Shown here one piece after another: positions 1 through 64,000 of a stretch of DNA of 64,000 bases. A program made the position numbers and the translations under genes. This DNA comes from an uncultured Verrucomicrobiota bacterium (GTDB lineage: Bacteria > Verrucomicrobiota > Kiritimatiellia > PWTM01), in NCBI GenBank assembly GCA_964610105.1, contig CAZSUU010000003.1, positions 18,417 through 82,416 on the forward strand. The letters are read 5' to 3'. How positions within the stretch are numbered: the stretch's first letter is position 1; each line of letters begins with the position of its first letter. The notes under the pieces were generated by a model. That model made no database searches. It was not told the origin of the DNA and saw only the letters and a program-made list of their open reading frames with translations.

Positions 1-699
1 GAGCACGCGCTTGTTCTGCAGCGCGAACTGCTCGGCCACCGCCAGGCTGATGTCCGGGACGAGCAGGCATTCCACCGTCGGGTCCGCCGCCGTGTGAATG
101 AACAGAACGGCGCGCGAGAGCGCCCCCTGCTCCTCCAGCGTGTCGCGGAAGAACAGGTAGTCGTCGTGCTTCAATCCCATGCCGCCCAGGACGATCACGT
201 CCACCTCGGCCTGCAGCGCGATGCGCGCGAGCAGGGGGTTGTAGGGCTCGCCGGCGATCGAGAAGACGGGGAGCTTCTGCGACTCCACCAGCGAGTTGAA
301 GACGTCGATCATGGGAAGGCCCGTCCGGACCATCTTGCGGGGGATGATGCGCTTGGCCGGGTTGACCGACGGACCGCCGATCTCGATCAGGTTCTCGGTG
401 ATCGCCGGACCGCGGTCGCGCGGCTGTCCGCTGCCGGTGAACACCCGCCCGAGCAGCGCCTCCGAGAACGGCACCTGCATGGTGTGGCCGAGGAAGCGCA
501 CCTGGGCGTCGGTGGAGATGCCGCGGCTGCCGGTGAAGACCTGCAGGTCCACGCGACCGCCCTCCAGGCGAATCACCTGGGCCAGCGAGGTCCCCATGGC
601 CGAGGTCACCTGCGCCAGCTCGCGGTAGCTCACCCCCGTCGCCTGGACGGTGATGACGCTGCCCGCGATCCTGTCGATGCGGTGGTAGACCTTATGCAT
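1..699 (-). CDS. atpB: V-type ATP synthase subunit B (start at 699; C-terminus cut by window edge)
   Basis: Reverse-strand translation from ATG at 699 gives [31 protein letters not shown]...[12 protein letters not shown], typical V-ATPase B N-terminus; overlaps atpA stop by 8 nt. Confidence 0.85.
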
Positions 700-2428
700 A
701 GTCCGCGACCTCCACGATCATCTTCTCGATCTGGCCCTCGACCGCCGCGAACTCCGCCGCCTTCTGCTCGACGCGGTTCCAGTCCTTCGTGACCTGGGTC
801 AACTTGAGGAAGAACCGGCGCGCGGCGTCCTTGTCCGCGAATTTCATGCGGGTCTTGAGGATCTTGTGGATGCGCCCGAACACGTACCGCTGGCGCTCGG
901 CGGGGGTCGCCGCGTCGACCTCGTGGTAGGCATCCTGCTGCAGGTACACCGCGTCGACGTACTCCGACTTCAGGTAGGTCACGAAGTCGTCGACGGTGGT
1001 GCCCTCCTCGCCGACGACCTTCATCATCTGGTTGACATCGCTGCCCTCGCCCAGCGTTCGCCGGGCGAACGCCACCTGCTCGGCATCGACGACCCCGGTG
1101 TACTTGCTCCAGCTTTCGAGCGGGTTGATGGCCGGGTAGCGGCGCTGGTCGGACCGCTCGCGGGACAGGCCGTGGAACGCGCCCACGACCTTCAGCGTGG
1201 CCTGCGTCACCGGCTCCTCGAAGTTGCCGCCGGCGGGGCTGACCGTGCCGCCGATCGTGACCGAACCCAGGGCGCCGTCCTTGAGCTTCACGATCCCGCC
1301 GCGTTCGTAGAAGGCGGCGATCACCGATTCCAGGTACGCCGGGAAGGCCTCTTCGCCGGGGATCTCCTCGAGCCGGCCCGACATCTCGCGCAGGGCCTGC
1401 GCCCACCGGGAGGTGGAGTCGGCCAGCAGGAGGACGTTCAGCCCCATCTGCCGGTAGTACTCGGCGATCGTGACCGCGGTGTACACGGAGGCCTCGCGGG
1501 CGGCGACGGGCATCGAGCTGGTGTTGCAGATGATCAGCGTCCGTTCCATCAGGCTCTTGCCCGTCCGCGGATCCGTGAGCGCCGGGAACTCGCGCAGGGT
1601 CTCCACGACCTCCCCGGCCCTCTCGCCGCAGGCGGCGATGATGACGATGTCCACCTCGGCGTACCGGCTCGTGATCTGCTGCAGGACGGTCTTGCCGGCC
1701 CCGAACGGCCCGGGAATGCAGTACGTGCCGCCGCGCGCGACGGGGAAGAAGGTGTCGATGATGCGGACCTTGGTGACCAGCGGTTCGGTCGGGCGCAGCC
1801 GCTCGGTGTAGGCCCGGATGGGCATCTTCACCGGCCACCGCTGGAAGAGGCGGATGTCGCGGAGATGATCCTCCTCGTCGCGCACGCGACAGACGACGTG
1901 ATCGACGGGATACTCGCCCGCCGGGGCGACCTCCTCCACCTTCAGGGTCCCCCGCAGGCCGAAGGGGACCATGATGCGGTGTTCGAAGATCCCTTCCGGG
2001 ACCGAACCGACCTTCTCGCCGGCAGACACCCGGTCACCCGGCTTCGCGGAGGGCGTGAACGCCCACGTCCGCGCCCGCGGCAGGGCCTCCATGTACTCGC
2101 CCCGCTTGAGGAAGAACCCGTGTTTCGCGGCCAGCTCGGGGAGGGGATTCTGCAGGCCGTCGAAGACCTGGGTCAGCAGGCCCGGCCCCAGCTCCACCGA
2201 GAGCATCTCGCCCGTGAACTCGATCCGGTCGCCCTCCTTGAGGCCGGTGGTGTCTTCGAACACCTGCATCTCGGCATAGCGCCCGCGAATGCGGATGACC
2301 TCCGACTTCAGCCTCTGCCCCGCGCCGGCGACGGCGAAAGCCACTTCGTTCTGTATGACCGGCTTCTCGAATTCGACCGTGAGCAGGTTGCCGTTCACCC
2401 CCACGATCCGACCGATGTTCTCACTCAT
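692..2428 (-). CDS. atpA: V-type ATP synthase catalytic subunit A
   Basis: Walker [10 protein letters not shown]; N-terminus [20 protein letters not shown] matches the family start. The ORF track begins at 2485, but the first 19 codons are low-complexity. Confidence 0.9.
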
Positions 2429-2520
2429 GACTCGCTCGCTTCGCTTGCCTGGGCCGGACCCCGGAGCGCCGGAATTGAGGATCAACCCCGGGGACGGCCG
2501 GTCTCAACCCAAGGTGTTCT

Positions 2521-3060
2521 TCACTTCGACTTGGCGTCGCCGGCGGCGCCGGCCTCCACAAACTCGTCCACCTTCCGCCGGCCCGCTTCCTCGCTGAGGC
2601 CCGCCCACCGCTCCGCAATCCGCAGCTTGACCGCAAACGCAAGCAGGCCGTCGAGGCCGAACGGAGACGCCCGCCCCAGGTCATCCGCCACACGCCACCG
2701 GCACCGGTCGAGTTCCATCTCCCGTTCCAGGGGGTTGGGCTTCGCGTAGGCGTCGGCCACCGCCTGGGCCACGCTCATGTCGAATCCCGGGTGGTCGTGA
2801 AGGAATCCGCGGGCGTCGATCCCCGCCTCGGCGGCCCGCGCGCGGGCCACCGCGTTGCGCACCTGCACCTCGCGCGCCTGCCACCCGTCGGCGAATCGGC
2901 CGCCGCCCGCCGGGCGTCCGTCGAGCAGCGCATCGACCATCGCCAGCTCCGCCGCCGAGATCATGCCCTCGCACCGGCGCCGGAACTCCGCGCAACTGAA
3001 CGGCGGCGGATCGCCGAAGAAGAGCATCGGCAGGCTGGCGACCAGGTAGGTGTGATTCAC
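2521..3060 (-). CDS. V-ATPase operon-associated hypothetical protein (DUF2764-like, as found between atpE and atpA in Chlamydia-type operons)
   Basis: 179 aa, N-terminus MNHTYLVASLPMLFF; sits between atpE and atpA. Family assignment is by operon context and N-terminal motif only. Confidence 0.55.
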   Translation of the reverse strand: MNHTYLVASLPMLFFGDPPPFSCAEFRRRCEGMISAAELAMVDALLDGRPAGGGRFADGWQAREVQVRNAVARARAAEAGIDARGFLHDHPGFDMSVAQAVADAYAKPNPLEREMELDRCRWRVADDLGRASPFGLDGLLAFAVKLRIAERWAGLSEEAGRRKVDEFVEAGAAGDAKSK

Positions 3061-3083
3061 GGCGGATTCCGATCCCGGCGGGG

Positions 3084-3713
3084 TCAGCCCTGGCTCGCCT
3101 CCCGCGCCGCCTCGTGAACGATCTCCGCCAGGTGCTGCCGGAGGAAATTGCTCAACGCCTCGGCGATGGCCTGCTGGGTGAACTGGTGTTCGACCTGCTC
3201 ATCCACCACGTGCACCTTGAATCCCTTGAGGATGCCGTTGTCGGTGTGGATCTCGATGCCCCGCACCAGCTTCTGCCGGTACTGGTCGGCGAAGAAGCGC
3301 ACGATCTCCGCCTGATCCTTCTCGCCGATCAGCATCTCGATCCGGCTCTCCGCGCCCTTCTGCATGCAGTAGGACTGCGCGATGGTGAGCATCATCTTCT
3401 GCATCGTGGCGGTGTCCAGCGCCTTGTCCACGGACTCGCCGATGATGTCCTGGAGGATGTTCTCCACCCCCTGCCCGACGGTGATCAGCAGGTCCCGGGC
3501 CGCCTGCTCCAGCGTGCGGGTGCTCCGCTCGACATAGACCTGGGAGTCTTTGTCCGCCTTCTCGATGATCGCCTTGGCGCGTTCCTCGGCTTCCTTGACC
3601 GTCTCCGCGGCGATCTCCTTCGCGCGCGCCACGATCTGGGCCGCCTCCTGCTCCGATTTCTCGATCGCCTCCTTGTGGATGCGGTCGATCAGATGCTGAA
3701 GTTCCTCTGCCAT
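3084..3713 (-). CDS. atpE: V-type ATP synthase subunit E
   Basis: 209 aa, highly charged coiled-coil (EAIEKSEQEAAQIVARAKEIAAETVKEAEERAK), first gene of the operon. Confidence 0.75.
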   Translation of the reverse strand: MAEELQHLIDRIHKEAIEKSEQEAAQIVARAKEIAAETVKEAEERAKAIIEKADKDSQVYVERSTRTLEQAARDLLITVGQGVENILQDIIGESVDKALDTATMQKMMLTIAQSYCMQKGAESRIEMLIGEKDQAEIVRFFADQYRQKLVRGIEIHTDNGILKGFKVHVVDEQVEHQFTQQAIAEALSNFLRQHLAEIVHEAAREASQG

Positions 3714-3815
3714 GTCGGACTCCCTGCCGGTCGGCCGTCCAGCCGTCTGCCGGCGCTGGTTTTCGTCCCGGGTGCCGCCATCCGCGCTCGGTCACTCCGG
3801 AAAATTTGCCCGAAT

Positions 3816-3844
3816 ACTATAGGAAGAGGCCCCCGCCGGTTCAA
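3816..3844 (-). promoter_or_regulatory. Predicted sigma70-type promoter of the V-ATPase operon (TTGAAC-17-TATAGT on minus strand)
   Basis: Minus-strand sequence cTTGAACcggcgggggcctcttccTATAGTat about 100 nt upstream of atpE ATG. Confidence 0.35.
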
Positions 3845-3988
3845 GCAAAACGACCTGCAGACGCGAAACCGCCAAGCCAATTCCAATTGAACAGGAGGCC
3901 ACGGAGGCATCAGAGAGATCGGTCCAACCCTCGACCGTTGCCGCGGCGCGGTCGGGGACCCCGCCCTACCCGCCACCGGATGAAGGCG

Positions 3989-4801
3989 CTAATCCGCTTC
4001 CCCGTCCGGGGCGCCGGCGGCCTGGCGCCGGCAGATGCCGCGGCGGGAGCCGGCGATGAACTCGGCCCATTCCGACGCCGGTCCCACGGCGAATTCCCGG
4101 CGCAGGGTATCGACCGCCTGCTTCATGTTCAGGCCCGACCGGAAGACGATCTTGAAGGCGCGCTTGACCTCCAGGCGTTCGGCCGGGGAGAGGCCGGCGC
4201 GCCGCATGCCGACGGTATTCAGTCCGGCGATCGTGTTCCGCATCACACCGGCCGTCGTGCAGAAGGGCAGCACATCCATGCCGATGCCGGACAGTCCGGC
4301 CAGCATGGCGAGGCGCCCGATGCGGGTGAACTGGTGAATCACGACGTTGCCGCTGATGAACGCCCGTTCGCCCACCTGCACGTCGCCGGCCAGCAGGGCC
4401 CCGTTGGCGAGGATCACGCCGTCGCCCAGCGTCACGTTGTGCGCGACATGGCTGTTGGCCATCAGGAAGCACCCCCGTCCGATCACGGTGGCGGAGTTCT
4501 CGTGGGTGCCGCGGTGGATGGTCACCCCCTCGCGGATGACGCACTCGTCGCCCACCTCCACGCGGCTGTGGACGCCCTTGAACTTCAGGTCCTGCGGCCA
4601 GTCGGCCAGCACCGCGTGGGCATGCACCCGGCACCGCGCCCCGAGGCGGGTGTGCGGGAGCAGCACGGCGTGCGGGCCGATCTGGCATCCCTCGCCGACG
4701 ATCACGTCCTCGCCGATGACGCAGTACGGACCGACCCGCACGCCGTCGGCGAGGCGGGCGGAGGGATCGATGACGGCCGTGGGATGAAGGATCGAGCTCA
4801 T
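3989..4801 (-). CDS. lpxA: Acyl-ACP--UDP-N-acetylglucosamine O-acyltransferase
   Basis: 270 aa, left-handed beta-helix hexapeptide repeats, MSSILHPTAVIDPSARLADGVRVGPYCVIG... Confidence 0.9.
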   Translation of the reverse strand: MSSILHPTAVIDPSARLADGVRVGPYCVIGEDVIVGEGCQIGPHAVLLPHTRLGARCRVHAHAVLADWPQDLKFKGVHSRVEVGDECVIREGVTIHRGTHENSATVIGRGCFLMANSHVAHNVTLGDGVILANGALLAGDVQVGERAFISGNVVIHQFTRIGRLAMLAGLSGIGMDVLPFCTTAGVMRNTIAGLNTVGMRRAGLSPAERLEVKRAFKIVFRSGLNMKQAVDTLRREFAVGPASEWAEFIAGSRRGICRRQAAGAPDGEAD

Positions 4802-4806
4802 GTTGT

Positions 4807-5577
4807 TCAGACTCCGAAGTCCACCATGCCAGATTCCCGTATGCTGAAGAAACCGCTGCCGCCGCTCCCGAATCCCTCCCGGCCGACGATGACGTGGTCC
4901 AGCACCTGGATGCCGACGATGCGGCCCGCGGCGACCATCTGGCGGGTGATGGCCAGGTCGTCGGCCGAGGGCGCCGGGTCGCCCGAGGGATGGTTGTGGG
5001 CCAGTACGACGCTGGCGCTGTTGGCCCGGATCGCGTGGAGAAACACCTCGCGCTGGTGGATCGGGCTCGAGTCGAGCAGCCCCTTGGTCACCTCGACGGG
5101 GCCCTTCGTGATGAGGCGGTTCTTCTTGTTGAGCGGCAGGATCCAGAACCGTTCGACCTCCGAGGCCACGGCGGAGGGGCGGAGGATCCCGGCCACGTCG
5201 GCCGGAGCGCGGACGCGCGGAGCGTCCATCAGCGACACGTCGCGGGCGCGCCTTCCCAGCTCGAAGGCCGCGATGAGCGTGAGCGCCTTCACCCGCCCGA
5301 CGCTCTTGACCGACATGAGCTCCTGCAGCGAGGCGCGGCTGAGGTCCGCCAGCGTCGGGAACCGGGCCAGGATCTCGGTGGCCAGGTCCAGTACGTTCTT
5401 CCGCCGCATGCCGGTCCGCAGGAGCACCGCCAGCAGCACGTCGTCCCCGGCCGCCGACGGCCCCTTCTCCTCCAGCATCTCGCGCGGCTGGAGGCGGACG
5501 GGCAGGTCCTTGATCCGGAGCGGCGCGGGCGCCTCCGGATAGGCCAGGCCCTGTTCCTTCGGACGGTCGTTCATTCG
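4807..5577 (-). CDS. radC: RadC-family JAB/MPN domain protein
   Basis: JAMM motif HNHPSGDPAPSADD, helix-hairpin-helix N-domain. Start set at MNDRPKEQ; the longer ORF would overlap hflX. Confidence 0.8.
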   Translation of the reverse strand, partial: RMNDRPKEQGLAYPEAPAPLRIKDLPVRLQPREMLEEKGPSAAGDDVLLAVLLRTGMRRKNVLDLATEILARFPTLADLSRASLQELMSVKSVGRVKALTLIAAFELGRRARDVSLMDAPRVRAPADVAGILRPSAVASEVERFWILPLNKKNRLITKGPVEVTKGLLDSSPIHQREVFLHAIRANSASVVLAHNHPSGDPAPSADDLAITRQMVAAGRIVGIQVLDHVIVGREGFGSGGSGFFSIRESGMVDFGV

Positions 5578-6872
5578 GGCTCCGCGGAGCGCGCCTGCTC
5601 GACGAGATACGGCGCGATCTGGCCGGCCAGCCGGGAGGGCATCCGTCCCTCCACGCACCAGGTCCGGTCGGTGAATCGCTCGGATTCTATGCTTGCGCCC
5701 TGCCGGATCAACGCCTGAATGCGCCCCTCGCCCAGCGGGACGCGCGCGGCAAAGGGGACGCTGCGGTCGCGAAGGCAGTCGGCGATCTCCGCGCGAAGGG
5801 CGTCGAGCCCGTCCCCCGTGAGCGCGGAGATCGCGACCGGCCGGTGACCATGGGATTCGAGCCTGCCCGCCTGGCGAGCCCCCTCGGGGCGGTCCACCTT
5901 GTTCAGCACATCGATCACCGGGCGTTCGGCCGCCCCGATCTCGGCGAGGACCCGCCGCACGGCGTCGGCCTGCATCCTGACCTGGGGATGCGAGGCATCC
6001 ATGACGTGCATCAGCAGGTCCGCCACCGCCGCCTCCTCGATCGTGGCCTTGAAGGCGTCCACGAGGTGGTGCGGAAGCTTGCGGATGAAGCCGACGGTAT
6101 CGGTGAGCAGGGCCGGCTGGTGGTTGGGCAGCTCGATCCGCCGCGTCGTGGGATCGAGGGTGGCGAAGAGCTTGTCATCCGCATATACCCGCGAGCCGCT
6201 CAGGGCGTTGAGAAGGGTCGATTTGCCCGCGTTCGTGTACCCGACGAGGCAGACCAGCGCCCACCCGTGCCGCCGGCGTCCGCGCCGAAGCTCCGCCCGG
6301 CGCGAGCGGACCTGTTCGATCTCCCGCCGGATGCGGACGATGCGGGTCTCGATGCGGCGGCGGTCCAGCTCCAGCTGCTGTTCGCCCGGGCCGCGCAGGC
6401 CGATGCCGCCCTTCTGCCGTTCGAGGTGCGTCCACATGTGCCGGAGGCGCGGCAGGATGTACTCCAGCTGCGCCAGCTCGATCTGGAGGCGGCCCTCGCT
6501 CGTGTGCGCCCGGCGGGCGAAGATGTCCAAGATCACCTGGGTCCGGTCGATCACCCGCCGGCCCACGATGTCCTCCACGTTGCGCCCCTGGGCGGGGGAA
6601 AGGTCCTCGTCGAACAGGATCACGTCCGCCGCCAGGCTCGCGGCCAGATCGCGCAGCTCCTCGCACTTGCCCCGTCCGAGGTACGTCGCCGGGCTCACCT
6701 TGCGCAGGCGGCAGACGAAACGGCCGACCGTCGTCACGCCCGCCGTCGTCGCCAGCTCGGCGAGCTCGTCGACCGAGTCCCCGGCCACCCAGGCGGGCTC
6801 GTCCCGCGGGTGGGCGCCGGCCAGCAGCGCGCGTTCGAACGCCGGCTCAGAAATGGAGGGAGATCGGTCCAT
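5571..6872 (-). CDS. hflX: GTPase HflX
   Basis: G1 GYTNAGKST, G3 DTVGF, G4 NKVD; N-terminal HflX domain. Start taken at MDRSPSISEPAFERALLAG (ATG 6872). Confidence 0.85.
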   Translation of the reverse strand: MDRSPSISEPAFERALLAGAHPRDEPAWVAGDSVDELAELATTAGVTTVGRFVCRLRKVSPATYLGRGKCEELRDLAASLAADVILFDEDLSPAQGRNVEDIVGRRVIDRTQVILDIFARRAHTSEGRLQIELAQLEYILPRLRHMWTHLERQKGGIGLRGPGEQQLELDRRRIETRIVRIRREIEQVRSRRAELRRGRRRHGWALVCLVGYTNAGKSTLLNALSGSRVYADDKLFATLDPTTRRIELPNHQPALLTDTVGFIRKLPHHLVDAFKATIEEAAVADLLMHVMDASHPQVRMQADAVRRVLAEIGAAERPVIDVLNKVDRPEGARQAGRLESHGHRPVAISALTGDGLDALRAEIADCLRDRSVPFAARVPLGEGRIQALIRQGASIESERFTDRTWCVEGRMPSRLAGQIAPYLVEQARSAEPE

Positions 6873-7791
6873 GCGCGTTCCAAACGGCCTGCACAAGGTC
6901 GGCGAGCTCGGACGGCGGCGTCTCCTCCGCCCGATCGATCCAGACGACACGGGTCTGGTGACGGAACCAGGTCATCTGTCGCTTGGCATACTGGCGGGTC
7001 CGGAGCACGGTTCGCGCGACGGCCTCCGCGGGACGGCATCGCCCGTCCGCCACGGCGAAGGCCTCCTCGTAGCCGATGGCGTGTCGGGCGGTCTCGGAGA
7101 GGGGGCCGTCCTGCCGCGCCAGGCGCCTCGCCTCCTCCAGCAACCGCCCCGCGAACAGGTCCCTCACCCTTGCCTCGATCCGCCGCTGCAGGAGGGCGGC
7201 GGGCAGCCGCAGTCCGGCCATGACGCCCACGGACGCGAGGGCCGGACGGCCCCCGCGGTGCCCGCCTCCCCGAGCAATCTCCAGCGCGCGCGCCAGGCGG
7301 CGGGGGTTGCGCGGGTCGGCCAGCCGCGCCAGCGCACCGGGCGAGGCCTCCTCCAGGCGCTGCTGGAGGGCCTCCACGCCGCCCGCGCGGAGCGCCTGCT
7401 CCGCTTCGCGCCGGACCGCCGCATCGGCGGCCGGCAGGGGATCGAGCCCGCAGAAGAGGCAGCGGAGGTAGAAGCCCGTACCGCCGCAGACGATCCACGC
7501 ACCGGCGCCGGACGCGGCGATCGCAGTCCGGACCCGTCGCACATACTCGCCGGCGCTCCCGGTCTCGTCCGGCCGGAAGAGGTCCACGCCGGCATACCTG
7601 AAACGGCGCAGGTCCTCCGCCGAAGGCTTGGCGGTGCCGACGTCCATGCCGCGGTAGACGAGCATGGAGTCGGCCGACAGGATCGGCCAGCCGGTCCGCG
7701 CGGCAAGGATATGCGCCACCTCCGTCTTCCCCGACGCGGTGGGTCCCACCAGCACGAAGGCCCGGGCGCTGCCCGACGACGACCCGCTCAT
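6847..7791 (-). CDS. miaA: tRNA dimethylallyltransferase
   Basis: P-loop GPTASGKT, then SADSMLVYRGMDVGTAKP. Start at MSGSSS, ATGA-coupled to the lspA stop. Confidence 0.85.
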   Translation of the reverse strand: MSGSSSGSARAFVLVGPTASGKTEVAHILAARTGWPILSADSMLVYRGMDVGTAKPSAEDLRRFRYAGVDLFRPDETGSAGEYVRRVRTAIAASGAGAWIVCGGTGFYLRCLFCGLDPLPAADAAVRREAEQALRAGGVEALQQRLEEASPGALARLADPRNPRRLARALEIARGGGHRGGRPALASVGVMAGLRLPAALLQRRIEARVRDLFAGRLLEEARRLARQDGPLSETARHAIGYEEAFAVADGRCRPAEAVARTVLRTRQYAKRQMTWFRHQTRVVWIDRAEETPPSELADLVQAVWNAHGPISLHF

Positions 7792-8300
7792 GCCGGTCCG
7801 CCGACCTTCCCGCCCGGCGGCGGCGGCGTCGCCTGCCCCGACTCGCCGCGGCGCGGAAACTCCTCCAGCACCGTGGACAGGATGTACACGCCGACGCCGA
7901 CGCATATGGCGCTGTCGGCCAGATTAAAGGTGGGCCAGTGGTGACCGCGCCAGTGGAAATCGAGGAAGTCGGTGACGTATCCCAGCCGGACGCGGTCCAG
8001 CAGATTCCCGACGATGCCGCCGACCAGGAGGCCGAGCGCGAGCCGGTGCGAAAACGTGTCGCTGAGGAACGAGCGCCGGAACAGGACCATCACGGCCAGC
8101 ATCACCACGGAGAGCACGATCAACCCCGTGTTCTGCCCTCCGAACATGCCCCAGGCGGCCCCGGTGTTGCGCAGGTAGGTGAGATCGAACACGCCCTCGA
8201 TGACGGCGCGCGGCTGCGACAGGGCGAAGCCCTGGCGCACGATCTCCTTGGTCCACTGATCGGCCACCGCCACCAGCACCGCCACCACGAGGGCCAACAT
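7788..8300 (-). CDS. lspA: Lipoprotein signal peptidase II
   Basis: 170 aa, four TM segments, conserved NTGAAWG and FNLAD motifs. Confidence 0.85.
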   Translation of the reverse strand: MLALVVAVLVAVADQWTKEIVRQGFALSQPRAVIEGVFDLTYLRNTGAAWGMFGGQNTGLIVLSVVMLAVMVLFRRSFLSDTFSHRLALGLLVGGIVGNLLDRVRLGYVTDFLDFHWRGHHWPTFNLADSAICVGVGVYILSTVLEEFPRRGESGQATPPPPGGKVGGPA

Positions 8301-8327
8301 GACCGCCCCCCCCAGGAACCTCGAGAT

Positions 8328-9020
8328 TCAACCTTCGGACGGAGGGATGACGGACGCAGTGAACGGACGGAATCGCTTGCGATTCCGCTCCATCTCCTCC
8401 TGCGCCTCGCGGCTGTACCGGGCGTACGGAAGCACCTTCAGCCGTTCGGGCTCGATGGCCTGCCCGGTCATCTCGCAGATGCCGTAGGTCTTGGCCTCGA
8501 TCCGGTGCAGCGCCTCGTCGATCTCGTACAGCACCTCCTGCTCGTTGCTGACGAGCGAGAGCGCGAACTCCCGGTCGAAGTTGTCGGTTCCCTGGTCGGC
8601 CATGTGCATGCCGTAGTTCGACAGATCCCCCGAGGCCTCGCGCTGGGAGTTGTTCAGGTTCTCTCCGGCCAGGAAGGAAATCTCGTCGACGATCTGGTCG
8701 CGAAGATTGAGCAGCAGCTTGCGGTAGGTCTCCAGGTCCCGCGGCGAAAGGTGAGTCGGCCGGGCCTTGGCCGCGGGGGCGGGCGCCGGCGTCTTGCCGG
8801 CCCGGGCCGCCTTCGCGGGCCGCGACGGAGGCGTGGGCGCGGCATGCGCGGCGCGACGGGCGGGCTTCGCGGCCGGCCTCGCCGGTTTGGCCCCGTGTCT
8901 GGCCGACGCCGCCGCTCCCTTCGCACGGGCGGCCCTGGCCGCCGGACGCGGCTTCGTGTGCGCCTTTCCCGCGGGCCTGGCGGTCTTCTTCGCTGCCGTC
9001 TTCTTTCTTGCCACTGCCAT
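8328..9020 (-). CDS. DksA/TraR-family protein with N-terminal Ala/Lys/Pro-rich histone-like tail; zinc-finger cysteines absent
   Basis: C-terminal YGICEMTGQAIEPERLKVLPYARYSREAQ aligns with the DksA C4 region, but only one Cys remains. N-terminal ~100 aa is AKKTARPAGKAHTKPRPAARAARAKG-type low complexity. Confidence 0.6.
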   Translation of the reverse strand: MAVARKKTAAKKTARPAGKAHTKPRPAARAARAKGAAASARHGAKPARPAAKPARRAAHAAPTPPSRPAKAARAGKTPAPAPAAKARPTHLSPRDLETYRKLLLNLRDQIVDEISFLAGENLNNSQREASGDLSNYGMHMADQGTDNFDREFALSLVSNEQEVLYEIDEALHRIEAKTYGICEMTGQAIEPERLKVLPYARYSREAQEEMERNRKRFRPFTASVIPPSEG

Positions 9021-9133
9021 GATACTCCCCTCCGGTTGCGACACCGGACGCCTTTGAGATCGGGATGGTCCCCGCGATCAAAAAAGTGCGGCTATGTAAC
9101 ACACGGGCACCCCCCTGTCAATGGCGGAACCGG

Positions 9134-12100
9134 TCATTGTGCGCGCCCCTCACCCGGGCGGGGGTTCTGCCCCGGGACCGGCTCCACCGCGAGCCAGCAG
9201 GGGTGGCCGTTGAGATCCTGCGCCGACGCCCCGACGGGCGGTTCGCCTTCGTCCCACCCGGCCTCGACCGCCAGGGTCTCGGCCGAGATGTAAACCCGGT
9301 GGGCATCGAACGCCACGCGCACCCCCGCGTCGCCGCCGCACCGCAGGCGGATCCGCTGCGTGACCTCGAAATCCGCGGCCTTGCGCAGGTTCTGCACGCG
9401 GTTGACGATCTCGCGCGCCAGACCCTCCGCGACGAGCTCGGGCGTCAGCGCCACCTCCAGCGCGACCACGATCTCGCCCTCGGACCCGACGGCCAGGCCC
9501 TGCTTCGGGACCCTCTCGATGAGGATGTCGCCCGCGCCGATCTCCACCGCGTGGTCGCCCGCCTGCAGGGTCAGCGTCCCCCCCCCGCGGATCCGCTCGA
9601 TCTCGGCGGCATCCAGGTTGCGGATCACGGCGGCCACCTTCTGCATGGCGGAACCCACGCGCGGACCGAGGACCTTGAAATTCGCCTTGGCGCGCAGGTG
9701 GGCCAGCGCGCCCTCGTCGCGATTGAACCACACCGCCTTCACGTTGAGCTCGTCGGCGATGACCTCCTTCAGCGCCCGCAGCCGTTCGAGAACCGCGGGG
9801 TCGTGGCACACGATGTGCAGGCCGGCGAGGGGCTGCCGGACCTTCAGGTCGTGCTGCACCCGCACCTGCCGCCCGAGGCTGACCGCCGTCATGGCCGCCT
9901 CCATCTGCTCCTCCAGCGCGGGGTCGCGACGGCGCCCGTCGCTGACGGGGTAGTCGCACAGGTGGACGGAGACGGGCATGTCATCGGTGCGCAGGTTGGC
10001 GTGGATGGCCTCGCTGACGAACGGGACGAACGGGGCGGCGATCCGGCTCAGCCGGAGCAGGACCTCGTACAGCGTGGCGTAGGCCTCCGCCTTGTCCGCG
10101 TCGTCCGACGACTTCCAGAACCGGCGGCGGCTGCGGCGGATGTACCAGTTGGTGAGATCCTCCAGGAACCGCACGAACGGTCGGACCGCCTGTTGCAGGT
10201 CGTACCCGTCCATGGCCGTCACGACCTCCTCCGTCAGGCGGTCGAGCGCGCTCAGGATCCACCGGTCGAGCAGGTTGGAGGGCGGCGCCGCCTCCCCTCC
10301 TCCGCCGCTTCCGTTCCGCGGCGCCGGCCGCCAGCCGTCCACCCGCGCGTAGGTCACGAAGAAGGTGTACGCGTTCCACAGGGGGATGAGCAGCTCGCGC
10401 AACGCGTGCTTCACCCCCTCCTCGGAGAAGCACAGGTCCTCCGCGTGCACCACCGGGGAGTTGATCATGTAGAGCCGGAGGGCATCGGCCCCGTAGGTGT
10501 CGAGGATGTGCGCGGGGTCGGGGTAGTTCTTCAGGCGCTTGCTCATCTTCTGGCCGTTCTCGGCCAGGATCAGGCCGTTGACGACCACGTTGCGATAGGC
10601 GCTGCGGCGGAAGAGGGCCGTCGAGAGGACCAGGAGCGTGTAGAACCACCCCCGCGTCTGGTCCAGTCCCTCCGCGATGAAGTGCGCCGGGAAGAACCGG
10701 TCCAGCTCCCCGCCCCGCTCGAAGGGGAAATGCTGCTGCGCATAGGGCATCGCGCCGGACTCGAACCAGCAGTCGAGGACTTCCGGCGTGCGGCGGTAGA
10801 GCTTCCCCTTCCGCGTGAAGGTGACGCGGTCCACCACGTGCTTGTGAAGGTCGTTCACCCTCGTTCCGGAGAGGTCCTCGAGCTCCCGGATCGAGCCCAC
10901 GCAGATCGTGTCCGAGCCGTCCTCGGCCACCCAGACCGGGATGCACGATCCCCAGAAGCGATTGCGGCTGATGTTCCAGTCCTTCGCCTCGCGCAGCCAG
11001 TTCCCGAAGCGCTTGTCGCCCACGTAGGAGGGCACCCAGCGCACGGTGTCGTTGCTGGCGACGAGCTGCTCGCGCAGGTCCTCGACGCGCACGTACCACG
11101 CGTCGATGGCCCGGTAGATGAGCGGCGTGTCGGTGCGGTCGCAGTAGGGGTAGCTGTGCACGATCGTGCCCTGGTGAACCAGCCGCCCCTCCTCCTTCAA
11201 CCGCCGGACGATCGCCTTGTCGGCGTCCTTGCAGAACCGGCCTCGGTAGGCCGGCACCGCGTCGGTGAACCGGCACTCCGCGTCCAGGTAGTCGACCAGC
11301 GCGATCCCCGCGGCGCGGCACACGCGGAAGTCGTCCTCGCCGTAGGCCGGCGCCATGTGCACGATGCCGGTGCCGTCCTCCGTCGTGACGAATCCGTCGG
11401 TCAGCACGCGGAAGGCGCCCAGATGCCCCGCGAAGTCGGGGAACATCGGTTCGTACCGCCAGCCCGTCATGTCCGAGCCGCGGTAGCGCCGGAGCACCTC
11501 GTACTGGTCCGCCTGCTTGTAGTAGGCGGCCAGTCGCGCCTCCGCCAGCACGTACACGTTCCCGTCGGCCCTGTCCCGCACCGCGGCATACGCGATGTCC
11601 GGCCCGACGCACAGCGCCAGGTTGCCGGGCAGCGTCCACGGGGTGGTCGTCCAGATCAGCGCGAAGGCCGGCCCGCCCGAGGTCACCGCCGGATCCGCCT
11701 CGGTCAGGCGCAGCCGGACCGTGACCGCCGGATCCTGCACCTCGCGGTAGTTGCTGCCCGCCTCGAAGTTGGAGAGCGGGGTCGTGAGCTTCCAGCTGTA
11801 GGGCATGATCCGGTACGACTTGTAGATCCGGCCCTGGTCCCAGAGCTGCTTGAACAGCCACCAGATGGTCTCCATGAACGGGAGATCCATCGTCTTGTAG
11901 TCGTGGTCGAAATCGACCCAGCGCCCCATGCGCGTCACCGTCTTCTTCCATTCGCGGGTGTACCGCAGGACCATCGAGCGGCAGGTCTCGTTGAAGACGT
12001 CGATCCCCTTCTCGACGATCGCGGCGGCCCCCGCCAGCCCCAGCTGCTCCTGGGCGAGCGCCTCGATCGGCAGACCGTGGCAGTCCCAGCCGAAGCGCCG

Positions 12101-12340
12101 CTCCACGCGGTGGCCGCGCATCGCCTGGTAGCGGGGCACGATGTCCTTGATCGTGCCGGCCAGCAGATGCCCGTAGTGCGGGAGGCCGGTGGCGAAGGGC
12201 GGCCCGTCGTAGAAGATGAAGTCGGGCGCGCCTTCGCGCTGGGCGACCGACGTCCGGAAGATATCCCGGGCCTCCCAGAACCGGAGGATCTCCTCCTCCA
12301 TGGCCGGAAAACTGACCTTGCTGGACACGGCATCGAGCAT
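9134..12340 (-). CDS. ileS: Isoleucine--tRNA ligase (long, type-2-like)
   Basis: 1068 aa, HIGH region PHYGH, KMSKS as KMSKRLKN, editing domain present. Confidence 0.95.
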   Translation of the reverse strand: MLDAVSSKVSFPAMEEEILRFWEARDIFRTSVAQREGAPDFIFYDGPPFATGLPHYGHLLAGTIKDIVPRYQAMRGHRVERRFGWDCHGLPIEALAQEQLGLAGAAAIVEKGIDVFNETCRSMVLRYTREWKKTVTRMGRWVDFDHDYKTMDLPFMETIWWLFKQLWDQGRIYKSYRIMPYSWKLTTPLSNFEAGSNYREVQDPAVTVRLRLTEADPAVTSGGPAFALIWTTTPWTLPGNLALCVGPDIAYAAVRDRADGNVYVLAEARLAAYYKQADQYEVLRRYRGSDMTGWRYEPMFPDFAGHLGAFRVLTDGFVTTEDGTGIVHMAPAYGEDDFRVCRAAGIALVDYLDAECRFTDAVPAYRGRFCKDADKAIVRRLKEEGRLVHQGTIVHSYPYCDRTDTPLIYRAIDAWYVRVEDLREQLVASNDTVRWVPSYVGDKRFGNWLREAKDWNISRNRFWGSCIPVWVAEDGSDTICVGSIRELEDLSGTRVNDLHKHVVDRVTFTRKGKLYRRTPEVLDCWFESGAMPYAQQHFPFERGGELDRFFPAHFIAEGLDQTRGWFYTLLVLSTALFRRSAYRNVVVNGLILAENGQKMSKRLKNYPDPAHILDTYGADALRLYMINSPVVHAEDLCFSEEGVKHALRELLIPLWNAYTFFVTYARVDGWRPAPRNGSGGGGEAAPPSNLLDRWILSALDRLTEEVVTAMDGYDLQQAVRPFVRFLEDLTNWYIRRSRRRFWKSSDDADKAEAYATLYEVLLRLSRIAAPFVPFVSEAIHANLRTDDMPVSVHLCDYPVSDGRRRDPALEEQMEAAMTAVSLGRQVRVQHDLKVRQPLAGLHIVCHDPAVLERLRALKEVIADELNVKAVWFNRDEGALAHLRAKANFKVLGPRVGSAMQKVAAVIRNLDAAEIERIRGGGTLTLQAGDHAVEIGAGDILIERVPKQGLAVGSEGEIVVALEVALTPELVAEGLAREIVNRVQNLRKAADFEVTQRIRLRCGGDAGVRVAFDAHRVYISAETLAVEAGWDEGEPPVGASAQDLNGHPCWLAVEPVPGQNPRPGEGRAQ

Positions 12341-12445
12341 GGCGGCACCCTTTTTGATCGCGAAAAACGAGCCGTTAGCATAGGTTTACCGGCGTTTTCA
12401 TTTCAAGCACGAACGACGCGGACGCACGCCACGGGAGGCACGGAC

Positions 12446-13798
12446 ATGAACGGAGACCTGAGCGAGCTCGAGCGAACGCTGTCGGACTTCGACCCGGCGA
12501 AGCGCCGCCGCGCCCTGGAGGAGCTGGCCCGCGGCCTGCCGTCGGGCGAGATCCCGGTGGAACCCGCGGGACACGATGTCAATCTCCACTGCCACACCTT
12601 CTTCTCCTACAATCCGTACGGCTACTCCCCCTCCCAGTTCGCATGGCTCGCCCGCCGGAAGGGCCTGGCCGTGGCCGGGATCGTGGACTTCGACGTCCTC
12701 GACGGCGTGGACGAATTCATCGAGGCCGGCCGCCTGCTGGGATTGCGGACCTGCGCGGGCGTGGAGAGCCGGGTCTTCGTGCCGGAGTTCGCGACGCGCG
12801 TGATCAACTCGCCCGGCGAACCGGGCATCGCGTACCACATGGGCGTCGGCATGCCGCGCACGGCCCCCCCGGCGGAGCTGACGCCGTTCCTGAACGGGAT
12901 GCGCTCGACCGCCGCGAACCGCAACCGCACGCTGGTCGAAACGGTGAACCGGCACCTGGCGCCGGCCGCACTGGACTACGACCGCGACGTAGTCCCCCTG
13001 ACGCCGGCCGGCAACGCCACCGAACGCCACATCTGCGAGGCCTATGCCCGGAAGGCCCGGGAGGTCTTCGGCGGGGAGCAGGCCCTCCGGGCGTTCTGGG
13101 TGGAGAAACTCCGCGTCGACGAATCGAAGCTCGACCTGCCGGACGGCCCGAAACTGCAGGCCGCCATACGCTCGGCCACGATGAAGAAGGGCGGCGTCGG
13201 CTACGTGCAGCCCGGGGCCGGTTGCTTCCCGACCATGGCGGAGATGAGCCGGTTCGTCCTCGCGGCGGGAGGCATTCCGACCCTGACGTGGCTGGATGGG
13301 CTGTCCGAGGGGGAGCAGGCGATCGATGAGCTGATGGACGTGGCCGAGGCGTGCGGAGCGGCCGCGCTGAACATCATACCCGACCGCAACTTCACGCCGG
13401 GCGTCAGGGACCACAGGCTGGAGAACCTCTACGAAATCGTCGGGCGGGCCACGCGACGGCGGTGGCCGATCGTGGTCGGCACCGAGATGAACAGCCCGGG
13501 CAACCGGTTCGTCGACCAGTTCGCGTCGCCGGAGCTGCACCCGCTGGTTCTGTACTTCCTGCGGGGGGGCCGGATCGTGTACGCCCACAGCCAGATGCAG
13601 CGGGAATCGGGCATGGGGCTCCTGAGCGACTGGGCGCGCCGCCGTTTCCCCGACGCCGCATCCCGCAACAACTTCTTCGAGACCATCGGCGTCCTGCTCA
13701 AACCCGGCCGCGAGGCGGTGCTGGCGAAGCTCAGCGCCGCCATGACGCCGGGCGAGGTGCTCGACGCGATCCTCGTCGACCGCGGCTGCTGCGGATAG
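12446..13798 (+). CDS. PHP-domain (polymerase/histidinol-phosphatase family) metal-dependent phosphoesterase
   Basis: 450 aa, N-terminal HCHTFFSY motif typical of the PHP fold. Divergent from ileS. ATG at 12446 inside the 1577-aa antisense artefact ORF. Confidence 0.65.
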   Translation: MNGDLSELERTLSDFDPAKRRRALEELARGLPSGEIPVEPAGHDVNLHCHTFFSYNPYGYSPSQFAWLARRKGLAVAGIVDFDVLDGVDEFIEAGRLLGLRTCAGVESRVFVPEFATRVINSPGEPGIAYHMGVGMPRTAPPAELTPFLNGMRSTAANRNRTLVETVNRHLAPAALDYDRDVVPLTPAGNATERHICEAYARKAREVFGGEQALRAFWVEKLRVDESKLDLPDGPKLQAAIRSATMKKGGVGYVQPGAGCFPTMAEMSRFVLAAGGIPTLTWLDGLSEGEQAIDELMDVAEACGAAALNIIPDRNFTPGVRDHRLENLYEIVGRATRRRWPIVVGTEMNSPGNRFVDQFASPELHPLVLYFLRGGRIVYAHSQMQRESGMGLLSDWARRRFPDAASRNNFFETIGVLLKPGREAVLAKLSAAMTPGEVLDAILVDRGCCG

Positions 13799-13841
13799 CG
13801 CCGACGTCAGAAGGCCCGCGAAAAACACCAGCACGTGCGGG

Positions 13842-15110
13842 TCATCTCTCGGCGGAACCGTCCAACGCCTTCCGGGTCGTGCGCGTGTCCCTGAGTCCAT
13901 GTGCCGCCGCGCGGCGGTGACCGGGCGTCGCTGAACACGGAGTTGACTGCGCGACGCACGCCGCACGGCGGCGGGGCGGCTCGGGACACTGGGGGTTGGA
14001 GTATGAGGCTTGGGACTTGGTTCTGAGCGCCTCGATGATCCGGAGATCCGCCCGGGAGAAAGGATAGCGATCGAACTCGGCGGGACGGACCCATGCGTAC
14101 CCCGCGCAATGGCGGCAGCGGGGCCTGCCCCTGCGGATGCGCGCGAAGTGGGCGTGCAGCTCGATGGTGAAATGGCTGTAGGCGTGGTGGACCACGGTGA
14201 GCGGGAGACCGACCTCCACCTCCAGCGCCATCTCCTCCCGCATCTCGCGGCGGATGCACTGCTCCATCGTCTCGCCGGCCTCGCGCTTTCCTCCGGGGAA
14301 CTCCCACAGACCGCCCAGCATGTCGTCTTCCCGCCGGCGGGCGATGAGGATCTCGCCGCGGCGATTGAGCGTCACGGCCGCCCCCACGACCAGGTGCGGC
14401 ACCCGCCGCCGCCGCCGGGCGGCGGGCCAGCGCTCCGGATGGCCGGAGACGCCTCCCCGGCAGACCTCCCGCAGGGGACAGGCGTCGCAGCGGGGCCGGC
14501 GCGGGAGGCAGACCGTCGCGCCGAGTTCCATCATCGCCTCGTTGAAGGCCCCCGCGCGTCCGGGCGGCAACAGCGCCGCCGCCAGCGCGCGGCCTTCCTC
14601 CGGGCTCATGCGCGACCGGGTCCGCAGGCGGCACAGCACACGAAGCACGTTCCCGTCCACGGCCGCCACATCGCGCCCGAAGGCCAGGCTGGCCACCGCC
14701 GCCGCCGCGTACGGTCCCAGACCCGGCAGTCCGAGAAGGCCCGCGAGGGTATCGGGGAGCCGGCCGCCGGACTCCCGACAGACAGTGACGGCCAGCCGGT
14801 GGAGATGGCGGGCGCGGGCGTAGTAGCCGAGTCCTTCCCACGCCTTCAGCACGTCGTCGAGAGACGCGCGCGAAAGGGCGCGCATCGAAGGAAATCGCCT
14901 GAGAAAGCGGCGGTAGAACGGCATCGCCTGCTCCACGCGCGTCTGCTGCAGCATGAGCTCGGAGACCAGCACGCGATAGGGCGTCCGGTTCCTCCGCCAG
15001 GGGAGATCGCGGCCGTTCGCGTCGAACCACGGCAGAAGCCGGTCCCGGACGGCCCGGGCGAGGCCGGCCCGATCGCGAACTCCGGTGGATGGCTTTCGCT
15101 TCATGGCCAA
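13842..15110 (-). CDS. mutY: A/G-specific adenine DNA glycosylase with C-terminal NUDIX-like domain
   Basis: HhH-GPD fold, 4Fe-4S cluster cysteines CLPRRPRCDACPLREVC, NUDIX-like C-domain. The last ~60 codons look like low-complexity read-through. Confidence 0.85.
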   Translation of the reverse strand: MAMKRKPSTGVRDRAGLARAVRDRLLPWFDANGRDLPWRRNRTPYRVLVSELMLQQTRVEQAMPFYRRFLRRFPSMRALSRASLDDVLKAWEGLGYYARARHLHRLAVTVCRESGGRLPDTLAGLLGLPGLGPYAAAAVASLAFGRDVAAVDGNVLRVLCRLRTRSRMSPEEGRALAAALLPPGRAGAFNEAMMELGATVCLPRRPRCDACPLREVCRGGVSGHPERWPAARRRRRVPHLVVGAAVTLNRRGEILIARRREDDMLGGLWEFPGGKREAGETMEQCIRREMREEMALEVEVGLPLTVVHHAYSHFTIELHAHFARIRRGRPRCRHCAGYAWVRPAEFDRYPFSRADLRIIEALRTKSQASYSNPQCPEPPRRRAACVAQSTPCSATPGHRRAAAHGLRDTRTTRKALDGSAER

Positions 15111-15306
15111 GAAGTCCGGCCGTCACCGGCCCCTTCCGCGGACCCGGTCATGCTCCCGGGTCTGGCCCGCCAGGTCAAGCGAAGGGAGGACATGGCCTGG
15201 TCGGAATGGCATGCTCCTCGGACGCCCGCACTCATGAAACGCGGTGTGGACACCGCGTCCCCACCCCGGGTCCGGCGGCGGGCTTGTGTCTACAGACGCC
15301 CAACGG

Positions 15307-16815
15307 TCAGATGATGTCCACGACCACGTCGTCCGCCTGCTTCTCCGTCGGGGCGTCGTCGATCTTGATTTCCTTGTAGGTCGGCAGGAAGCGGTAGTAG
15401 ACCATGAGGCTCAGGGCGCTGAACTCGGTCCCATAGACGGGGCCGTATCCCCGCTCCTCCTCGCCCTGCGGCGTCCAGCTCCCGTCGGCGTTCTGCCGCT
15501 CGATCATGACCTTCGCGAAGGAGTTGTTCCAGTTCTCCCACGTGCTCTTGCCCTTGTGGAACTTCGCCTGCGTCATGTAGTACCAGGCGTACAATTCCCG
15601 CTTCACCCCCTCCGGGTCGGTCCAGTCGCACCGCAGGGGCTCCATGGCCTTGAGCGCGCCTTCCACCTGGTCGGAGTTCCCGTGACCCAGCAACTGCAGG
15701 CACAGGGTTCCAATGGCGGTACAGGCCCACGTGGGCCCCGAATCCTTGCCCGGCTCCGGCGCGTATCGGAACTTCCCGCTGCCCGCGTCGTAGTTCATCT
15801 TGAAGCCGTTCACGCACCTCTCCATCGCCTCCTTCAGGCCCGGAACATCCGCCCCGGCGATGTAGGCCGCCTTCATGGCCTGCGCCTGCCAGCCGGCCAC
15901 CGAGGTGTCGCGTCGGCCGTTCTTGGCGTACCCGTAGGTGTAGCCGCCCGTATCCTGCATGCCCGCGATGATGTACGAGACCGCCTTCTCCATCACCACG
16001 CGAAGCGAAGGAATCCGGGTCAGCGCGTAAGCCTCGCACGCGGCATACGCGGCGATCCCGTTGGCGTAGGCATTCAGCCCGCCTCCGGTGCCCGACCCCG
16101 CCTTGAACGCGCCGTTGTCCTCCTGCTGGCTGACCAGGTACTTGATCGCCCGGTCGACGGTCGGCCCGTACCGCTCGGAGGTGTGCGTCTCGCCGTGCGA
16201 CAGGAAGCAGAGCAGCCCGAGCCCGGTCATGGCGACCTTGTTCCTCGCCCCGCCCGTGCCTTCCCACGAACCGTCGCCCAACTGGTGGTTCTTGAGCCAC
16301 TCCAGGGCCTTGATCACCGCCGCTTCCGTGGCCTGGCCATACCGGCGATTGAACTCGCCCAGCGAACGCGCCCGGCCGCCGGCGGACCGCCCGGCGAACA
16401 GTCCCTTCATGATCAGCGGGCTCTGGGCCTCGGCGCTGATGTCCAGCGCCGCCAGGTCCTCGGGCTGTGCACTGGGAGGCGCCTCGACCTCCGGCGGCGT
16501 TTCCGTCAGCATCTGCGCGTCGGGGGGGGTGATCTCGATCTCCACGTCCTTCAGCTCGTCCAGCCTCTTCTCGAACTCCTCCAGGTCCTTCGCGTCGGGC
16601 TCCACCACCGTGACTTCGATGTTCGCGGCATCGGGCCGGTTCGGCATGATCACCAGGTTGATGAGGAGGATGACCAGGCCGATGTGCAGGATGACGGAAC
16701 CCGTGGGACCCCAGAGGTGGTCGATGATCCGCTGGAGGTGGTAATTGACGTGCTTCTGGAGGCCGGCATCGGCGTCCGGCCGCTCTCTCTGCTTCTTTTC
16801 CTGCTCGTCTGCCAT
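15307..16815 (-). CDS. TonB-like N-terminal anchor (SxxxH TM helix + Pro/Glu-rich linker) fused to prenyltransferase/squalene-oxidase-repeat alpha/alpha-toroid domain
   Basis: TM helix GSVILHIGLVILLINLVIMP carries S-x3-H as in the E. coli TonB TM helix (SVCIH). It is followed by a PPDAQMLTETPPEVEAPPSAQPED linker and repeated DGSW/NGAF toroid motifs. Immediately downstream of exbB-exbD-exbD. Confidence 0.7.
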   Translation of the reverse strand: MADEQEKKQRERPDADAGLQKHVNYHLQRIIDHLWGPTGSVILHIGLVILLINLVIMPNRPDAANIEVTVVEPDAKDLEEFEKRLDELKDVEIEITPPDAQMLTETPPEVEAPPSAQPEDLAALDISAEAQSPLIMKGLFAGRSAGGRARSLGEFNRRYGQATEAAVIKALEWLKNHQLGDGSWEGTGGARNKVAMTGLGLLCFLSHGETHTSERYGPTVDRAIKYLVSQQEDNGAFKAGSGTGGGLNAYANGIAAYAACEAYALTRIPSLRVVMEKAVSYIIAGMQDTGGYTYGYAKNGRRDTSVAGWQAQAMKAAYIAGADVPGLKEAMERCVNGFKMNYDAGSGKFRYAPEPGKDSGPTWACTAIGTLCLQLLGHGNSDQVEGALKAMEPLRCDWTDPEGVKRELYAWYYMTQAKFHKGKSTWENWNNSFAKVMIERQNADGSWTPQGEEERGYGPVYGTEFSALSLMVYYRFLPTYKEIKIDDAPTEKQADDVVVDII

Positions 16816-16897
16816 ATGCCACCGCCTTTCCGTCCGTCCGCCGGGTCGGCTCAAACCCTCTTCCGCGTTCGCGCGCGGACTGGACAGGAGCGATTCG

Positions 16898-17308
16898 TTA
16901 ATTCGTGCTGATCACCGACAGGTTCTTCAGCTCCGCCTTGGCCGACAGGTCGAGGACCTTGATCAGTCGCTCGTGGTGCGAGCCGCCGGAGCACATGATC
17001 AGGATGGTCTGCGTCTTGTCGAGCGCCGCCAGCTCGCCCAGCAGCTTGTCGAGCCCGGCCACGTCGACCGGCCGGTCGTTGATCGTATAGCCGTCGGGAA
17101 AGATGTTGATGCGGATGAGCTTGGGCGGGGTCTGCAGCTTCTCCTGCTTCGCCTCGGGCGAGGGGCGCGAGACGTCCAGGTGGGCGAAAACGTCCATGGG
17201 CTTGATGGTGACAATGAAGTACACCAGCAGCTGGAACACGACGTCGATCATCGGCGTCATGGGCAGTTCCGCGGGCGGGGTCTTCGATTTGCGTCGTTTG
17301 CGCGCCAT
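16898..17308 (-). CDS. exbD: Biopolymer transport protein ExbD/TolR (paralog 2)
   Basis: 136 aa, N-terminal TM MTPMIDVVFQLLVYFIV, ExbD family. Confidence 0.85.
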   Translation of the reverse strand: MARKRRKSKTPPAELPMTPMIDVVFQLLVYFIVTIKPMDVFAHLDVSRPSPEAKQEKLQTPPKLIRINIFPDGYTINDRPVDVAGLDKLLGELAALDKTQTILIMCSGGSHHERLIKVLDLSAKAELKNLSVISTN

Positions 17309-17320
17309 GGTATGTCCTGC

Positions 17321-17746
17321 CTATTTCGGTGGAGCCTTGGCGGCTTCCTTGATGGCGGAAAACTTGATCTTCCACAGCCCCGCCTGCGAGCAGGCGTCGA
17401 TCACGCGCCGGACGTCGTCGTGCCGCACGAGGGCGTCCGCGCGGATGACCACGGGCAGGCTCTGGGTGTGCCGCGCCACCTGTCCCCGCATGAACGACCG
17501 CAGCGCCGGCAGCGTCATCCGGGAACGGGCGATGTACACCCGTCCCTGGTCATCCACATCGATCGTGATGGTGCGCGGGTCCTTCTTCTCCACCGCCCTC
17601 CCGTGGGGGGCCAGCGCCATGCGCAGGTCCATCTCCAGTTGCTGGTTCTGCATGGCGATCGTCACGATGAAGAAGATGATGAGCTGGAACACGACGTCGA
17701 TCATCGGCGTCATGTTCATCCCCGTTTCGTCCGACCGTTTTCGCAT
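17321..17746 (-). CDS. exbD: Biopolymer transport protein ExbD/TolR (paralog 1)
   Basis: 141 aa, MTPMIDVVFQLIIFFIV TM segment. Confidence 0.85.
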   Translation of the reverse strand: MRKRSDETGMNMTPMIDVVFQLIIFFIVTIAMQNQQLEMDLRMALAPHGRAVEKKDPRTITIDVDDQGRVYIARSRMTLPALRSFMRGQVARHTQSLPVVIRADALVRHDDVRRVIDACSQAGLWKIKFSAIKEAAKAPPK

Positions 17747-17787
17747 GACTCACTCTCCGAAGCCCGGCGGCCCGGGATGGCCGGGGA

Positions 17788-18576
17788 TCACTCTTCTTCG
17801 GACACGACCTCGACGTTTCGCAGCGACTTGATCAGGTCCAGCGTCTTCGTCTCCATGGAGAGGATGATCTTGGTCGCGAGATTCCGGAAGTAGGTATAGA
17901 ACCCGATGGCCGGGATGGCCACGATGAGGCCGGCGGCCGTGGTCCAGAGCGCCTGGCCGATGTTCTTCGCCAGCATGGCGGTCTGTCCCGATCCCGCCTC
18001 GCCGAACGCCAGGGTCATGAAGGCGTAGATCATGCCCTGCACCGTGCCCAGCAGGCCGAGCATCGGGGCGAGATTGGCGCAGACGTTCAGGTAGGCGACC
18101 CGCTGCATCAGTTTCTCGGTCTCCAGGTCGGCCGCGACGCCGACGACATCCTGGATCACGTCGAACCCCTCCTGCACGTTGGAGAAGCCCGCCGAGAGGA
18201 TGCTGGCCAGGGGCGTCGGGCGATCCTCGCAGTACTTCAGCGCCTTCATCACGTCGCCCTGCTTCATGGCCTCGCTCACCTGGGCCACGAGCTCGTCGGG
18301 GGCGATTTTCTTCTCCTTGATGGTCACGAACGAGTCGATGATCAGCGCCGCCGCCGCCACCGAGGCGGCGCCCAGGGCCATCCAGAGAATGACGCCCAGC
18401 CAGCCGCTGCTGGTCACCACCGACCAGAAGCCCATGCTCTGGGCGCTGGGCGCGGCCGCGGCCGCGGTCGCGGTCGCCGGCGCATTGGTGACCATGTCCT
18501 GGGCCAGGCCCGTGGCCGCGCACATCACCAGGCCCGCGAACCATAAAGCAGTCCGAAGCACCGACTTCATCTTCAT
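17788..18576 (-). CDS. exbB: MotA/TolQ/ExbB proton-channel protein with signal-peptide-like N-terminal extension
   Basis: Start at MKMKSV (ATG 18576); three TM helices, conserved C-terminal TM pair (GLLGTVQGMIYAF, AMLAKNIGQALWTTAAGLIVAIPA). Confidence 0.85.
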   Translation of the reverse strand: MKMKSVLRTALWFAGLVMCAATGLAQDMVTNAPATATAAAAAPSAQSMGFWSVVTSSGWLGVILWMALGAASVAAAALIIDSFVTIKEKKIAPDELVAQVSEAMKQGDVMKALKYCEDRPTPLASILSAGFSNVQEGFDVIQDVVGVAADLETEKLMQRVAYLNVCANLAPMLGLLGTVQGMIYAFMTLAFGEAGSGQTAMLAKNIGQALWTTAAGLIVAIPAIGFYTYFRNLATKIILSMETKTLDLIKSLRNVEVVSEEE

Positions 18577-18625
18577 CCCTCGTATCCTTTCCTTACGCAC
18601 TCCGTTCCCGTCCGGCAAAACCCTG

Positions 18626-19402
18626 CTAGTACTTGCCCCTCGCCGCCGCCGCCTCGGGGCTCTGCGGATAGTCCTGCGCAAGCTGCTGGTACTTCTCTTT
18701 CGCTCGCGGATCGCGCAGCTTCGAGAGGGCGTTGGCCGCGCGGCTCAGGCCCGCGGGCATGATGTCCCTCTCTCGCTCGTAGAAATAAATCATACGCAGG
18801 TAGTCCCGGATGGCCAGTTCCATTTTGTTCTCCTCGGCCCGGATGTCGCCGCGCATGAGCAGGGCCCGGGCCGCGTCCGTCCGGGGACCCTCTCCGATCA
18901 GCTTCTTCAGCATCGGCTCCAGCCGGGCGAACTGCTTGGCCGCCAGCAGACCGTTGCGGTAGGCCCATCCGAACTCGGGATTCGTCTCCAGCGCCGGGTA
19001 GTCCCGGATCAGGGTTTCGTACACGGCCACGGCGTCGGCGCCCTGTCCCTTCGCCTCGTAGGCGCGGGCCAGCTGAATGCCGGCCACCTGGTCCCACTCG
19101 AGGAACCGGAGGTCGGTCACGACCTGCTTGAGCACGGGAATGGCCTCGTCGTACTTCTTCGCCGCCACCGCCGCCACCGCGGCGTCGATCTTCTCCGGCT
19201 TGTCCGCCACGGCGCGCGTGTACTGGTCCTTGGTCAACTGGAGCGAGACGCCGTCGGACATGATGAGGGTCACCGTCCCGTCCGCGCGCGCCCGGATCTG
19301 GACGCCCACCTTCTGTTGGCCGTTCTTGAGGATCACATAAGGGGCCGCCTGCGCGCTCAGCACCGCCGCCCCCATCGCCATCAGCCATGCCAGTTTCTTC
19401 AT
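18626..19402 (-). CDS. Secreted TPR-repeat protein
   Basis: Signal peptide MKKLAWLMAMGAAVLSAQA, TPR-like helical repeats; directly upstream of exbB on the same strand. Confidence 0.7.
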   Translation of the reverse strand: MKKLAWLMAMGAAVLSAQAAPYVILKNGQQKVGVQIRARADGTVTLIMSDGVSLQLTKDQYTRAVADKPEKIDAAVAAVAAKKYDEAIPVLKQVVTDLRFLEWDQVAGIQLARAYEAKGQGADAVAVYETLIRDYPALETNPEFGWAYRNGLLAAKQFARLEPMLKKLIGEGPRTDAARALLMRGDIRAEENKMELAIRDYLRMIYFYERERDIMPAGLSRAANALSKLRDPRAKEKYQQLAQDYPQSPEAAAARGKY

Positions 19403-19436
19403 ACGACCTTCTCCTGAAATCGTGCCCCGCGGGGGC

Positions 19437-22328
19437 TCACCTGGACGCGCCCCCCGCCGCTCCTCCGGCCGGACCCGGGGCGGAGGGCGGCGTCGCCGTG
19501 GCCGCCTTCATGCGCGCATCGCTCATCTTCCGGCGGATCTCGGCGAGCTTCGGGCTCTCCGGGAACTTCGCCACATACGCTTCGCACTTCTCCACGACCT
19601 TCTCGAACCGGCCGGCCTCTTCGTACAGGGGGATCACCCGAAGGAAGGCCTGTTCCACCAGCGGCCGCGTCGCCGCCCCCTTCTCGTCGCCGAGCAGGAC
19701 CACGCGTTCGTACGAGGCCAGCGCCGCCTTCATCGCGTCGTCCGCCTCGCCCGCCCGGCCCGCCTCCTTCGCCCTGCGGTACGCCTCGTACTGGATCGTG
19801 CCGAGCTCGATGTTCGCCGTGTCCCGCGTGGCCGGATCGCTCGCGAACTTGAACACGTCCGTCAGCTCCGCGACCGCCTCCGGCAGTTTGCCCGCATCGC
19901 GGTACGCGCGCCCGAGGGTCAGCCTGGCATCGTAGAAGAGCCCCGACTTGGGATAGCGCTGCAGCATGTCGTCGAGGTTCCGGATGGCTTCCTCGAACTT
20001 CTGGGTCCGGTAGGCCGACATGCCGAGGCCGTAGAGCGTGCGCTCGAGGATGGCCCGGTCCTCGGTCTTGCTCGCCAGCACCTTCCTGAAGGCGGCCGCC
20101 GCCTCCCCGTCGCGCCCCGCGTCGAAGAACGCCTGCGCGACCCGGACCAGCTGGTCGGGCGTGAAGGTCTTCGAAGGCTGGTCCGCGGGTTCGCTGGCCA
20201 TCATCTTCTCGAAGGCCTCCAGCGCGATGTCGAACTTCTTGATCTTCACGGCCGCCATGATCAGCGAGTACCGCGCGCTCTTGCCGTCCTCGGAGTTCGG
20301 GTACTTCTTCTGCAGGTCGTTGAACGTGGTCGAGGCCGCCTCGGTCTGCCCCAGTTCCAGGTGGATGGTGCCGATGACGTTCATCGCCTTCGGCGCGAGG
20401 TCCGACGCGGGATACGCGGCAAGGAACCGGGCGAGGGTCTCGATCGCCGCCTGCCGCAGCTTCGGCACCGCGTCGGCCGGTTCCGCGACGCGTGAGAGAC
20501 CGTAGCCGATGAAGAACTGGCACTTCTCGCGAAGCTCGTCGACCTTCTTCACCTCGTCGCCCGTGGTGGCGTACGGATTGCCCTCCTTCGCCTCCACCCA
20601 CGAGGCCAGCGTGCGGTATTCCTTCACCGCCCGATCGAACTGGTCCAGCCGCATGTAGCAGTCGGCCAGCGTCGCCTGGACGATCGCCCGCTGGTGCTGC
20701 GGCGGACTGTCCTGGATGTATTTCGCGAACACCTCGGCCGCCCCGGCGTAGTCCTTCGCCTCGTACTTGGCCCAGCCGATGCGGTGCAGCGATTTCAAGT
20801 AGTACTGGTCCCGCGGGAAGTTCTTCACCAGGAGGTCGAGGTACTTCTGCGCGTCGGCCTTCTGGCCGGCCCTGTCGAGCATGCCCGACAGCGTGTAGAG
20901 CACCGACGGGGTCTTTTCATGCTTCGGGAAGCCCTCGACGAACGTCTCGTAGAAGACGATGCACGTCTTCTCGTCCTTCGCGTCGAAGAAGTGCTTCGCG
21001 ACCGCCAGGAGCGCCAGCCCGGCCTGCGGATCGGTCCTCCCGGCCCGCTCCGCGATCTCCCACGCCCCCGCATCCAGCTCGCGGGGCCGGTTCAGATGGG
21101 CCCAGCACAGCAGCAGATTGGTCCACTGCGGCGCCGCCGGGGCATCGGGGAACATGTTGAGGATGCGCGAATACAACCGCGCGGCCTCCGTGTAGTTCTT
21201 CTGGCCGTACATCACGTCCGCCTGCCGCACCTGGGCCTCCACCGCCTTCCGCGCATGCGCCTTGAAGTCGATGGGCTTGACCGTGACCCCCATCTGCCCG
21301 AGCTTCGCGATCAGCTTCTCGCCGCGCAGGCCGGCCTCCGGCCCCCAATCGCTGTCGCCGTACTTGGCGAACACGTTGATGTAGTGCTGGGCCGCTTCCT
21401 TGATCAGGAGGACCTTCTTCTGTTCGTCCTTCGTGGAGGCCGCTTCCTTCTCGTACAGCTCCGCCAGGAGGAAGCGCGCGCTGGCCAGCGGGCTCGCCGC
21501 GAGCTGCCCCTCCTCCTTGAGGATGTCGTCCAGCCCCGTCATGATGTCCAGGTTCTGCCGTATGAGCTTCTGAGCCGCCGCCGGGTTCCCGCGCATGATC
21601 TCGATGTTGGCCATGGTCATGATCGAATGGCCGAAGGCCACGTCCATGCCGCCTTCCCGGTCCCACTGCAGCTCCTCGCAGAGCTTGAACGCCCGGTTCA
21701 GATGGGCCTTCTTCTTGCCCTCGTCGCCCTCCTTCTTCGCCGCGCGGACCAGGAGATTCGCCAGCTCGAAGCGGATCCGGCGCGAGATACCCGGATCGGG
21801 CTTGCACTTGAGCACCTTCTCGTAGGCATCACCCGCCGCGGCCAGATCGCCCGCCGTCTCGAGGAGCTGGCCGAACCGGTAGGCGGAGTCCATGTAGACG
21901 CGTTTCAGGTCGGGGTCGGACGGGACCTGCGTGCCGTACTGCTTGAAGAAATCGACGTACAGCCTCTTCGCCCGGTCGATGTCGCTGAACCGGTACGCGT
22001 AGTTCGCCACGCTGAGCCGGGCCGCCTGCGCCTTGGGGCTCGCGGCGGGCATCGACTTGAGCAGCTCCTCGGCCTGGTCGAACTTGCGCCGGGCGGCCAT
22101 GATCTCGATCTGGACCATCTTGGCGCGCTCTTTCTCGCCGGGATTGAGGCGAAGCAACTCGTCGACGAGCCGCTCGGCATAATCGGCGAAGTTGTCCTCC
22201 ACCAGCCGGGAGGCGAACTCGAACTCCCGGTCGATCTCCGTTGGCGCCTGGGCCCGGGCCGGCCAGCCGCCCGCGACCACCCCTGCTCCAACGAGGAACC
22301 CCGTCAGTGCCGCGCGTATTTGGACCAT
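19437..22328 (-). CDS. Large exported TPR-repeat protein (964 aa)
   Basis: Start at MVQIRAALTGFLVGAGVVAGGWPARAQA (ATG 22328), tens of TPR/Sel1-like repeats; first gene of the TPR-TPR-exbB-exbD-exbD-toroid cluster. Confidence 0.75.
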   Translation of the reverse strand: MVQIRAALTGFLVGAGVVAGGWPARAQAPTEIDREFEFASRLVEDNFADYAERLVDELLRLNPGEKERAKMVQIEIMAARRKFDQAEELLKSMPAASPKAQAARLSVANYAYRFSDIDRAKRLYVDFFKQYGTQVPSDPDLKRVYMDSAYRFGQLLETAGDLAAAGDAYEKVLKCKPDPGISRRIRFELANLLVRAAKKEGDEGKKKAHLNRAFKLCEELQWDREGGMDVAFGHSIMTMANIEIMRGNPAAAQKLIRQNLDIMTGLDDILKEEGQLAASPLASARFLLAELYEKEAASTKDEQKKVLLIKEAAQHYINVFAKYGDSDWGPEAGLRGEKLIAKLGQMGVTVKPIDFKAHARKAVEAQVRQADVMYGQKNYTEAARLYSRILNMFPDAPAAPQWTNLLLCWAHLNRPRELDAGAWEIAERAGRTDPQAGLALLAVAKHFFDAKDEKTCIVFYETFVEGFPKHEKTPSVLYTLSGMLDRAGQKADAQKYLDLLVKNFPRDQYYLKSLHRIGWAKYEAKDYAGAAEVFAKYIQDSPPQHQRAIVQATLADCYMRLDQFDRAVKEYRTLASWVEAKEGNPYATTGDEVKKVDELREKCQFFIGYGLSRVAEPADAVPKLRQAAIETLARFLAAYPASDLAPKAMNVIGTIHLELGQTEAASTTFNDLQKKYPNSEDGKSARYSLIMAAVKIKKFDIALEAFEKMMASEPADQPSKTFTPDQLVRVAQAFFDAGRDGEAAAAFRKVLASKTEDRAILERTLYGLGMSAYRTQKFEEAIRNLDDMLQRYPKSGLFYDARLTLGRAYRDAGKLPEAVAELTDVFKFASDPATRDTANIELGTIQYEAYRRAKEAGRAGEADDAMKAALASYERVVLLGDEKGAATRPLVEQAFLRVIPLYEEAGRFEKVVEKCEAYVAKFPESPKLAEIRRKMSDARMKAATATPPSAPGPAGGAAGGASR

Positions 22329-22482
22329 GGTTCTCAAGCTCCGCAAAGACACCCATCCGGTGCCGCCGGCCTGCGCCACGGGCTACAGATACCACACCGC
22401 CAACCCTCGCCGTCAAGCGCCATCGGCCCCGCCCAGAGAATGCCGCGTCAAAGCCAGTGCGATATCTTCCGCGCGAGGGCGG

Positions 22483-23217
22483 ATGTTGGACAGGGAATCT
22501 TCCGCCGACCGCGAAGAGGTCGCGCGAGACCCCCGACCGCTCGTGCGCCGAACCGGCGGCGACGGCTTTCGGATTGCCACGGAACGGTTCCCTTTGCATG
22601 ATGCGGCCATGGGTGAATCGCTGCCGAGTCAGAACCGTCCCGTGCACCTCGCCCGCCGCGACACGAGCGTGGAGCGTGCGGCGGAGATGCTGAACGTCCC
22701 CCTCGATCCGCTGTCGACCGCCGAAAGGCTGGACTACATCGGCCGCGAGATCGAACTGCTGGAAGGCGCGGTGAATCACGCGCGCCTGGCCGGCCGCTCG
22801 GGCGGCGTGTCGCAACGCGAGAAGGACTTCCTGCACTTCCTCGTGCTGATTCTCGGCAATGTCCAGTCCGCCCACGCCTTCCTCCGGAACCAGGCCCACC
22901 TGGAGTCGGAGGAGCACTCGTTCCTGACGCACTACCTCGGCATCGCGGAGGACGAGGTGGACCTGACGGCCACGATCTTCCGCCGCCGCTCCGAGGACAT
23001 CATCGCCGGCCTCTGGCAACTGCTGCGGATGGCCCACGGCCCCTATCGCATGCTGCAGGCCGAGAACCTGGCGGAGATGGATGAAACCGGCCGGTCGCGG
23101 TACGAAACGGCCTGCGCCCGCGCCCGCGAATACCTGGTGGCGCACTATCCCCTGCCCGCCCCTCCGGACGCCGATCCCTCCCCCGTGACCGTCGGCCCGA
23201 CCGCCCTGCCGCACTGA
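22483..23217 (+). CDS. Hypothetical protein
   Basis: GC3-rich codon usage; start uncertain (ATG 22483 or 22609); no recognisable motif. Confidence 0.4.
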   Translation: MLDRESSADREEVARDPRPLVRRTGGDGFRIATERFPLHDAAMGESLPSQNRPVHLARRDTSVERAAEMLNVPLDPLSTAERLDYIGREIELLEGAVNHARLAGRSGGVSQREKDFLHFLVLILGNVQSAHAFLRNQAHLESEEHSFLTHYLGIAEDEVDLTATIFRRRSEDIIAGLWQLLRMAHGPYRMLQAENLAEMDETGRSRYETACARAREYLVAHYPLPAPPDADPSPVTVGPTALPH

Positions 23218-23251
23218 CGCGCGGGGCCGCGCGCGGCGCGCCCCGCACGAC

Positions 23252-23330
23252 GGCGACCCGCGGTCCAATTCGAATGGAATTCGATCCGCAGTCCACACCG
23301 AGGACGCGGGCAGGATTGCCCGCGGTACGG
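23252..23330 (+). repeat. 3' hairpin element copy 1 (GCGGGC-AGGATT-GCCCGC with conserved 5' flank)
   Basis: Shares ggcgacccg...gtccaca.cga.gacgcgggcaggatKgcccgcgg with 47259-47325 and the hairpin core with 41876-41893; lies in a convergent intergenic region. Confidence 0.5.
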
Positions 23331-23454
23331 GTGCTGGGCGTACCGCGCGCAATCCGTCCGCATGAGGCGCGGTGTTGGGGGGGAAGAGAGAAGGCCCCAC
23401 CGCGCTCGATGGCGGTGGGGCCCTCAAGAGAAGCCGGTCGATCAGCCGCGGAAC

Positions 23455-24435
23455 CTAGCCTCTGGCAAAACGCCGGCGGAAGATCATCGCCAGGCCGGCC
23501 AGGATGCTCAGCGCCACCGTGGTCGGTTCGGGAATGGAGAACAACAACTGATCCGTGGTCAGCGCCGTGTCCGAGATGCGCACCTCATCTATGAAACCGT
23601 ACGCCCGGTCGCCATGTCCGCCCGCATACAGCCCGCGCATGACCGAGAAATTGCCCCCCGTCCAGTCCCCGCCGGAGGAGCCCGCGGCGTTGGTGAGCGC
23701 CAAGTTCGGACTGCCGCTGGTGGTGAGATCGGTCGAAGCGACCAGCGTGTAATTGACGTCGCCGTTCTCGATGTTCTTGTAGTAGAGCGAGAGCATGGAG
23801 CCGTCGCACACCGCCGCCGCCGCCTGCCACTGGCCGTCTCCGGAATTCGGATTCACAAAGCCCTGAACCGTGCTGGCGGCCGAGATGGCCTCGTGCCAGT
23901 ACCCGCTGACATCGCAGTACTTGATCGCCAGCGACTCGTCAGGCTGGATCTGGAAATAGAGCGCCGACAGATCGCCGTTGGGCGTCGCAACGTATCGTCC
24001 GTCGCGGCCGACCAGCGTCCGATGCCCATCGGTCAGTTCCGGCTGGAACGCCGCCTCGATCGTCCATGCGGTGGGTTGCCAAGTCTGCAGCCCGATCGCC
24101 CACAGGCCGGGGTAGCTGCCCGCGTTTTGGATGCTGAAATTGTTGGCGTCACCGGTCTGGGGAACCGTCGCACCCGCCACGTCGGTACGGAAATACTCGT
24201 TCGCCCACGAGTCGGCGCTCCACGCCGACAGTGCGTTGCCATTCCCCGAGCTGTCCGGCACGTCCGCATTGAATACACCGTTGCCGGTCGGATGAGGTAT
24301 CAGCGTATCCGCCGGCCCCGCCTCGAACCGCCAGTAGGCCATGGTGGCCGCGTTGGCCGTCATCGCGCACAGAAGCGACGCGCCCATCAAGGCCGCCGCG
24401 TACACCACCACTCCCGTCTTACGTGTCTGTTTCAT
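23455..24435 (-). CDS. PEP-CTERM-anchored secreted protein, LamG/concanavalin-like
   Basis: Signal peptide, then C-terminal PEPTTVALSILAGLAMIFRRRF (PEP motif + TM + basic tail). Start at MKQTRK (ATG 24435). Confidence 0.75.
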   Translation of the reverse strand: MKQTRKTGVVVYAAALMGASLLCAMTANAATMAYWRFEAGPADTLIPHPTGNGVFNADVPDSSGNGNALSAWSADSWANEYFRTDVAGATVPQTGDANNFSIQNAGSYPGLWAIGLQTWQPTAWTIEAAFQPELTDGHRTLVGRDGRYVATPNGDLSALYFQIQPDESLAIKYCDVSGYWHEAISAASTVQGFVNPNSGDGQWQAAAAVCDGSMLSLYYKNIENGDVNYTLVASTDLTTSGSPNLALTNAAGSSGGDWTGGNFSVMRGLYAGGHGDRAYGFIDEVRISDTALTTDQLLFSIPEPTTVALSILAGLAMIFRRRFARG

Positions 24436-24541
24436 CTTCCGGTCCCTCTCCGTATTTGCCTCGCCGGCTTCTCTTTTGACCCCGGGCCACGGGCACACCC
24501 GCCCGTTTCTCGCGCGCAGTCTTTCACGCGGACCGGCGGCC

Positions 24542-24561
24542 TGTCAAGCGTCTTTTTTTTA
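24542..24561 (-). promoter_or_regulatory. Candidate promoter for the PEP-CTERM gene: TTGACA -35 with upstream A-tract (UP-like)
   Basis: Minus strand reads ...attcaatttactaaaaaaaagacgcTTGACAggccgcc... in an otherwise GC-rich context. Confidence 0.3.
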
Positions 24562-24588
24562 GTAAATTGAATATGTCGGCGGTAGCGG

Positions 24589-25218
24589 TCAGCGATCCTC
24601 GTTCGGGGGGCATTCCCAGACCGGAACACCCAGGAAACCGGCGAGGCGCCCAGCCTCGTCGCCCATCGCCGACTCGCTCCGGTGGTCAACCAGGTTGATG
24701 CGCGAGCCGTCCCGGAGCACAAGGTTGAGTTCGTGGATAAGATGAGTTCCGTGCCGCCCCTGAAGCGTCCATCGGAGCCACTGCACCGCCGCGATCCGAT
24801 TCAACGGGGTCCATGAGCCGAGCGACTCCCGTCTCGCCGTGGTCTCGGGCGACCGCTTGTCCTTCCAGCAGTGTCCGAGCCGCTTGTCGAAGACGATGGG
24901 GATGGCGCCGGGACCGCGCAGGAAGGCCCCGATGACCGGAAGGGTGATCCCCGCGACGATCAGCACGACGGGGGTCACCAGATCGTCATCGCCTTCCCGC
25001 AGAGCCGTCCGCAACAGCGCCACGCCCGCCCAGATCAACAGCGGCCCGATGCCCAGCATCAGGAGCGACCAGATCCGGAATCGGCGCGACGGCTGGAATG
25101 CCATGCGGCCGTCGCCAGGAGAGACCAGGTCATGCGAGTGGAAGTTGCCGCTGCCCGTATTGACAGGGGTCCAGGCGATGGTCTCCGGCGTCGCCTCGCC
25201 TTTCGAGTCCGTGCTCAT
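24589..25218 (-). CDS. Hypothetical membrane protein (two TM helices)
   Basis: Start MSTDSKGEA (ATG 25218), ATGA-coupled to the upstream isomerase stop; TM helices LLMLGIGPLLIWAGVALL and VVLIVAGITLPVIGAFL. Confidence 0.5.
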   Translation of the reverse strand: MSTDSKGEATPETIAWTPVNTGSGNFHSHDLVSPGDGRMAFQPSRRFRIWSLLMLGIGPLLIWAGVALLRTALREGDDDLVTPVVLIVAGITLPVIGAFLRGPGAIPIVFDKRLGHCWKDKRSPETTARRESLGSWTPLNRIAAVQWLRWTLQGRHGTHLIHELNLVLRDGSRINLVDHRSESAMGDEAGRLAGFLGVPVWECPPNEDR

Positions 25219-26126
25219 TCGCCCCTCGGCCCGAACGCCTTCTTCCACGCCTGGATCGACCGATCGAGATTGTCGCGCCTGTCGCCGCCGACGCCGTAGA
25301 GCTGGAGGCCGATGGGACCCTTGTAGCCGCGGGCGGCGAGGTTGCGCACCAGCCCCGCCCAGTCGTAGCCGCCCTTGTCCAAGGTCTGGATCAGGACGTC
25401 CCATCCGCTTCCAGCCTCTGGAGCCGCCCCGTTGATTGTAACGCAGAACAGGTGCGGCATCGCCTCGTCGAGCCGCCGCTCGAGGTCCTTCCCGTCCGCG
25501 CGCAGCCAGTGGCAGAGGTTGAACGTCACGCCGAAGTTCGGGCAGCCCACCTTCTTCGCTACGCGCACGGCGTCCTCCACACGCTCCGTCCAGTCGCCGA
25601 GGTGCGGGTAGATCGCCACCTGCAGGCCGTTCGTCGCCGCCCGGTTCGCCAGGTCGCGCAGGCCGGGGAGGGCGGCCTCGTCCCCCTCGGCGGAGGACTT
25701 CGGGAAGTCCGGGCTGACGATGTGCAGCCAGAGGATCGTCCCTCGCCCCTTGAGCGCGGCGATCGTGTCATGAAGCCGGGGATCGGGCTGGATGCCCGCG
25801 CGGGTGAGCGTCGCGCCGCAGTAGATGGCGAACATCTTCAGGCCGCGCTGCTCCGCCTCCGCCGCCACGCGCGCCGATTCCGCCGGGGCCTCGATCGTCC
25901 ACGCGATCCCGGCGTAGCCCAGTTCCTTCAGCAGGTCGAGCTGCGCCTCGGGCGTGGTGTCGGAGCCCGGGTACTTCGTCTTCGTGCCGGTGTCCATGGC
26001 GAAGAACGGATTCGCCACGCGGACCGCATCCGCCGCCGGCGGCGATTCGGCGGCCCCGGCGGCGAGGGGACCGGTCCGCAGGAGGGCGAGGATGAGCGCA
26101 GGGACCGCATAGGCGCGTGTCTTCAT
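25215..26126 (-). CDS. Secreted sugar phosphate isomerase/epimerase (xylose-isomerase-like TIM barrel)
   Basis: Signal peptide MKTRAYAVPALILALLRTGPLAAGAA; TIM-barrel AP-endonuclease-2/xylose-isomerase-like pattern. Confidence 0.75.
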   Translation of the reverse strand: MKTRAYAVPALILALLRTGPLAAGAAESPPAADAVRVANPFFAMDTGTKTKYPGSDTTPEAQLDLLKELGYAGIAWTIEAPAESARVAAEAEQRGLKMFAIYCGATLTRAGIQPDPRLHDTIAALKGRGTILWLHIVSPDFPKSSAEGDEAALPGLRDLANRAATNGLQVAIYPHLGDWTERVEDAVRVAKKVGCPNFGVTFNLCHWLRADGKDLERRLDEAMPHLFCVTINGAAPEAGSGWDVLIQTLDKGGYDWAGLVRNLAARGYKGPIGLQLYGVGGDRRDNLDRSIQAWKKAFGPRGE

Positions 26127-26279
26127 GTTCCGTCACTCCCGTGTTGACGCCGCATCGGCGCCCGGCTCTCTACCCGTGCAGTACGGCCAGGCGCGTCATT
26201 ATCGCGCGCGGCCGCCGGTCGAGGCGACACAAAAGTCGCCCTCAGAAGCCGCCCCATCGTATGCCGGCCGGTGTGGGGC

Positions 26280-27113
26280 TCAGATCGTCGCGGAGACGAT
26301 GCGGACCCAGGAGGTCTTGTCCAGCCGGCTCCTGCTGAGCGGCCGTTCGACGTGAAACACCGTCCCGTTCGGGCCGCACTTCTTCGTCTCCAGCACCTTG
26401 TAGTTCGAGTAGCACAGCCCGATGCCGCCGGCCGACTCGGCCACGAGGATCAGGTTCGTACTCGGAAACGCCGTCTGCACGACGGCAATGTGTCCGCCCG
26501 ACTCGTGTTTGAGGTTGCCATTCTCGTCGGCCCAGATGAGCAGATCGTCCGGCCGGACTTCGCTGTGCGCGTTTCGCCGCTTGCCGGTGCGCTCATAGGA
26601 TCCGATGCTCCGCGCGCGACTCCGCGGCAGCCGGTGTTTTCGCAGCAGGTAGGCATTCACGAAGCCGCTGCAATCGATGCCAAAATGCAGGTCGCAGTGC
26701 GCCTGGATCGACGCGTGATCCGGGCCGCACTGGCCGGTGCCGGCCGCAAATTCGAGCGCCAGCTCGTAATCCTCGGGAAATCCCTTGCCGCTGTAGGCCC
26801 ACTGCAGCATCCCCCGCTCTGTCTTGGTGTAGCCCTCGCCGGTCGTGCGCTTCAGGCCGGACTTGACCTTGTCGAACCACTCCTCCTTGCGCTTGCTGTA
26901 TTCGGCGTACTTGTCGCTCTTCTCGTCGGACGGCACCATGAAGTACTTGTGCATCCGGATGCCCGATACGGTCTTGATCGTGGCTTCCTCGTCCCCCGGC
27001 GGCAGGAACGTGACACAGAGCTTGGCGTACACCTGCTCGATCATCTTGATGGGACTCAGCGCCGCGTATCGCTGTTCCATCCACGCGTCGTAGCTCAACG
27101 TTTCGTCCGTCAT
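26280..27113 (-). CDS. Cytoplasmic NlpC/P60- or CHAP-like papain-fold hydrolase (putative)
   Basis: Start MTDETLSYD (ATG 27113); candidate catalytic Cys in DCSGFV and His in GGHIAVV; no signal peptide; N-terminal 130 aa unassigned. Confidence 0.5.
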   Translation of the reverse strand: MTDETLSYDAWMEQRYAALSPIKMIEQVYAKLCVTFLPPGDEEATIKTVSGIRMHKYFMVPSDEKSDKYAEYSKRKEEWFDKVKSGLKRTTGEGYTKTERGMLQWAYSGKGFPEDYELALEFAAGTGQCGPDHASIQAHCDLHFGIDCSGFVNAYLLRKHRLPRSRARSIGSYERTGKRRNAHSEVRPDDLLIWADENGNLKHESGGHIAVVQTAFPSTNLILVAESAGGIGLCYSNYKVLETKKCGPNGTVFHVERPLSRSRLDKTSWVRIVSATI

Positions 27114-27302
27114 GGCGTCGGCCCTCCCACCGCCCTGTCGCAGCCGCCCCCCCCCGCTGGAGCCGGCTCGATACATGCGGTGTTCCTGCACCGCAGGATA
27201 AGGCGCCCGCGATCAGACGCAAGCCCCAATGCGCCGCGGACCCGGCCATGGGTGCTCCGCCCCTTGCGCGGCGAGGCTATAGACACTACCCTGCTCCCAG
27301 GT

Positions 27303-28445
27303 ATGAGACTCCGGATCGTCATCCTCGCCGTACTGAGCGCCGCGCACACGGCGTCGGCTGCACCGACGGGCGACACCGTCGTCGTGGTCACGGAGCGACC
27401 GCTGGCCGCCCCGCAGATGGAGATGCTCCGGAGTGCCCGCAGCCTGCTGATCATGGTGCCGGGCGTGAGCTCCGGCGATCCTGTTGAACGCCGCCGTCTC
27501 CTCGGGCGGATACGCGCCGGGGGGGGGCACGACCTGGCCGTGTTCTACGACTGGGAATCCGCGAATCCCGCGCGCAGGATCGCCTCGCCCACGGCGGTCG
27601 GCCCCGCGGCCGGGAGGCTGGTCGAGCTCGGGGAGACGTTCCAGCGCGCGACGGGCGACGGGAAGACCCTCGACCTGCTCGCGCACAGCGCGGGCGCCGT
27701 AGTGGTCAACAAGGCGGCGGAGACGATCGTGCGCACCGGCTCGCCCGTTCGGTTCCGGAGGGTCCTGTTCCTGGGCACCGCCCTTTCCGCCGACGAGCCG
27801 CTGGAGGGTCTGAAGACGGTCAGCCGCTCCGTCTTGAACGTCCATTCCGCCCACGACGGCGTCAACCGCAACATCAACGATCGGGAGGGACGCCTCGACG
27901 CCCTCGGACAGCCGGGATATCGCAATGTGCGCATCGACCGGACGCTCGGCGGACGGCTCGTGCGGCACCACACCTTCCTTTCCGACGATCCCGAGAACTG
28001 GCTGCCGTATGTACATTACCTGCGGACCGGTGAGTGGTTCGAGGGCCGACGCGTGAACCTATCGCCCGACGGTTCCGCGGAGGACGTGCACCGGCTGTGC
28101 CTGTGGGTCGGGGCTCATCCCCGGGAACCCGCCGACGCGATCCGCGGGACTCTGCCGACCCTGGTCGGCCATGCGGACCCCGTGCGCGTGCACTACGGGG
28201 TGGTGCTGACCGGCCTGTTGAAGGCGGCGGAGATGGTCCCGGCCCTGAAGGCGCTGCTCGCCGACGCGAAGACGCCCGTTCACGTGCGGCGGGAGGCCTA
28301 CCAGGCGCTCGGCAACCTGGAGGATGGCCGGCACGTCGACTTCCTCCGTGGCGCGCGCGACACCGACCCGGCCTGTGACGAAGTGCTTCGCGATGTGCTG
28401 CGCGAGTTGAAGCGCAAGCGGGTGGAGCCGATCCGCGGTCGATGA
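27303..28445 (+). CDS. Secreted alpha/beta hydrolase (GxSxG = AHSAG)
   Basis: Signal peptide MRLRIVILAVLSAAHTASA; nucleophile elbow LLAHSAGAVV; divergent from the NlpC-like gene. Confidence 0.65.
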   Translation: MRLRIVILAVLSAAHTASAAPTGDTVVVVTERPLAAPQMEMLRSARSLLIMVPGVSSGDPVERRRLLGRIRAGGGHDLAVFYDWESANPARRIASPTAVGPAAGRLVELGETFQRATGDGKTLDLLAHSAGAVVVNKAAETIVRTGSPVRFRRVLFLGTALSADEPLEGLKTVSRSVLNVHSAHDGVNRNINDREGRLDALGQPGYRNVRIDRTLGGRLVRHHTFLSDDPENWLPYVHYLRTGEWFEGRRVNLSPDGSAEDVHRLCLWVGAHPREPADAIRGTLPTLVGHADPVRVHYGVVLTGLLKAAEMVPALKALLADAKTPVHVRREAYQALGNLEDGRHVDFLRGARDTDPACDEVLRDVLRELKRKRVEPIRGR

Positions 28446-28514
28446 GGATGAGGGGACAGGCACGAATCCGTCACCTCGCCTTCTTGGGCACCCATCGCGG
28501 ATCCGCGTGGGGCT

Positions 28515-31500
28515 CTACTTCGGCATGATCTCCCAGGCCCGCGCCGATTTTGCGGGGAGGACGATCTCCCGGCGCAGGACGGGCGGAGTGGGCGCGGCTT
28601 CTCCCGCTTCGTCGGCCGAGAGGGTCCGCACGGTCAACCCCGACGTCGGCAGTCCGCACGCGCCGGCGTCGAATTCAAGCCGGGCGGCCAGGGAGGTCTC
28701 TCCCACGTTCACTAAGAACAGCGCCACACGGTTCGACCGCGGCAGATGCCATGCGCCGGTCAGTAGGGCGTCGGTGGTCACCGGCCAGACGCCGCTCCAC
28801 TGCCAGTCGGCGGTGACGCGGGGCATGTCCGCCGCGCCGGAACCGGCGATCTCCAGACGGGGCGGCCGCAGCATCCGGCCGGCGACGAAGTAGTCGACGA
28901 GCCGGGCGCGCAGGCGCACGACCTCGCGGAGAAAGGCCAGGTTGTCCTTCTCGCGGACGACCCCGGGATGGAGCCAGCCGATCTGCTCGCCGAACACGAG
29001 CTGCTGCCCCGCCTTCATCCGCAGCGCGAGGTCCTTGGTCGGTCCCTCGCGATAGGCCCGACCGAACATCTGGATGGCCCCCCCGTAGATGGCGGGAAAG
29101 GCCGGGACCTGGCCGTCGTACTGCCAGTGCCAGGTCAGATAGCCGTCGAAGCAGTGGGTGTAGGGCTCGCCGTTGCACTCGGTGGTCAGCATGCGCCCCT
29201 CCGGCATACCCCGCCGGATGCGCCCCAGAAGGTCCCAGTAGCTCTCCGTCCACCAGTGCCCTCCGCCGGGCGGATGACCGTGCGACCCGTCCATGCACAG
29301 CACCGGCTGCGCCGCGGCCACCTGGTCGATGTATACGCCGTCGACGCCGCACTCGTTCATGAGCCGCAGGACGATCTCGCGGACGCGGGACTTCCACAGG
29401 CCGGTGGACGGACACATGACGGCGAGGCGCACGGGGCTGCCGTCGCTCTCCTTGCTGCCATAGGTTTCGATGAAGGGTTGGCCGCCCGTGTCCTTCGCGG
29501 TCGCGGGCTGGGCAACCGACGAGAATTCTCGCTCCTCCGTCCCGCGGTCCCGCGTATCCCACAGGCGTCCGTTGATGTACGGCATGACGCGCACCCCCGA
29601 AGCCTGCAGCTCCGCGACGCCCGCCGCGAAGCCGTCCTTCGCGGGGAAGTAGTGCGGGTAGTCGTTGTCGAAGGGGATCTGGTGCCAGTTGTACCAGTGC
29701 AGGCCGACCGGAAGCCCCAGGGCGGCCTGGAATTCCTTCGTGATCGCCACCACCTCCGCCGCGCTTCCTCCGGTCATCGCCCAGCACGACAGCTCGCGCA
29801 TCCACCGGGGCGTGTCCTTCCTCCCCGCGGCTCCGACCTCCGGCTGCCAGCGCGCCTCCCGACCAACCCACTCGCGGTACATCGTCGCGGCATCGAACCA
29901 GTCGCCGCGCAGCAGCCTCCAGATGCCCGCCCCCTCGAGCCGGTAGCCGTTGCCCGGCCTGCCCATGCCAGGGGCCGGGATCGAGAATTCCAGATCGACG
30001 GCGCGCGCGTCGGGCCGGCTCTCGACGCGCAGGTCCTTGGTGCCGCCATACGGGTCATGCAGGGCGACGTACACTCCGGCGCCGGTAGAACGGTCATAGG
30101 CGGCCATGAACGGCATCGCGGTCCAGCCGGAGGGATACGTCCCGGCAAACCGCAGCGGACGCGTCCACGCGCCGCGCGCCACCTCGCCGGCGCCGCGGGG
30201 CAGGAAGACCTCGGCGGCCGGACCGGGTTCCGCCACGGAGAGCCGGGGGAAGGCGGTCGTCCACACGCTCCAGGGGGCCTCGACACCGGTGACCGCGATC
30301 GACCAGGAGATCCCGTTGCGGCGCCGTTCCGGCTGGGCTTCCACGGCGACCGACAGGCGGCCCAGCCGTTCGTCGGTCGGATGGGACCAGCGCAGGACGA
30401 GCCCGCCGACCAGGGATCGCCGATTCTCCACCCTCCCCCACCCCCGGTCGGCGCAGAGCACGGCCTCCTCCGCGGAACCGGCGCGGCGAAGGGTGACCTG
30501 GAAGAGCGGCAGCGAATCCCGCGCGAGGAGCGGCCGGCCGGCGTCGAGATCCATCAAGTGCAGTAGGCGGAAGCCGTCCGCCGTGCGCTCCAGCGCCAGG
30601 GCGAGATCGCCGGCGCTCAGCGAGACCCAGTCGGACGGAAACCGCCCGTCCGCCGCGCCGAGGGCGTCCCGGTATCGCCCGCGCCGCTCCAGCTGCTCCG
30701 CCGCGGAGAGGCGCCATACGTCCTCGCGCGGGGCGGCGCGACCGGTCCGCGCCGCTCGCGCCCGGCTTTCCCGAAGCGTGCGGCGCAGCGAGCCGATCGT
30801 GACCGTCACGGGGATGGCGCTCGGCGCCGGCCTCGACGAAGCCGCGCGAATCGCCTCCAGGGCCTTCTCTCCGCTGCCCATCCACAGCCAGGCGGCGACC
30901 TCGCGCCTCGTCCCGCCGAACTCCGTCCACGCCAGGTCGCTGTGGGCATGAAGGTAGCTGCCGTAGCCCCCGCGGCCGTCGTAGACCAGGAACGGCCCCC
31001 CGTCGAACATGCCGATCGCGTTCGTCCCGTCGTGAAGGGCGGCCCAGTCGGAGCAGCGGACCGAGGCCTGCGCGCCCGTGATGACCCCCGCGGCTTCGGG
31101 ACCGGCCCCCGCCCACCTCGGGAACGCATCGTCGGGATAGTTCATCTCGAGGAAGTGCCACTCCTTCCACGCAAACGGCTGCCGCTGCCGCTGGATGGCG
31201 GTCACGTACACGAGCGGCCGATCGTGAAAGTAGAACCAGTCATAGACCGCGGTCGGTTTCGAGTCCGGATGGATCCCGCCGCCGAGATACCGGCCCGCCA
31301 CCCGGACGACCGTGCACAGGGAGCCGGTCGAGGCGAGTTCAACCGTCGGCTCGGGATCGTCGCCCAGCCGGAAGCTCCCCAGCTCCCGGTGGTGGGTGCG
31401 GTCCTGCCAGCGCACCGATTCGAACGCCTTGCCCGTCGCGGGAAAGTCGATGCGCGAGGGCAGTCCGCCCTCGCGCCCGACGGTGTGGACAATGCGGTAG

Positions 31501-31886
31501 TGAGGCGTGGAAACCACCCCGCCGAAAGGCGCGCGGTCACGCCCCGGGCCGCGGCCGAAGGAGAGCCGGACATCGTCGTCGAAACCCGGAGGCAGGCGCA
31601 GGAGGGCGGTCCCCGACACGCGGTGCTCGGGATCGAACTCCGCGTCGGGGACGAACTGGAACGGGACGGGCTGTCCGCCCCGCGCGGTCGCGGCCCCGAC
31701 TCCGCCCGGATCGACCCGGCCGATCCCGCACCACCGGACGGCGGCGGTCAGATCGACGCGGGCCGCCACCAGGTCGTGCCCGGGCGGGCCGTCGAACGCG
31801 AGAAGAACCTCGTCGGCCCGAAGCGGACCGACGGCTCCCGACAGGATGAACACGCCGGCGAAGAAGCCGCGGAACCGTCGCATCAT
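28515..31886 (-). CDS. Very large secreted glycoside-hydrolase-like protein (1123 aa, family unassigned)
   Basis: Signal peptide MMRRFRGFFAGVFILSGAVGPLRA; TIM-barrel-like segment GVDGVYIDQVAAA...; no precise family could be assigned by eye. Confidence 0.65.
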   Translation of the reverse strand: MMRRFRGFFAGVFILSGAVGPLRADEVLLAFDGPPGHDLVAARVDLTAAVRWCGIGRVDPGGVGAATARGGQPVPFQFVPDAEFDPEHRVSGTALLRLPPGFDDDVRLSFGRGPGRDRAPFGGVVSTPHYRIVHTVGREGGLPSRIDFPATGKAFESVRWQDRTHHRELGSFRLGDDPEPTVELASTGSLCTVVRVAGRYLGGGIHPDSKPTAVYDWFYFHDRPLVYVTAIQRQRQPFAWKEWHFLEMNYPDDAFPRWAGAGPEAAGVITGAQASVRCSDWAALHDGTNAIGMFDGGPFLVYDGRGGYGSYLHAHSDLAWTEFGGTRREVAAWLWMGSGEKALEAIRAASSRPAPSAIPVTVTIGSLRRTLRESRARAARTGRAAPREDVWRLSAAEQLERRGRYRDALGAADGRFPSDWVSLSAGDLALALERTADGFRLLHLMDLDAGRPLLARDSLPLFQVTLRRAGSAEEAVLCADRGWGRVENRRSLVGGLVLRWSHPTDERLGRLSVAVEAQPERRRNGISWSIAVTGVEAPWSVWTTAFPRLSVAEPGPAAEVFLPRGAGEVARGAWTRPLRFAGTYPSGWTAMPFMAAYDRSTGAGVYVALHDPYGGTKDLRVESRPDARAVDLEFSIPAPGMGRPGNGYRLEGAGIWRLLRGDWFDAATMYREWVGREARWQPEVGAAGRKDTPRWMRELSCWAMTGGSAAEVVAITKEFQAALGLPVGLHWYNWHQIPFDNDYPHYFPAKDGFAAGVAELQASGVRVMPYINGRLWDTRDRGTEEREFSSVAQPATAKDTGGQPFIETYGSKESDGSPVRLAVMCPSTGLWKSRVREIVLRLMNECGVDGVYIDQVAAAQPVLCMDGSHGHPPGGGHWWTESYWDLLGRIRRGMPEGRMLTTECNGEPYTHCFDGYLTWHWQYDGQVPAFPAIYGGAIQMFGRAYREGPTKDLALRMKAGQQLVFGEQIGWLHPGVVREKDNLAFLREVVRLRARLVDYFVAGRMLRPPRLEIAGSGAADMPRVTADWQWSGVWPVTTDALLTGAWHLPRSNRVALFLVNVGETSLAARLEFDAGACGLPTSGLTVRTLSADEAGEAAPTPPVLRREIVLPAKSARAWEIMPK

Positions 31887-31958
31887 GATCTCGATCCTCC
31901 CCCGGGTGCGGCCGACGGCGGTCGCACGCGGAAAGGGTACCTCCGCGCGCCGCCCGCA

Positions 31959-32699
31959 TCAAGGCGCCGGCGTCTGCCTGCCCGACGCCCCGCGCGTCGC
32001 TTCCAGGAACTCGGCGCGGTGTTTCTCGAAGAGCTTGAGATAGTGCGCCGTGTGGCCGCCCGCCGCCTGCGCCTTCAGATAGTCGTAGGCGTAGGGCAGA
32101 TGGTACTCGGCGAACGTCCGGGCGGTGCTCGACACCCACGTGATCATCTCCGGCGGAACGGCGCCGAGCACCGGTTTCAGCTCGAGGAGGACGTCGCGGT
32201 GCAGGCGGAGACCGTCGTATTCGATGATCTCGCGCAGCAGTCCGAACACGGCGGGGTCGTTCAGTGCCCCCCGGCGGACGCGGTCGGCCACTTCCTGATG
32301 CCGTTGTTCCTGGTAGAGGTTCGTCAGTTCGAAGATGAGCACACTGAAACGATGCGCGTCCTTCAACCCGTCATTCAGCTCGATGTATCCCCGGCCGTCC
32401 TCGAAGTAGGCCAGGCCGCCGGGCGTCTCCGTGGTGCCGCGGACCGTGTACCCGCCGCGCCGGTCGACATCTTCGGCCATGGTTCGGTACCAGGCGCTGT
32501 TCGTGCGAAGCCATCGGTCGGCTTCCCGGTCGGATGCGAAACGGACCGCCGGCGTGACACGGATGCCGGCCGACGGCCCCGACCCGCCCGGGACTCGAGG
32601 CCCGGCGGAGTTGGTGGGCGCGAGGGGGCCGCAGAGCGAGACCGAACAGGGGAAGAGCACGAGGGCCAGACCGGCGATCTTCGCGAAGTGCAGATTCAT
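31959..32699 (-). CDS. Secreted hypothetical protein (246 aa)
   Basis: Signal peptide MNLHFAKIAGLALVLFPCSVSLCG; lies between the two giant GH-like genes. Confidence 0.55.
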   Translation of the reverse strand: MNLHFAKIAGLALVLFPCSVSLCGPLAPTNSAGPRVPGGSGPSAGIRVTPAVRFASDREADRWLRTNSAWYRTMAEDVDRRGGYTVRGTTETPGGLAYFEDGRGYIELNDGLKDAHRFSVLIFELTNLYQEQRHQEVADRVRRGALNDPAVFGLLREIIEYDGLRLHRDVLLELKPVLGAVPPEMITWVSSTARTFAEYHLPYAYDYLKAQAAGGHTAHYLKLFEKHRAEFLEATRGASGRQTPAP

Positions 32700-32814
32700 G
32701 TTTCAGCCATCCGTACCGAGCTTGTTTTCCGGTCCGTTCCCCGCGACGCGTCACGCCCTGCGCCGCCCGCGGCCGACCGCCCCGCCCTCGCCGGGCGTCG
32801 AGCTCCGGCGTCGT

Positions 32815-35800
32815 TCAACGCGGCCGGAACACCAGCCGCACCGCCCGCGGCGCGAACGGTTCGATGACGACCGTGTTCATGCCCGGCGTGAGGTGCTTCG
32901 TCACGTCCAGCCGGAACGGCCGGCCGATGAACCCGCCGGCGTACCGGCCGTTGATGCTCACGCGCGCGGCCTCTTCCGGCGCGATCCCGTCCATTTCCAC
33001 GAACACGCGCGTCCGCGCCGGATTCATGTCCGCGGGCAGCTCGCAACGCCCGACGAACGGGTCGCTGGCGACGGGGCTGGCGGTCAGGCGTCCTCGCCCC
33101 GCGCCGGCGGCGGCGAAACGGCCCCACGGGGCGCAGCCGTACGCGCCCACCTCCTTCGACGCGGGCCAGGCCTTGTCGTCGAAGTCCGGCCGGTTCCATC
33201 CGGGCTCTTCCCGCTCCGCCGCCTTCCACGTCGCGTCCAACGCGCACGCGAGCGGCGCGCCGCTTTCGAACGCGATTTCGATCCGGCCGATGAGGCCCGC
33301 GGGATTCGGTGTGTCCGCCATGTTCAGCGCCGCGAGGGCGAAGACGTTGGCGCCTTCCCCGATCAGCTTCGTCAGATCCAGCTTCGTCGGCGAGCGCCAG
33401 CCCTCCAGATCGTCGCTGCTGCGGCCGGCCTCCCTCCCGTTCACGAAGAGCGTGAACGCGTTGTCGCACGTGCCGATGAAGCGCGCCTGCCGGATCGCGC
33501 GGCCGGCCGGCACCGTGCACCCTCCGCGGAAGTAGCGCATGCCCGGCGGCACGCCCTGGGCCGCATCGCCGCGGGGGAACCAGATCCACCGGCAGCCGCT
33601 GAGCGCGGCGTCCTCGGCGGAATTCGGCGTCTCCGCCGGCGGCGCGCTCGGGATGATCAACTCCGGCGGCGTGGCGACGCGCTGGACGGCCACCGGTTCG
33701 CGCGCGGGCGGGCCGGCGGGAGGCAGACGCGCGGGCAGGACGCGCCGCTCCTCCTGGAAGAGCAGCACGACGCTCTCGGACGGCTCCAGCGTCAGGTCCA
33801 GCTCGACCGCGTTCGCGGCGATGCGTTTGTACGGCACGGCGGCGATCTCGTTCCGCATCGCGTCCCACGCCTCCGGCTCGCCGGCGGCCGCGATCCGGAA
33901 GCGGAAGCGCCGCGCGTCGCCCATGTGGTTCTGGTTGCAGACCAGGAACACGTCGCGACCGGACTTGACCCGGTGCAGGACGTGCAGCCATCCGCCGGTC
34001 TCGCCCTCGATCACCTCCAGCGCCGGGCGCACGCCGGCGTCCTTCGCGAACGCGCCCTGGATCTGCTCCACCGTCGGCCGGGCCGGCAGGAAGTACGAGC
34101 GTCCGCCCGCTGCGCTGGTCTTGCAGGCCGCCGTGCCGGGCGACGGGTTCCCCCAGACCGCGTCGCACAGGGCGGCAAGGTCGGCGGCGGTCTTCCCGAG
34201 CGTCGCGGACTTGCCGGGCAGGACGTCATAGCCGACCACGATGCCGCCCTTCTCGAAAAACTCCTTCGCCTTCGCCAGCGCGGGGTACGGGATGACCTCC
34301 GCGGGCGGCACGATCAGGATGCGGTAGCTCTCCTTGTGCAGCTTGAGCGCCCCGCCTTCGATGGCGGCCAGCTCCTCGAACGCGTCGTACGGCACCCAGT
34401 CGCAGTCGTAGAGCGCGTCGTCGAGCGTGTCCGTCAGCGCGTCGTTCCGCACGCATCGGCCCGCATGCATGCTCTGCCCCGGGAAGAGGAACGCGACCGG
34501 CGCCACGTGCCGCCCGCCCGACAGCAGCACGCTCAGACGGCTGGTGTAGTCGCAGTACACGCGGTGCAGCGGGTAGCGCGGCTCGAACCCGCCGTTGTAG
34601 AAGTAGGGCGGGCAGTCCGTGTCGTGCGGCGCGCGCGGGTTGAAGGAATGCGGAATCATGAAGTTCACCCCGCGGACCTGCATCTGGTCGGTCAGCCACT
34701 TGATCTGCGGGTACGTGAGGTCCTGGCCGTAGGCGCCGAAGATCTCGCACATCGCGATGTCGTCGGGCTTGTTGTAGACATGCGTGATGGAGCTGCCGAG
34801 CCTGGCCATCTGCCACAGGCCGGGCTTCCTCTCCCCGGGGTAGAACTGGCGGCAGACCAGGTCGATGCCGCCCATCCCGCAGTACTTCTGCAGCTGGAAC
34901 ATGTTCCCGGCGCAGAGCTGCCGGCTGAACAGATCGTTGCTGTGTTCCATGAAGTGGCCGATCGAAACAACCCGGTGTTCGCGGCACCACTTCGACATGC
35001 CGCCGTACATCGTGCGGCCCCACGCCTCGGCGAACGCGTCCGCGTACTGGTACCTTGCCGCGATCTGCTCCTCGCCCGCCAACCGGAACTTCCACGCCAC
35101 CAGCGCCTTCTTCCAGTCCACCTTGCGCTCGGCCAGCAGCGTCATCACGTCCGTCCCCCAGTCGCCCAGGGTCTCCGGCTCGTCAAAGAAATACCCCCGG
35201 ATGGTCCGGCCGAAGTCGTCCTTGAATCGGTCATAGTGCGGCTGGTAGACGGTCTTCAGGAACCACTCGACGCAGTCGGGGCTCGCGCCGTCGACGGCGA
35301 TCATCTTCTGCTGCATGCCCTTCGGGCCGGTGAGCTGCCACGTGAACTTCATGACCTTCCATCGGCCCGCGGGCGCGTCCCACGTCAGCGTGCCGTCCCT
35401 GATGTGGGGCGCGAGGTCCACCAGGCTGGCGCCGTCGACACCCGCTTCCGTCTCGCGCCCCGCCACCGCGCCGATGAACTCCCTGCCGTCGTAGCCCGGC
35501 TCGGTCAGCCGCTTCGGCCCCTCCACCGGCGTCGCGGCGGCCGCCATCGTCTTCGACCCGTACTCCGGCGGCACCTTGCCGCCGACCATCTGGCTCGGCC
35601 ACCATTTCTCGTCGAAGATCCACATCTGCAAATCCAGTTCCCTGGCCTTCTTCAGGCAGATGTCGAGATCGCGGTACCACCCTTCGCCCAGCCAGTCGTT
35701 GTGCGGGCGCGATTCGGCCGTGAACGCGCCGTTGCCGCTCTCCGCGACTCTGTCGAGATACGTCTCCAGCCGTTCCCGGCTCTCGTCGCCGTGCAGCCAG

Positions 35801-35955
35801 AACAGCGGCCCCGTCAGCCGCCTCGCCTCCATCGGCAGCTCGCGAAACCGGCGCTCGACCTCCTTCATATCCGGCTCGCCCCTCTCCGCCCCCGCGGGCG
35901 GGCCCGACATCGCCGCCAGCACCGTCAACCCTGCAGCCAGGGTGAAACGCTTCAT
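32815..35955 (-). CDS. Large secreted glycoside-hydrolase-like protein (1046 aa; GH106/GH2-like architecture, tentative)
   Basis: Start MKRFTLAAGLTVLAAMSG (ATG 35955, preceded by AGGGAG). The longer ORF to 36093 is read-through of the conserved upstream element. Confidence 0.7.
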   Translation of the reverse strand: MKRFTLAAGLTVLAAMSGPPAGAERGEPDMKEVERRFRELPMEARRLTGPLFWLHGDESRERLETYLDRVAESGNGAFTAESRPHNDWLGEGWYRDLDICLKKARELDLQMWIFDEKWWPSQMVGGKVPPEYGSKTMAAAATPVEGPKRLTEPGYDGREFIGAVAGRETEAGVDGASLVDLAPHIRDGTLTWDAPAGRWKVMKFTWQLTGPKGMQQKMIAVDGASPDCVEWFLKTVYQPHYDRFKDDFGRTIRGYFFDEPETLGDWGTDVMTLLAERKVDWKKALVAWKFRLAGEEQIAARYQYADAFAEAWGRTMYGGMSKWCREHRVVSIGHFMEHSNDLFSRQLCAGNMFQLQKYCGMGGIDLVCRQFYPGERKPGLWQMARLGSSITHVYNKPDDIAMCEIFGAYGQDLTYPQIKWLTDQMQVRGVNFMIPHSFNPRAPHDTDCPPYFYNGGFEPRYPLHRVYCDYTSRLSVLLSGGRHVAPVAFLFPGQSMHAGRCVRNDALTDTLDDALYDCDWVPYDAFEELAAIEGGALKLHKESYRILIVPPAEVIPYPALAKAKEFFEKGGIVVGYDVLPGKSATLGKTAADLAALCDAVWGNPSPGTAACKTSAAGGRSYFLPARPTVEQIQGAFAKDAGVRPALEVIEGETGGWLHVLHRVKSGRDVFLVCNQNHMGDARRFRFRIAAAGEPEAWDAMRNEIAAVPYKRIAANAVELDLTLEPSESVVLLFQEERRVLPARLPPAGPPAREPVAVQRVATPPELIIPSAPPAETPNSAEDAALSGCRWIWFPRGDAAQGVPPGMRYFRGGCTVPAGRAIRQARFIGTCDNAFTLFVNGREAGRSSDDLEGWRSPTKLDLTKLIGEGANVFALAALNMADTPNPAGLIGRIEIAFESGAPLACALDATWKAAEREEPGWNRPDFDDKAWPASKEVGAYGCAPWGRFAAAGAGRGRLTASPVASDPFVGRCELPADMNPARTRVFVEMDGIAPEEAARVSINGRYAGGFIGRPFRLDVTKHLTPGMNTVVIEPFAPRAVRLVFRPR

Positions 35956-35969
35956 GCTCTTCTCCCTAA

Positions 35970-36138
35970 GGCGGCGAGCCGCAACCCAACGGTCCTGGCC
36001 GCTCAATGCCCTCACTCCAGTCCGTCCGTTCCTTCGTGCAACCGCGCCGCCTTCCGAGATTGTTCCGCCACCCATTCCACGGAGGAACCTCACGGAGGAA
36101 GCATCACACGCAACTGCGCCTCATGTTTTGGCGGAACA
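35970..36138 (-). promoter_or_regulatory. Conserved ~170-nt upstream element, copy A (5' leader/promoter module of the GH gene)
   Basis: About 80% identical and colinear with 47994-48162 (core ~88%); ends 14 nt before the GH start codon. Contains tandem cacgga(g/a)(g/a)a motifs and ttgttccgcc...ggcggaacaa. Confidence 0.55.
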
Positions 36139-36639
36139 ATCCAGGGCGGCGCGCGCCGACCGAGCGGTTCCGGTTCACCAGGCCCGTTCTGCACAGGGCT
36201 TTCATGCCGTAACCATGCCAGAACCGGCCCGATCAGGCAAAGACTGTGATAGGCGAGCGCACGCGCGCCGCTCGGGAGTGCCGTGGGTGAGGCAGTCCGT
36301 GTCTGCGCCATCGGCCGGTCAGATGCCCGAGCTCCTCCGAAACGTCCTGACATTGGAAGCGACGCGTTCCGATCGGTCCGCACCTTGGAAACCTCTGGAG
36401 TGCACACCGCTGAAAGACCGTGGCGGAATGCCCCGCCGAATCGACGCTCGGACCTGGCGCACCAGACGTTCCTCAGCGACGGCCGATCTCCCGACGCTTC
36501 GTCCTTGCCTGCGCCGTTGAACCGTCGCAACATCCGATCGGCCGCACCCCGGCAGCGCCTCCTCGCCGATCCGGCGACCGTCGGATGGTTCTGCGACCGA
36601 CGGGGTCGGGCGGCAGCCTGACGCAAAGGAGTACGTGCA

Positions 36640-37037
36640 TGAGCCTCTGGAGCCGCATCCGGGAGTGGATCGCCGGCCGCAAGGACAGTGCCGGCCGGAT
36701 CGTGAAGGTGAAGAGCTACGACAAGGGGGAGTGCGAGCGCGCCCTGGAGGAGGCCGAGAAGCGTCTCGGGCTGAAGTACGCCGGCAAGGGCATCACGGTC
36801 ATCGCCCAGAAAGGCGAGAGCATGGGCGGCGGATTCTGGGGCCTCCTGAAAACCAATACCGCCGCCGGAGTCACGGGGAACGCGAAGAGGCAGACCCTCT
36901 ACCTCTACACCGATCCCCAGGGCGCCGAACGCTGGAACGAGCTGCTCCACGAGATGGCGCACGCCGTGCTCTTCAGCCACGGGGAACAGGGTCACCCCCC
37001 CCAATACCGCAAGCTGTTCGAGCACTGGTACGACTGA
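36640..37037 (+). CDS. Small HExxH(x5)H protein, putative mini zinc metallopeptidase (132 aa)
   Basis: Strong SD AAGGAG 8 nt upstream of ATG; motif LLHEMAHAVLFSH; native GC3-rich codon usage. Confidence 0.55.
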
Positions 37038-37225
37038 CCGGAGGCGACCCGACACACGCCTCGGCACAGGGGCCCCAGGAGGGATGCGCGGGTCGGAAGG
37101 CGTCCGGGAGGGCATGATCCCCTGACCCGGCGGAAGCCGATGGTGATCCCTGTGGCGGGCTGATATCGCCGGGAGTGAATATTGGTGGCGCTGCAGTTGG
37201 CCTGCGCGTGCCGGATCGTGTCGGT

Positions 37226-38545
37226 TCATTTGTCGGTGGCCACGGCTCGGCCGAGCGCGGACGGAATCGCAGCCTTGAAGTCGGACGAGAGGACGATGTG
37301 GTTGTCGTAGCGGATGTTCGCATAGCTGAAGACGTAGTCGTCCACGTTGAGCACGGGCAGTTTGGCCATCCACGTATCGCCCTCGCGCACGGCCGGCACG
37401 TCGCGCCAGGCTCGGGCGACGTTGTCGGGCGTCTTCTGCGCTTCATAGATCCGAACCTCGGCAACGCGCTCCGGCGATGCCGGCGTCACGCGCAGCTCCG
37501 GCACGCCGTCCTTGCCGAGGACGAGTTCCGACCCGGGACGCTCCGGCCACGCGATGTCCCTGCCGAGCACGTACTTCTCCAGCCACAGCCTGCAGTCGTC
37601 GCCGAGCTGGTCGGTGTGGTGATGCCCGCGCGCCTGCACGGCGAACGACCACGGCACGCCCGGCTTGAACATCTTGAACGTCGTTTCGCCTCGCTCATGG
37701 CCGCTGTGGTGATCGTTGGAGCCGGTGAGCCACAGGGTGGCGGCCGTGATGTACGGCGCGTGGGCCTGGCACTCGACGGTGGCGAGGTAAAGCGCCTCGC
37801 CAGACGTCACCGGCGGCTCGCGGTACGGCAGGTTGTACAACCAGACCGCCTTGTCGCGGTGATAGGCGATCCAGCCGATGCCGAAATACGCGACGACGGC
37901 CTTCACCCGCGGGTCCATGCCGAGATTCCACATCAGCGTGCCGCCGTAGGAATACCCCTTCGCGCCGATGCGGGCCGGGTCCACCTCCTTCTGGGCGATG
38001 AGGTAGCTGAGCACACGCCGCTGGATGGCGAACCAAAGGTAGTGCGAGGTCTGTCGCGGATCGGTGATGTCCTCTCCGTCCGGCCGTTTCGCGTGGATCG
38101 ACTTCGACTCCATGCGCCCGTGGTCAAGAGAGGCCGGGTACTTCGTGAAATGCGGGCGACCGGCCTTCATTCCGCAGTAGTCGAAGGACATCACGGCCCA
38201 CCCATCCTTCACATAGTCGGCATCGATGCTCGCGGTGCCTATCCAGCCGTGCACGTCGAGAAGCCCCGGCGCCTTCGTCGCGCCCGCCTTCACGCGATAC
38301 CGGCAGAACACGCGGACCTCCTGCCCGAGCACATACGCACTGACGTACGAATCGCGAGCGAATGTCCCGCCCGTGGTCTCCTGCGAAACGATCTCCTCCC
38401 TGAACTCGCCCCTGTCCGGGTCGTAGTCCTTCCAGAGCTCCGGCGGCGTGATCAAACGCCGCGATTCCGTGGCGCGCGATGTGACCGGTGGCGCGAGAAT
38501 CGCCATCAGGGCGACCAGTCCGCTGACGATCCTGACGATCTTCAT
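37226..38545 (-). CDS. Secreted alpha/beta hydrolase (acetyl-xylan-esterase / dienelactone-hydrolase-like)
   Basis: Start MKIVRIVSGLVALMAIL (ATG 38545); nucleophile GYSYGG; C-terminal extra domain. Confidence 0.75.
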   Translation of the reverse strand: MKIVRIVSGLVALMAILAPPVTSRATESRRLITPPELWKDYDPDRGEFREEIVSQETTGGTFARDSYVSAYVLGQEVRVFCRYRVKAGATKAPGLLDVHGWIGTASIDADYVKDGWAVMSFDYCGMKAGRPHFTKYPASLDHGRMESKSIHAKRPDGEDITDPRQTSHYLWFAIQRRVLSYLIAQKEVDPARIGAKGYSYGGTLMWNLGMDPRVKAVVAYFGIGWIAYHRDKAVWLYNLPYREPPVTSGEALYLATVECQAHAPYITAATLWLTGSNDHHSGHERGETTFKMFKPGVPWSFAVQARGHHHTDQLGDDCRLWLEKYVLGRDIAWPERPGSELVLGKDGVPELRVTPASPERVAEVRIYEAQKTPDNVARAWRDVPAVREGDTWMAKLPVLNVDDYVFSYANIRYDNHIVLSSDFKAAIPSALGRAVATDK

Positions 38546-38637
38546 CCCCACCCCACAGGTTGCCCCCCTGCGCCTGTCCCCTGCGCCACCCGTCCGCGTG
38601 CCCCTCGGCCGCCTTCGGCGCATCGGCTAAATCAATA

Positions 38638-38649
38638 ATACGATCGTAT
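38638..38649. promoter_or_regulatory. AT-rich perfect palindrome ATACGATCGTAT (candidate operator), copy 1
   Basis: 12-bp perfect palindrome in the 152-bp divergent region between the esterase (-) and hypothetical (+) genes; same core as 40370-40387; TATACT -10-like hexamer 17 nt downstream of its left half. Confidence 0.45.
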
Positions 38650-38697
38650 CGCGGAACGGGTATACTTCTTTCGTCCGCTGCCCGCGGTGGCTGTGCC

Positions 38698-40167
38698 ATG
38701 GCCGGGTGTTCGATGAAGCCGATGAAGACCCACAGGAACAGGACGGCGTGCAAGGTGGTCCTGGCGGTCGTGCTGTGCATGGCGGTCGTCCTGCTCTTGA
38801 GCGCCATGCTCGCCCGTGTGTGCGTCAAACGCCTCGCCTCTCCGTGGCCGGCGCGGGTGGAAGGTGTGCGGCTCACGCCGTCCCGGCCCGTGCTTTCCAC
38901 GGCCGATCTGTCGCCCACCAACGCCTTCTTTCACCTGATCGCCATGACCAACCCGTTGCCGTCCACGTACCGGCGGATACTGGACGAGGAAGTCTGGATC
39001 TGGACGGCCTCCGGCGCGCAGGGTGCGCCCTATCCCGCCTTTGAAACCTGGCCGGTTTCCAACGTCGTCAACCTCGGCCATTGGACCACCGCTGCGAGCC
39101 TGGACTTCTCCCATGTCCCCAGCGTGCTCAGCATCACCGGAGCGATCCCGAACATCTCGGGCTTCGTGCAGATGGCCAAGTACCAGTCGATCTACGCCAG
39201 CATGCTCGCGACCCGGGGCCGGTGGTCAGAGGCCTGCCGGTCGTGGCAGGAGAACCTCCGGAATGCCTCTCACATCATGCGCGGCGGCGGCCTCATGTCG
39301 CACCTGGCCGGCCTCGCCGCTCTCCAGTGCACGCTGAAGAGCGTCAGGGACGCGGCCCTTCTGGACACCCTGCCCCCCGAGGCGGCGGAGCAGTTGGCCG
39401 CCGCCCTCGAGCGCTCCGAGTCGCATCTGGAGCCGCTGGCTGAGGTGTTCCGCGTCGAACTCCAGGTGCAATGGAGCACCCTCCGCGCCGTGTACGCCGA
39501 TCCCCATGCCTTTGGCGGTCCGGCGACGCAGTCGGTGTCACGCACTGCGTTCCGGGTGCACCGCATGCTCGGCAGCACCGAAGCCCGATCCCGCCGCCAC
39601 TTCGAGGCGTTCTTCTCGCAGATCATCGCCGCCTGCGAACCCCGGCCCGACTGGACGCGCATCCAACGCCTGGAGGCCGCCTTCGAGCATCCACGCCGTT
39701 ACCTGCTGGACGATCCGATCGGCGGAATCGTGGCGGTCCTGACGGTTCCGTCGACGCTCCGCGTGATTCGCAGGCAGATCGCCTGCGAAGCGGCCCTCCG
39801 AGGCACAGCGACGGTGGTGGCGCTTCGCCGATACCAGGTCGACCATCGGGGAACGGTCCCCTCCCGTCTGGCGGACTTGGTGCCCGCCTATCTCCCCGGG
39901 ATCCCTGCCGATCCGTTCACGGACGATGCGCGCCCGCTGCAATACATTCCCGGCAGCGAGGACTGGGTCATCTACAGCGTCGGGCCAAACCGGCGGGACG
40001 AGGGGGGAACGATCGACAGCGAGCTGTCGGGCGAGAAACCGGGGCAATGCGGCGACATGCTGTTCGGGTTGCGGTTCAAGCGCATCGACGTGGCCCACGC
40101 CGAGCATATCCTCGAGGTCTACAGGCGGGAATCCTCTGCCGCCATCGCCGCGCCATCCGCCCCATGA
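38698..40167 (+). CDS. Hypothetical membrane-anchored protein (~490 aa)
   Basis: N-terminal TM VVLAVVLCMAVVLLLSAMLA; start 38698, 38713 or 38722; no recognisable domain. Confidence 0.5.
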   Translation: MAGCSMKPMKTHRNRTACKVVLAVVLCMAVVLLLSAMLARVCVKRLASPWPARVEGVRLTPSRPVLSTADLSPTNAFFHLIAMTNPLPSTYRRILDEEVWIWTASGAQGAPYPAFETWPVSNVVNLGHWTTAASLDFSHVPSVLSITGAIPNISGFVQMAKYQSIYASMLATRGRWSEACRSWQENLRNASHIMRGGGLMSHLAGLAALQCTLKSVRDAALLDTLPPEAAEQLAAALERSESHLEPLAEVFRVELQVQWSTLRAVYADPHAFGGPATQSVSRTAFRVHRMLGSTEARSRRHFEAFFSQIIAACEPRPDWTRIQRLEAAFEHPRRYLLDDPIGGIVAVLTVPSTLRVIRRQIACEAALRGTATVVALRRYQVDHRGTVPSRLADLVPAYLPGIPADPFTDDARPLQYIPGSEDWVIYSVGPNRRDEGGTIDSELSGEKPGQCGDMLFGLRFKRIDVAHAEHILEVYRRESSAAIAAPSAP

Positions 40168-40369
40168 GAGCCCCCGCGCTTCCCGCCGTATTCCGCGTAC
40201 GCCTGCCCTGACGCACGTGCGGCCCCCGCGCGCACCGTGCACGGCCCTGTGCGGGATTTCGCGTGCATGCGCCGTCACTCCGTGCCATCACGGCTGCGGC
40301 GATCGCGGATCGCACGCGGCGATGAGCCGTCGCGCGCATCCGGCTCGTGGGGACGAATATACCGTTTTC

Positions 40370-40387
40370 ATGATACGATCGTATCAT
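40370..40387. promoter_or_regulatory. AT-rich perfect 18-bp palindrome ATGATACGATCGTATCAT (candidate operator), copy 2
   Basis: Perfect palindrome in an AT-rich patch about 107 nt upstream of the 40494 ATG; TATGTT hexamer 17 nt downstream of its ATACGA half. Confidence 0.5.
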
Positions 40388-40493
40388 CGATTTGGTATGT
40401 TCTCCGGCTGCCCGGACCTGGCCATTCCCGCGTCGTTGCGAGGGTGAAACGGCGTGCCTTTTCGCGGGGAAACGATAGACTGCGGCGCAGATC

Positions 40494-41813
40494 ATGAGAC
40501 TCACGGACATGTTCGCAGTCTGTTTCGCACTTGGGTGCCTTTCGTCGTTCGCCTCCGACTACGCCGTCGTGATCGACGCCCGGTCCGCCGCCGACCCCGG
40601 CTGGCGGGCGGTGGCGGAGGTGCTGGAGGCGAAGCACGGCGGGACGCGCGTGACGTACACCGGCGGCGTAGAGCAGGCGGGCGCGGAACTGAAGCGGCTC
40701 CGGCCGCGATTCGCATGCTTCGTGGCGCCGCCCGATCACGTGACGACGGAGTTCGTGGTGGCGGTACATGGCCTGACGCGGGCCCTGGATGACGATCCCT
40801 ACACCGACACGATCTGGGGCATCCTGACCGGTTACGACGCCTCCAATGCCCTGCGCATCGCGCGGCGTCGCGAACCCCTGACCGTCCGCCGCGTGCTCTC
40901 GGGGACCGCCTTCGCCCTGGAGTGCGTCGAAGAGGGGGTGTGGTACGACGAGCTGGAACAGGGCAAGGTCGTGCGCAAGACCAAGGGCGGACGGCCCGAG
41001 GAATCGCGGCACGCAGCCGACAGCACGGAATCCCTCGCGAAGGCGTTGAACGACGACTGGACCGATCTCCTGATCACCTCCGGCCATGCGACCGAGCGCG
41101 ACTGGCAGATCGGCTACCGGTTTCGCGGCGGATCGTTCAACTCCAAGGCCGGCGTGATGACCGCCCGCGATCCGGCCGGACGCACGTGGGAGGTCCATTC
41201 CTCCAACCCCAAGGTCTACCTCCCCGTCGGCAACTGCCTCATGGGCCACATCGACGGCCCGGACGCGATGGCCCTGGCCTGGATGAACTCGGCCGGCGTG
41301 ATGCAGATGATCGGCTACCTGAAGCCGACCTGGTTCGGCTACATGGGCTGGGGCCTGCTCGATTACTTCCTCGAACAGCCGGGCCGCTTCACCCTGGCCG
41401 AGGCGTTCTTCGCCAACCAGCAGGCCTTGATCCACGCCCTCCAGAAGGATCCGCAGTCGCGCGGCCTCCAGTTCGACCGCGACATGGTGGCGTTCTACGG
41501 CGATCCCGCGTGGGAGGCGCGCATGGCGCCGGGCGCATGCCGGTGGGAGCAATCCCTGACGGAAAAGGACGGCGTGTTCACCTTCGAGATGCGCCCGAAG
41601 GCGGGCGCCGACTCCTTCCGCGCCGTGAACGTCAATGGCTCCCAGCGCGGCAGCCGCCCGATCATCCACCTGCTGCCGCGGCGGATTGGACCCGCCACCG
41701 TGATCGAGGGCGCAGAGTTGTCGCCGGTGATCACGGAGAACTTCCTCCTCACCCCCCTCCCGGCCGGGAGTGAGCTCCGGCCGGTCTATCGCGTTGCGTT
41801 CCGGGCCGGCTGA
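40494..41813 (+). CDS. Secreted hypothetical protein (439 aa); possible His/Cys dyad hydrolase
   Basis: Signal peptide MRLTDMFAVCFALGCLSSFA. Hydrophobic strand followed by SGHATE, and VYLPVGNCLMGH, are reminiscent of clan-CD cysteine peptidases (weak). The overlapping minus-strand 522-aa ORF was rejected. Confidence 0.55.
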   Translation: MRLTDMFAVCFALGCLSSFASDYAVVIDARSAADPGWRAVAEVLEAKHGGTRVTYTGGVEQAGAELKRLRPRFACFVAPPDHVTTEFVVAVHGLTRALDDDPYTDTIWGILTGYDASNALRIARRREPLTVRRVLSGTAFALECVEEGVWYDELEQGKVVRKTKGGRPEESRHAADSTESLAKALNDDWTDLLITSGHATERDWQIGYRFRGGSFNSKAGVMTARDPAGRTWEVHSSNPKVYLPVGNCLMGHIDGPDAMALAWMNSAGVMQMIGYLKPTWFGYMGWGLLDYFLEQPGRFTLAEAFFANQQALIHALQKDPQSRGLQFDRDMVAFYGDPAWEARMAPGACRWEQSLTEKDGVFTFEMRPKAGADSFRAVNVNGSQRGSRPIIHLLPRRIGPATVIEGAELSPVITENFLLTPLPAGSELRPVYRVAFRAG

Positions 41814-41875
41814 ACGCGCCGGATCCGATGAGGACAGATCCATCCGGTCCCTCCCTCCGGTCGCCAACGGGAGGC

Positions 41876-41893
41876 GCGGGCAGGATTGCCCGC
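41876..41893 (+). repeat. 3' hairpin element copy 2 (GCGGGC-AGGATT-GCCCGC)
   Basis: Identical core to 23306-23323; 63 nt downstream of the 40494-41813 gene, convergent with pgi. Confidence 0.4.
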
Positions 41894-41981
41894 CGAGAAG
41901 CGCGCGGGTCACCACTCGTCTCCCATGCGATGGCACCGCCCCTCGTGGCGGGCCGGACCATGCGACACCGATGACGAGGCG

Positions 41982-43604
41982 TCACCGCAACCGCCGGAAC
42001 CGTTCGATCAGCCGGTTGGTGGAGGCATCGTGGGAGGGCGCCGGATCCGCCGCGGACTGCAGCTCCGGCAGGATCTTCTTCGCCAGGACCTTGCCCAGTT
42101 CGACACCCCACTGGTCGAAGGAGAAGATGTTCCACACGATGCCCTGCGTGAAGATCTTGTGCTCGTACAGGGCGATCAACTGGCCGAGGCTGGAGGGGGT
42201 CAGCTCGCGCGCCAGCAGCGTATTGGTGGGCCGGTTGCCTTCGAACGTGCGGTGGGGCACCCGTTCCGGGGGGGTCCCCTCCGCGGCCACTTCCGCCGCC
42301 GTCCTGCCGAAGGCCAGGGCCTCCGTCTGGGCGAAGAAATTGGCCATGAGCTTCGCGTGGTGGTCCCCGATGGGGTTGTGCGACCGGGCGAAACCGATGA
42401 AGTCGGCGGGGACCAGTTTCGTACCCTGGTGCAGGAGCTGGTAAAACGCGTGCTGGCCGTTCGTGCCGGGCTCGCCCCAGATCACCGGCCCCGTCTCGTG
42501 CCGCACGCGCCGGCCGTTTCGATCGACGGATTTCCCGTTGCTCTCCATATCGCCCTGCTGGAAGTAGGCGGGGAAGCGTGCGAGGTACTGGTCGTACGGC
42601 AGGATGGCGTGGGACTGGGCGCCCAGGAAGTTGTTGTACCAGACGCCGAGCATCGCGAGGATCACGGGCATGTTCTGCTCGAACGGCGCCTCGGCGAAAT
42701 GCCGGTCCATCCAGTGGAAGCCGTCGAGCATCGCGCGGAACTGATCGGGGCCGATGGAGATCATCAGCGGCAGCCCGATGGCGGAGCCCAGGGAGTAGCG
42801 CCCGCCCACCCAGTTCCAGAAGCCGAACATGTTGGCCGGGTCGATCCCGAACTCCGCAACGCGCTCCCTGTTCGTCGAGACGGCGACGAAGTGCTTCGCG
42901 ACCGCCGCCTGATCCTTGAGGGCGGCGAGGCTCCAGGCCCGCGCGCTCACGGCATTGGTCATCGTCTCCTCGGTCGTGAAGGTCTTGGAGGCGATGACGA
43001 ACAGGGTCTCCGCGGGATCCAGATCCCGGAGGGTCTCGGCGAGGTGCGTGCCGTCGATGTTCGACACGAACCGCACCTGGATCGAACGCTCGCTGAAGGG
43101 CCGCAGCGCGAGGCAGGCCATGGCGGGACCGAGATCCGAACCGCCGATGCCGATGTTGACCACATTCCGGATCCGCCGGCCGCTGTGTCCCTTCCATTCG
43201 CCCGAGCGGATACGGTCGGAGAAGTCGGCCATGCGGTCGAGCACCTCGTGCACGCCCGGCACCACATCGGCGCCGTCGACGATGATGGAGTGTCCGCGCG
43301 GCGTACGGAGCGCGACGTGGAGAACGGCGCGGTTCTCGGTCCGGTTGATCTTGTCCCCGCGGAACATCGCGTCGCGGGCCTCCGCCACGCCCGCCCGGCG
43401 CGCCAGGTCGAACAGCAAGCGCAGGGTCCGATCGGTCACGCGGTTCTTCGAGTAGTCGAGATACCAGTCGCCCGCCTCCAGCGCCATGCGTTCGGCCCGG
43501 GCCGGATCGCCGCGAAAGAGGTCGCGCAGGTGAACGCGGCGCATCCTGGCCGCATGGCGTTTCAGCGGGGCAAAGGCATCGGACACCGAATACTCATCTG
43601 TCAT
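41982..43604 (-). CDS. pgi: Glucose-6-phosphate isomerase
   Basis: 540 aa, full-length PGI; SIS domains, [10 protein letters not shown] motif. Confidence 0.95.
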
Positions 43605-43800
43605 GCATCACCTCGGCATGGAACCATGTACGGCGGGCGCGGGCCCGCAGCCCGGTTCGGGTTGGACAGAAGGTAACAGAGACGGCGGAGAAGACAAGGA
43701 AAGCACGGGGACCGTTTCCTCCCCGCCATGCGGCGGCATGGCCGCGGCGGGGCGGCGGGTCCGGAGGCCCCGCCTGCGCACTCTCCGCGCGGGCGGAGCC

Positions 43801-44595
43801 TCACTCGATCGCCGTCACCGTCACGCCATCCCCCGCCCGCAGCTCCATCCGCCGAGCGGCCGACCCGTCGCGGATGGCGATTTCCAGGCGGCCGGACGAA
43901 CCGACGACGACGAGCTTCCTGCCCGGATCGACCTCGGCGTACGTGCGATGGATCTCGTGGAAGAAGTAACTCTTGATTTCGATCATCTTCGACCGGCCGG
44001 CCATGCTCCGGCAGTCTTCGACCCGGATATTCGTAATGGCGTTGCCGAAGTGATCGATGTGGATCACCTCCCCCTCGATCGTCGACGCGTCAGGCCGGCG
44101 GGCGTTCACCCACGGTCCGCGGACGAAATCCTCCACCCTGTCGGCGAGGTCGTCGAACCCGGCCTTCCCCGCCGCCAGCAGGCCGGCGGCCCACGCGAAG
44201 ATGTCGCGGCCGTGGAAGGTCGCCGCGGCCCCCTCCGGTCGACCCACGGACGGCTTGAGGCCGCCGGCCTTGACCGCGGTCGCCTCGGCCGCCACCCAGG
44301 AGAAGAGACCGTTATCCGGTCCCACGAACATGTGGCCATCGGCCTCCAGAAGGAGGGCCTTGCGGTCCGTTCCGACCCCCGGATCCACAACGGCCAGATG
44401 GACCGTACCCGCGGGATAGCTCCGCCAGTACTGCCCCAGCACCCACGCGGCGGAGCGGACATCATGGGCCGGCAGGTGATGGGCCGCGTCGATGACCATC
44501 GCCTCCGGCGCCAGCGATAGGATGACGCCCTTGACCGATGCGACATATCCGTCACTCTCGCCGAAGTCCGTCAGCAGAGTCACAATCCGCCTCAT
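43801..44595 (-). CDS. SAM hydroxide adenosyltransferase (DUF62 / chlorinase-fluorinase family)
   Basis: Start MRRIVTLLTDFGESDGYVASVKGVIL (ATG 44595), the canonical N-terminus of the family. Confidence 0.8.
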   Translation of the reverse strand: MRRIVTLLTDFGESDGYVASVKGVILSLAPEAMVIDAAHHLPAHDVRSAAWVLGQYWRSYPAGTVHLAVVDPGVGTDRKALLLEADGHMFVGPDNGLFSWVAAEATAVKAGGLKPSVGRPEGAAATFHGRDIFAWAAGLLAAGKAGFDDLADRVEDFVRGPWVNARRPDASTIEGEVIHIDHFGNAITNIRVEDCRSMAGRSKMIEIKSYFFHEIHRTYAEVDPGRKLVVVGSSGRLEIAIRDGSAARRMELRAGDGVTVTAIE

Positions 44596-44809
44596 AACGA
44601 AGTTCCTCCTCACCCGCGGCCCGCTGCAACCGGACTGCACCGAACGCTCCACGCTCCCACGGGGGGCCCTTCCTCTGCCCGTGCGACGGCGCCATCTTCC
44701 CGCGCCGTTCCGCCGCCCTCTTCCGCGGCGCGTCCGCACGGGACACCTGCCGCGTCTCCGGCCCCCGTCGTGCGGCCGGACACCCGGCCACCGGCTGTCC
44801 TCCGCGCGT

Positions 44810-45298
44810 TCAGAACACCCACGGCAGCATCCGCCATGTCCGACGCCTGTACGCAACATACTCCCGGAATTCCAATTCCAGGAAGCGCTCTTCGCGGCGA
44901 ATCTTCAACACGAGAACCAGGGCCAGCACGGCCCAGCAGAGGCCCATCCAGGCATCCGGGCGCTGCAGCGCCAGCCCCGTGCCGCCCAGCAGGAGCGCCG
45001 TGTACATCGGATGGCGGATCATGCGATACGGCCCGTCCGTGCGCAAGCGGGTTCCGGGCCTGACGTCCGGCAGCATGTACAACTGGCTCAGCCGCATGGT
45101 CGCGACCGCCCACACGCCCAGGAAGAGTCCGACCGACGCGACCACGCCCGCCGCCGGGCGGACCGGCCACCAGGGCGCGCGGACGAGCATGACGAGCGGC
45201 AACAGGATCTGAGCGCAAACCAACGCCCGCGATCCGGCCGCGAGCGCGGAAGGCGCCGTTCCACCGCCCTGATTTCCTTCCTGTCGCATGTTGTACAC
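44810..45298 (-). CDS. Isoprenylcysteine carboxyl methyltransferase (ICMT/PEMT) family membrane methyltransferase
   Basis: TM helices plus GPYRMIRHPMY...EERFL signature of the ICMT/phospholipid methyltransferase family. Confidence 0.7.
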   Translation of the reverse strand: MYNMRQEGNQGGGTAPSALAAGSRALVCAQILLPLVMLVRAPWWPVRPAAGVVASVGLFLGVWAVATMRLSQLYMLPDVRPGTRLRTDGPYRMIRHPMYTALLLGGTGLALQRPDAWMGLCWAVLALVLVLKIRREERFLELEFREYVAYRRRTWRMLPWVF

Positions 45299-45458
45299 GG
45301 GGGGATGAAGCTGCTAGACTGTATCTCAATCACAGCCGGGATGCACGTTGGGCGCGGGCGTTTCCCGTCATGGGTGCGAGGGACCGTGGGCGGCTGTCGC
45401 CCTGCCGCCGCGGCGCGGCCGGGGACGGCGGCGATGAGAAGGAGTCGGAAGGGACGCC

Positions 45459-45704
45459 ATGAAAACGGACGAGGTACGTGCGCGCATCGAAGACGAGGTA
45501 GCTGAATGGCTGCGCCAGGAAGCGGCAAAGCGCCGATGGTCCACCAGCATGATGGTGCGCCACATCATCTACGCGGCATACGATGCCGACAGCAAACGGG
45601 ACACAGAACAGTCGACGGCAGAGCCGGCAACCAAGCGTGCGGCACAAAGACGCGCAACTGCGATTCCGCCTACGGCAGTGCCTACTTCTTCCGTAAGTGC
45701 CTGA
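45459..45704 (+). CDS. Ribbon-helix-helix (CopG/Arc/MetJ-like) DNA-binding protein, RHH1
   Basis: VRARIEDEVAEWLRQEAAKRRWSTSMMVRHII fits the RHH beta-strand/helix pattern; SD GAAGGAG upstream. The C-terminal 17 codons run into the 77-bp repeat with non-native codons. Confidence 0.5.
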   Translation: MKTDEVRARIEDEVAEWLRQEAAKRRWSTSMMVRHIIYAAYDADSKRDTEQSTAEPATKRAAQRRATAIPPTAVPTSSVSA

Positions 45705-45729
45705 TGCCCTCAGCGCAATGAGAAGTGTC
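45653..45729 (+). repeat. 77-bp imperfect direct repeat, copy 1 (contains a duplicated bioD start, atgagaagtgtc)
   Basis: About 88% identical to 46400-46476; low GC (~50%) relative to the genome; internal agtgcct direct repeats. Confidence 0.6.
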
Positions 45730-45760
45730 CGTCAGGATTCGCCGAAGTCCAGGCGACCGG

Positions 45761-46012
45761 CTATAGCCCCGGTCCCTTGCCCACTTGTCCAGCCGCCTTT
45801 GCATGGACACGTCCATCTGCGCCGACAGTAACACCTTCATGTTTCAGCCTCTCCGATACGCACTCCACCACCAGATCGGTGAGCGAAATGCGCCTCTGAT
45901 GTGCGATCACCCACAGCGCGTCCTTAACCTCCTGGTCGATCCACGCGCTCACAATGCGCTTCCTAGATCCGCGTTGGTTCGGCATATTCGCCCCGATGCG
46001 CAGCCCACGCAC
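45761..46012 (-). CDS. Ribbon-helix-helix protein, RHH2 (paralog of RHH1, convergent)
   Basis: RKRIVSAWIDQEVKDALWVIAHQRRISLTDLVVECVSERL; roughly 35% identity to RHH1 over the RHH core; probable start at MPNQRG (45985). Confidence 0.45.
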   Translation of the reverse strand: MRGLRIGANMPNQRGSRKRIVSAWIDQEVKDALWVIAHQRRISLTDLVVECVSERLKHEGVTVGADGRVHAKAAGQVGKGPGL

Positions 46013-46200
46013 AATGAGTCAAAGAGCGGCGTGGAATGCGGCTTCCCCTGTTGTTCCTTGCCTCGCCGTTCCTCTCGTACTCTGTCCTCATGACGCGCAC
46101 TCTGCGGGGTGTTCTACACCGTGTCAACTCTTCTTTTGATAACTTTTTTTAGACTTTCTTTTGACGCCGTGGTAGGCTCGCTCCGAAGGGGAAAACGGGG

Positions 46201-46443
46201 ATGGCAACACGCACGTTCAGCGGCGGAAGATTCCTAACCACCGCCATCGTTGCGCCGGTCGCGGCCGTCGTGGTGGCCTGCCCGTTCTCGACCACCGACG
46301 TTGACTACGAGACGGACTATGGCCCCATCGGAAAGCCGTCGGAGTACACTGCCCGCAGACTCCGAGGAGAGGGCACCCGCACGGTGCTACGCAATGACAC
46401 GCAACTCCGATTGTGCCTACGACAATGCCTACTTTTCTCGTAA
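46201..46443 (+). CDS. Questionable 80-aa ORF, possibly a decayed duplicate; 3' end runs into repeat copy 2
   Basis: Reasonable codon usage for the first ~60 codons, rare codons inside the repeat; follows an anomalous AT-rich patch (46128-46165). Confidence 0.2.
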   Translation: MATRTFSGGRFLTTAIVAPVAAVVVACPFSTTDVDYETDYGPIGKPSEYTARRLRGEGTRTVLRNDTQLRLCLRQCLLFS

Positions 46444-46476
46444 GTGCCTGATGCCCTAAGCGCAATGAGAAGTGTC
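46400..46476 (+). repeat. 77-bp imperfect direct repeat, copy 2 (overlaps the bioD start codon)
   Basis: cgcaactccgattgtgcctacgacaatgcctacttttctcgtaagtgcctgatgccctaagcgcaatgagaagtgtc; the bioD ATG at 46465 lies inside it. Confidence 0.6.
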
Positions 46477-47181
46477 TTCATCACCGGCACCGACACGGGG
46501 GTCGGCAAGACCGTCGTCGCGGCCGCCTTGCTCACCGCGGCGCGCTCCTCGGGGGTGGACGCCGTGCCCATGAAACCCGTGCAGACCGGATGCGTGCACC
46601 ATGGCCATCGGGTCCGCGCGCCGGACCTGGATTTCGCGCTTCGCATGTCGCGGTACAGGGCGATGCCGAGCGAAGAGGCCTTGATGTGCCCCTACCCCTT
46701 TGCCCCTGCCTGTTCTCCCCACCTGGCGGCCGCCATGGCCGGCATCCGGATCTCGACGGAGCGGATCCTCTACCGGTATGCGCGCCTCGCCGCGCGGCAC
46801 AAGGCGGTCGTGGTCGAGGGGGCCGGCGGCGTCATGGTTCCGCTGAACGAGCGCGAGCACATGCGCGATCTGATGCGGCGGCTCGCCCTGCCCGTCGTGC
46901 TGGTGGTCCGCCCCGGCCTGGGCACGCTGAATCACAGCCTCCTTTCCGTCGAGTCGATCCGCTCCGCCGGCCTGGAGCTGGTGGGTCTCGTCGTCGCGCA
47001 TACGGAGGCGGAGAGCGGAGATCCGCGGGTGGCCGCCGACAATCGGAGCACCCTGCGACGCCGGACCGGCGCGGAGATCCTGGCGGTCTTCCCGCGCGCC
47101 GCGACACCTCTTGACGATCCCGCCACCTTCCGACGCCAGTTCCGCAGGCCGGGGCGGGAGCTGCTGCGCCGTCTCGCATAG
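46465..47181 (+). CDS. bioD: Dethiobiotin synthetase
   Basis: MRSVFITGTDTGVGKTVVAAALL P-loop typical of BioD. The ORF track's GTG start at 46444 is an alternative. Confidence 0.85.
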   Translation: MRSVFITGTDTGVGKTVVAAALLTAARSSGVDAVPMKPVQTGCVHHGHRVRAPDLDFALRMSRYRAMPSEEALMCPYPFAPACSPHLAAAMAGIRISTERILYRYARLAARHKAVVVEGAGGVMVPLNEREHMRDLMRRLALPVVLVVRPGLGTLNHSLLSVESIRSAGLELVGLVVAHTEAESGDPRVAADNRSTLRRRTGAEILAVFPRAATPLDDPATFRRQFRRPGRELLRRLA

Positions 47182-47258
47182 GACGAGGTACGGCGGGGCG
47201 GCTGGGCGCCATGATATCGAATCTCTCGTGCCCATGTCGTACGGCCGTTCGCCCCGAT

Positions 47259-47325
47259 GGCGACCCGATTTCGACTGCGATCCTCAGTCCACAGCGAAGA
47301 CGCGGGCAGGATGGCCCGCGGCAGG
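47259..47325 (+). repeat. 3' hairpin element copy 3 (GCGGGC-AGGATG-GCCCGC with conserved 5' flank)
   Basis: ggcgacccg...cagtccaca.cgaagacgcgggcaggatggcccgcgg is colinear with copy 1; 78 nt downstream of the bioD stop, convergent with the ankyrin gene. Confidence 0.5.
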
Positions 47326-47405
47326 GAGTCCAGGAAAGCGGTGCCGCGCGCCATCCTGCGCGCGATCGGCAGGGCGAGCCGTCCCTGAAGAGCCGCCCCA
47401 GCGAT

Positions 47406-47978
47406 TCAGCGGTTGGTTCCCGACGGGGTGACCGCCCGACGGGCGAGGGCATCCCGCAGTTGCTTCTCGATGTCGGGACGGTTCATCCCCCGCACGAAAT
47501 CGAGCGGCGTATAGCCGGCCCTGTCGCGCGCGGTCGGATTCGCGCCCTGCCGAAGGAGGTAGTCGACCACCGTTCCGTAGCCGCGCCGCACGGCGTCGTG
47601 CAGAAGGGTGTTGCCTTCGTCGTCGACGATGTGATCGGGCTTCCACAGGCCCACCGACACCTGTTGCCGCACCTCCGCCAGGCGCTCCTCTTCCCGGCGC
47701 CTCGCCTCCTGCGCCGCGGCGAGGGCCGCGATGTTCTGCTGCACGACCGTCTCTTTCGCCGCCGCCGCCTCCTTGCCCATCGAGCTGGAGGGCGGGGCCA
47801 GTTTCCGGCGGAACCGATACGGGCTCGGTGTCGCCATCTTGCCCTTGGGCGCCGAAGTCGGTTTGAGCGCCGGCTGCGCGGCCGCCTTCTTGGCGTTCTC
47901 CTTGTCGGCGGCCTTCTTATCGGCGGCCGAGACGGCGCACGCCGCCGCCAGAAGCAGGATGACCCATCGCACACTCAT
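47406..47978 (-). CDS. Secreted ankyrin-repeat protein
   Basis: Signal peptide MSVRWVILLLAAACAVSA (ATG 47978); C-terminal ankyrin repeats GNTLLHDAVRRGYGTVVDYLLRQGANPTARDRAGYTPLDF. Confidence 0.7.
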   Translation of the reverse strand: MSVRWVILLLAAACAVSAADKKAADKENAKKAAAQPALKPTSAPKGKMATPSPYRFRRKLAPPSSSMGKEAAAAKETVVQQNIAALAAAQEARRREEERLAEVRQQVSVGLWKPDHIVDDEGNTLLHDAVRRGYGTVVDYLLRQGANPTARDRAGYTPLDFVRGMNRPDIEKQLRDALARRAVTPSGTNR

Positions 47979-47993
47979 GATCCACCGTCCCAC

Positions 47994-48162
47994 GGCGGCG
48001 AGCCGCAACCCCGCGGTCCTCGTCGCTCAGTGCGCCGACCGCGTTCGTTCCGTTCCTCCGTGCAACCGCGCCGCCTTCTGAGACTGTCCCGCCACCCTTT
48101 CCACGGAGAAACCTCACGGAAAACACGATGCGCATCTGCGTGCCATGTCTTCGCGGAACAAG
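47994..48162 (-). promoter_or_regulatory. Conserved ~170-nt upstream element, copy B (5' of the ankyrin gene)
   Basis: Colinear with 35970-36138. Its reading frame differs from the downstream gene, unlike copy A, which argues for a noncoding element. Confidence 0.55.
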
Positions 48163-48257
48163 GTAATGTACTCGTGGCGGGCGGTCTTGGCAACCGCCGC
48201 GCCCCCGCGAAGCGCAGGACGTCCGGCGATCCCGTCGTGAACGCGGAACCGCCCGCC

Positions 48258-50084
48258 TCAGGTCATCGCGCGACCGTGATACGCGCGGAAGGAGGTCGCG
48301 CCCTCGCGGCCGAGGAAGCGGGCTAGGATCCTGGGATCGAGGTCCAGCAGGTCGACCCAGATGAGCCCGTCGAGGACGTCGCTGAATTCGGGATCGACGT
48401 TGAAACCGAGCAGCTTCCCGCCGAGTTTGAGGTACTGCTTGAGCAGCACCGGGATCCCCTTGCGGTCGCGTTCGATCTCGCCGACCAGGTCCGACATGTC
48501 GTCCGTGGTCGTGATCGTCCGGCGGAAGATCTCCGGGTTCCACCGCTGACGCCGGACGCGGCCCGGCGGATGCCGCGGCTTGACGAACCTGGCCCAGTCC
48601 CGGCGGAAGTTGTTCGCGCGCATGAACTGCTCCATCATCTGGCGCGAGAGCGTGTTGTACTCGTTGTTGATGCTGACGGGGCCGAACAGGTGCCGGTAGC
48701 GCGGCTCCCGCACGACCATGCGCCCGATGCCCTTCCACAGCAGCAGGAGCGCCGAGTAGCTGCGCTGGTACTCCGGCCGCACGAACGACCGGCCGAGCTC
48801 GAGCGACGGTCCCATGTGGTCCAGGAGCGCCCGGCTGTACCGGAAGAGGGTGCTGGTGTACAGCCCCTTCTTGCCCTTGCGCGCCAGGATCTCGTCGCTG
48901 CGCCCGACCCGGTAGGCGCCCACCAGCTCACGCTTCGCCCGGTTCCAGAGGAGCAGATGATGGTAGTGGTGGTCGAAGCGGTCCAGGTCCGAGGCGCGGC
49001 CGGTGCCCTCGCCCGCCGCGCGAAAGGTCACCTCCCGAAGCCGTCCGATCTCGTGCAGCACATTGGGAATCTGGTCGGCCGCGGTGGCATAGACCACGAA
49101 ATCGTCGCTCTCGAGCAGCTGCGCCTCCGCGGGCAGCAGGGCGATGTCCTGCGCGATGGTGTCGGGATGCAGCGCGTCGGCGACGGGCGGCAACTCCGCG
49201 CGACGGGCCGGGCGCAGGGGCGGCGCCGGTACCCGGACGCCGTTCTGTCCGCGCCCCATGAGGATGTACGTGCGCAGGCGCAGGTACTCCATCATTTCGT
49301 CGTCCTGCTGAAGCTGCCGCAACCGCTCGAAGGGCACGACGCTGCCGATGTGGAAGCGCAGGGTGGTCCCCTGCTTGTTGATCAGCTCCCGGGGCAGCAT
49401 CGCGGTCCGCAGACGCGGGTGGATCAGCCCCATCAGCTGGAAGAGGGCGCCGTTGCGTCCTTCGACGAAGACCGGCTGGGCCGGCGCCTCGGTCATGCGG
49501 ATGATTCGCGCGATGGTGCCGCTCCACTTCGGGTCGGCCACGACGCCCTCGTGCAGCTTCAGGTGCGAGACCGTTCCCGAAGGAAACACCATCAGCATGT
49601 GCCCGTCCCGAATCCAGCGGATGCACTCCTTGATGGGCCGGACGTTGGAGGTCGGCGACCGCGGCAGGTCGAACGGATCCACGAAGAAACTGTGCGGCCC
49701 CAGTTCCGGCATGCGGCTGAGCAGGTAATTGGCCATCATCTTCACGTCCGGCCGGATTTCCTGCAGCAGGCGGAGCAGGACGATGCCCTCGATGCCGCCG
49801 AACGGGTGATTGGCCACCACCACCACGGGGCCCCCGCCGCAGATCCGCTGCCGGTCCTCCGGGCTCACGTCGTAGGAGATGCGCATGTGCTGCATCACCG
49901 CCGCCAGAAAGTCGCCGTTCCCGTCCGCGCCCCGGCTCGCGCACTGGTAGATGTGGTCGAGCTGGTCCAGCAGAAACAGGCGCTCGATCGAACCGCGCAT
50001 CAGGGAGAAGAGCTTCTGGCGGACGGGATCGCGGAAGCTCGCCCGCAGCTCGAAAACCGACCTGTTGTTTGCGTCAACGGCCAT
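48258..50084 (-). CDS. Bifunctional lysophospholipid O-acyltransferase / OlsB-like N-acyltransferase (OlsF-like, putative ornithine/aminolipid synthase)
   Basis: N-terminal LPLAT motifs (VVVANHPFGGIEG, VFPSGTVSH); C-terminal OlsB/hemolysin-like GNAT with DLDRFDHHYHHLLLWN. Confidence 0.65.
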   Translation of the reverse strand: MAVDANNRSVFELRASFRDPVRQKLFSLMRGSIERLFLLDQLDHIYQCASRGADGNGDFLAAVMQHMRISYDVSPEDRQRICGGGPVVVVANHPFGGIEGIVLLRLLQEIRPDVKMMANYLLSRMPELGPHSFFVDPFDLPRSPTSNVRPIKECIRWIRDGHMLMVFPSGTVSHLKLHEGVVADPKWSGTIARIIRMTEAPAQPVFVEGRNGALFQLMGLIHPRLRTAMLPRELINKQGTTLRFHIGSVVPFERLRQLQQDDEMMEYLRLRTYILMGRGQNGVRVPAPPLRPARRAELPPVADALHPDTIAQDIALLPAEAQLLESDDFVVYATAADQIPNVLHEIGRLREVTFRAAGEGTGRASDLDRFDHHYHHLLLWNRAKRELVGAYRVGRSDEILARKGKKGLYTSTLFRYSRALLDHMGPSLELGRSFVRPEYQRSYSALLLLWKGIGRMVVREPRYRHLFGPVSINNEYNTLSRQMMEQFMRANNFRRDWARFVKPRHPPGRVRRQRWNPEIFRRTITTTDDMSDLVGEIERDRKGIPVLLKQYLKLGGKLLGFNVDPEFSDVLDGLIWVDLLDLDPRILARFLGREGATSFRAYHGRAMT

Positions 50085-50204
50085 GGCACCCTCGCACGCC
50101 GCGCCGCATCATAGCCGGAACGGCGATGTTGTGCACGGTTTTGCGGCGGGAGGGACGGAGGTCAGGGCAGGCGGCGAGGCCGTCGCCGCTCGGTTCATCC
50201 GGGC

Positions 50205-50723
50205 TCACGTGGCCTGGTCGCCGCGGGCCATGACCACCTTGCCGGTCCGGACCAGCTCGATGATCTTGTACTTGCGGAGCAGGTCGATCAGGGCGTCGAG
50301 CTTCTCCGAGCTGCCCGTGGCGAGCACGATCATGGAGTTCTCGGTGAGGTCCACCGTCTTCGCGCCGAAGTGGTCGGCGATCTGCAGCGCCCCCGTGCGG
50401 TCGTCCGTTCCGGCGCCGATCTTGATGAGCGCGATCTCCTTCGCCACCGACTCGTCACCGGTATGCTCGACGCACCGCAGCACATCGACCAGCTTGTTCA
50501 GCTGCCGGATCACCTGATCCAGCCCCTCGGCGCTGCCCTTGGCGGTGATGGTCATGCGCGAGTAGTGACCGTCGACCGACGGCGACACGACCAGCGAGTC
50601 GATGTTGAACCCGCGGCGCGCGAACACCTGCGCGATGCGCGCCAGCACGCCCGGCTTGTTGGCGACATAGACGCTGAGGTTGTGCGTCGCGATGCTCGAT
50701 TCCTGCAAAATGGCGTTGTTCAT
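50205..50723 (-). CDS. ilvH: Acetolactate synthase small (regulatory) subunit
   Basis: 172 aa, ACT domain LSVYVANKPGVLARIAQVFARRGFNIDSL. Confidence 0.9.
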   Translation of the reverse strand: MNNAILQESSIATHNLSVYVANKPGVLARIAQVFARRGFNIDSLVVSPSVDGHYSRMTITAKGSAEGLDQVIRQLNKLVDVLRCVEHTGDESVAKEIALIKIGAGTDDRTGALQIADHFGAKTVDLTENSMIVLATGSSEKLDALIDLLRKYKIIELVRTGKVVMARGDQAT

Positions 50724-50736
50724 GGCGCTACCTCTC

Positions 50737-52464
50737 TCATGTCGAGCCGGTCGGCTTTTCCATTTTGTGGCGCGGCTTCTCGATGATCATGTCCTCGATC
50801 GCCCGGCCCGCGGGGATCATCGGGAACACGTTGTCGGTCTTCTCCACCTCGCAATTGACCACCGCGGGGCCGTCATGGTAGTCGAGGGCCTTCTGCAGCA
50901 CCCGTCGCACGTCGCCGGAGCGCCGGATATGGAAGCCCTTGACGCCCTGGAAGGCCTCGGCGAGCTTCGCGAAGTCGGGATTGCCCTCCAGATCCACGCC
51001 CGACTTGCGGTCGTCGTAGAACAGCTCCTGCCACTGGCGCACCATGCCGAGGTAATGGTTGTTGAGGATGATGACCTTGATCGGCAGCTTGTGCAGCGCC
51101 GCGGTCGCCAGCTCATAGCTGGTCATCTGGAATCCGCCGTCGCCGACGAACGCCACCACGAGGTCATCCGGCCGCCCGAACTTGGCGCCGATCGCCGCCG
51201 GCATGCCGTATCCCATGGTCCCCGCCCCGCCGGAGGTGAGGAAGCTGTTCGGACGGTCGCTGAGGTAGAACTGGGCCGCCCACATCTGGTGCTGGCCGAC
51301 ATCGGTCGTCACGAGCGCCTGGCCACCGGTCATCCGGTACAGCTCGCGGATGACGTGCTGCATCTTCAGCCCGCCCCGCCGGGCGCAGCGCAGGGGGTAT
51401 TTCCGTTTGTAGCCGTCCAGACGCGCCAGCCAGTCGTCCGTGTTCAGCCGCCCGACGTGCGGAAGCAGCTCCCGCAGCACCGTCTTGGCGTCGCCGACGC
51501 AGTAGTGGTGGCACCGGATCATCTTGCCCATCTCGGCCGGGTCGACATCGATGTGAATCCGCACCGCGTCCCTGCAGAACCGCGCCGGCTGCCCCACGAT
51601 CCGGTCGTCGAACCGGGAGCCGATGGACATGATCAGGTCGCACTCCACCACCGCCTTGTTCGCGTACGCCGTCCCGTGCATGCCCAGCCAGCCCAGCGAC
51701 AGCGGATGCGTCTCGGGGAATACCCCCTTGCCGAGGAGCGTGGTCGTCACCGGCGCCCGGAGCTTCTCGGCCAGGGCCCGCACCTCAGCCGACGCCCCCG
51801 CGATCATCGCGCCATGCCCGGCCAGGAGGACGGGCCGGCTGGCCTTGTTCAGCGCCTCGGCGATGCGGAGGATCGACTCCCTGTTCACGTTCGCCGGATC
51901 GAAGTTGTAGCCCGGCAGGTCCATCTCGGCGTGCAGGTCCGCCGTGCAGGGACCCGCCGACACGTCCTTGGGCACGTCGATCAGCACCGGCCCCGGCCGC
52001 CCGGTATTGCTGATGTGAAAGGCCTCCCGCACCACGCGCGGGATGTCGTTCGAGTCCTTCACCAGGTAGCTGTGCTTCACCACCGGCATCGTGATGCCGA
52101 AGATGTCCGCCTCCTGGAACGCGTCCTTGCCGATCATCGGCCGGATCGACTGACCGGTGATCACCACGATCGGCACGGAATCCATGTGCGCCGTCATGAT
52201 CCCCGTCAGCGTGTTCGTCGCCCCCGGCCCGCTCGTCACCACCACCACCCCCGGCTGGCCGGTCGCACGCGCATAACCGTCCGCCGCGTGCGTGGCGCCC
52301 TGCTCGTGACGCACCAGGATCAGCTTGATCTTGGTGCGGGTGGTCACCAGGGCGTCAAAAATGGGTATCGCCGCACCCCCGGAATACCCGAAGATGTACT
52401 CCACGCCCTCATTCTCCAGGCACCGTATCAGCGCCTGTCCGCCATCCATCGTCGCCTGAGCCAT
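50737..52464 (-). CDS. ilvB: Acetolactate synthase large subunit
   Basis: TPP enzyme. Start at MAQATMDGGQALIRCLENEGVEYIFGYSGG (ATG 52464), because the longer ORF overlaps the predicted promoter. Confidence 0.9.
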   Translation of the reverse strand: MAQATMDGGQALIRCLENEGVEYIFGYSGGAAIPIFDALVTTRTKIKLILVRHEQGATHAADGYARATGQPGVVVVTSGPGATNTLTGIMTAHMDSVPIVVITGQSIRPMIGKDAFQEADIFGITMPVVKHSYLVKDSNDIPRVVREAFHISNTGRPGPVLIDVPKDVSAGPCTADLHAEMDLPGYNFDPANVNRESILRIAEALNKASRPVLLAGHGAMIAGASAEVRALAEKLRAPVTTTLLGKGVFPETHPLSLGWLGMHGTAYANKAVVECDLIMSIGSRFDDRIVGQPARFCRDAVRIHIDVDPAEMGKMIRCHHYCVGDAKTVLRELLPHVGRLNTDDWLARLDGYKRKYPLRCARRGGLKMQHVIRELYRMTGGQALVTTDVGQHQMWAAQFYLSDRPNSFLTSGGAGTMGYGMPAAIGAKFGRPDDLVVAFVGDGGFQMTSYELATAALHKLPIKVIILNNHYLGMVRQWQELFYDDRKSGVDLEGNPDFAKLAEAFQGVKGFHIRRSGDVRRVLQKALDYHDGPAVVNCEVEKTDNVFPMIPAGRAIEDMIIEKPRHKMEKPTGST

Positions 52465-52486
52465 AGATCCCTCTGTTTTGAGGGCC

Positions 52487-52514
52487 AATTTAGCGCCAAC
52501 CAGGATTGTGTCAA
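52487..52514 (-). promoter_or_regulatory. Predicted sigma70 promoter of ilvBH (TTGACA-16-TAAATT) with AT-rich upstream region
   Basis: Minus strand reads tttttcaTTGACAcaatcctggttggcgcTAAATTggccctcaaaacagagggatctATG. Confidence 0.4.
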
Positions 52515-53032
52515 TGAAAAACAATGGATTATTTGTCCTGTTTCGACATGATATGAGATCGTGCATTCGATATCCGCATTTCTGCATGCCCATTTTGCCT
52601 CCATTCTTCATCCATGCCCTGTATTCCTCGTTCTGGAGGCTCGTTTTTGCAGGGGTTGACGATAGGGGCAAACGGACCGCGAGGCCGCGGCCCTCCTGCT
52701 GGCGGTTTGCGTGCTGGGAGGGATGCCCTTTCCGGTGTCCGCTCCTCCTCCATTCGGGTTCAGCGGCAGCATCATCTGCGTGGTTGCGTCCCGGACGAGG
52801 CGAGATGGAACCGGAAAAAGCGACCGGCGGGACTTCCGGAATTCACTGTCAGCGCAGTATCTGAGTCCCGCCGGCACTACAACCCTACATCGGCCTCGCG
52901 TCACCGTCAAGCGGCGGGGGACATCAAATATGCCCGCGATCCTTGCCGTGGATGGGCAAACTGAAAGCGCCCCCGGCGGAGGCGGGGGGGGGCGCGTTCT
53001 GTTCGAGTGGAATCGGGTCGCGGTTCGCCGCC

Positions 53033-53419
53033 TCAGCGGTTCTTCCCGAGCACCCTGCGGGGGGGGCGCGCGGCCCTGGTCACCTCGACCGCCACGCTCC
53101 GTGCGAAGCGCAGGGCCCCCGGTTTGTCGACGGTGACGGTGGCCCGGCGGACGCCGTGGTGGCGCAGGCACAGGGCCGCGACGTGATCGGCCATGGCCTC
53201 GATGAGGTTGTACCCGCTGGCCTCCACGTGTTCGATGATCTCGCGCTTGATGGCCTTGTAGTCGATGGTGTCCGCAATGTCATCCGTCCGCGCCGCCCGG
53301 CGGAAATCGCACTCCAGCGCGACATTCACGATCACGTCCTGCCGGGCGCGCCGCTCCTCGGGATAGACCCCGATCACGCAGCGCATCGCCAGGTCGCGGA
53401 TGTAGATGCGGTCGCTCAA
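53033..53419 (-). CDS. folB: Dihydroneopterin aldolase (TTG start overlapping the glgC TGA stop)
   Basis: (M)SDRIYIRDLAMRCVIGVYPEERRARQDVIVNVALECD matches the canonical FolB N-terminus; the start TTG lies within tTGa of the glgC stop. Confidence 0.7.
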   Translation of the reverse strand: MSDRIYIRDLAMRCVIGVYPEERRARQDVIVNVALECDFRRAARTDDIADTIDYKAIKREIIEHVEASGYNLIEAMADHVAALCLRHHGVRRATVTVDKPGALRFARSVAVEVTRAARPPRRVLGKNR

Positions 53420-54651
53420 ATCCGCGTCCCGGGTGGGATGACGGTGCCCTTGGGGATGACGATGACGCCGTCGCGGACGGTGAAGTGCGGCGTCACGGTG
53501 TCGCTGGCCTTCCCGTCCGGCGTGACGTAGGAGCCGTCGCCGATCCGGGCGTTCTTGTCGATGATCGCGTTCCGCACGAAGCAATCCCTTCCGATCCCGA
53601 GGGGGGGGACGCCGTTGGAGGGCTTCTCGAAATCGAAGTAGTCCGCCCCCATCACGACCGAGTGTTCGATCACCGTGCCCTCCCCCACGATGGCGCGGAT
53701 GCCGATGATCGAGTGCAGGATGCGGTGGCCGGTGATGATGCATCCCTCGCAGAGCAGGGTGCGGTTCAGATCGCAGCAGTTGATCTTCGAGGCCGGCAGG
53801 TACCGCATGTGCGTGAACACCGGCGCCCTCGGGTCGTAGAAGTTGAATTGCGGCCGGATCTCGGTCAGCTCGAGGTTGGCCTCCCAGAACGACCCGATGG
53901 TCCCGATGTCCTTCCAGTACCCGTCGAAGATGTAGCCGAAGACGTTGAACCGGTCGATGGACGTCGGGATGATGTGCTTTCCGAAATCCGGGTTTTCCGT
54001 CGTCTGCAGGAGTTCGGCCAGGACCCGCGTGTTGAACACGTAGATGCCCATGCTGGCCAGGAAGCGCTCCTCGGAGTACATCGGCGCCCGCAGGTCGTCG
54101 AGGGCCGGGGTCTGTCCGGGCTTCTCGACGAACCGGACGATGCGGTTCGAGCGGTCGACGTGCATGATGCCGAGCGCCCCCGCCTCGGCGCGGGCGACGG
54201 GCTTGGTGGCGATGGTGACATCGGCGTTGGTGAGCAGGTGCTGGTCGATCACCTTCTGGAAGTCCATGCGGTAGAGCTGGTCGCCGGAGAGGATGACGAT
54301 CAGGTCCGGGGCCTCGTCCATGAAGTACCGGAACGACTTGCGCACCGCGTCGGCGGTGCCCTCGTACCACCCCTCGGAATCCGGCGTCTGCTGGGCGGCC
54401 AGGATGCGCACGTATCCCCGGTGGAACGGATCGAACTGGTACGTGTTCTGCACGTGCTGGTGCAGGGAGACGCTGTTGAACTGCGTGAGGAGGTAGACGC
54501 GGCGGATGTGGCTGTTCAGGCAGTTGCTGATGGGGATGTCGACCAGCCGGTATTTGCCGGCCATCGGCACCGCCGGTTTGGCCCGGTCGCGGGTAAGCGG
54601 CTGCAGGCGGGTCCCCGCGCCTCCGCCCATGATGACCCCGATGACATTCAT
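53416..54651 (-). CDS. glgC: Glucose-1-phosphate adenylyltransferase
   Basis: 411 aa, GGxGxRL nucleotide-binding motif GGGAGTRLQPLT, C-terminal LbH domain. Confidence 0.9.
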   Translation of the reverse strand: MNVIGVIMGGGAGTRLQPLTRDRAKPAVPMAGKYRLVDIPISNCLNSHIRRVYLLTQFNSVSLHQHVQNTYQFDPFHRGYVRILAAQQTPDSEGWYEGTADAVRKSFRYFMDEAPDLIVILSGDQLYRMDFQKVIDQHLLTNADVTIATKPVARAEAGALGIMHVDRSNRIVRFVEKPGQTPALDDLRAPMYSEERFLASMGIYVFNTRVLAELLQTTENPDFGKHIIPTSIDRFNVFGYIFDGYWKDIGTIGSFWEANLELTEIRPQFNFYDPRAPVFTHMRYLPASKINCCDLNRTLLCEGCIITGHRILHSIIGIRAIVGEGTVIEHSVVMGADYFDFEKPSNGVPPLGIGRDCFVRNAIIDKNARIGDGSYVTPDGKASDTVTPHFTVRDGVIVIPKGTVIPPGTRI

Positions 54652-54740
54652 GATCGTGCCCCCCGCGAAAGAAGTGGTGGCAGGGCAAGACTAGGTTTGA
54701 TACACCGATGGCGTCAAACGGAAAAGGAAGGAGCGGGACG

Positions 54741-55619
54741 ATGAAGATCGGTGTGATCGGCGGGACCGGCCTCTACGACATGCCCGGGCTTCGAGACGGG
54801 GGCGAGACGGCGGTGGACACGCCGCACGGTCCGCCGTCGGACGTCGTTTTCCACGGCCGGCTGGAGGGGCACGAGCTCTTCTTCCTCGCGCGCCACGGCC
54901 GGGGCCACCGCCTGCTCCCGTCGGAGATCAACCACCGCGCGAACATCTGGGCCCTGAAGAGCCTCGGCGTGGAGCGGGTCATCGCCGTTTCCGCCGTCGG
55001 CAGCCTGCGCGAGGAGCTGCGACCGCGCGACGTGGTGCTGCCCGACCAGTTCTTCGACCGCACCCGCGCGCCCTTCGACCGGCACACCTTCTTCGGGCGG
55101 GGGGTCATCGCGCACATCGCCTTTGGCGAACCCGTCTGCGGCGACCTGCGCGGCGCGGTGCGGGAGGCGGCGGCCGCGGCGGCCGCGGCGCAGGGCGGCG
55201 GCGGCCGCGTCCACGACGGGGGCACCTACGTGAACATGGAGGGCCCCGCCTTCTCCACCCGGGCCGAGGCCGAGTTTCACCGGCGGTGCGGGTTCGACGT
55301 GATCGGCATGACCGGCCTGGCCGAGGCGAAGCTCTGCCGGGAGGCGGAGATCTGCTACGCCCTGCTCGCCTTCATCACCGACTACGACTGCTGGCACCCG
55401 GACCACGATTCCGTGACGGTGGACATGATCGTGGGCCACCTCCGCGCCAACGCGGCCCTGGCGCAGGACATCGTCCGCCGGGCCGTGGACCGGGCCGGGG
55501 CCGCCCGCCGGTGCCGCTGCGGCGAGGCGTTGACCTCCGCCCTCATCACGCCCGCCGACCGGATCCCGGAAGCCCGGCGGACGGAGCTCCGGCCGATCCT
55601 CGGGGGGCGCGCGCGATAA
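54741..55619 (+). CDS. mtnP: S-methyl-5'-thioadenosine phosphorylase
   Basis: MKIGVIGGTGLYDMPGL..., PNP/MTAP family. Confidence 0.85.
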   Translation: MKIGVIGGTGLYDMPGLRDGGETAVDTPHGPPSDVVFHGRLEGHELFFLARHGRGHRLLPSEINHRANIWALKSLGVERVIAVSAVGSLREELRPRDVVLPDQFFDRTRAPFDRHTFFGRGVIAHIAFGEPVCGDLRGAVREAAAAAAAAQGGGGRVHDGGTYVNMEGPAFSTRAEAEFHRRCGFDVIGMTGLAEAKLCREAEICYALLAFITDYDCWHPDHDSVTVDMIVGHLRANAALAQDIVRRAVDRAGAARRCRCGEALTSALITPADRIPEARRTELRPILGGRAR

Positions 55620-55643
55620 ATCGGTTCGCCAGCCGGCCGTGCA

Positions 55644-55672
55644 TTGACACTGCCCTGCCGTCTCCCTATTAT
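55644..55672 (+). promoter_or_regulatory. Near-consensus sigma70 promoter (TTGACA-17-TATTAT) upstream of the pilus/T2SS cluster
   Basis: caTTGACActgccctgccgtctcccTATTATcc, about 45 nt upstream of the TTG start of pilB. Confidence 0.5.
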
Positions 55673-55716
55673 CCAGCCTCAGGCAGTCGTGCGCACCCGA
55701 ACCGGGGGGCAGCTTC

Positions 55717-57414
55717 TTGACGGCAAACGACGATTACATTGTTGAGATCCTGGAGAGCGTCGGTCTGATCACCCGCCGGCAGGGGGAAGAGGCGCTCCAT
55801 TCCGCCCAGCAGGAAGACAAAGACGTGGTGGACATCCTCGTCCGCAACACGGGTCACACCAAGCTGGAGATCCTGAAGGCATTGGCCACGCAATTCGGGA
55901 TGGACACCGTCGACATCAAGTCCATGGCCATCGGGAAGGAGGTCACCGATCTCGTGCCGGCCAAGGTCGCGCGGCGGTACCGCATCGTCCCGTTCGAGCG
56001 CACGGAGACGGCGCTGCGGGTGGCGCTGAGCGACCCGTTCGACGTCGAGACGCTGGACAGCCTCCGCTACATCCTCAAGATGAACGTCGAAGGCGCGGTC
56101 GCCCTGCGCGAGGACATCGACGTCACGCTCGACCAGTACTATCCCCAGGCGAGCGAGGAAATGGCGACGATGCTGCACGACCTCAGCGAGCAGTCCGGCG
56201 CGCCGGGGTCCTCGCTGACGATCGAGGAGACGGTGACCGACGCGGACGAGCCGATCATCAAGCTCGTGAACCTGATCATCCTCGAGGCCTTCCGCCGGCG
56301 CTCCTCGGACATTCACCTGGAGCCGCTGGAGAAGAAATTCCGCGTCCGCTATCGCATTGACGGCGTGCTGCACGAGGTCGAGAGCCCGCCCCGCCGCCTG
56401 CAGTCGGCGATCATCAGCCGCGTGAAGATCATGGCGAACATGAGCATCGCGGAGAAGCGGGTGCCGCAGGACGGCCGCATCCAGATCAACGTGATGAACC
56501 GCGACCTGGACCTGCGCGTGTCGGTGCTGCCCGCCAACCACGGCGAGACGATCGTCATGCGTATTCTCGACAAGAGCAGCCTCATGCTGGGCCTGTCGCA
56601 GCTCGGTTTCTTCTCCGACGACCAGCAGACCTTCGAGCGGCTGATCGCGCTCTCCGACGGCATCCTCCTCGTGACCGGCCCCACCGGCTCCGGCAAGACG
56701 ACGACGCTGTACGCGTGCCTCAACCAGATCAACAAGCCCGACCGCAAGATCATCACGGTCGAGGACCCGGTCGAGTACGTGATGCCGGGCATCAACCAGG
56801 TCCAGGTCCACAGCGACATCGGCATGACCTTCGCCGCGGCGCTGCGATCGATCCTGCGCCAGGCGCCCAACATCATCATGATCGGCGAAATCCGCGACCT
56901 GGAGACGGCGGAGATCGCCGTCAACGCCTCCCTCACCGGCCACCTCGTCTTCAGCACCCTGCACACGAACGACGCGCCCAGCGCCGTCACCCGCCTGATC
57001 GACATCGGGGTCAAGCCGTTCCTCGTGGCCTCCTCGACCCGCGCGATCATGGCCCAGCGCCTGGTGCGCCGCATCTGCCCGAAGTGCAAGGAGCCCTACA
57101 AGCCGAACGAGAGCGAGCTGCACCTGCTCGGGCCGGCGACGGCGCACGTGGCCGCCGCGGAGCTGTTCAAGGGCAAGGGGTGTTCGGACTGCGCCAACAC
57201 CGGATACCGCGGCCGGTGCGGCATCTACGAGATCTTCGTGCTCGACGACATCGTGCGGCACATGATCAACGACCAGGTCGCCGCCGGCGAGCTCCGCGCC
57301 CAGGCGCGGCGGCTCGGCATGCGCACGTTGCGCGAGGACGGCCTGCGCAAGGTCGTGGCGGGCACGACCACGCTGGAAGAGGTCTTCCGCGTGACCATGG
57401 GGGACAAAGACTGA
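55717..57414 (+). CDS. pilB: Type IV pilus assembly / type II secretion ATPase (GspE/PilB family), paralog 1, TTG start
   Basis: Walker [10 protein letters not shown], Asp box, His box, tetracysteine CPKCK...CSDC, N-terminal GSPII_E_N-like domain. No in-frame ATG upstream of the first conserved block. Confidence 0.9.
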
Positions 57415-58511
57415 TGACACTGCGCGCGGCTGAGATCCAGATGGACGACCTGCTGGGGCTGGTCGTGGATGAAGGCGCCTCCGACCTGCATCTCTCGGTG
57501 GGCAATCCGCCGGTGCTCCGCATTCACGGCTCGCTTCAACCGCTCGATTCGGAGACCCTGGCGCCCGAAGACACCGAACGCCTGATGCGGGCGATCACCT
57601 CCGAGGAGAACATCCAGCGGACGCGCGAGCACGGCGGGTGCGACTTCGGGTTCGGCTTCGGCAAGCGGGCCCGTTTCCGCGTGAGCGTGTTCAAGCAGAA
57701 GGGGTACTTCGGCATCGTCCTCCGCCAGATCCCGTCGAAGATGCTGTCCCTCGAGGAGATCGGCCTCCCGGCGCAGATCAAGGAACTCCTGTACACGCCG
57801 CGCGGCATGGTGCTCGTCACCGGCCCCACCGGTTCGGGCAAGACCACGACCCTGGCGAGCATGATCAACATCATCAACGAGACCCGCGACTGTCACATCG
57901 TGACCGTCGAGGACCCGATCGAGTATTACCACGAGCACAAGAAGTCCATCGTCACGCAGCGCGAGATCAGTGTCGACGTCCCGTCCTTCAGCGAGGCGCT
58001 GCGCCGCGCCCTGCGCCAGGACCCGGACGTGGTGCTCGTCGGCGAAATGCGCGACCTCGAGACGATGGAGGCGGCGATCACGGCGGCGGAGACCGGCCAT
58101 CTCGTCTTCGCCACCCTGCACACGACGGGCGCCGCGCGCACCGTCGACCGCATCGTCGACGCGTTTCCCACGGACCAGCAGGAGCAGATCCGCACCCAGC
58201 TCTCCGCCACGCTCAAGGCCGTGATCTCGCAGCTGCTGCTCCCGCGCATCGACAAGAAGGGCCGCGTGGCGGTGTTCGAGGTCATGATCGTGACCCCGTC
58301 CATCCAGGCCCTGATCCGCGACAACAAGACCTTCCGCATCACCTCCGACATCCAGACGGGGGGGCGCCTGGGAATGTTCACCCTCGACGACCACCTCTTC
58401 AGCCTCTATCAGCAGGGCATCCTCGCCTACGAAGAGATGATCACGAAGGCGGAGGACAAGGACGTCCTTCTCCAGAAAATCGCCTCGCTCGACAAACAGC
58501 GGAAACGGTAG
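57414..58511 (+). CDS. pilT: Twitching-motility (retraction) ATPase PilT
   Basis: [30 protein letters not shown]-like ALIRDNK. ATG 57414 overlaps the pilB TGA; an alternative start is MDDLLGL at 57441. Confidence 0.9.
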
Positions 58512-58520
58512 GACCAGGTC

Positions 58521-60257
58521 ATGGCCGAGAATCCCAGTGAAATGCGGGCATCCGAAGCGAAGGACTATCTGCTGCAGCAGGTCCTGGCGGAGGGCATCAT
58601 CACGGCGGAAGTTGCCGGCGAGGTCATGGAGGAGCACAAGCGCACGGGCAACCCGGTGCGCGAGCTCCTGGTCGACATGGAGATCATGACCGAGGACGAG
58701 CTGCTGGACTTCATCGCCCGGCAGATGGGCACCTACGTGATCGACCTGGTCTCGCAGCCGCCCGACCGCGAGCTCGCCAAGCTGATCCCGGCCAGCGCGG
58801 TCCGCATGTACAACGTCGTCCCCGTCGAGGGCGAGGGCAACGCCATCACCCTGGCGACCGCCGACCTGCTCAGCCCGGAGGTCATCGACGAGCTGGTGTT
58901 CGTGCTCACGCGCGACATCAGCTACGTCATCGCGAAGTCGAGCGACATCCGGCACGTGATCAAGGACCTGTACGGCGACGTCAAGGACTCGGTCGGCGAC
59001 ATGCTCTCCCAGCTCGAGGCCGAGCTGCAGGAGGCGGGCGACATCCTGGACTACAACCGCGCCAAGGCGGGCGACGTGATCGACCTGGAGCAGATCGCCA
59101 ACCAGGCCCCCGTGGTCCGGTTCGTCAACCTGGTGCTGTACCAGGCCGTGCAGGACCGCGCCTCGGACATCCATTTCGAGCCGTTCGAGAACGAGTTCAA
59201 GATCCGGTACCGGGTGGACGGCGCCCTCTACGAGATGGCCCCCCCGCCGAAGCAGCTCGCCCTGCCGGTCATCTCCCGCGTGAAGGTCATTTCCGGCCTG
59301 AACATCGCGGAACGCCGCCTCCCGCAGGATGGCCGCATCAAGCTCACCATCGCGGGCCGGACGATCGACTTCCGCGTTTCCACCCTGCCCACCCAGTTCG
59401 GCGAGAGCGTGGTGCTGCGTATTCTCGACCAGAGCACGGTCCAGCTCGACCTGGAGAACATCGGCCTGCCGGACGACATCTACGAGACGCTGACGTTCGA
59501 CATCAGCAAACCCAACGGCATCATCGTGGTGACGGGCCCCACGGGGTCCGGGAAGACGACGACCCTCTATGCCGCGCTGAAACGGTTGAACACCATCCAG
59601 GACAAGCTGCTGACGGCGGAGGATCCCGTCGAGTACGACATCGAAGGGATCATGCAGATCCCGGTCCACGAGGGCATCGGCGTCACGTTCGCCCGCATCC
59701 TCCGGTCCTTCCTGCGCCAGGATCCCGACATCATCCTCGTCGGCGAGATCCGCGACAAGGAGACGGCCGAGATCGCCATCCAGGCCTCGCTCACCGGCCA
59801 CCTGGTGTTCAGCACCCTGCACACCAACGACGCGGCCGGCGCCATCACCCGCCTCATCGACATGGGCGTGGAGCCGTTCCTCATCGCGTCCACCATGGAG
59901 GCCATCCTCGGCCAGCGCCTCGTGCGGACCATCTGCCCCCACTGCAGGCAGTCCTACCAGCCCGAGAAGGACGTGCTGGACATGCTGAACCTCAAGCCCG
60001 ACCAGGTCGGCGATCGTCCCTTCCACTTCGGCGCCGGCTGCAAGCAGTGCAACGACACCGGCTACCGCGGCCGGCGGGGCATCTTCGAGTACCTGCGCAT
60101 GACCGAGCCCGTGCAGGCGCTCATCAACCAGCGCAAACCCACCCTGGTGATCCGCGACAAGGCGGTGGAGATGGGCATGCGCACCCTGCGCGAGGACGGC
60201 ATCCGCTGTATTCTGGACGGCTACACGACCGTCGAGGAAATTTTGAAGTATACTTAG
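58521..60257 (+). CDS. GspE/PilB-family secretion ATPase, paralog 2
   Basis: 578 aa, same motif set as paralog 1 ([15 protein letters not shown]...CKQCNDTGY); about 45% identity by eye. Confidence 0.9.
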   Translation: MAENPSEMRASEAKDYLLQQVLAEGIITAEVAGEVMEEHKRTGNPVRELLVDMEIMTEDELLDFIARQMGTYVIDLVSQPPDRELAKLIPASAVRMYNVVPVEGEGNAITLATADLLSPEVIDELVFVLTRDISYVIAKSSDIRHVIKDLYGDVKDSVGDMLSQLEAELQEAGDILDYNRAKAGDVIDLEQIANQAPVVRFVNLVLYQAVQDRASDIHFEPFENEFKIRYRVDGALYEMAPPPKQLALPVISRVKVISGLNIAERRLPQDGRIKLTIAGRTIDFRVSTLPTQFGESVVLRILDQSTVQLDLENIGLPDDIYETLTFDISKPNGIIVVTGPTGSGKTTTLYAALKRLNTIQDKLLTAEDPVEYDIEGIMQIPVHEGIGVTFARILRSFLRQDPDIILVGEIRDKETAEIAIQASLTGHLVFSTLHTNDAAGAITRLIDMGVEPFLIASTMEAILGQRLVRTICPHCRQSYQPEKDVLDMLNLKPDQVGDRPFHFGAGCKQCNDTGYRGRRGIFEYLRMTEPVQALINQRKPTLVIRDKAVEMGMRTLREDGIRCILDGYTTVEEILKYT

Positions 60258-60272
60258 TTGGGGGCCATCATC

Positions 60273-61550
60273 ATGCCGACCTTCGTCTATATCGCGAGCG
60301 ATGCCAAGGGCAAGGAGACCCGGGGCACGGTCGATGCCGAGAACCAGAACGCCGCCATCGGGCGCCTGCGCGAGAAGGGGCTCTTCCCGACGCAGATCGC
60401 CGAGGCGACCGCCGCGGGAAAAGCCGGAACGCCCCGCGCGCCCACGAAGGGGCAGGGGCTGAAGAGGGAGATCAAGCTGCCGACCATCGGGGGGCGGCGG
60501 GTGAAGACCAAACAGTTGATGGTCGTCACGCGCCAGCTGGCCACGCTGATCGACGCCGGGCTTCCCCTGCTCCGCGGCCTGCAGGTGCTCCACCGGCAGG
60601 AGAAGGCGCCGGGGCTGAAGAGGGTCCTGGCCGATCTCGCCGAATCGATCCAGTCCGGCAGCACCCTGGCCGAGGCGATGTCGCACCACCCCAAAGTCTT
60701 CAACAAGCTCTACGTCAACATGGTGAAGGCCGGCGAGGTCGGCGGCGTGCTGGACGTGGTGCTCGTCCGCCTGGCGGAATTCATGGAGAAGATGCAGAAG
60801 ATCCGCAACAAGGTCGTCAGCGCCATGACCTACCCCGCCGTCGTCCTGTGCGTCGCGCTGGCGATCATGTACTTCCTGCTGACCAACATCGTGCCGAGAT
60901 TCCGGGATATCTTCACCGACCTTCTGGGCAGCGAGGACAAGATGCCGGCGCTGACCAAGTACGTGATGAGGACGAGCACCGCCATCGCCTCCAACACCCC
61001 GCTGGTGATCGGCGGCATTGTGGCGCTCGTGGTCCTGGTCAAGCTCCTGGGCAAGACGAAGGCCGGACGGGCCGGCATCGACAAGTTCAAGCTCCGGCTG
61101 CCCATCTTCGGCGAGCTGCTGCACAAGACCGGCATCGCGCGCCTCACGCGGACCCTGGGCACCCTTCTTTCCTCCGGCGTTCCCATCCTGCAGGCGCTGA
61201 CCATCGTCCGGGAGACGGCCGGGAACGAGGTCATCGCCCGCGGCGTCGGCCTGGTCCACGACAGCGTGAAGGAGGGCGAGAACATCGCCCCGCCGATGGA
61301 GGCGTCGCGCATCTTCCCGCCCATGGTGATCGGCATGGTGGAGGTCGGCGAGGAAACCGGCAAGCTGCCCGACATGCTCATGCGCATCGCGGACACGTAC
61401 GACGATGAGGTCGACAACACCGTCGCCGCCCTGAGCTCCATCATCGAGCCCTTGCTGATCGTGGGCCTCGCGATCATGGTCGGCACCATCGTCGTCTCGC
61501 TGTTCCTCCCGATGATCAGCATCATCGGCGGCCTGAGCGCCCAGAGCTGA
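60273..61550 (+). CDS. pilC: Type IV pilus / T2SS inner-membrane platform protein (PilC/GspF)
   Basis: MPTFVYIASDAKGKETRG canonical start, two GspF repeats, three TM helices. Confidence 0.9.
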   Translation: MPTFVYIASDAKGKETRGTVDAENQNAAIGRLREKGLFPTQIAEATAAGKAGTPRAPTKGQGLKREIKLPTIGGRRVKTKQLMVVTRQLATLIDAGLPLLRGLQVLHRQEKAPGLKRVLADLAESIQSGSTLAEAMSHHPKVFNKLYVNMVKAGEVGGVLDVVLVRLAEFMEKMQKIRNKVVSAMTYPAVVLCVALAIMYFLLTNIVPRFRDIFTDLLGSEDKMPALTKYVMRTSTAIASNTPLVIGGIVALVVLVKLLGKTKAGRAGIDKFKLRLPIFGELLHKTGIARLTRTLGTLLSSGVPILQALTIVRETAGNEVIARGVGLVHDSVKEGENIAPPMEASRIFPPMVIGMVEVGEETGKLPDMLMRIADTYDDEVDNTVAALSSIIEPLLIVGLAIMVGTIVVSLFLPMISIIGGLSAQS

Positions 61551-61686
61551 CGGCGGCGGGCACGGGCGCACGGACGGGTGCGCGCGGGCCCGTCCGGGAC
61601 GGCGGCCGCCCGGAGGTCGCCGAGGAGTCGGAGCGTGGTTTGTCCGGGTTTGTGTTTGATCGTATACTTGGTACGGAGAGCGCGCC

Positions 61687-62241
61687 ATGAAACGATGTCG
61701 ACCGGATCGCAAGGCGTTTACGTTGATCGAGCTGCTGGTGGTGATGGGCATCATCGGCATCCTGATTGCCCTGCTCTTCCCCGCGGTGAAGGCCATCCGG
61801 TCCGCCGCCATGAAGGCCGAGGCCCAGCACGGGGTCAAGTCCCTGGAGACGGCCATCAAGTCATACCTGGTGGACTACGGCCGGTATCCGCTACAGGTCT
61901 CCGGCACGGAGGCCCAGCATTTGTACACGGTGGGCGAGTACGCTCAGCTCGTCAATGCCCTGAGAGGCATTCACACCGAGCAGGCGAGGAGGGACAACCC
62001 CAAGAAGACCGTCTACCTGGACCTCGCCGAGAACAAGCTTCTGGACGGCCGGATGGTCGACCCCTGGGATCAGCCGTACCAGGTGTGCGTGGATTACGAT
62101 CAGGACAATCAGATCACCATCGCACCGCGGCAGAGCGAGATCGTACGGGGTCACAGTGTCGTGGTGTGGTCGATGGGCGAAGACAAGCTCTCGACGACCG
62201 CATCGAATCGCCTGGACGACATCATCTCGTGGGGCAACTGA
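61687..62241 (+). CDS. Pseudopilin / type IV pilin-like protein
   Basis: Prepilin N-terminal methylation motif KAFTLIELLVVMGIIGIL. Confidence 0.8.
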   Translation: MKRCRPDRKAFTLIELLVVMGIIGILIALLFPAVKAIRSAAMKAEAQHGVKSLETAIKSYLVDYGRYPLQVSGTEAQHLYTVGEYAQLVNALRGIHTEQARRDNPKKTVYLDLAENKLLDGRMVDPWDQPYQVCVDYDQDNQITIAPRQSEIVRGHSVVVWSMGEDKLSTTASNRLDDIISWGN

Positions 62242-62284
62242 GCGGGCGCGGTCAAGGGGCCATCAACCGACTGGGAAGGCAGGG

Positions 62285-62968
62285 ATGAAAGCGGATACAC
62301 GAGGGCGGAAGCGTCGGCGGGGGTTCACGATGGTGGAACTCCTCGTGGTGATCGGCATCCTCGGCATGCTGCTGGGCATCGTCACGATCGGGTGGAACGC
62401 CATCGCGGCCGGAAGCAAGGTCCAGTCGGCGGTCATCCAGCTCCGCGGGACCATCAGCTGGGCGCGCCAGTACGCGATCACGCACAGGGACAAGGTGTAC
62501 ATCGTCTTCCCCGAGCTGTCCCCGAATACGATCTACCCGACGTACCCCGCGACCAACTGGGCCAACATCATGCCCTACCAGGCCTACTCCGTATTTGTTC
62601 CGGGCAAGGGCTATATCCGCGAGTGGCAGTTCCTGCCCAAGGGCGTCGTCTTCGATCCCACGTATGTGGCGACCACAGAACATCTGAAGGAGAGGGCGGG
62701 CATCAATGTGTTCAGCAAGACGGAATACACGCGATTCACCGTCGCCCAGCCCGGGACCACCAACGTCGCGCCACCTGAACTGGCCTGCATTGCGTTCCTG
62801 CCGAACGGACGGTTGAACCAGCTCGGCGGCACCGAGGTGGGCCTGTATCTGCGGGAGGGATCGGTCAACGAGGCCATTCCGGGCCCGCCGCTGTTCGTGC
62901 CGAGCCGCACGGTCTACTGCCTCAGTATCCGGCCGCTGACCGGCCAGATCCGTTTGTGGGAGTTCTGA
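62285..62968 (+). CDS. Pseudopilin
   Basis: RRGFTMVELLVVIGILGML prepilin motif; start ATG 62285. Confidence 0.75.
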   Translation: MKADTRGRKRRRGFTMVELLVVIGILGMLLGIVTIGWNAIAAGSKVQSAVIQLRGTISWARQYAITHRDKVYIVFPELSPNTIYPTYPATNWANIMPYQAYSVFVPGKGYIREWQFLPKGVVFDPTYVATTEHLKERAGINVFSKTEYTRFTVAQPGTTNVAPPELACIAFLPNGRLNQLGGTEVGLYLREGSVNEAIPGPPLFVPSRTVYCLSIRPLTGQIRLWEF

Positions 62969-62969
62969 C

Positions 62970-63485
62970 ATGAAGACGATGCGTCGGGGCCGCAGAGGAT
63001 TCACCCTCATCGAGGTGGCCATGGCCATGCTGGTCGTCAGCGTGGGCATCATGGCGGCCTTCGCGATGTTCCCGCAGGGGCTCGACCAGGGTAAGGCCGC
63101 GGTCGAGGACACGCAGGCCGCCCAGTTCGCGGAATGGGTGTTCGACGGATACCGCGGCTTGTCGACCCGCTACGCGTGGTCCCTCTGGCCCACCGCACCG
63201 GTCCAGCTGCCCGGCGCCGCCAATTTCAACTCCGCGCAGACGACGCCCTGGGTGAGGGCAAGCGTGAATTCGAACATCGTCACCGTCTTCCGCGCGTTCC
63301 GCCAGGTCAGCGAGTCGACGGCGGGTATCGACGCGCGCGAGATAGCGCTTCGCTACAATCTCGCGCTGGACAGGGGGAATCGATCCGTCGGCTTGACGCT
63401 GCGCGTATGGCCGGGAGAGTACGGCAACACGGACGCCACGAACGCCGTCATGTTCTACACGGAAATACTCAATACCAGCTTATGA
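62970..63485 (+). CDS. Pseudopilin
   Basis: RRGFTLIEVAMAMLVVSVGIMAAF prepilin motif. Confidence 0.75.
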   Translation: MKTMRRGRRGFTLIEVAMAMLVVSVGIMAAFAMFPQGLDQGKAAVEDTQAAQFAEWVFDGYRGLSTRYAWSLWPTAPVQLPGAANFNSAQTTPWVRASVNSNIVTVFRAFRQVSESTAGIDAREIALRYNLALDRGNRSVGLTLRVWPGEYGNTDATNAVMFYTEILNTSL

Positions 63486-64000
63486 GTACTCGCATGCACT
63501 CCCGCAAACGTCCCGGAGGTGGAACCGCCGGCTTCTCGCTGGTGGAAGTCCTCGCCGCCATGACCGTGCTCTCGGTCATGGTCCTCCTCGTGGCCCGTCT
63601 TTTCACGGACAGCACCAACGCGTGGAAGGCGGGGATGTCACGGTCGGAGAACTGCCTGAACGCGCGCACGTCGCTCGAGTTCATGGCGCGCGAGCTCTCG
63701 CAGGCCCTGGCGGACGACATTCTCACCCTGGTCGTCGAGACGGCGAGTCAGCCGGACCTGTATGGCACCAAGGCCAGCGACGCCATCAGCTTCGTGTCTC
63801 TCAACCACATGGCGGAATGCCGCGACAGCGGCAGAAACCCGTATCGCGATGTCCAGCAGATCCGATACGGCGTGCAGGACGCGGGCGACGGGCGCTACCT
63901 GCTCAGGCGCTACGTGACCGAGAACGAGAGCGTCCAGTACTTCACCTGTTATCAGACGCCGACATGGTGGTCGTCGATGAGCAACGCCTATCCCAACACC
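63482..64000 (+). CDS. Pseudopilin (3' end beyond window)
   Basis: ATG 63482 overlaps the previous stop (ATGA); translation MSTRMHSRKRPGGGTAGFSLVEVLAAMTVLSVMVLLVARLF. Not in the ORF track because no stop lies within the window. Confidence 0.65.
   Translation, partial: MSTRMHSRKRPGGGTAGFSLVEVLAAMTVLSVMVLLVARLFTDSTNAWKAGMSRSENCLNARTSLEFMARELSQALADDILTLVVETASQPDLYGTKASDAISFVSLNHMAECRDSGRNPYRDVQQIRYGVQDAGDGRYLLRRYVTENESVQYFTCYQTPTWWSSMSNAYPNT

Follow-up and report, generated by a model that had tools for sequence, protein, structure and literature searches.

A toroid-headed candidate force transducer encoded beside ExbB/ExbD-type motor genes in an uncultured Kiritimatiellia bacterium

Results

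The window, i.e. the whole 64,000 nt stretch of DNA analysed, carries on its minus strand a module of six genes encoding, in this order, a large TPR protein (~963-980 aa), a small TPR protein (258 aa), an ExbB/TolQ-like protein, two divergent ExbD/TolR-like proteins and a transducer-like protein of 502 aa. The large TPR gene (19437..22379, minus strand) is the first gene of the module and is followed on the same strand by the small TPR gene (18626..19402), the ExbB/TolQ-like gene (17788..18576; 262 aa from the ATG, with an ORF extending to 18681), the genes of the ExbD/TolR-type subunits 1 (17321..17746; 141 aa) and 2 (16898..17308; 136 aa), and the gene of the transducer-like protein (15307..16815). 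For the latter an alternative TTG start at 16854 would yield 515 aa; the length of 502 aa was also given by gene callers elsewhere. 3' of its stop codon we read from the sequence a minus-strand hairpin, CGCGGTG-tcca-CACCGCG followed by TTTC (15225..15260), which possibly marks the end of the operon and which was not among the matches of a consensus terminator scan. All elements described in an earlier sequence-only reading of this DNA lie where that reading had placed them, including the two TPR genes just upstream on the same strand.

Concordantly with the exbB gene and the two tandem exbD paralogs proposed there, the three motor subunits scored 92.9, 92.8 and 71.1 bits against Pfam PF01618 and PF02472 (cut-offs 22.9 and 25.4), with E values of 1.7e-26 for the ExbB-like protein (PF01618) and of 2.2e-26 and 1.1e-19 for the ExbD subunits 1 and 2 (PF02472). 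The ExbB-like protein has an N-terminal extension resembling a signal peptide and finds its top NCBIfam and PDB matches in TolQ, under the family cut-offs; its TM2 and TM3 motifs GLLGTVQGM and ALWTTAAGLIVAIPA align with GLFGTVWGI and ALIATAIGLFAAIPA of TolQ. The TM segment of ExbD subunit 1, TPMIDVVFQLIIFF, holds the conserved Asp, as does that of subunit 2, TPMIDVVFQLLVYF, and subunit 1 aligns with the ExbD structures 7ajq and 6tyi, TPFIDV included. The two ExbD paralogs, each of which contains TPMIDV, are only distantly related to each other (mutual E only 1e-10) and both occur in every full module among the related loci. Motor subunits that score above the Pfam gathering cut-offs and have retained their functional TM residues support a role of the 502-aa protein as a transducer.

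The large TPR ORF comprises 980 aa from a GTG; the likely ATG start at 22328 gives ~963 aa and an N-terminus resembling a signal peptide. Many TPR families match this protein, the CpoB/YbgF-type model TIGR02795 reaching 142 bits over four stretches, and in 51 full modules an ortholog of it is encoded ahead of the motor genes. The small TPR protein has a signal-peptide-like N-terminus (MKKLAWLMAMGAAVLSAQA) and matches TPR_6 (2e-10) and the YbgF-type TPR (1.9e-11), and in related loci its gene is conserved at this place, flanked by the large TPR gene and exbB.

The TM helix of the 502-aa protein (residues 37-56; 16648..16707, minus strand), which is helical over the same residues in the AlphaFold2 model and has N-in topology, contains within GSVILHIGLVILL the residues S40 and H44 of the pattern S40-x3-H44-x6-L51, and a conserved DHLWGPTG stands just N-terminal of it. 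Among 91 homologs of 45-67% identity, GSxxxH was present in 88 and Leu at His+7 in 70; G36, P37, G39, S40 and H44 were invariant or nearly so in the alignment, and S-x3-H-x6-L with the flanking GPxG is the most conserved stretch of an otherwise variable N-terminus. Judged from these sequences, the S40/H44 motif is not a chance feature. The sequence-only reading had pointed to S-x3-H in this helix and had named loss of the motif in orthologs as evidence against its own interpretation; since the motif is conserved, this objection falls away. The fourth position of the SHLS motif of TonB and TolA, S-x3-H-x6-L-x3-S, is taken by Val in the 502-aa protein and by Val or another hydrophobic residue in the homologs, Ser occurring in 0/91. 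Three natural variants carry Asn in place of the His, and Swayne & Postle in 2011 reportedly found Asn to be the only functional substitute for His20 of E. coli TonB.

Past the helix lies a strand, IEVTVVE (residues 66-72, I66-E72; 16600..16620, minus strand), followed by Pro. It matches the hydrophobic/polar pattern by which the D-box, or motor box, of TonB is defined, exemplified by ISVTMVT of E. coli TonB (PMC10907165). The D-box-like strand stands at a fixed His+22 in 84/91 homologs and is followed by Pro in 72, compared with an offset of His+25 in E. coli TonB. This second hallmark of TonB had not figured in the sequence-only reading. The conserved anchor motif, the fixed-offset strand and the Asn variants at the His all support a transducer role. 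A profile of the anchor gave no match among PDB sequences at E <= 10, and because the helix is too short, sequence-level proof of its homology to TonB is out of reach. An anti-sigma-like N-terminal cytoplasmic extension noticed by eye in some paralogs found no Pfam match and was discarded.

The linker that follows (residues 73-144; 16384..16599, minus strand) is acidic and partly Pro-rich, includes a short helix (75-89) and a conserved SPLxMKGLFxGRSxxGR, and is predicted by AlphaFold2 to be disordered, with pLDDT <50 across 91-135. It had been described as Pro/Glu-rich; its acidic character was borne out, and with 9 P next to 18 D/E in 72 residues it proved only moderately Pro-rich. The protein ends in a strand, DDVVVDII-COOH (residues 495-502; 15310..15333, minus strand), that has low pLDDT in the AlphaFold2 model and follows the family consensus [DE][DE][IV]x[IV]x[IV][ILM], i.e. 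the DDVxVEIL-COOH type. This strand is located at the very end in 70/91 homologs and inside the last 30 residues in 84/91. Its likeness to the D-box is one of shared pattern only, in a comparison that is partly circular, and covariation of the two strands within proteins, which would have hinted at a common binding site, was not significant (p = 0.06).

Between linker and C-terminal strand the AlphaFold2 model has an (alpha/alpha)6 toroid (residues 145-473; 15397..16383, minus strand) with four QW-like repeats, and PF03544 (TonB_C) did not match the 502-aa protein at E 0.01, in agreement with the proposal of a C-terminal alpha/alpha toroid instead of a TonB C-terminal domain. This fold and the QW-like repeats are shared with the toroids of single-domain class II terpene cyclase-like proteins, of prenyltransferases and of the alpha-macroglobulin TED. 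Of the hallmarks of squalene-hopene/class II terpene cyclases, the 502-aa protein has no catalytic DxDD, and it consists of a single toroid with no two-domain beta-gamma architecture; no Cys that could belong to the Zn-binding Asp/Cys/His triad of protein prenyltransferase beta subunits is conserved in the toroid across the homolog set (n=91), and the thioester motif CGEQ was found in 0/91 sequences. Scores for PF00432 (19.7 bits vs a cut-off of 26.5) and TIGR01787 (28.6 bits vs 322.7) were likewise low. Readings of the toroid as a terpene cyclase, a prenyltransferase or a thioester protein were rejected because their motifs are missing, and the isoprenoid-lipid function that had been suggested is not upheld.

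The fold neighbours of the modelled toroid are mostly enzymes (terpene cyclases, GH76, 2-epimerases, GH8/GH88), and its strongly conserved set of aromatic/polar residues is typical of a ligand pocket. Both would suit a membrane-anchored periplasmic enzyme or binding protein, e.g. a glycan- or polyprenyl-binding toroid, that is co-transcribed with the motor by chance and held by a passive signal anchor uncoupled from ExbBD. We regard this as very improbable: the toroid lacks the catalytic motifs of its nearest families, and retention of GPxGSxxxHx6L together with the fixed-offset D-box-like strand at 45-67% identity would be unexpected for a passive anchor. The genomic context bears on the same question. 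In a gene-neighbourhood survey, which had been called for along with the sequence-only reading, the toroid gene directly follows exbD in 62/75 informative related loci, and the six-gene order is complete in 51/78 related PVC loci, with 11 more cut by contig ends. In 13/75 informative loci the toroid gene lies apart from any motor gene, as for the close homolog P0006, which adjoins a Wzy_C gene. These loci would fit passive anchoring; orphan gene copies, however, also occur among TonB paralogs. Two to four tandem transducer genes are present in nine loci, and orphan paralogs also exist. Altogether the toroid family has at least 564 relatives in species-level PVC genomes, the nearest loci among the matches listed belonging to Kiritimatiellae, Lentisphaerae and Verrucomicrobiota MAGs.

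A search with the anchor-only profile retrieved just 130 cluster representatives among 1.84 billion. Among these, proteins with VWA (P0199, P0201) and PA14 (P0245) domains bear the same anchor and the same C-terminal tail; the head domain is swappable between constant anchor and tail, and the occurrence of both elements on unrelated domains further argues against a passive anchor. A transducer role is also supported by the recurring six-gene order, by the rarity of the anchor and its sharing with VWA and PA14 proteins, and by a published vWA precedent (PMC12204202). Clustering of all ORFs of the 78 loci yielded no conserved outer-membrane partner near the module, which is followed downstream only by mutL (36 loci) or mutY, an arrangement that we judged to be housekeeping synteny. 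The absence of such a partner nearby and the 13/75 loci without an adjacent motor gene weaken the case for a transducer, as do a fourth SHLS position that is never Ser and a linker that is acidic and not strongly Pro-rich. Also against it, the toroid, at 330 residues, is much bulkier than the C-terminal domain of TonB or TolA.

In the ~57 ORFs scanned across the 64-kb window we found neither TonB_C, TolA, TolB or Pal nor a TonB-dependent receptor, and phmmer with an approximate E. coli TonB query found no match in the window. The claim that the window holds no canonical TonB or TolA is thereby confirmed, and the lack of a TonB_C or TolA gene in it supports the assignment of the 502-aa protein as transducer. 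TonB_C genes have been reported in at least one cultured relative, Pontiella, and TonB_C together with TonB-dependent receptor genes in some Kiritimatiellales, which implies that the motor could work for a canonical TonB from another locus, in addition to the 502-aa protein or in its place.

Alternatively, the module may be the Tol system of the lineage, with the toroid protein standing in for TolA and the TPR proteins for CpoB, and acting on TolB-Pal, or on a different tether, in the service of constriction and of an intact outer membrane. As in Tol-Pal with CpoB, the motor subunits score best against TolQ/TolR models and structures, both TPR proteins match the YbgF/CpoB TPR model, and the transducer has an SHLS-type helix; moreover, the module sits among housekeeping genes and, given the size of the toroid family, looks near-universal in the group. 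This would also fit the results of a 2025 survey, which found no TolA or TonB in Tichowtungia and listed a Lentisphaerae MAG as 'tolQ-tolR-???- No TolA found', with tolB-pal elsewhere (PMC12204202). Unlike Tol-Pal, however, the module is devoid of TolA domain III, tolB and pal, with no tolB or pal in the window and no such conserved neighbours in the 78 loci; every Tol model score is far under its equivalog cut-off, and the occurrence of several interchangeable transducer paralogs resembles Ton more than Tol. We therefore consider a Tol system possible and rather doubtful.

Discussion

On the basis of gene content, conserved motifs, fold, synteny and the swappable middle domain, all established in silico, we consider it likely that the six genes encode an envelope machine of the Ton/Tol/Agl type in which the 502-aa protein acts as force transducer on the ExbBD motor. 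The sequence-only reading, an ExbBD-driven fusion of a TonB anchor to a toroid in the tonB slot, thus gains support from motif conservation, the D-box-like strand, synteny (62/75) and the vWA precedent (PMC12204202). We infer that ExbB, probably as a pentamer, would assemble with a heterodimer of both ExbD paralogs into a proton-driven 5:2 motor, and that the N-terminal helix of the 502-aa protein would dock outside the ExbB ring via its Ser-His-Leu face, as in TonB and TolA. The periplasmic domains of ExbD may capture the IEVTVVE strand like the D-box of TonB, with the acidic disordered linker spanning the periplasm, so that the toroid, perhaps together with the C-terminal strand, would grip a target for the motor to pull on. 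The two secreted TPR proteins, whose repeats are of the CpoB type, are candidate periplasmic partners or scaffolds. Additional toroid, VWA and PA14 proteins that have this anchor and tail in common, encoded in tandem or at other places in related genomes, may use one motor jointly, in the manner of multiple TonB paralogs. Testable predictions of this proposal concern His44, the D-box, the C-terminal strand and the TPR partners. As to physiology, our guess is Tol-type envelope maintenance, or energised handling of glycans or proteins at the outer membrane.

The likeness to the Ton system extends to the exbB-exbD-transducer gene order, the TM Asp of ExbD, the S-x3-H-x6-L helix, a D-box-type strand ~22-25 residues past the His, a disordered periplasm-spanning linker and several transducer paralogs per genome. 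It differs in the lack of TonB_C in the module and of a TonB-dependent receptor in the window, in two different ExbD subunits and obligatory TPR partners, and in a linker that is acidic where that of TonB is Pro/Lys-rich. Ton, Tol, Mot, Agl and Gld illustrate how 5:2 proton motors have been reused for very different envelope tasks.

A further parallel is provided by the aglR/aglQ/aglS-gltD/E/C-gltG core of Myxococcus and relatives, which also occurs in polysaccharide degraders (Luciano et al. 2011; PMC3169522). With one TolQ-like and two TolR-like proteins, two secreted TPR proteins, of which one is large and the other smaller, and a single bitopic protein resembling TonB in one cluster, its parts list, the only level compared, equals that of the toroid module (PMC3169522). 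This could mean an Agl-Glt-like core complex that moves or exposes a surface component such as an adhesin or a polymer, with toroid, VWA and PA14 as adhesive or cargo-binding heads; VWA and PA14 are typical adhesion/glycan-binding modules, and a gliding-type role was likewise proposed for vWA transducers in 2025 (PMC12204202). Yet GltG has FHA and TonB_C domains, ending in the latter, whereas the 502-aa protein has no such ending, and Glt-like barrels of the outer membrane do not accompany the module. Furthermore, we know of no reports of gliding for the Kiritimatiellae-type PVC group, and we rate such a complex as improbable.

For the module as a force-transducing machine, the closest precedent is that of Williams-Jones et al. 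2025 (Mol Biol Evol 42:msaf138), who reported transducers ending in a vWA domain from the TPR-tolQ-tolR-tolR operons of PVC bacteria, Kiritimatiellota included, and whose AlphaFold3 predictions put the helix where TonB and TolA dock (PMC12204202). Their independent work drew the same mechanistic conclusion for vWA-ended proteins of the same PVC operon type (PMC12204202). Like these transducers, the 502-aa protein has a single TM helix with an SHLS-type motif and the key His, a motor-box strand and then a disordered linker after the helix, and a C-terminal globular domain unrelated to TonB_C, and its gene is preceded by TPR and tolQ-like genes and a pair of tolR-like genes. Unlike them, it ends in a 330-residue (alpha/alpha)6 toroid with no vWA fold; its anchor sequence differs from the published Tichowtungia vWA example, two TPR genes are conserved in its module, and its C-terminal strand has no counterpart described for the vWA transducers (PMC12204202). 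A toroid-type transducer is not mentioned by Williams-Jones et al. 2025 or elsewhere in the literature searched, in which we also found nothing relevant that links ExbB/ExbD/TonB with a prenyltransferase, a toroid or a squalene-hopene cyclase. Among the non-canonical force transducers made known in 2025 (PMC12204202), the toroid-headed type represents a variant that had not been described.

Before 2025 all known side-docking transducers had a small TonB/TolA C-terminal domain. If the toroid family is a transducer family, a TonB-type anchor with a D-box can drive a large alpha/alpha toroid and the head is exchangeable, making the toroid module a candidate for energising outer-envelope processes in Kiritimatiellae, Lentisphaerae and related Verrucomicrobiota, in some lineages of which no TonB or TolA could be found. 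An improbable, far-reaching version of this idea would cast the module as the chief connection by which the proton gradient of the inner membrane reaches the outer envelope in PVC bacteria without TonB/TolA. Its transducers would be cassettes: the anchor that docks on the motor and the D-box/Ton-box-like strand at the C-terminus would stay constant, and the ligand-binding head between them (toroid, VWA or PA14) would be exchanged. A toroid head would take hold of a glycan or of a polymer linked to a lipid, and the 5:2 rotary motor would reel in polysaccharide, or else a partner in the outer membrane, through the periplasm. Were this true, it would amount to a TonB-independent energised uptake/export route in specialised polysaccharide degraders. 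In the contexts examined, the VWA and PA14 relatives either stand as orphans or have too little flanking sequence for a decision, and they thus provide no link from the motor of the toroid family to the published vWA operon. Rare VWA proteins with the toroid family's own anchor do exist, those examined being orphans.

A six-gene motor module with a toroid-headed candidate transducer

Six genes, all on the minus strand and separated by gaps of 12 to 82 bp, occupy positions 15307-22379. The first encodes a large TPR protein (ORF 19437-22379, likely ATG at 22328) and is followed by genes for a 258-aa TPR protein (18626-19402), an ExbB/TolQ-type protein (17788-18576; PF01618, 1.7e-26), two ExbD/TolR-type proteins (17321-17746, PF02472, 2.2e-26; exbD2, 16898-17308, PF02472, 1.1e-19) and, as the last gene, a 502-aa protein (15307-16815). 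All three motor matches lie above the Pfam gathering score. The sequence-only reading, which saw an ExbB-ExbD-ExbD cluster at 15307-18576 with a fusion of TonB-type anchor and alpha/alpha toroid in the TonB slot and two TPR genes directly upstream on the same strand, thus describes the locus correctly. The TM2/TM3 motifs of ExbB can be aligned with the solved TolQ, and both ExbD paralogs retain the transmembrane Asp within TPMIDV. The two ExbD proteins match each other only at E 1e-10, and this remote similarity makes a heterodimer likely. A hairpin followed by TTTC is located 3' of the last gene of the module, and mutY is the next gene.

A search with the 502-aa protein returned at least 703 matches, and at least 564 relatives were found in species-representative genomes. 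The best 78 loci all derive from PVC MAGs, with the exception of one labelled Neomarinimicrobiota. The full six-gene order is kept in 51 of the 78 related loci and, as far as the contig end, in a further 11, which bears out the expected synteny with exbBD; the toroid gene is an orphan located elsewhere in 13 loci, and three are uninformative. No further genes are conserved beside the module in the 78 loci, where mutL or mutY comes next. In nine loci two to four tandem toroid genes follow exbD2, and several genomes carry toroid copies at separate loci.

The 502-aa protein combines a TonB-type anchor with a toroid head

An AlphaFold2 model built on a 91-sequence alignment (mean pLDDT 82) places the TM helix at residues 37-56, after a short helix at 25-34. 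A further helix (75-89) is followed by a disordered stretch (91-135), and a twelve-helix toroid modelled with very high confidence (145-473, pLDDT >90) precedes a tail of low confidence. The C-terminal domain is therefore an alpha/alpha toroid rather than a TonB C-terminal domain, as had been proposed. Across homologs the linker has a median length of about 60 residues and is composed of 30% Asp+Glu, 10% Pro and 5% Lys+Arg. The toroid carries a dense invariant set of Tyr, Trp, Gln, Arg and Asp residues, whose conservation suggests a putative ligand pocket. A motif check found neither DxDD, a Cys-containing Zn site nor CGEQ. Because these catalytic features, as well as the C-terminal features that define TonB and TolA, are absent, the protein falls outside the terpene cyclase, prenyltransferase, TED, TonB and TolA families.

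Motifs were counted in 91 homologs with 45-67% identity. Their N-termini are variable except for DHLWGPTGSxxxH: the predicted S-x3-H anchor motif is conserved as GSxxxH in 88 of 91, Leu is found at His+7 in 70, and none has Ser at the fourth position of SHLS. Among 93 related ORFs that were surveyed, second tandem copies keep the His, and the Ser is often replaced by Ala or Thr. Three motor-adjacent genes in this set, located beside exbD2 at about 9273-11422 (locus coordinates) in loci L030, L045 and L048, carry Asn instead of the anchor His and have also lost the Ser (WGPIVGIILNV). Asn is the sole replacement of His20 known to be functional in E. coli TonB.

Located 22 residues past the anchor His, a strand of the type [IV]-E-V-x-[IVM]-[IVM]-[ED], usually followed by Pro, is present in 84 of 91 homologs (IEVTVVE-P in the 502-aa protein). 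Its alternating pattern and position are those of the TonB D-box (ISVTMVT-P at His+25 in E. coli), which is captured by an ExbD dimer through strand addition (PMC10907165). This strand had escaped the sequence-only reading. The best overall reading is that the 502-aa protein serves as a force transducer of the TonB/TolA type, bearing a toroid head, inside a conserved PVC motor module; its coupling to the motor is rather probable.

A conserved C-terminal strand and exchangeable heads

The extreme C-terminus follows the consensus [DE][DE][IV]x[IV]x[IV][ILM]-COOH (DDVVVDII in the 502-aa protein), which is exactly terminal in 70 of 91 homologs and lies no more than 30 residues from the end in 84. 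Its alternating pattern is identical to that of the D-box, and it also resembles Ton boxes; no covariation with the D-box was found within proteins (p = 0.06). Possible acceptors for addition of this strand are ExbD, a TPR protein and an outer-membrane partner.

An anchor-only profile of 56 columns matched just 130 representatives among 1.84 billion clustered proteins, mostly toroid proteins or fragments. The same anchor, together with an acidic linker and the C-terminal strand, was found in two proteins with VWA domains (P0199 and P0201) and in one with a PA14 domain (P0245, 1.7e-20). These relatives are orphans wherever their context is readable, one of them in a complete Kiritimatiellota genome. 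Anchor and tail are thus the constant parts of the architecture, and the globular head is exchangeable. Locus L007 has four tandem toroid genes, and the third (8724-9890) encodes a lipoprotein-type toroid with a signal peptide ending in ...LLLSSGC; neither the TonB-like anchor nor the C-terminal strand is present in this copy, and therefore anchor and tail have been lost together.

In some orphan paralogs (L039, 9731-11413; L076, 4281-6032; P0107) the N-terminus is lengthened on the cytoplasmic side by a further 80-100 aa (ELIQKYLDD...EL.ELE..L), a region that looks anti-sigma-factor-like by eye and had no Pfam match. The orphan P0006 (L079), 65% identical to the 502-aa protein, adjoins a Wzy_C (O-antigen ligase/polymerase-type) gene in surroundings with sulfatase and GH127 genes, and no motor genes lie within 10 kb.

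Comparison with known systems

For the role of the module, a Tol-like envelope function, energised transport and an Agl-Glt-like surface function are rival readings. Both TPR proteins have signal-peptide-like starts and match a CpoB/YbgF TPR model. About 57 ORFs that together cover the window were scanned against Pfam, and none matched TolB, Pal or a TonB-dependent receptor or, in agreement with the sequence-only reading, TonB_C or TolA. Williams-Jones et al. 2025 list a Lentisphaerae entry as 'tolQ-tolR-???- No TolA found' and locate its tolB-pal genes elsewhere (PMC12204202). SusC-type uptake genes are reported missing from Kiritimatiella glycovorans, and PF03544 and PF00593 genes are reported present in Pontiella agarivorans. 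The module and the Agl-Glt 'core complex' are made up of the same kinds of parts, namely a TolQ-like protein, two TolR-like proteins, TPR proteins and a TonB-like protein, the last being GltG in the Agl-Glt case (PMC3169522).

Williams-Jones et al. 2025 searched species without TonB/TolA, e.g. Tichowtungia aerotolerans (Kiritimatiellota), and AlphaFold3 put the helix of the vWA-ended transducers at the TonB/TolA site (PMC12204202). The anchor of their example is unlike that of the toroid family, and neither toroids nor cyclase or squalene-type domains are named in their article or its supplement. The remaining literature searches gave no record of a toroid-head transducer architecture. The toroid protein is a fresh variant within this recently described class of non-canonical transducers.

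Other genes in the window

At the edge of the window (1-2503, minus strand), catalytic subunits of the V/A-type ATPase (A and B types) are encoded beside a DUF2764 protein. A 466-aa ORF (12398-13798, plus strand) separates ileS from mutY and is read in the opposite direction; its only match, to a PHP domain, is sub-threshold. Contigs L087 and L088, which are identical, carry it as well, there with 450 aa and without a Pfam match. The C-terminus of a Laminin_G_3/concanavalin-like protein (23455-24498, minus strand) is a sorting signal of the PEP-CTERM type (IPEPTTVALSILAGLAMIFRRRFARG). The glycan-degradation cluster at 28515-36120 (minus strand) encodes a 1147-aa DUF6259 protein (3e-97) as well as a protein of the GH106 alpha-L-rhamnosidase type; the small genes between the two are unannotated. 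Two tandem GspE/PilB-type ATPases of 588 and 581 aa form part of a type II secretion/type IV pilus-like cluster (55648-63485, plus strand), which also has at least three N-methyl pseudopilin-type genes and a GspF-type platform protein.

Follow-up and report, generated by a model that had tools for sequence, protein, structure and literature searches.

The stretch of DNA analysed here, referred to as the window, is 64 kb long and has a GC content of 67.7%. Its genes were called by GC3 periodicity, and their content is that of an ordinary chromosome. They encode a V/A-type ATPase subunit (ATP-synt_ab), IleRS, ExbBD, TPR proteins and glycoside hydrolases, as well as pgi, AHAS, GlgC and components of type II/IV secretion systems. 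Homologues of the 540-aa PGI protein put the organism with Kiritimatiellae/Verrucomicrobiota MAGs, the best non-conspecific match being 77% identical. A plasmid origin was considered for the window and gave no match, no tRNA or tmRNA genes were found in it, and Pfam scans of its approximately 40 ORFs returned no Y1/RAYT transposase (PF01797). A cluster at 55648-63485, unrelated to the repeat described below, encodes two T2SSE/MshE-type ATPases, T2SSF and several proteins with a prepilin-type N-methylation motif, as in type II secretion or type IV pilus-like systems. The strict GC3 filter left four stretches of 1.1-1.8 kb each without a gene (3792-5570, 12386-13841, 27213-28514 and 57415-58511). 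Logan/ENA calls place genes in at least two of them; 3792-5570 contains RadC and an ORF of 270 aa, and 12386-13841 an ORF of 450 aa.

A short GC-rich hairpin recurs in the gaps between converging genes. In a pattern search of the 64-kb window, the 18-mer GCGGGCAGGATKGCCCGC matched exactly at three sites, all on the plus strand (unit A of copies 1 to 3, Table 1), where dinucleotide-preserving shuffles predict 0.05 matches. The occurrence noticed in the first-pass annotation is thus real and non-random. The described setting, 60-120 nt past a plus-strand stop codon and facing a convergent minus-strand gene, was also found. Unit A starts 89, 63 and 121 nt past the plus-strand stops at 23217, 41813 and 47181, and the opposing minus-strand genes have their stops at 23455, 41982 and 47406. 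Copy 1 (gap 23218-23454) separates a 244-aa gene without family match from a LamG/PEP-CTERM-like gene, copy 2 (gap 41814-41981) a 434-aa gene without family match from pgi, and copy 3 (gap 47182-47405) a gene for a 238-aa BioD-like protein from an ankyrin-repeat gene, the minus-strand gene being named second in each case. The 18-mer is therefore present in three of the four convergent gaps of the window, and none of the three loci lies inside a CDS or a divergent gap. Of roughly 11,900 intergenic nt, about 817 belong to convergent gaps, so that three random intergenic placements would all fall in them with p about 3e-4; this value is approximate, because the genes in the uncalled stretches make the intergenic length too high. 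The common orientation of the three copies weighs little, as GC skew is negative over the whole window, which places it within one replichore.

Two subtypes of the unit can be distinguished. Unit A is the 18-nt GCGGGC-AGGATK-GCCCGC, with a GC stem of 6-7 bp and a loop of 4-6 nt. Unit B reads GCGCGC-AGGATK-GCGCGC on the minus strand (GCGCGC-MATCCT-GCGCGC on the plus strand). What separates the subtypes is one base pair, between positions 4 and 15, which is G:C in A and C:G in B. Each unit is consequently self-complementary, and the long stem that A forms with an inverted B contains two mismatches. Such complementary stem changes have been described for REP heterodimers of differing subtypes (PMC3733652).

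Copies 1 and 3 are imperfect inverted repeats of 56-62 nt, in which unit A makes up the 5' arm and an inverted unit B the 3' arm, with 20 nt between the arms in one and 26 nt in the other. The inverted repeat detected in copy 3 measures 23 nt at 91% complementarity, and its unit B was retrieved in the pattern search as a minus-strand relative of the 18-mer with two mismatches. The corresponding relative in copy 1 is a deleted version of unit B. The statement that the hairpin always lies on the plus strand thus holds for A-type units, and its inverted relatives (23345-23361 and 47346-47363) lie on the minus strand. What had been taken for a second downstream GC hairpin is really this inverted partner, which pairs with the 18-mer into one long hairpin. 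The unit is found both ways, and the earlier argument from fixed orientation and an asymmetric loop to a strand-specific RNA function finds no support here.

A flank of approximately 45-50 nt that opens with GGCGACCCG lies upstream of unit A in both copy 1 and copy 3. BLAST aligns 44 nt of the two copies at 91% identity, with the block of GGCGACCCG further upstream; the extended similarity of these two copies had been recognised correctly. Downstream of unit B, nothing common to them was found. Flank, unit A and inverted unit B form a composite of about 110-120 nt, which is asymmetric, as the 5' flank has no inverted counterpart. Copy 2 is a lone unit A, and its likeness to the others is confined to the 18-19-mer and a weakly similar stretch of about 17 nt upstream. 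The four letters before unit A are GACG, which is CGTC read in reverse complement, in copies 1 and 3 and GGCG in copy 2. Beside the B units stand CATG/GATC, and the inner GTAC/GTGC/CTGC are themselves paired. The 9-mer GGCGACCCG is not enriched in the window (5 found vs 4.1 expected), and three of its five occurrences lie on the plus strand in convergent gaps. One of these, in the fourth convergent gap, which has no 18-mer, is possibly a decayed family member or a coincidence. A and B types together amount to five units at three loci in 64 kb, and the Logan contigs add none in the 9.5 kb past the right end of the window.

Table 1 Coordinates of the repeat units and associated features in the window
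Feature	Position	Strand	Basis
Copy 1 flank module (GGCGACCCG ... CGATCCGCAGTCCACACCGAGGAC)	23252..23305	+	BLAST, 44 nt at 91% to copy 3
Copy 1 unit A (GCGGGC-AGGATT-GCCCGC)	23306..23323	+	Exact pattern match; 5' arm in minimum-energy fold
Copy 1 inner stem GGTACG/CGTACC and 9-nt apical loop	23324..23344	+	Inverted repeat, folds
Copy 1 unit B, inverted, with 12-nt deletion (GCGCGCAATCC^GTCCGC)	23345..23361	-	Comparison with strain L263
GGCGACCCG 7 nt past a plus-strand stop, fourth convergent gap, no 18-mer	37043..37051	+	Weak
Copy 2 singlet, unit A (41876-41893) and ~17 nt of weak flank, no inverted partner	41859..41893	+	
Copy 3 flank module (GGCGACCCG ... CGATCCTCAGTCCACAGCGAAGAC)	47259..47301	+	Alignment to copy 1
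Copy 3 unit A (GCGGGC-AGGATG-GCCCGC)	47302..47319	+	Exact match, inverted repeat
Copy 3 inner stem GGCA/TGCC and 18-nt spacer loop	47320..47345	+	Folds, inverted repeat
Copy 3 unit B (minus strand GCGCGC-AGGATG-GCGCGC), 3' arm	47346..47363	-	2-mismatch match
Target site CAGGA (minus strand) in the loop of unit B of copy 3, duplicated (5 bp) around the IS in sample ERZ25038401	47354..47358	.	Ends of homology in L120/L264

Folding favours the composite over the single unit. For copies 1 and 3, the long A/B hairpin has the lowest energy of all folds, with -41.3 and -47.6 kcal/mol as RNA and -24.7 and -29.5 kcal/mol, respectively, with DNA parameters (overall range -41 to -48 kcal/mol as RNA); the small 18-nt hairpin is not the favoured fold in either. 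In copy 1, a G.U wobble occurs on the plus strand in the main stem and another on the minus strand in the outer stem. Folding with covariation, suggested earlier as a check, gave no covariation signal. RNAalifold on four versions of the element returned an unfavourable covariation term (+2.1) with one double change. The K position of the loop (T:A in copy 1, G:C in copy 3) was considered as a case of covariation between the arms and dismissed, as strains L263 and L260 break the pairing with G opposite A.

Orthologous contigs of sister strains, obtained by exact-protein look-up, made it possible to follow the three copies. Copy 2 is present in a 97% strain (L120). In two relatives of about 94% identity (L258/L259), both genes flanking copy 2 align, the gap between them is unrelated (215 nt vs 168 nt in the window) and the 18-mer is absent. 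The replaced gap in L258 contains GC hairpins of its own. The whole gap has been replaced between strains, and no clean excision or insertion footprint is visible. Copy 3 is kept in three strains at about 95.7% (L260-L262) with 8 of its 62 hairpin positions changed. This divergence of 12.9% falls within that of the other gap DNA (9.5-14.7%), as against 2.1-3.5% in the flanking CDS. Six of the eight substitutions are non-compensatory, and the single compensatory change turns a C:G pair of the inner stem into T:A. In L260, copy 3 has ceased to fold best as the long hairpin (-31.8 vs -47.6 kcal/mol), and only the small A hairpin remains. Strain L263 (98.5%) has 66 extra nt in copy 1, which consist of a 30-nt spacer, a second flank end and a second A unit, the last 13 nt of the flank having been duplicated along with the unit. 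Its copy 1 is an A-A-B trimer with a whole unit B (GCGCGCAATCCTGCGCGC+AATCA), whereas in the window this copy is an A-B dimer whose B has lost 12 nt.

Taken as a whole, the comparison shows a repeat that turns over fast and evolves neutrally, and not a conserved locus-specific RNA signal. The family changes quickly through duplication and deletion of units, point decay and wholesale replacement of the gap. The RNA-level function favoured at first does not agree with a hairpin that diverges at the neutral intergenic rate and whose pairing is broken in one strain, nor with the absence of copy 2 from the orthologous gap of a relative at about 94%.

One unit has also received an insertion sequence. 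Contigs L120 and L264, both of sample ERZ25038401, approach copy 3 from opposite sides, and their homology to the window stops at 47358 and 47354. In this sample, an IS1634-family element of about 2 kb (L120:1902-3891, L264:5755-6027) sits in unit B of copy 3, where 5 bp of the loop, CAGGA, are duplicated on either side of it. Its transposase ORF (L120:2364/2532-3839) matches NF033559 with 183 bits, and its ends are CCTACATTCCGC.../...GCGGAATGTGCGA, with imperfect terminal inverted repeats around ACATTCCGC. Targeting of palindromes by the element was considered and rejected, as there is one such insertion only and the other IS junction in L120 has no adjacent unit. On the far side of the IS, L120 and L264 run into different loci (DUF169/DUF6788 vs a 149-aa ORF and SerRS), which suggests several IS copies that led either to rearrangement or to mis-joined assemblies.

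Rfam 15 had no matches at gathering thresholds in the window, and at E up to 10 only generic hairpin noise appeared, with scores well short of the threshold. No U-tract terminator was found in the three gaps on either strand, and no sigma-70-like promoter beside the elements. Terminator-like sites across the window do not exceed the shuffle expectation, so the absence of a U-tract is uninformative for this organism. Near copy 1, a separate perfect GC hairpin (23393-23422, GGCCCCACCGC...GCGGTGGGGCC) is followed on the minus strand by TTCTCTCTTCCCCCCC. It is independent of the repeat, is kept with few changes in L263 and is a plausible terminator of the LamG-like minus-strand gene.

Several other element classes were examined and set aside. 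An integron attC site does not fit the 3' ends (...GTCCGCATGAGG and ...GCGCGCGATCGG), which have no GTTRRRY, nor the housekeeping genes next to them. The copies are missing the sequence features of a MITE with terminal inverted repeats and target duplication, of an uptake sequence and of an sRNA with promoter. A tRNA-derived flank was discarded, as no tRNA or tmRNA was found, and a cassette based on paralogy of the adjoining genes without Pfam match was discarded since those genes have no similarity to one another.

The type of repeat that agrees best with these observations is the REP/BIME family described in E. coli and Pseudomonas (Di Nocera et al. 2013, PMC3733652). Like these, the repeat has a short GC-rich palindromic unit with subtypes set apart by complementary stem changes. 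REP units are imperfect palindromes of about 20-40 bp that can form a stem-loop. The units of the family stand alone, pair up as inverted dimers with 20-30 nt between them or gather in small clusters, at extragenic sites downstream of ORFs with a preference for convergent gaps. Unit number varies between strains, and an IS lies inside one unit. The published criteria for REP dimers likewise include a preference for convergent or unidirectional gaps downstream of ORFs (PMC3733652). Similarities also exist with the REPINs associated with RAYT transposases (Bertels and Rainey 2011, PMC3116915), in which a pair of inverted REPs folds across its spacer into a long hairpin as ssDNA or RNA, and decayed-looking singlets and tandem cluster variants occur. 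Decay of REPIN doublets to singlets has been described (PMC3116915), and the L260 orthologue of copy 3 shows it. The palindromic subtypes, the singlet, dimer and cluster forms, the position in convergent gaps and the doublet decay together point to a REP/REPIN-like repeat. We therefore put the probability that the three sites are members of a lineage-specific, REP/REPIN-type (BIME-like) family of extragenic palindromes at roughly two in three (about 0.68). The REP/BIME-like candidate named in the first-pass annotation has fared best, in view of the two palindromic subtypes, the singlet, inverted dimer and trimer forms, the extragenic 3'-end sites and the fast turnover between strains. In type, the repeat is an ordinary, already known one among bacterial repeats.

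There are nonetheless differences from the described families. A clear unpaired tag like those of the GTAG and CGTC superfamilies (PMC3733652) is not evident; no clean GTAG or CGTC tag is found, copy 2 having GGCG in place of the GACG of the other two. CGTC-1 to CGTC-4 have 8-9-bp stems with complementary A/T at positions 1-2, a 4-5-nt loop and a CCA-like tail (PMC3733652), whereas the stems in the window are all G/C and no CCA tail occurs. The all-G/C stems exclude these described families. The AGGATK loop (4-6 nt) and the conserved flank of about 45-50 nt that travels with unit A also set the family apart from REP/BIME. REPIN spacers measure about 40-70 nt (PMC3116915), as opposed to 20-26 nt here. 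In contrast to a textbook REPIN, the composite is asymmetric with its one-sided 5' flank, and neither excision footprints nor, in the 64-kb window, a RAYT were found; in REPIN-RAYT systems this gene is present once and is flanked by the REPs. The low number of units seen locally also counts against a REP, because high copy number across the genome, with tens to hundreds of units, is a defining feature of REPs. So does the near absence of the family-specific 23-mer from JGI metagenomes. Among the hosts described (PMC3733652), the nearest is Opitutus terrae (Verrucomicrobia), with GTAG repeats, and none is Kiritimatiellae-like.

The most probable of the alternatives is a selected RNA element. 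Hairpin-only ("I-shaped", U-tract-less) terminators have been proposed for high-GC bacteria, as have bidirectional terminators between convergent genes, and a stable GC hairpin without U-tract in such a gap resembles both. The repeat could accordingly be a U-tract-less, possibly bidirectional, intrinsic terminator or a 3'-UTR stabiliser needed by the converging transcripts. Every copy lies 43-121 nt downstream of stop codons in a convergent gap, and the hairpins are very stable. With U-tract terminators at shuffle level, the organism may use other signals, and the GC hairpins in the unrelated L258 gap could mean that such gaps generally need them. The plus-strand wobble of copy 1 and the one compensatory change (C:G to U:A in the RNA) also speak for it. 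Against this stand a sequence not kept at orthologous loci, the neutral rate of hairpin divergence with its mostly non-compensatory substitutions, the loss of the long fold in L260 and the unfavourable covariation term. The strand evidence from the wobbles of copy 1 is conflicting, there is no U-tract, and the minus-strand neighbour of copy 1 comes with a separate hairpin and T-rich tail. Moreover, terminators of these two kinds are locus-specific, and termination needs no common primary sequence at unlinked loci; the repeat has the same sequence at such loci, is neutral and is dispensable at an orthologous one. A selected RNA element is thus unlikely.

Less probable still is a DNA binding site, either an inverted repeat of half-sites of about 20 bp for a dimeric protein (a nucleoid-associated protein, a gyrase/IHF-like factor or a regulator) or uptake-signal-like inverted pairs. 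E. coli REPs bind gyrase, IHF and Pol I, the two similar half-sites of the window dimers are inverted, the AGGATK loop is better conserved than random, and the 18-mer is found again in other lineages. The half-site spacing, however, is not constant, copy 2 is a lone half-site, a promoter context is missing and half-sites decay neutrally between strains. The density is far under that of uptake sequences, no copy lies in a coding region, and outside the lineage a control scan gives only mild loop-specific enrichment. Such a site is therefore very improbable. Chance similarity, or one local segmental duplication of a terminator region without any family, could in principle leave two full copies and a partial one, GC-rich palindromes being common at 68% GC and the bare 18-mer arising by chance in many genomes. 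This explanation is scarcely credible given the excess of exact matches over expectation, the distance of 5-18 kb between loci whose flanking genes are unrelated, and the subtypes, dimer/trimer forms and strain-level gain and loss of units, which reflect ongoing dynamics and not one old duplication.

If the REP/REPIN-like interpretation is correct, the A and B arms would fold as one long hairpin in single-stranded DNA or RNA, and singlets such as copy 2 would be truncated or decayed remnants of the composite. The turnover between strains suggests mobility. As non-autonomous DNA, the family would spread or have spread; the likeliest agent would be a Y1/HUH (RAYT-type) enzyme acting in trans and recognising the hairpin on single-stranded DNA, with recombination as the alternative route. 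Persistence in convergent gaps may be explained by insertions there damaging neither promoters nor coding sequence. Incidentally, the stable GC hairpin may block read-through or protect the 3' ends of both converging transcripts. A terminating or mRNA-stabilising effect is plausible, although conservation does not support it.

Confirmed genome-wide, the family would extend REP/REPIN-type palindromes to Kiritimatiellota-like PVC bacteria, for which no description was found in the literature, and would offer a compact example with two subtypes, heterodimers and strain-level gain and loss of units. In practice, annotators should be wary of labelling such hairpins as conserved terminators or sRNAs. 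In metagenomes of the lineage, the elements would also be sites prone to assembly breaks and IS insertion and of use for strain typing. The family alone opens no new biological question; only the recurrence of its hairpin across phyla could.

A genome collection (596 Gb) was scanned with the degenerate pattern GCGSGCAGGATNGCSCGC, and the matches listed were mostly coding GCGCGC...GCGCGC chance matches in unrelated taxa. A Chthoniobacter MAG (L039, 2.9-kb contig) has the 18-mer as two inverted pairs (1335-1386 and 2041-2123), which bracket a minus-strand ORF and have GTAAC/GTAAT on their outside. One of the pairs fills a whole convergent gap of 54 nt. Such an arrangement resembles that of REP dimers, here in a second PVC lineage, and counts in favour of the REP/REPIN-like reading. 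The pairs differ from the window dimers, however, in their opposite relative orientation, the GTAAY tags outside and the unrelated flanks. In MAGs of Bryobacterales (at least about 10 among the matches listed), an exact GCGGGCAGGATTGCCCGC is the last of 2-4 hairpins. The element consists of GTGGGG (or GGAGGG), one to three variable GC hairpins, GCGGGCAGGATTGCCCGC and CCCCAC (or CCCTCC), the outer hexamers being complementary. This multi-hairpin form occurs on contigs L010, L029, L042, L043, L049, L056, L058, L064, L103 and L110 and on L126 (IMG/VR). It spans many species and lies mostly downstream of ORFs. It had no Rfam match, and no description of the 18-mer elements of either Bryobacterales or Chthoniobacter was found in the literature; a search for the 18-mer sequence itself also found nothing. 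The Bryobacterales elements resemble the window family in the same 18-nt extragenic hairpin, often at gene 3' ends, whereas their flanks are unrelated.

The recurrence of the 18-mer across phyla is probably convergent. In a viral scan, it turned up in 19 viral contigs in assorted unrelated contexts. With the stem kept and the tetraloop left free, a control scan gave GGAT in about 5% of cases vs 0.8% expected, partly owing to one phage family, and this enrichment is too mild for the hairpin to be read as a universal motif. The family-specific 23-mer had one match in JGI metagenomes, in a different context (5' of a gene) and probably by chance. It seems improbable, then, that GCGGGCA-GGAT-TGCCCGC is, other than by convergence, the palindromic unit of repeat families in Kiritimatiellae-like, Chthoniobacter and Bryobacterales (Acidobacteriota) lineages. 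If it were, this would imply either that an enzyme which recognises the hairpin, RAYT-like or of another type, moves horizontally with its specificity unchanged, or that a host factor reading the hairpin is conserved. A cross-phylum class of REPs would then exist, contrary to the view of REP/REPIN-RAYT systems as lineage-bound and vertically inherited.

The strain comparison also brought out a difference next to the BioD-like gene. About 1 kb (45439-46464) between a PEMT-like gene (44810-45313, minus strand) and the BioD-like gene (from 46465, plus strand) is missing in L120 and L260/L262, and L120 has 42 nt in its place. In the window, the coding signal of this stretch is low, and a small plus-strand ORF (45459-45704) has a weak match to a FitA-like RHH antitoxin (E = 9e-4). 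The stretch may be a strain-specific insertion, such as a small toxin-antitoxin-like or remnant mobile module.

Follow-up and report, generated by a model that had tools for sequence, protein, structure and literature searches.

In the window, by which we mean the whole 64,000-nt stretch of DNA analysed here (host G+C 68%), two closely similar segments, A and B, stand directly upstream of two unrelated genes, one for a glycoside hydrolase and one for an ankyrin-repeat protein. Do they mark a regulatory device shared by genes of exported proteins, or do they resemble each other for a different reason? The initial annotation of this DNA had offered three readings: a shared promoter with a regulator-binding module, a structured 5' leader for exported proteins, and a small non-autonomous repeat. 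Our analysis favours the last, and we conclude that A and B are quite probably members of a new family of dispersed intergenic mosaic repeats resembling ERIC, BIME and MITE elements.

The similarity of the two segments is real and far above chance. In a blastn comparison A (35970-36139) and B (47994-48161, minus strand) are 80.6% identical over 170 nt (E=5e-38), and MAFFT aligns the same colinear block with a single 2-nt indel, in agreement with the colinear pair of about 80% identity first reported. The two best-conserved blocks of this alignment, the 20-mer GAAGGCGGCGCGGTTGCACG and the 22-mer TCCGTGAGGTTYCTCCGTGGAA, occur in the 64-kb window at the A and B sites only, with 0.03 and 0.00 matches expected from shuffles, respectively. 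Borders set by nhmmer (Table 1) are slightly wider than those originally drawn. Copy A ends 14 nt ahead of the ATG at 35955 of a 1046-aa protein with a GH106 domain (PF17132, E=9.6e-32) and copy B ends 16 nt ahead of the ATG at 47978 of a 190-aa ankyrin-repeat protein, which confirms the position ascribed to both, directly 5' of minus-strand genes. The signal peptides ascribed to the two proteins are matched by hydrophobic, signal-peptide-like N-termini, judged by eye from the sequence.

The element had also been called noncoding, and we agree. The ORF that copy A was said to inflate to 36093 is indeed present, and the frame of the element relative to the downstream gene differs between A and B. 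A conserved ATG in the left hairpin of the unit opens a frame that indels break in 5 of the 11 full copies, and variability by codon position is nearly flat (0.106/0.131/0.150, 11 copies). Because the frame is shifted in these five copies and codon-position variability is flat, we take the repeat to be noncoding. A small peptide starting at the conserved ATG was considered and rejected on the broken frame and the lack of a third-position excess.

How widely does the unit occur? Six-frame translations of A and B were joined into one profile, and protein libraries were searched with it for spurious ORFs lying over copies. A word-indexed search returned one such ORF and an exhaustive HMMER search of 1.84 billion representatives returned 14; the encoding contigs were examined for 10 of the 14, and the copies on them were then delimited by nhmmer. 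The initial annotation had proposed a count of copies in relatives, and these searches give nine more distinct loci in related metagenome assemblies, in varied contexts. The family census stands at 11 full-length distinct copies, one 5'-truncated copy and two to three decayed ones, and pairwise alignments of the loci end at the unit borders in nearly all pairs. At least copies A, B, H and K come from the Logan sample series of the window; since H and K share this series, one genome probably carries at least four full copies. In at least 15 assemblies, short-read (Logan) contigs with the ankyrin gene or the acyltransferase gene upstream of it end inside copy B, which is expected for a repeat and hinted indirectly at more copies. 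Scans of GTDB species genomes with the exact 20-mer core and of JGI metagenomes with a 22-nt degenerate pattern gave chance matches only, with unrelated flanks, so that the lineage is evidently absent from the genomes and metagenomes scanned or too diverged in them. No match to the repeat was obtained in viral contigs, plasmids, phages and E. coli genomes. The host itself is an uncultured bacterium of the PVC group, probably of the Kiritimatiellia: the IleRS of the window shares 72% identity with proteins that NCBI assigns to Kiritimatiellae MAGs and 68% with Verrucomicrobia/Spartobacteria entries. As a side observation, at least 14 database ‘proteins’ (P0001-P0014) are spurious ORFs over repeat copies, on either strand; some of them, P0011 for example, extend a real gene at its N-terminus.

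Table 1. Copies of the repeat, parts of copy A and associated features. Positions refer to the window unless a contig (L number) is given.
Feature	Position	Strand	Evidence or property	Context
Copy A	35965-36142	-	full length, 176-178 nt; nhmmer with 11-copy profile, E=4.5e-52	divergent region, directly 5' of GH106 gene
Copy B	47989-48164	-	full length, 174-176 nt; nhmmer, E=2.3e-50	tandem: acyltransferase gene, element, ankyrin gene; co-oriented
Copy C	L015 3174-3000	-	nhmmer	between birA and coaX, antisense to both
Copy D	L034 86-263	+	nhmmer	followed by 3' fragment of tRNA-Leu-like sequence (by eye), then intact tRNA-Leu(gag)
Copy E	L036 1134-958	-	nhmmer; also occurs as L035	357 nt 5' of FG-GAP repeat gene; tandem, co-oriented
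Copy F	L031 698-523	-	nhmmer	
Copy G	L032 144-262	+	nhmmer; 5'-truncated	directly 5' of gene for small protein with hydrophobic N-terminus
Copy H	L038 2971-3147	+	nhmmer	starts at stop codon of TRAM/U5-methyltransferase (rRNA/tRNA methyltransferase) gene; convergent genes
Copy I	L042 2971-3147	+	nhmmer	type VI secretion operon, between tssL (DotU) and tssM (IcmF); starts at tssL stop codon; co-oriented
Copy J	L037 1738-1912	+	nhmmer	between OMP beta-barrel gene and next same-strand gene; co-oriented
Copy K	L043 3209-3033	-	nhmmer	between convergent ppk1 and PPK2 genes
Copy M	L047 1408-1240	-	nhmmer	divergent region, 150 nt 5' of ABM monooxygenase gene
h2	L038 1554-1473	-	decayed copy	
Decayed third window copy	44610-44767	-	nhmmer, E=1.8e-4; colinear over profile positions 40-170	between PEMT-like and SAM_HAT genes, co-oriented with both
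Possible 5'-third fragment	13811-13862	-	weak match; nhmmer, E=1.1e-3, profile positions 3-57	
Sigma-70-like promoter, TTGCCA-17-TACATT	48165-48193	-	1 found, 0.0 expected in shuffles	directly 5' of copy B
Copy A, P1 5' arm, GATTGTTCCGCC	36130-36141	-	fold and repeat search; extends outward to 36151 with weaker complementarity	
Copy A, P1 3' arm, GGCGGAACAATC	36058-36069	-	fold and repeat search	
Copy A, P3 5' arm, AAGGCGGCG-C-GGTTGCA	36037-36053	-	most conserved block of the family, block conservation 0.96	
Copy A, P3 3' arm, TGCGGCTCGCCGCCTT	35968-35983	-	fold and repeat search	
Copy A, tandem direct repeat, sense TTCCTCCGTG twice, spacing 13	36075-36100	-	repeat search (D1, I2)	
REP-like palindrome sites	23305-23359; 47299-47356; 41871-41893; L031 464-519, 1120-1146; L047 1545-1577			

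The contexts of the copies bear directly on the opening question. Signal-peptide-like N-termini are encoded downstream in only 3 of about 11 placements, and the genes that follow other copies are cytoplasmic or unrelated (ABM monooxygenase, SAM_HAT, tssM; an ABC-ATPase-like gene also occurs). No sense-strand gene lies downstream in three placements, H and K standing between convergent genes and C being antisense to both neighbours. In H and I the stop codon of the preceding gene comes from the repeat, and A and G are in frame with the next gene. The unit is thus found in varied positions and orientations relative to genes, a pattern that the initial annotation had itself named as evidence against a leader or promoter; since H, K and C could not serve a downstream gene, both of these readings go unsupported.

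From the alignment of 12 sequences and a repeat search, the consensus emerges as a bipartite imperfect palindrome with stems of 12 and 16 bp and a 10-nt long-range complementarity. The unit is about 175 nt long, or about 195 nt counting a weakly conserved left extension, and 10 of the 11 full copies measure 174-176 nt. The left module is closed by the 12-bp stem P1 (GATTGTTCCGCC/GGCGGAACAATC), inside which lie the hairpin P2 (ACATGA.ACGCAGATGCGT.TGATGT) and tandem YTCCGTG repeats; the right module is closed by the 16-bp stem P3 (AAGGCGGCG.GGTTGCA/TGCGGCTCGCCGCCTT), which has three consensus G-U pairs, and the modules are joined by the complementarity of TTCCTCCGTG with CACGGAGGAA. Copy A holds an inverted repeat I1 with 23-nt arms (36048-36070 and 36129-36151, 83% complementary) and another, I3, of 35968-35976 with 36045-36053 (100% complementary). 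The inverted pair noted earlier in this copy was recovered by the repeat search as TTGTTCCGCC/GGCGGAACAA, and the internal block singled out with it was found as CGTGCAACCGCGCCGCC. The tandem direct repeats of copy A exist as claimed (CACGGAGGAA at 36078-36087 and 36091-36100), at a spacing of 13 nt and not of the 15 nt given, and the second of them is complementary to CACGAAGGAAC at 36028-36041. The motif CGCCGCCTTAG, CGCCGCC(T/C)T(A/G)G, is found, as such or as its complement, at both edges of the unit (weakly at the left one) and in its middle; its orientation alternates from site to site, which gives the unit a mosaic, BIME-like look.

The borders have the consensus (C)TAGATTGTTCC at the 5' end and GCCGCCTTAGG at the 3' end, and both carry T(A/G)G. 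Terminal inverted repeats were not found, the first and last 20 nt being complementary only over CCTA in a comparison by eye; each end has its inverted-repeat partner in the middle of the unit. By manual count, the flanking trinucleotides match exactly in 3 of 10 copies, where about 3 are expected from the border consensus, and at this chance level they give no evidence for a target-site duplication. No transposase or integrase was found adjoining any copy and no empty site was seen, and we therefore only infer that the unit has been mobile. Descent from an IS110 bridge RNA, an IS200/IS605 omega-RNA, a retron, an integron attC site or a group II intron remnant was set aside, as no recombinase, RT or TnpB gene adjoins the 12 copies and no Rfam model matches.

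Pairwise identity among the copies is 67-86% (median 77%), and despite this divergence of about 23% the length of 174-176 nt has been kept. Conservation along the unit is uneven, with a block variance of 50.5 vs. 25.1 in permutations (p=0.007). A fixed length and uneven conservation in old copies argue for constraint beyond plain neutral decay, and the sequences indicate that some constraint on the unit exists. Both features would fit a family of functional structured RNAs, acting in cis as UTR modules on mRNA stability or translation or transcribed independently as small RNAs, and kept by selection at each site, in which two stem-loop domains are joined by UUCCUCCGUG/CACGGAGGAA. The 10-nt long-range complementarity is conserved accordingly, with 85.8% of cells paired in 12 copies, but it shows no compensatory change. 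Covariation, which the initial annotation had proposed to examine, showed no excess over shuffles either: with explicit structures for 12 copies, a sample of limited power, 86.8% of cells are paired vs. 86.5% in shuffles (155 of 500 shuffles reach the observed value), 3 pairs are changed on both sides vs. 2.8 in shuffles, and a variant with the long-range pairing as a pseudoknot does no better. The RNAalifold covariation term is unfavourable (+1.49). With paired cells at shuffle level, the helices belong to the consensus and individual mutations are uncompensated.

Other observations on the same question are likewise two-sided. The G-U pairs of the consensus helices exist on the sense strand only, and there non-consensus G-U pairs outnumber A-C mismatches by about 31:13 in a manual tally (58 G-U cells in P1/P2/P2b/P3, about 27 of them consensus, and 13 A-C cells); however, the sense strand is G-rich (about 38% G vs. 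25% C), which biases the G-U count. Minimum free energies are modestly better than those of dinucleotide shuffles, without a sense-strand preference (mean z -1.6 sense, -1.5 antisense). Copies between tandem genes are co-oriented with them in 4 of 5 cases, which is not significant. A -10-like hexamer, TAGATT/TACATT, lies at the 5' edge and is part of a full promoter at B, but none was detected for A, the spacing is wrong in C, D and E, and no terminator was found at A and B. Rfam gave no match at gathering score across the window and noise only at E<10 around both copies. The decayed and truncated copies (G, h2 and the window relic at 44610-44767) also speak against selection at every site. 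Taken together, we regard a functional RNA family as unlikely. In a more specific form it would be a domesticated RNA module under selection at each site, its two stem-loops locked by a conserved pairing of anti-Shine-Dalgarno-like UUCCUCCGUG with Shine-Dalgarno-like CACGGAGGAA, with effects on mRNA stability or ribosome access when working in cis, or with copies serving in trans as a family of small RNAs; this we consider rather doubtful. To our knowledge, no regulatory RNA of such a kind has been described in Kiritimatiellota.

A shared promoter combined with a transcription-factor module, in which the tandem TCCTCCGTG repeats would serve as operator and co-regulate genes of exported proteins, fares worse. 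The direct repeats do stand 13 nt apart in most copies, but this distance is unlike one helical turn and the direct repeat is altered in C, D, I and K. Copy B has a sigma-70-like promoter, and its -10 hexamer aligns with the conserved 5' border of the family; yet in C, D and E the spacer is only 13-16 nt long or the -35 is poor (read by eye), and in H and I coding sequence occupies the place where a promoter would lie. A promoter as part of the unit was rejected, correct spacing being present only at B. The unit may instead contribute half a promoter, completed by accident of the flanking sequence; in Correia elements and other MITEs promoter hexamers can be completed by flanking DNA (PMC10969869). 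Although A, B and the truncated G directly precede genes with hydrophobic, signal-like N-termini, the distribution of the remaining copies largely refutes this reading, and we give it very little credence.

A protein-sponge small RNA of the CsrB/RsmZ type, with multiple GGA motifs, would account for the purine-rich conserved block ACGGAGGAACGGA and for the 5-9 GGA per copy where about 4.6 are expected. This enrichment is weak (z about 1-2; 1.2-2 times), however, and TCC is equally enriched, as the palindrome predicts; defined hairpin-loop GGA sites, a promoter or a terminator were not found, nor was csrA in the roughly 260 kb examined, and many copies lie inside operons, so that we think a sponge scarcely credible. 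A local segmental duplication or chance similarity of two loci only, for which nothing speaks beyond the original A/B pair, is refuted by nine further loci on other contigs and from other samples with the same 175-nt unit and borders, and has practically no chance of being right.

Hence, among the three original suggestions, the shared promoter with a regulator-binding module and the structured leader go unsupported, in view of the copies between convergent genes and in antisense position, the cytoplasmic or unrelated genes downstream of others, the want of a consistent promoter and the missing covariation, and the small non-autonomous repeat is supported by a unit that is multi-copy, dispersed and variously placed and oriented relative to genes. 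How does such a dispersed intergenic repeat compare with known systems? One close likeness is that to ERIC/IRU elements, 127-bp imperfect palindromes of Enterobacteriaceae and Vibrionaceae. Like our repeat, they are short noncoding units of fixed length in transcribed intergenic space, often lie against ORFs, take either position relative to genes and are conserved across related genomes without an identified transposase; they can alter the stability of host mRNAs (PMC10969869). In contrast to ERIC, the repeat is longer, has two palindromic modules and not one, belongs to a host of the PVC group and is not matched by blastn (word 11, E<0.01) anywhere in 5,426 complete E. coli genomes. With the BIMEs or REP clusters of E. 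coli and the RIMEs of rhizobia it shares a mosaic build, in which a short GC-rich motif (CGCCGCCTTAG) alternates between conserved segments, and a strictly extragenic location; a separate REP-like palindrome family of about 60 nt also occurs in its genome. BIMEs are, however, arrays of 20-40-nt REPs, whereas here arms of 12-16 bp are set in a fixed 175-nt unit. The REP/BIME tag is GTAG/CGTC (PMC3733652); this tag was not seen in the repeat, whose border motif is CTAG/TTAG, and no gene for a RAYT, the transposase associated with REPs, was seen in the DNA examined.

Correia elements (CREE/NEMIS) of Neisseria and bacterial MITEs are similar in size (100-200 bp), in high copy number and in their frequent position just 5' of genes, and when transcribed their copies form hairpins (PMC10969869). 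Correia elements differ in having 26-bp terminal inverted repeats and a TA duplication, whereas our repeat has its inverted repeats within the halves, and a search of its flanks gave no target-site duplication. Measured against canonical MITEs, the unit lacks terminal inverted repeats but is below 500 bp, noncoding, multi-copy (at least 12 loci) and dispersed. The RPE of Rickettsia and the pneumococcal BOX, RUP and SPRITE elements are small dispersed repeats that can extend into genes and there provide a stop codon or lengthen the reading frame (PMC10969869, PMC3049150), as H and I do with a stop codon and A and G with their frame; they have no sequence relationship to the repeat and another architecture. 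The repeat is not related in sequence to any known family; as a kind of element it is ordinary, and its novelty lies in its sequence and its host.

If A and B belong to such a family, their likeness would reflect common descent from a repeat and not shared regulation of the GH106 and ankyrin genes. The repeat would have spread by a copy-and-insert or recombination process into short intergenic gaps, at sites that often seem to butt against stop or start codons, and with co-transcribed copies two stable stem-loops would become part of the mRNA. At A and B the repeat would form nearly the whole 5' UTR and would provide the purine-rich stretch just before the ribosome-binding site, and at B the conserved TACATT and the flanking TTGCCA could make up a complete sigma-70-type promoter. 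As far as can be judged from the DNA, the repeat therewith probably influences the expression of both genes, an effect that would be incidental to its site of insertion. The likeness of the DNA in front of the two secreted-protein genes is accordingly not a signal of a secretion regulon, and a tempting false lead is removed. What is gained is an intergenic repeat family not described before, from an uncultured PVC lineage that has been little studied. The family also has practical consequences: the repeat breaks short-read assemblies, inflates ORF calls and creates spurious database proteins. It keeps its length, is unevenly conserved and has no recognisable transposon ends, which raises the puzzle known from ERIC of what maintains such units, and the family would be a second, phylogenetically remote system for this question.

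Copy D has an unusual neighbourhood. It is followed at L034 265-313 by what looks, on reading the sequence, like the 3' half of a type-II tRNA, a segment that begins in the anticodon loop (CTTAGGA), includes the T arm and closes with the acceptor end; the intact tRNA-Leu(gag) comes next, at L034 314-402. The 3' consensus TTAGGA of copy D coincides with the start of the tRNA fragment, and the arrangement may be the scar of an integration event, or the repeat may have interrupted a tRNA gene. On the other side, the 27 nt directly 5' of copy D (L034 89-115, upstream part; locus 60-86) resemble the 3' end of the repeat (TTGGGTTGCGG...CCGCCTTA, p=0.001 vs. background), which suggests, from the sequence, two units head to tail or one nested in the other. 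A general rule that copies have their own 3' end directly repeated in the flank was rejected: the match reaches significance for D alone (p=0.001) and is borderline for J and A.

Besides this family, the same genomes contain at least two further families of short intergenic repeats. One, unrelated to the repeat described here, is a GC-rich REP-like palindrome of about 55-60 nt (GACGCGGGCAGGATTGCCCGCGGTACGGGTGCTGGGCGTACCGCGCGCAATCC; Table 1), which occurs just downstream of the ankyrin gene; in L031 it follows copy F at a distance of 3 nt. On that contig, upstream of copy F (L031 765-917), there are also at least three tandem-like repeats of GCGCGCA(C/T)GGGCACCAC. The window also holds a 93-nt direct repeat of lower G+C (45637-45729 and 46384-46476, plus strand, 85% identical, no Rfam match). 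Its first copy lies in an apparently noncoding stretch and its second runs into the start (ATGAGAAGTGTC) of a plus-strand AAA_26/DUF1611-like gene; it may be a duplicated 5' region.

Some further features of the window were noted. Between copy A and a small divergent plus-strand gene (36636-37037; weak SprT-like match, E=0.003) about 500 nt (36143-36635) are without a convincing ORF, which is unusually long for a bacterium. Two paralogous T2SSE/MshEN secretion ATPase genes (55648-57414 and 58512-60257, plus strand) lie about 1 kb apart and are 68% identical at the DNA level. Finally, a 58-nt match of 84% identity (17204-17261 and 17657-17714, minus strand) falls in the adjacent small minus-strand ORFs 16898-17320 and 17321-17749, which are probably tandem paralogous genes.

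Follow-up and report, generated by a model that had tools for sequence, protein, structure and literature searches.

A perfect 18-bp palindrome, ATGATACGATCGTATCAT, lies upstream of a gene at 40494 that encodes a predicted secreted peptidase, and its 12-bp core, ATACGATCGTAT, recurs as an exact copy upstream of the neighbouring gene at 38698, in both places in the same register to a -10-like hexamer. The element is real, and chance is a very improbable explanation for it. That it has some regulatory role through the binding of a protein (a repressor or an activator) is predicted with good confidence. More specifically, and with a confidence only somewhat better than even, we read the palindrome as an ordinary operator of a homodimeric regulator, which is predicted to repress two adjacent promoters.

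Genomic context

The window, that is, the whole stretch of DNA that was analysed, spans 64 kb with a GC content of 67.7%. Its gene content, together with the taxonomy of the closest homologues (Verrucomicrobiota, Kiritimatiellia, Lentisphaerae and Planctomycetota), places the organism in the PVC group. The features of the locus are the following:

37226-38545, minus strand: secreted alpha/beta hydrolase of the Peptidase_S9/DLH type (esterase), by Pfam, with a signal-peptide-like N-terminus
38635-38640, minus strand: possible -10-like hexamer TATTAT, predicted from sequence, overlapping the left edge of site 1 and directed toward the esterase gene
38638-38649, no strand: site 1, a 12-bp perfect palindrome, ATACGATCGTAT, between the divergently oriented genes
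38661-38666, plus strand: -10-like hexamer TATACT, 11 nt after the site 1 core
38698-40167, plus strand: membrane-anchored, mostly helical, near-orphan protein with only weak homologues
40370-40387, no strand: site 2, an 18-bp perfect palindrome, ATGATACGATCGTATCAT, whose core ATACGATCGTAT occupies 40373-40384 and whose dyad centre is GATC
40396-40401, plus strand: -10-like hexamer TATGTT, preceded by TGG (extended -10-like TGn), with a putative promoter role
40445-40490, plus strand: conserved proximal leader block TGAAACGGCGTGCCTTTTCGCGGGGAAACGATAGACTGCGGCGCAG, with a second -10-like hexamer, TAGACT, at 40476-40481
40494-41813, plus strand: predicted secreted gingipain-like (clan CD) peptidase homologue with a signal-like N-terminus (the public gene call starts at 40509)
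41982-43604, minus strand: phosphoglucose isomerase, by Pfam

The ATG of the esterase gene is located 93 nt from site 1. The true start of the 38698 protein is probably the ATG at 38722, since the N-terminus aligns with its relatives from there. The wider window encodes V/A-type ATP synthase subunits, a class I aminoacyl-tRNA synthetase, ExbB/ExbD, TPR proteins, GH106 and DUF6259 proteins, acetolactate synthase, type II/IV secretion ATPases and N-methyl pseudopilins. Pfam scans of its ~50 ORFs revealed no HTH or other regulator domain, in agreement with the first-pass annotation, which had seen no obvious regulator gene in the window; the sole regulator-related match is a DksA/TraR zinc finger (8328-9077).

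The palindrome and its recurrence

The first-pass annotation had described a perfect palindrome of 18 bp in an AT-rich patch some 107 nt upstream of the 40494 ATG, with a 12-bp core recurring as a perfect palindrome at 38638-38649, and each part of this description proved exact. The 18-mer lies within the patch at 40351-40401, its end is 107 nt before the ATG, and it is the longest perfect palindrome across the 64-kb window. The core is present in exactly two copies (40373-40384 and 38638-38649), both of them intergenic.

These occurrences were compared with chance expectations computed from Markov models (order 0 to 2) of the window itself. The expected number of copies of the 18-mer in the window is 3e-8 to 4e-7 across the three orders; for the 12-mer it is 4e-4 under the order-0 and order-1 models and 1e-3 under order 2. 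No variants of the core with one or two mismatches were found throughout the 64 kb, and those with three mismatches are at chance level (11 observed vs 9.3 expected). Base composition likewise sets the two sites apart: among the 45 maximal perfect palindromes of at least 12 bp in the window, only these two have a GC content of 33%, the remaining 43 ranging from 50 to 100%. An enrichment of isolated half-sites was considered and rejected, as the 12 occurrences of TCGTAT in the window are near the number that we estimate from base composition, and an extra GATCGTAT at 61658 belongs to the -10 region of a pseudopilin promoter. Overall, the element has the form of a dyad-symmetric operator, typically an inverted repeat of ~12-20 bp with near-exact symmetry (here perfect palindromes of 18 and 12 bp), and it recurs above chance at more than one promoter-like position, in two exact copies with the same register to TATRYT.

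One alternative would place the function of the element in a single strand or in its methylation. It could fold into a hairpin, in RNA or DNA, that serves behind the 38698 gene as a terminator or as a signal for processing or stability, or it could be a GATC/CGATCG methylation target with no regulator involved. Site 2 does lie ~200 nt after the 38698 stop and can form a 7-bp stem, and GATC occupies the dyad centre. However, the predicted hairpins (-3.5 kcal/mol at site 2, -2 kcal/mol at site 1) are no better than those of shuffled sequence, there is no T-run, a terminator scan was empty at both sites, and no Rfam match was obtained in 38300-40700 at E<=1. Moreover, site 1 lies upstream of both of its flanking genes, and GATC, with 539 sites in the window, is too abundant for a rare methylation target. 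Nor is the fold of the leader at 40402-40520 (119 nt, of which the last 27 belong to the gene) of unusual stability (z = 0.48). We give this alternative very little credence. Since the hairpin is weak and neither an Rfam match nor a terminator was found, recognition of the palindrome as duplex DNA is the simplest reading.

Position relative to predicted promoters

The register of the palindrome to the downstream hexamers is identical at both sites. At site 2 the last base of the ATACGA half-site is 40378 and the first base of TATGTT is 40396; at site 1 the corresponding positions are 38643 and 38661 (TATACT), leaving 17 nt in between in each case, exactly as the first-pass annotation had reported; counted from the end of the core, the gap is 11 nt at both sites. 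When the two regions (38590-38760 and 40325-40530) were aligned, their flanks proved unalignable, and what they have in common is the core of 12 bp, the C that follows it and the position of TATRYT: each copy consists of the core, the C, ten unrelated bases and then TATGTT or TATACT. A GC-rich GCTGCCCG is also found downstream at both sites, at slightly unequal offsets, and site 1 has no counterpart of the proximal leader block of site 2. Since the shared part is limited to the core, the C and the hexamer position and the flanks are unrelated, the alignment characterizes it as a discrete element in fixed register and not as a recently duplicated promoter.

A scan of 37000-42200 for the full sigma-70 consensus promoter returned no match. 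A readable sigma-70-type promoter, TTGTCC-N17-TATACT, is found elsewhere in the window, at 61634-61667, before a pseudopilin gene. The hexamers TATGTT and TATACT next to the palindromes are credible as -10 elements because TATACT is the -10 of this pseudopilin promoter. With these hexamers as -10 elements and a start ~7 nt after the hexamer, the dyad centre would fall near -30, and the core would overlie the -35 position together with the upstream portion of the spacer.

The same protein-binding site could instead serve an activator, a dimer that recruits RNA polymerase from over the -35 position or from upstream of a proximal TAGACT promoter. A TTGACA-like -35 is absent at both sites and the left, ATACGA half-site occupies the -35 position with a 17-nt spacing, as would suit a promoter in need of activation; furthermore, the strongly conserved proximal TAGACT block at site 2 could be the true promoter, with the palindrome as an upstream site. 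If that block is indeed a real promoter, site 2 would be near -100, a position that suits an upstream activator or an auxiliary site better than a blocking repressor. On the other hand, class II and class I activator sites are typically centred at -41.5 and -61.5, and with TATGTT and TATACT as the -10 elements the dyad centre would be near -30. A MerR-type mechanism needs a 19-20 bp spacer and is ruled out by the 17-nt spacing, and site 1 has no equivalent of the proximal block. A centre near -30 and the 17-nt geometry speak for occlusion of the polymerase. We regard activation as unlikely, though it deserves to be weighed ahead of the other alternatives discussed here. The classic operator geometry invoked in the first-pass annotation is borne out insofar as a non-random element stands in the same register at two adjacent candidate promoters; its choice between repressor and activator is one that sequence cannot separate.

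Conservation in closely related genomes

Footprinting was confined to three close lineages, since the next-best homologues of the 40494 protein beyond its own 90%-identity cluster are 63-64% identical and the 38698 protein is a near-orphan. Within the same strain, Logan contigs of many sequencing runs keep both sites unchanged. Site 2 is identical in a strain of ~97% identity (L088) and site 1 in a strain of 97-98% identity (L154). The 326-nt intergenic region before the 40494 gene differs between the window and L088 at 14 positions, and the longest difference-free run (40353-40401) comprises the AT patch, the palindrome and the -10-like hexamer; this coincidence is only suggestive, as a 49-nt run is not unusual with 14 differences in 326 nt.

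In a lineage of 93-95% identity, represented by two independent assemblies (L086 and L087), the site reads ATGACGCGATCGTATCAT, followed by 11 nt and CATGTT. It matches site 2 at 16 of 18 positions; both changes fall in the left half (2 of its 9 positions), and the right half and the centre are intact. These genomes keep GCGATCGTATCATC and its spacing to CATGTT, and their distal leader has diverged to ~55% identity. The proximal block at 40445-40490 is identical to L086 at 44 of 46 positions, compared with only ~55% identity over the stretch between TATGTT and the block.

The gene arrangement in these two assemblies is a different one. The module stands upstream of a truncated paralogue of the 38698 gene, which is followed by the peptidase gene with overlapping reading frames; the paralogue has a similar N-terminus, and its C-terminal part is 45% identical. 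In the genomes compared, the palindrome accordingly accompanies both 38698-type genes and the peptidase gene, in two different arrangements. The presence of a single module before a unit of the 38698 paralogue and the peptidase gene in L086 argues that the two gene families are functionally linked, as judged from gene order. A further relative of ~95% identity, L153, which comes from the same sample, has a true 38698 orthologue (95% nucleotide identity). There, unrelated sequence lacking a palindrome takes the place of 38575-38735, and the esterase gene is largely deleted. Site 1 is therefore not indispensable.

These comparisons bear on the possibility that the two sites are a relic of an old promoter duplication that took place along with that of a 38698-type gene, the 13 nt and their spacing being a leftover or part of the core promoter with no dedicated regulator. 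Sites 1 and 2 do precede paralogous genes (counting the L086 arrangement), site 1 is dispensable in L153, and neither a regulator in the window nor further sites were found. Against this, the paralogues are only 45% identical over the aligned region and the promoter flanks no longer align, and a neutral stretch of 13 nt would not remain identical or perfectly palindromic over such divergence; nor is perfect dyad symmetry a property of core promoters. The identity and symmetry of these 13 nt despite 45% identity of the paralogues argue for selection on the element, and we consider a mere relic improbable.

The locus has been rearranged in the relatives: L086 carries IS remnants, L154 has an insertion of 454 bp and L153 shows deletions. 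Together with the fact that identical 12-bp palindromes bracket exactly one near-orphan gene (38698), this could point to a pair of recombination sites flanking a one-gene cassette, an orientation-free palindrome permitting its inversion or excision. However, no recombinase or integrase domain is encoded in the window, and a 3423-nt Logan contig from at least 20 samples runs unbroken through site 1 in the reference arrangement. No variant arrangement with a junction at the core was found, and 12 bp is short for known site-specific recombinases. A recombination role is in our view highly improbable.

Conservation at 93-98% identity counts for little, the relatives being too close. The first-pass annotation had looked to orthologous promoters for the motif. 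It is kept in the 97-98% strains and, at 16 of 18 positions of site 2, in the 93-95% lineage, and is absent at site 1 in L153 and from the distant orthologues described below.

Distant homologues and sequence collections

Among 80 orthologous 40494 loci from species-representative PVC genomes, the core was found upstream of the gene in none, and none has an AT-rich perfect palindrome within 300 nt upstream of it. The sole match to the core in 1.15 Mb of these orthologous loci is at an unrelated position in one of them (L029). The closest non-conspecific homologues of the 40494 gene (63-64% identity) lie within operons and have no promoter of their own; these are polysaccharide-utilisation operons with GH88, KduI, an SDR and a sulfatase. 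The 38698 protein was not found beside 40494 homologues outside the source lineage. The esterase has more than 500 homologues, which in the relatives reside in sulfatase- and glycosidase-rich loci, and its 77%-identical homologues, whose genes are inside sulfatase/glycosidase operons, are not accompanied by the palindrome.

A metagenome collection, from which the source organism is absent, was scanned with ATACGATCGTATC-N10-TATNNT. This gave 42 matches, all on unrelated contigs of mostly low GC content, roughly the number expected by chance; in two of the seven loci with ORFs that were inspected (L134 and L117) the match falls within an ORF. A scan of viral contigs gave 10 matches, also at chance level. 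In the papers searched, ATACGATCGTAT did not occur and TACGATCGTA occurred only in unrelated primer sequences. The literature on BlaI-type motifs yielded nothing usable.

Predicted products of the flanking genes

A total of 2271 homologues of the 40494 protein were found at E<=1e-50, and the protein has no sequence match in Pfam, NCBIfam or PDB, Pfam C25 included. Its AlphaFold2 model, built from 35 homologues, has a mean pLDDT of 90.2. In a Foldseek search of this model against PDB, the only significant matches were to gingipain R RgpB (1cvr and 4ief, E 1e-8 to 1e-7), with a probability of 1.0 and a full-length alignment, at a TM-score of just 0.47 and ~10% sequence identity; separase, also of clan CD, was a weak next match. 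Like gingipain R (RgpB, family C25, clan CD), the modelled fold spans two alpha/beta subdomains and a C-terminal beta domain, and the protein has a signal-like N-terminus. The residues S196-G197-H198 and N247-C248 are invariant in the 35 homologues, which puts His198 and Cys248 in G-H and N-C motifs, as expected for the His/Cys dyad of clan CD, and makes them a putative catalytic pair. The differences from gingipain R are the low sequence identity, the TM-score and the failure of sequence-based searches to detect the relationship. On the strength of the model, the product is predicted to be a secreted, gingipain-like peptidase homologue, and the PVC family to which it belongs is large and unannotated. 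Given the fold match, gingipain-like (clan CD) peptidase homologue is a better label than the "secreted hypothetical" of the first-pass annotation.

The AlphaFold2 model of the 38698 product (pLDDT 65) begins with an N-terminal transmembrane helix, followed by helical repeats and, at the C-terminus, a helix-plus-sheet unit; it returned no significant fold match. A conserved C-terminal motif in this protein, DPF...YSVGP..D.GG, presumably resembles the C-terminus of GspG-type pseudopilins.

Proposed mechanism

In the mechanism that we favour, the palindrome would act as an operator in duplex DNA, recognized by a homodimeric regulator whose gene lies outside the window. A protein bound at the core would most simply block RNA polymerase, and repression is therefore the preferred mechanism. 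Two adjacent units, the 38698 membrane gene and the 40494 peptidase gene, would be repressed together and relieved by a signal. The divergent esterase gene would be, by conjecture, a possible third target. The binding of a protein, the assignment of the promoters, the sign of regulation and the co-regulation of the two units are thus all predictions from the arrangement of the locus.

A more elaborate version, which we consider a long shot, would make the GATC-centred palindrome the operator of an undescribed regulator specific to the PVC lineage. Such a regulator would control a lineage-specific export module composed of the gingipain-like peptidase, its membrane-anchored helical partner and perhaps the secreted esterase, and methylation of the central GATC might affect its binding, giving rise to heterogeneous (phase-variable) expression.

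Significance

Transcriptional regulation in uncultured PVC bacteria (Verrucomicrobiota, Kiritimatiellia, Lentisphaerae and Planctomycetota) is almost uncharted. A clean 18-bp candidate operator could serve directly as bait in a DNA pull-down or DAP-seq experiment aimed at one regulator and its targets, with ATGATAGCATGCTATCAT as the half-site mutant; runs from sewage or bioreactor samples that carry the locus include ERR4519280, ERR4524289 and ERR14964770. Among the candidate targets is the predicted secreted gingipain-like peptidase, which belongs to a very large family that lacks annotation, and the timing of its expression would help to assign a role to this family. In other respects the motif is a cis-regulatory one of standard type, from a lineage that has been little studied, and it introduces no new principle.

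Comparison with known operators

The palindrome was compared with consensus sequences of known operators, the comparisons being read from the sequence. None of the consensus sequences compared matches it, and classic CRP or FNR sites and known LexA boxes were rejected on this ground. Several further families were set aside on geometry. The operator of the LacI/GalR family is an even palindrome with a central CG step, and the dyad centre here is A|T within GATC. A MerR-type promoter is incompatible with a dyad centre 17.5 nt upstream of the -10 start and a half-site at the -35 position with a 17-nt spacing.

The Fur/Zur/PerR box is a 7-1-7 inverted repeat, TGATAATnATTATCA, of odd length with a central unpaired base. 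The palindrome resembles it in its outer half-site TGATA and in its AT-rich location in a promoter region, and a Fur-type repressor overlaps the -35/-10 region. It differs in being of even length, its centre falling between the A and T of a central CGATCG, and in having no metal-homeostasis genes on its flanks; with no central base and a half-site TGATACG that matches at 5 of 7 positions, this box was rejected.

The CopY/BlaI/MecI box has the consensus TACAnnTGTA, and BlaI/BlaR-like pairs are common in PVC bacteria. The inner 10 bp of the palindrome, TACGATCGTA, have the same TAC-N4-GTA layout and agree at 8 of 10 positions, a likeness to be taken as a lead only. Two symmetric mismatches fall at the defining inner positions, with G/C instead of A/T. 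Given these differences and the lack of a Penicillinase_R or M56 domain in the window, this box was also rejected.

The element is assigned to the generic class of dyad-symmetric operators of dimeric regulators, and no named regulon is claimed. Within this class, the TetR/QacR-type operators that lie over the core promoter of one or two divergent genes (tetO and QacR IR1, the latter with a central CGATCGATCG) offer the closest parallel in layout. The sequence of the palindrome matches none of the known operators considered and, unlike in those systems, there is no TetR-family or other regulator gene adjacent to the sites; a local repressor system of the TetR type was rejected, as the flanking S9/DLH hydrolase, the membrane helical protein and the gingipain-like peptidase all have no HTH. 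The central CGATCG is reminiscent of the IR1 core, again as a lead only. In both cases, on the other hand, a (near-)perfect intergenic dyad of 12-18 bp overlaps the (here predicted) -35/spacer region, with one copy in a divergent region, and repression by steric occlusion, which operates at TetR/QacR-type operators, would be the expected consequence here too.

A conserved block in the proximal leader

The leader between the perfect 18-bp palindrome and the gingipain-like peptidase gene at 40494 is not uniformly conserved between the window and contig L086, a representative of the lineage with 93-95% identity. The distal leader is only ~55% identical, whereas 44 of 46 positions agree in a proximal block:

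40445-40490 in the window, 1865-1910 in L086: 46-nt block, just 5' of the start codon

In L086 this block stands ahead of another gene, a paralogue of the membrane protein gene at 38698. It contains a -10-like TAGACT as well as a small hairpin (CTGCG-G-CGCAG), and may serve as a second promoter or as an element of translation. The block had no match in Rfam, and the folding energy around it was not unusual.

Other promoters and AT-rich patches of the window

Three further intergenic features were noted:

61634-61667: clear sigma-70-type promoter, TTGTCC-N17-TATACT, ~20 nt ahead of the ATG (61687) of the pseudopilin gene
46110-46176: long AT-rich intergenic patch 5' of a bioD-like gene, with TTGATA, TAGACT and TTGACG elements
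52463-52582: long AT-rich intergenic patch 5' of the acetolactate synthase large subunit gene, containing ATGATATGAGATCGTGCAT

The first of these is a useful local reference for the appearance of promoters in this organism; the presence of GATCGTAT there is a coincidence with its -10. The likeness of ATGATATGAGATCGTGCAT to the palindrome is only loose.

Contig ends at the palindrome

Logan contigs L081-L084 and L089-L092 have ends at window positions 40353-40391. In many independent samples one contig stops at 40383 and its successor begins at 40361, so that the 37-nt segment 40354-40390, palindrome included, is flanked on either side by a branch point of the graph. These ends are not exactly reproduced by the strain SNPs already known (40352 and 40402); an additional co-occurring variant that differs near 40353 and near 40391 would reproduce them. 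The palindrome itself is common to all variants.

Rearranged relatives of the locus

In the 93-95% lineage (L086, 1920-2301, and L087) the peptidase gene is separated from the palindrome module by the paralogue of the 38698 gene, which is truncated and frameshifted; IS/transposase remnants lie directly upstream. In L153, a contig of the ~95% lineage from a sample shared with the former, the 38698 orthologue is intact and is followed by the same IS-like sequence; the esterase gene is mostly deleted. A further rearrangement was found in a strain of 97-98% identity (L154, 589-1042), where an insertion of ~454 bp between window positions 38729 and 38734 interrupts the 38698 gene a few codons past its start and divides it into two called ORFs.

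Products of the flanking genes

The esterase (37226-38545) is a protein of 439 aa; among its close homologues (70-80% identity) most are of ~575 aa or ~725 aa and a minority of ~440 aa. The product of the 38698-40167 gene is a near-orphan for which a Pfam search returned nothing and a structural model (pLDDT 65) gave no fold match. It shares with its weak homologues an invariant C-terminal motif, P..DPF...YSVGP..D.GG (residues ~400-440), which we take to resemble the C-terminus of GspG-type pseudopilins.

The 40494-41813 product, annotated as hypothetical, is a member of a PVC protein family, more than 2000 strong, for which neither Pfam nor NCBIfam has a model and some members of which carry the JGI label "zinc protease". 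Homologues of its gene in relatives are placed within polysaccharide or sulfatase loci. Residues His198 and Cys248 are invariant in 35 homologues, and structure modeling confidently predicts a gingipain R-like fold (clan CD, C25-like).
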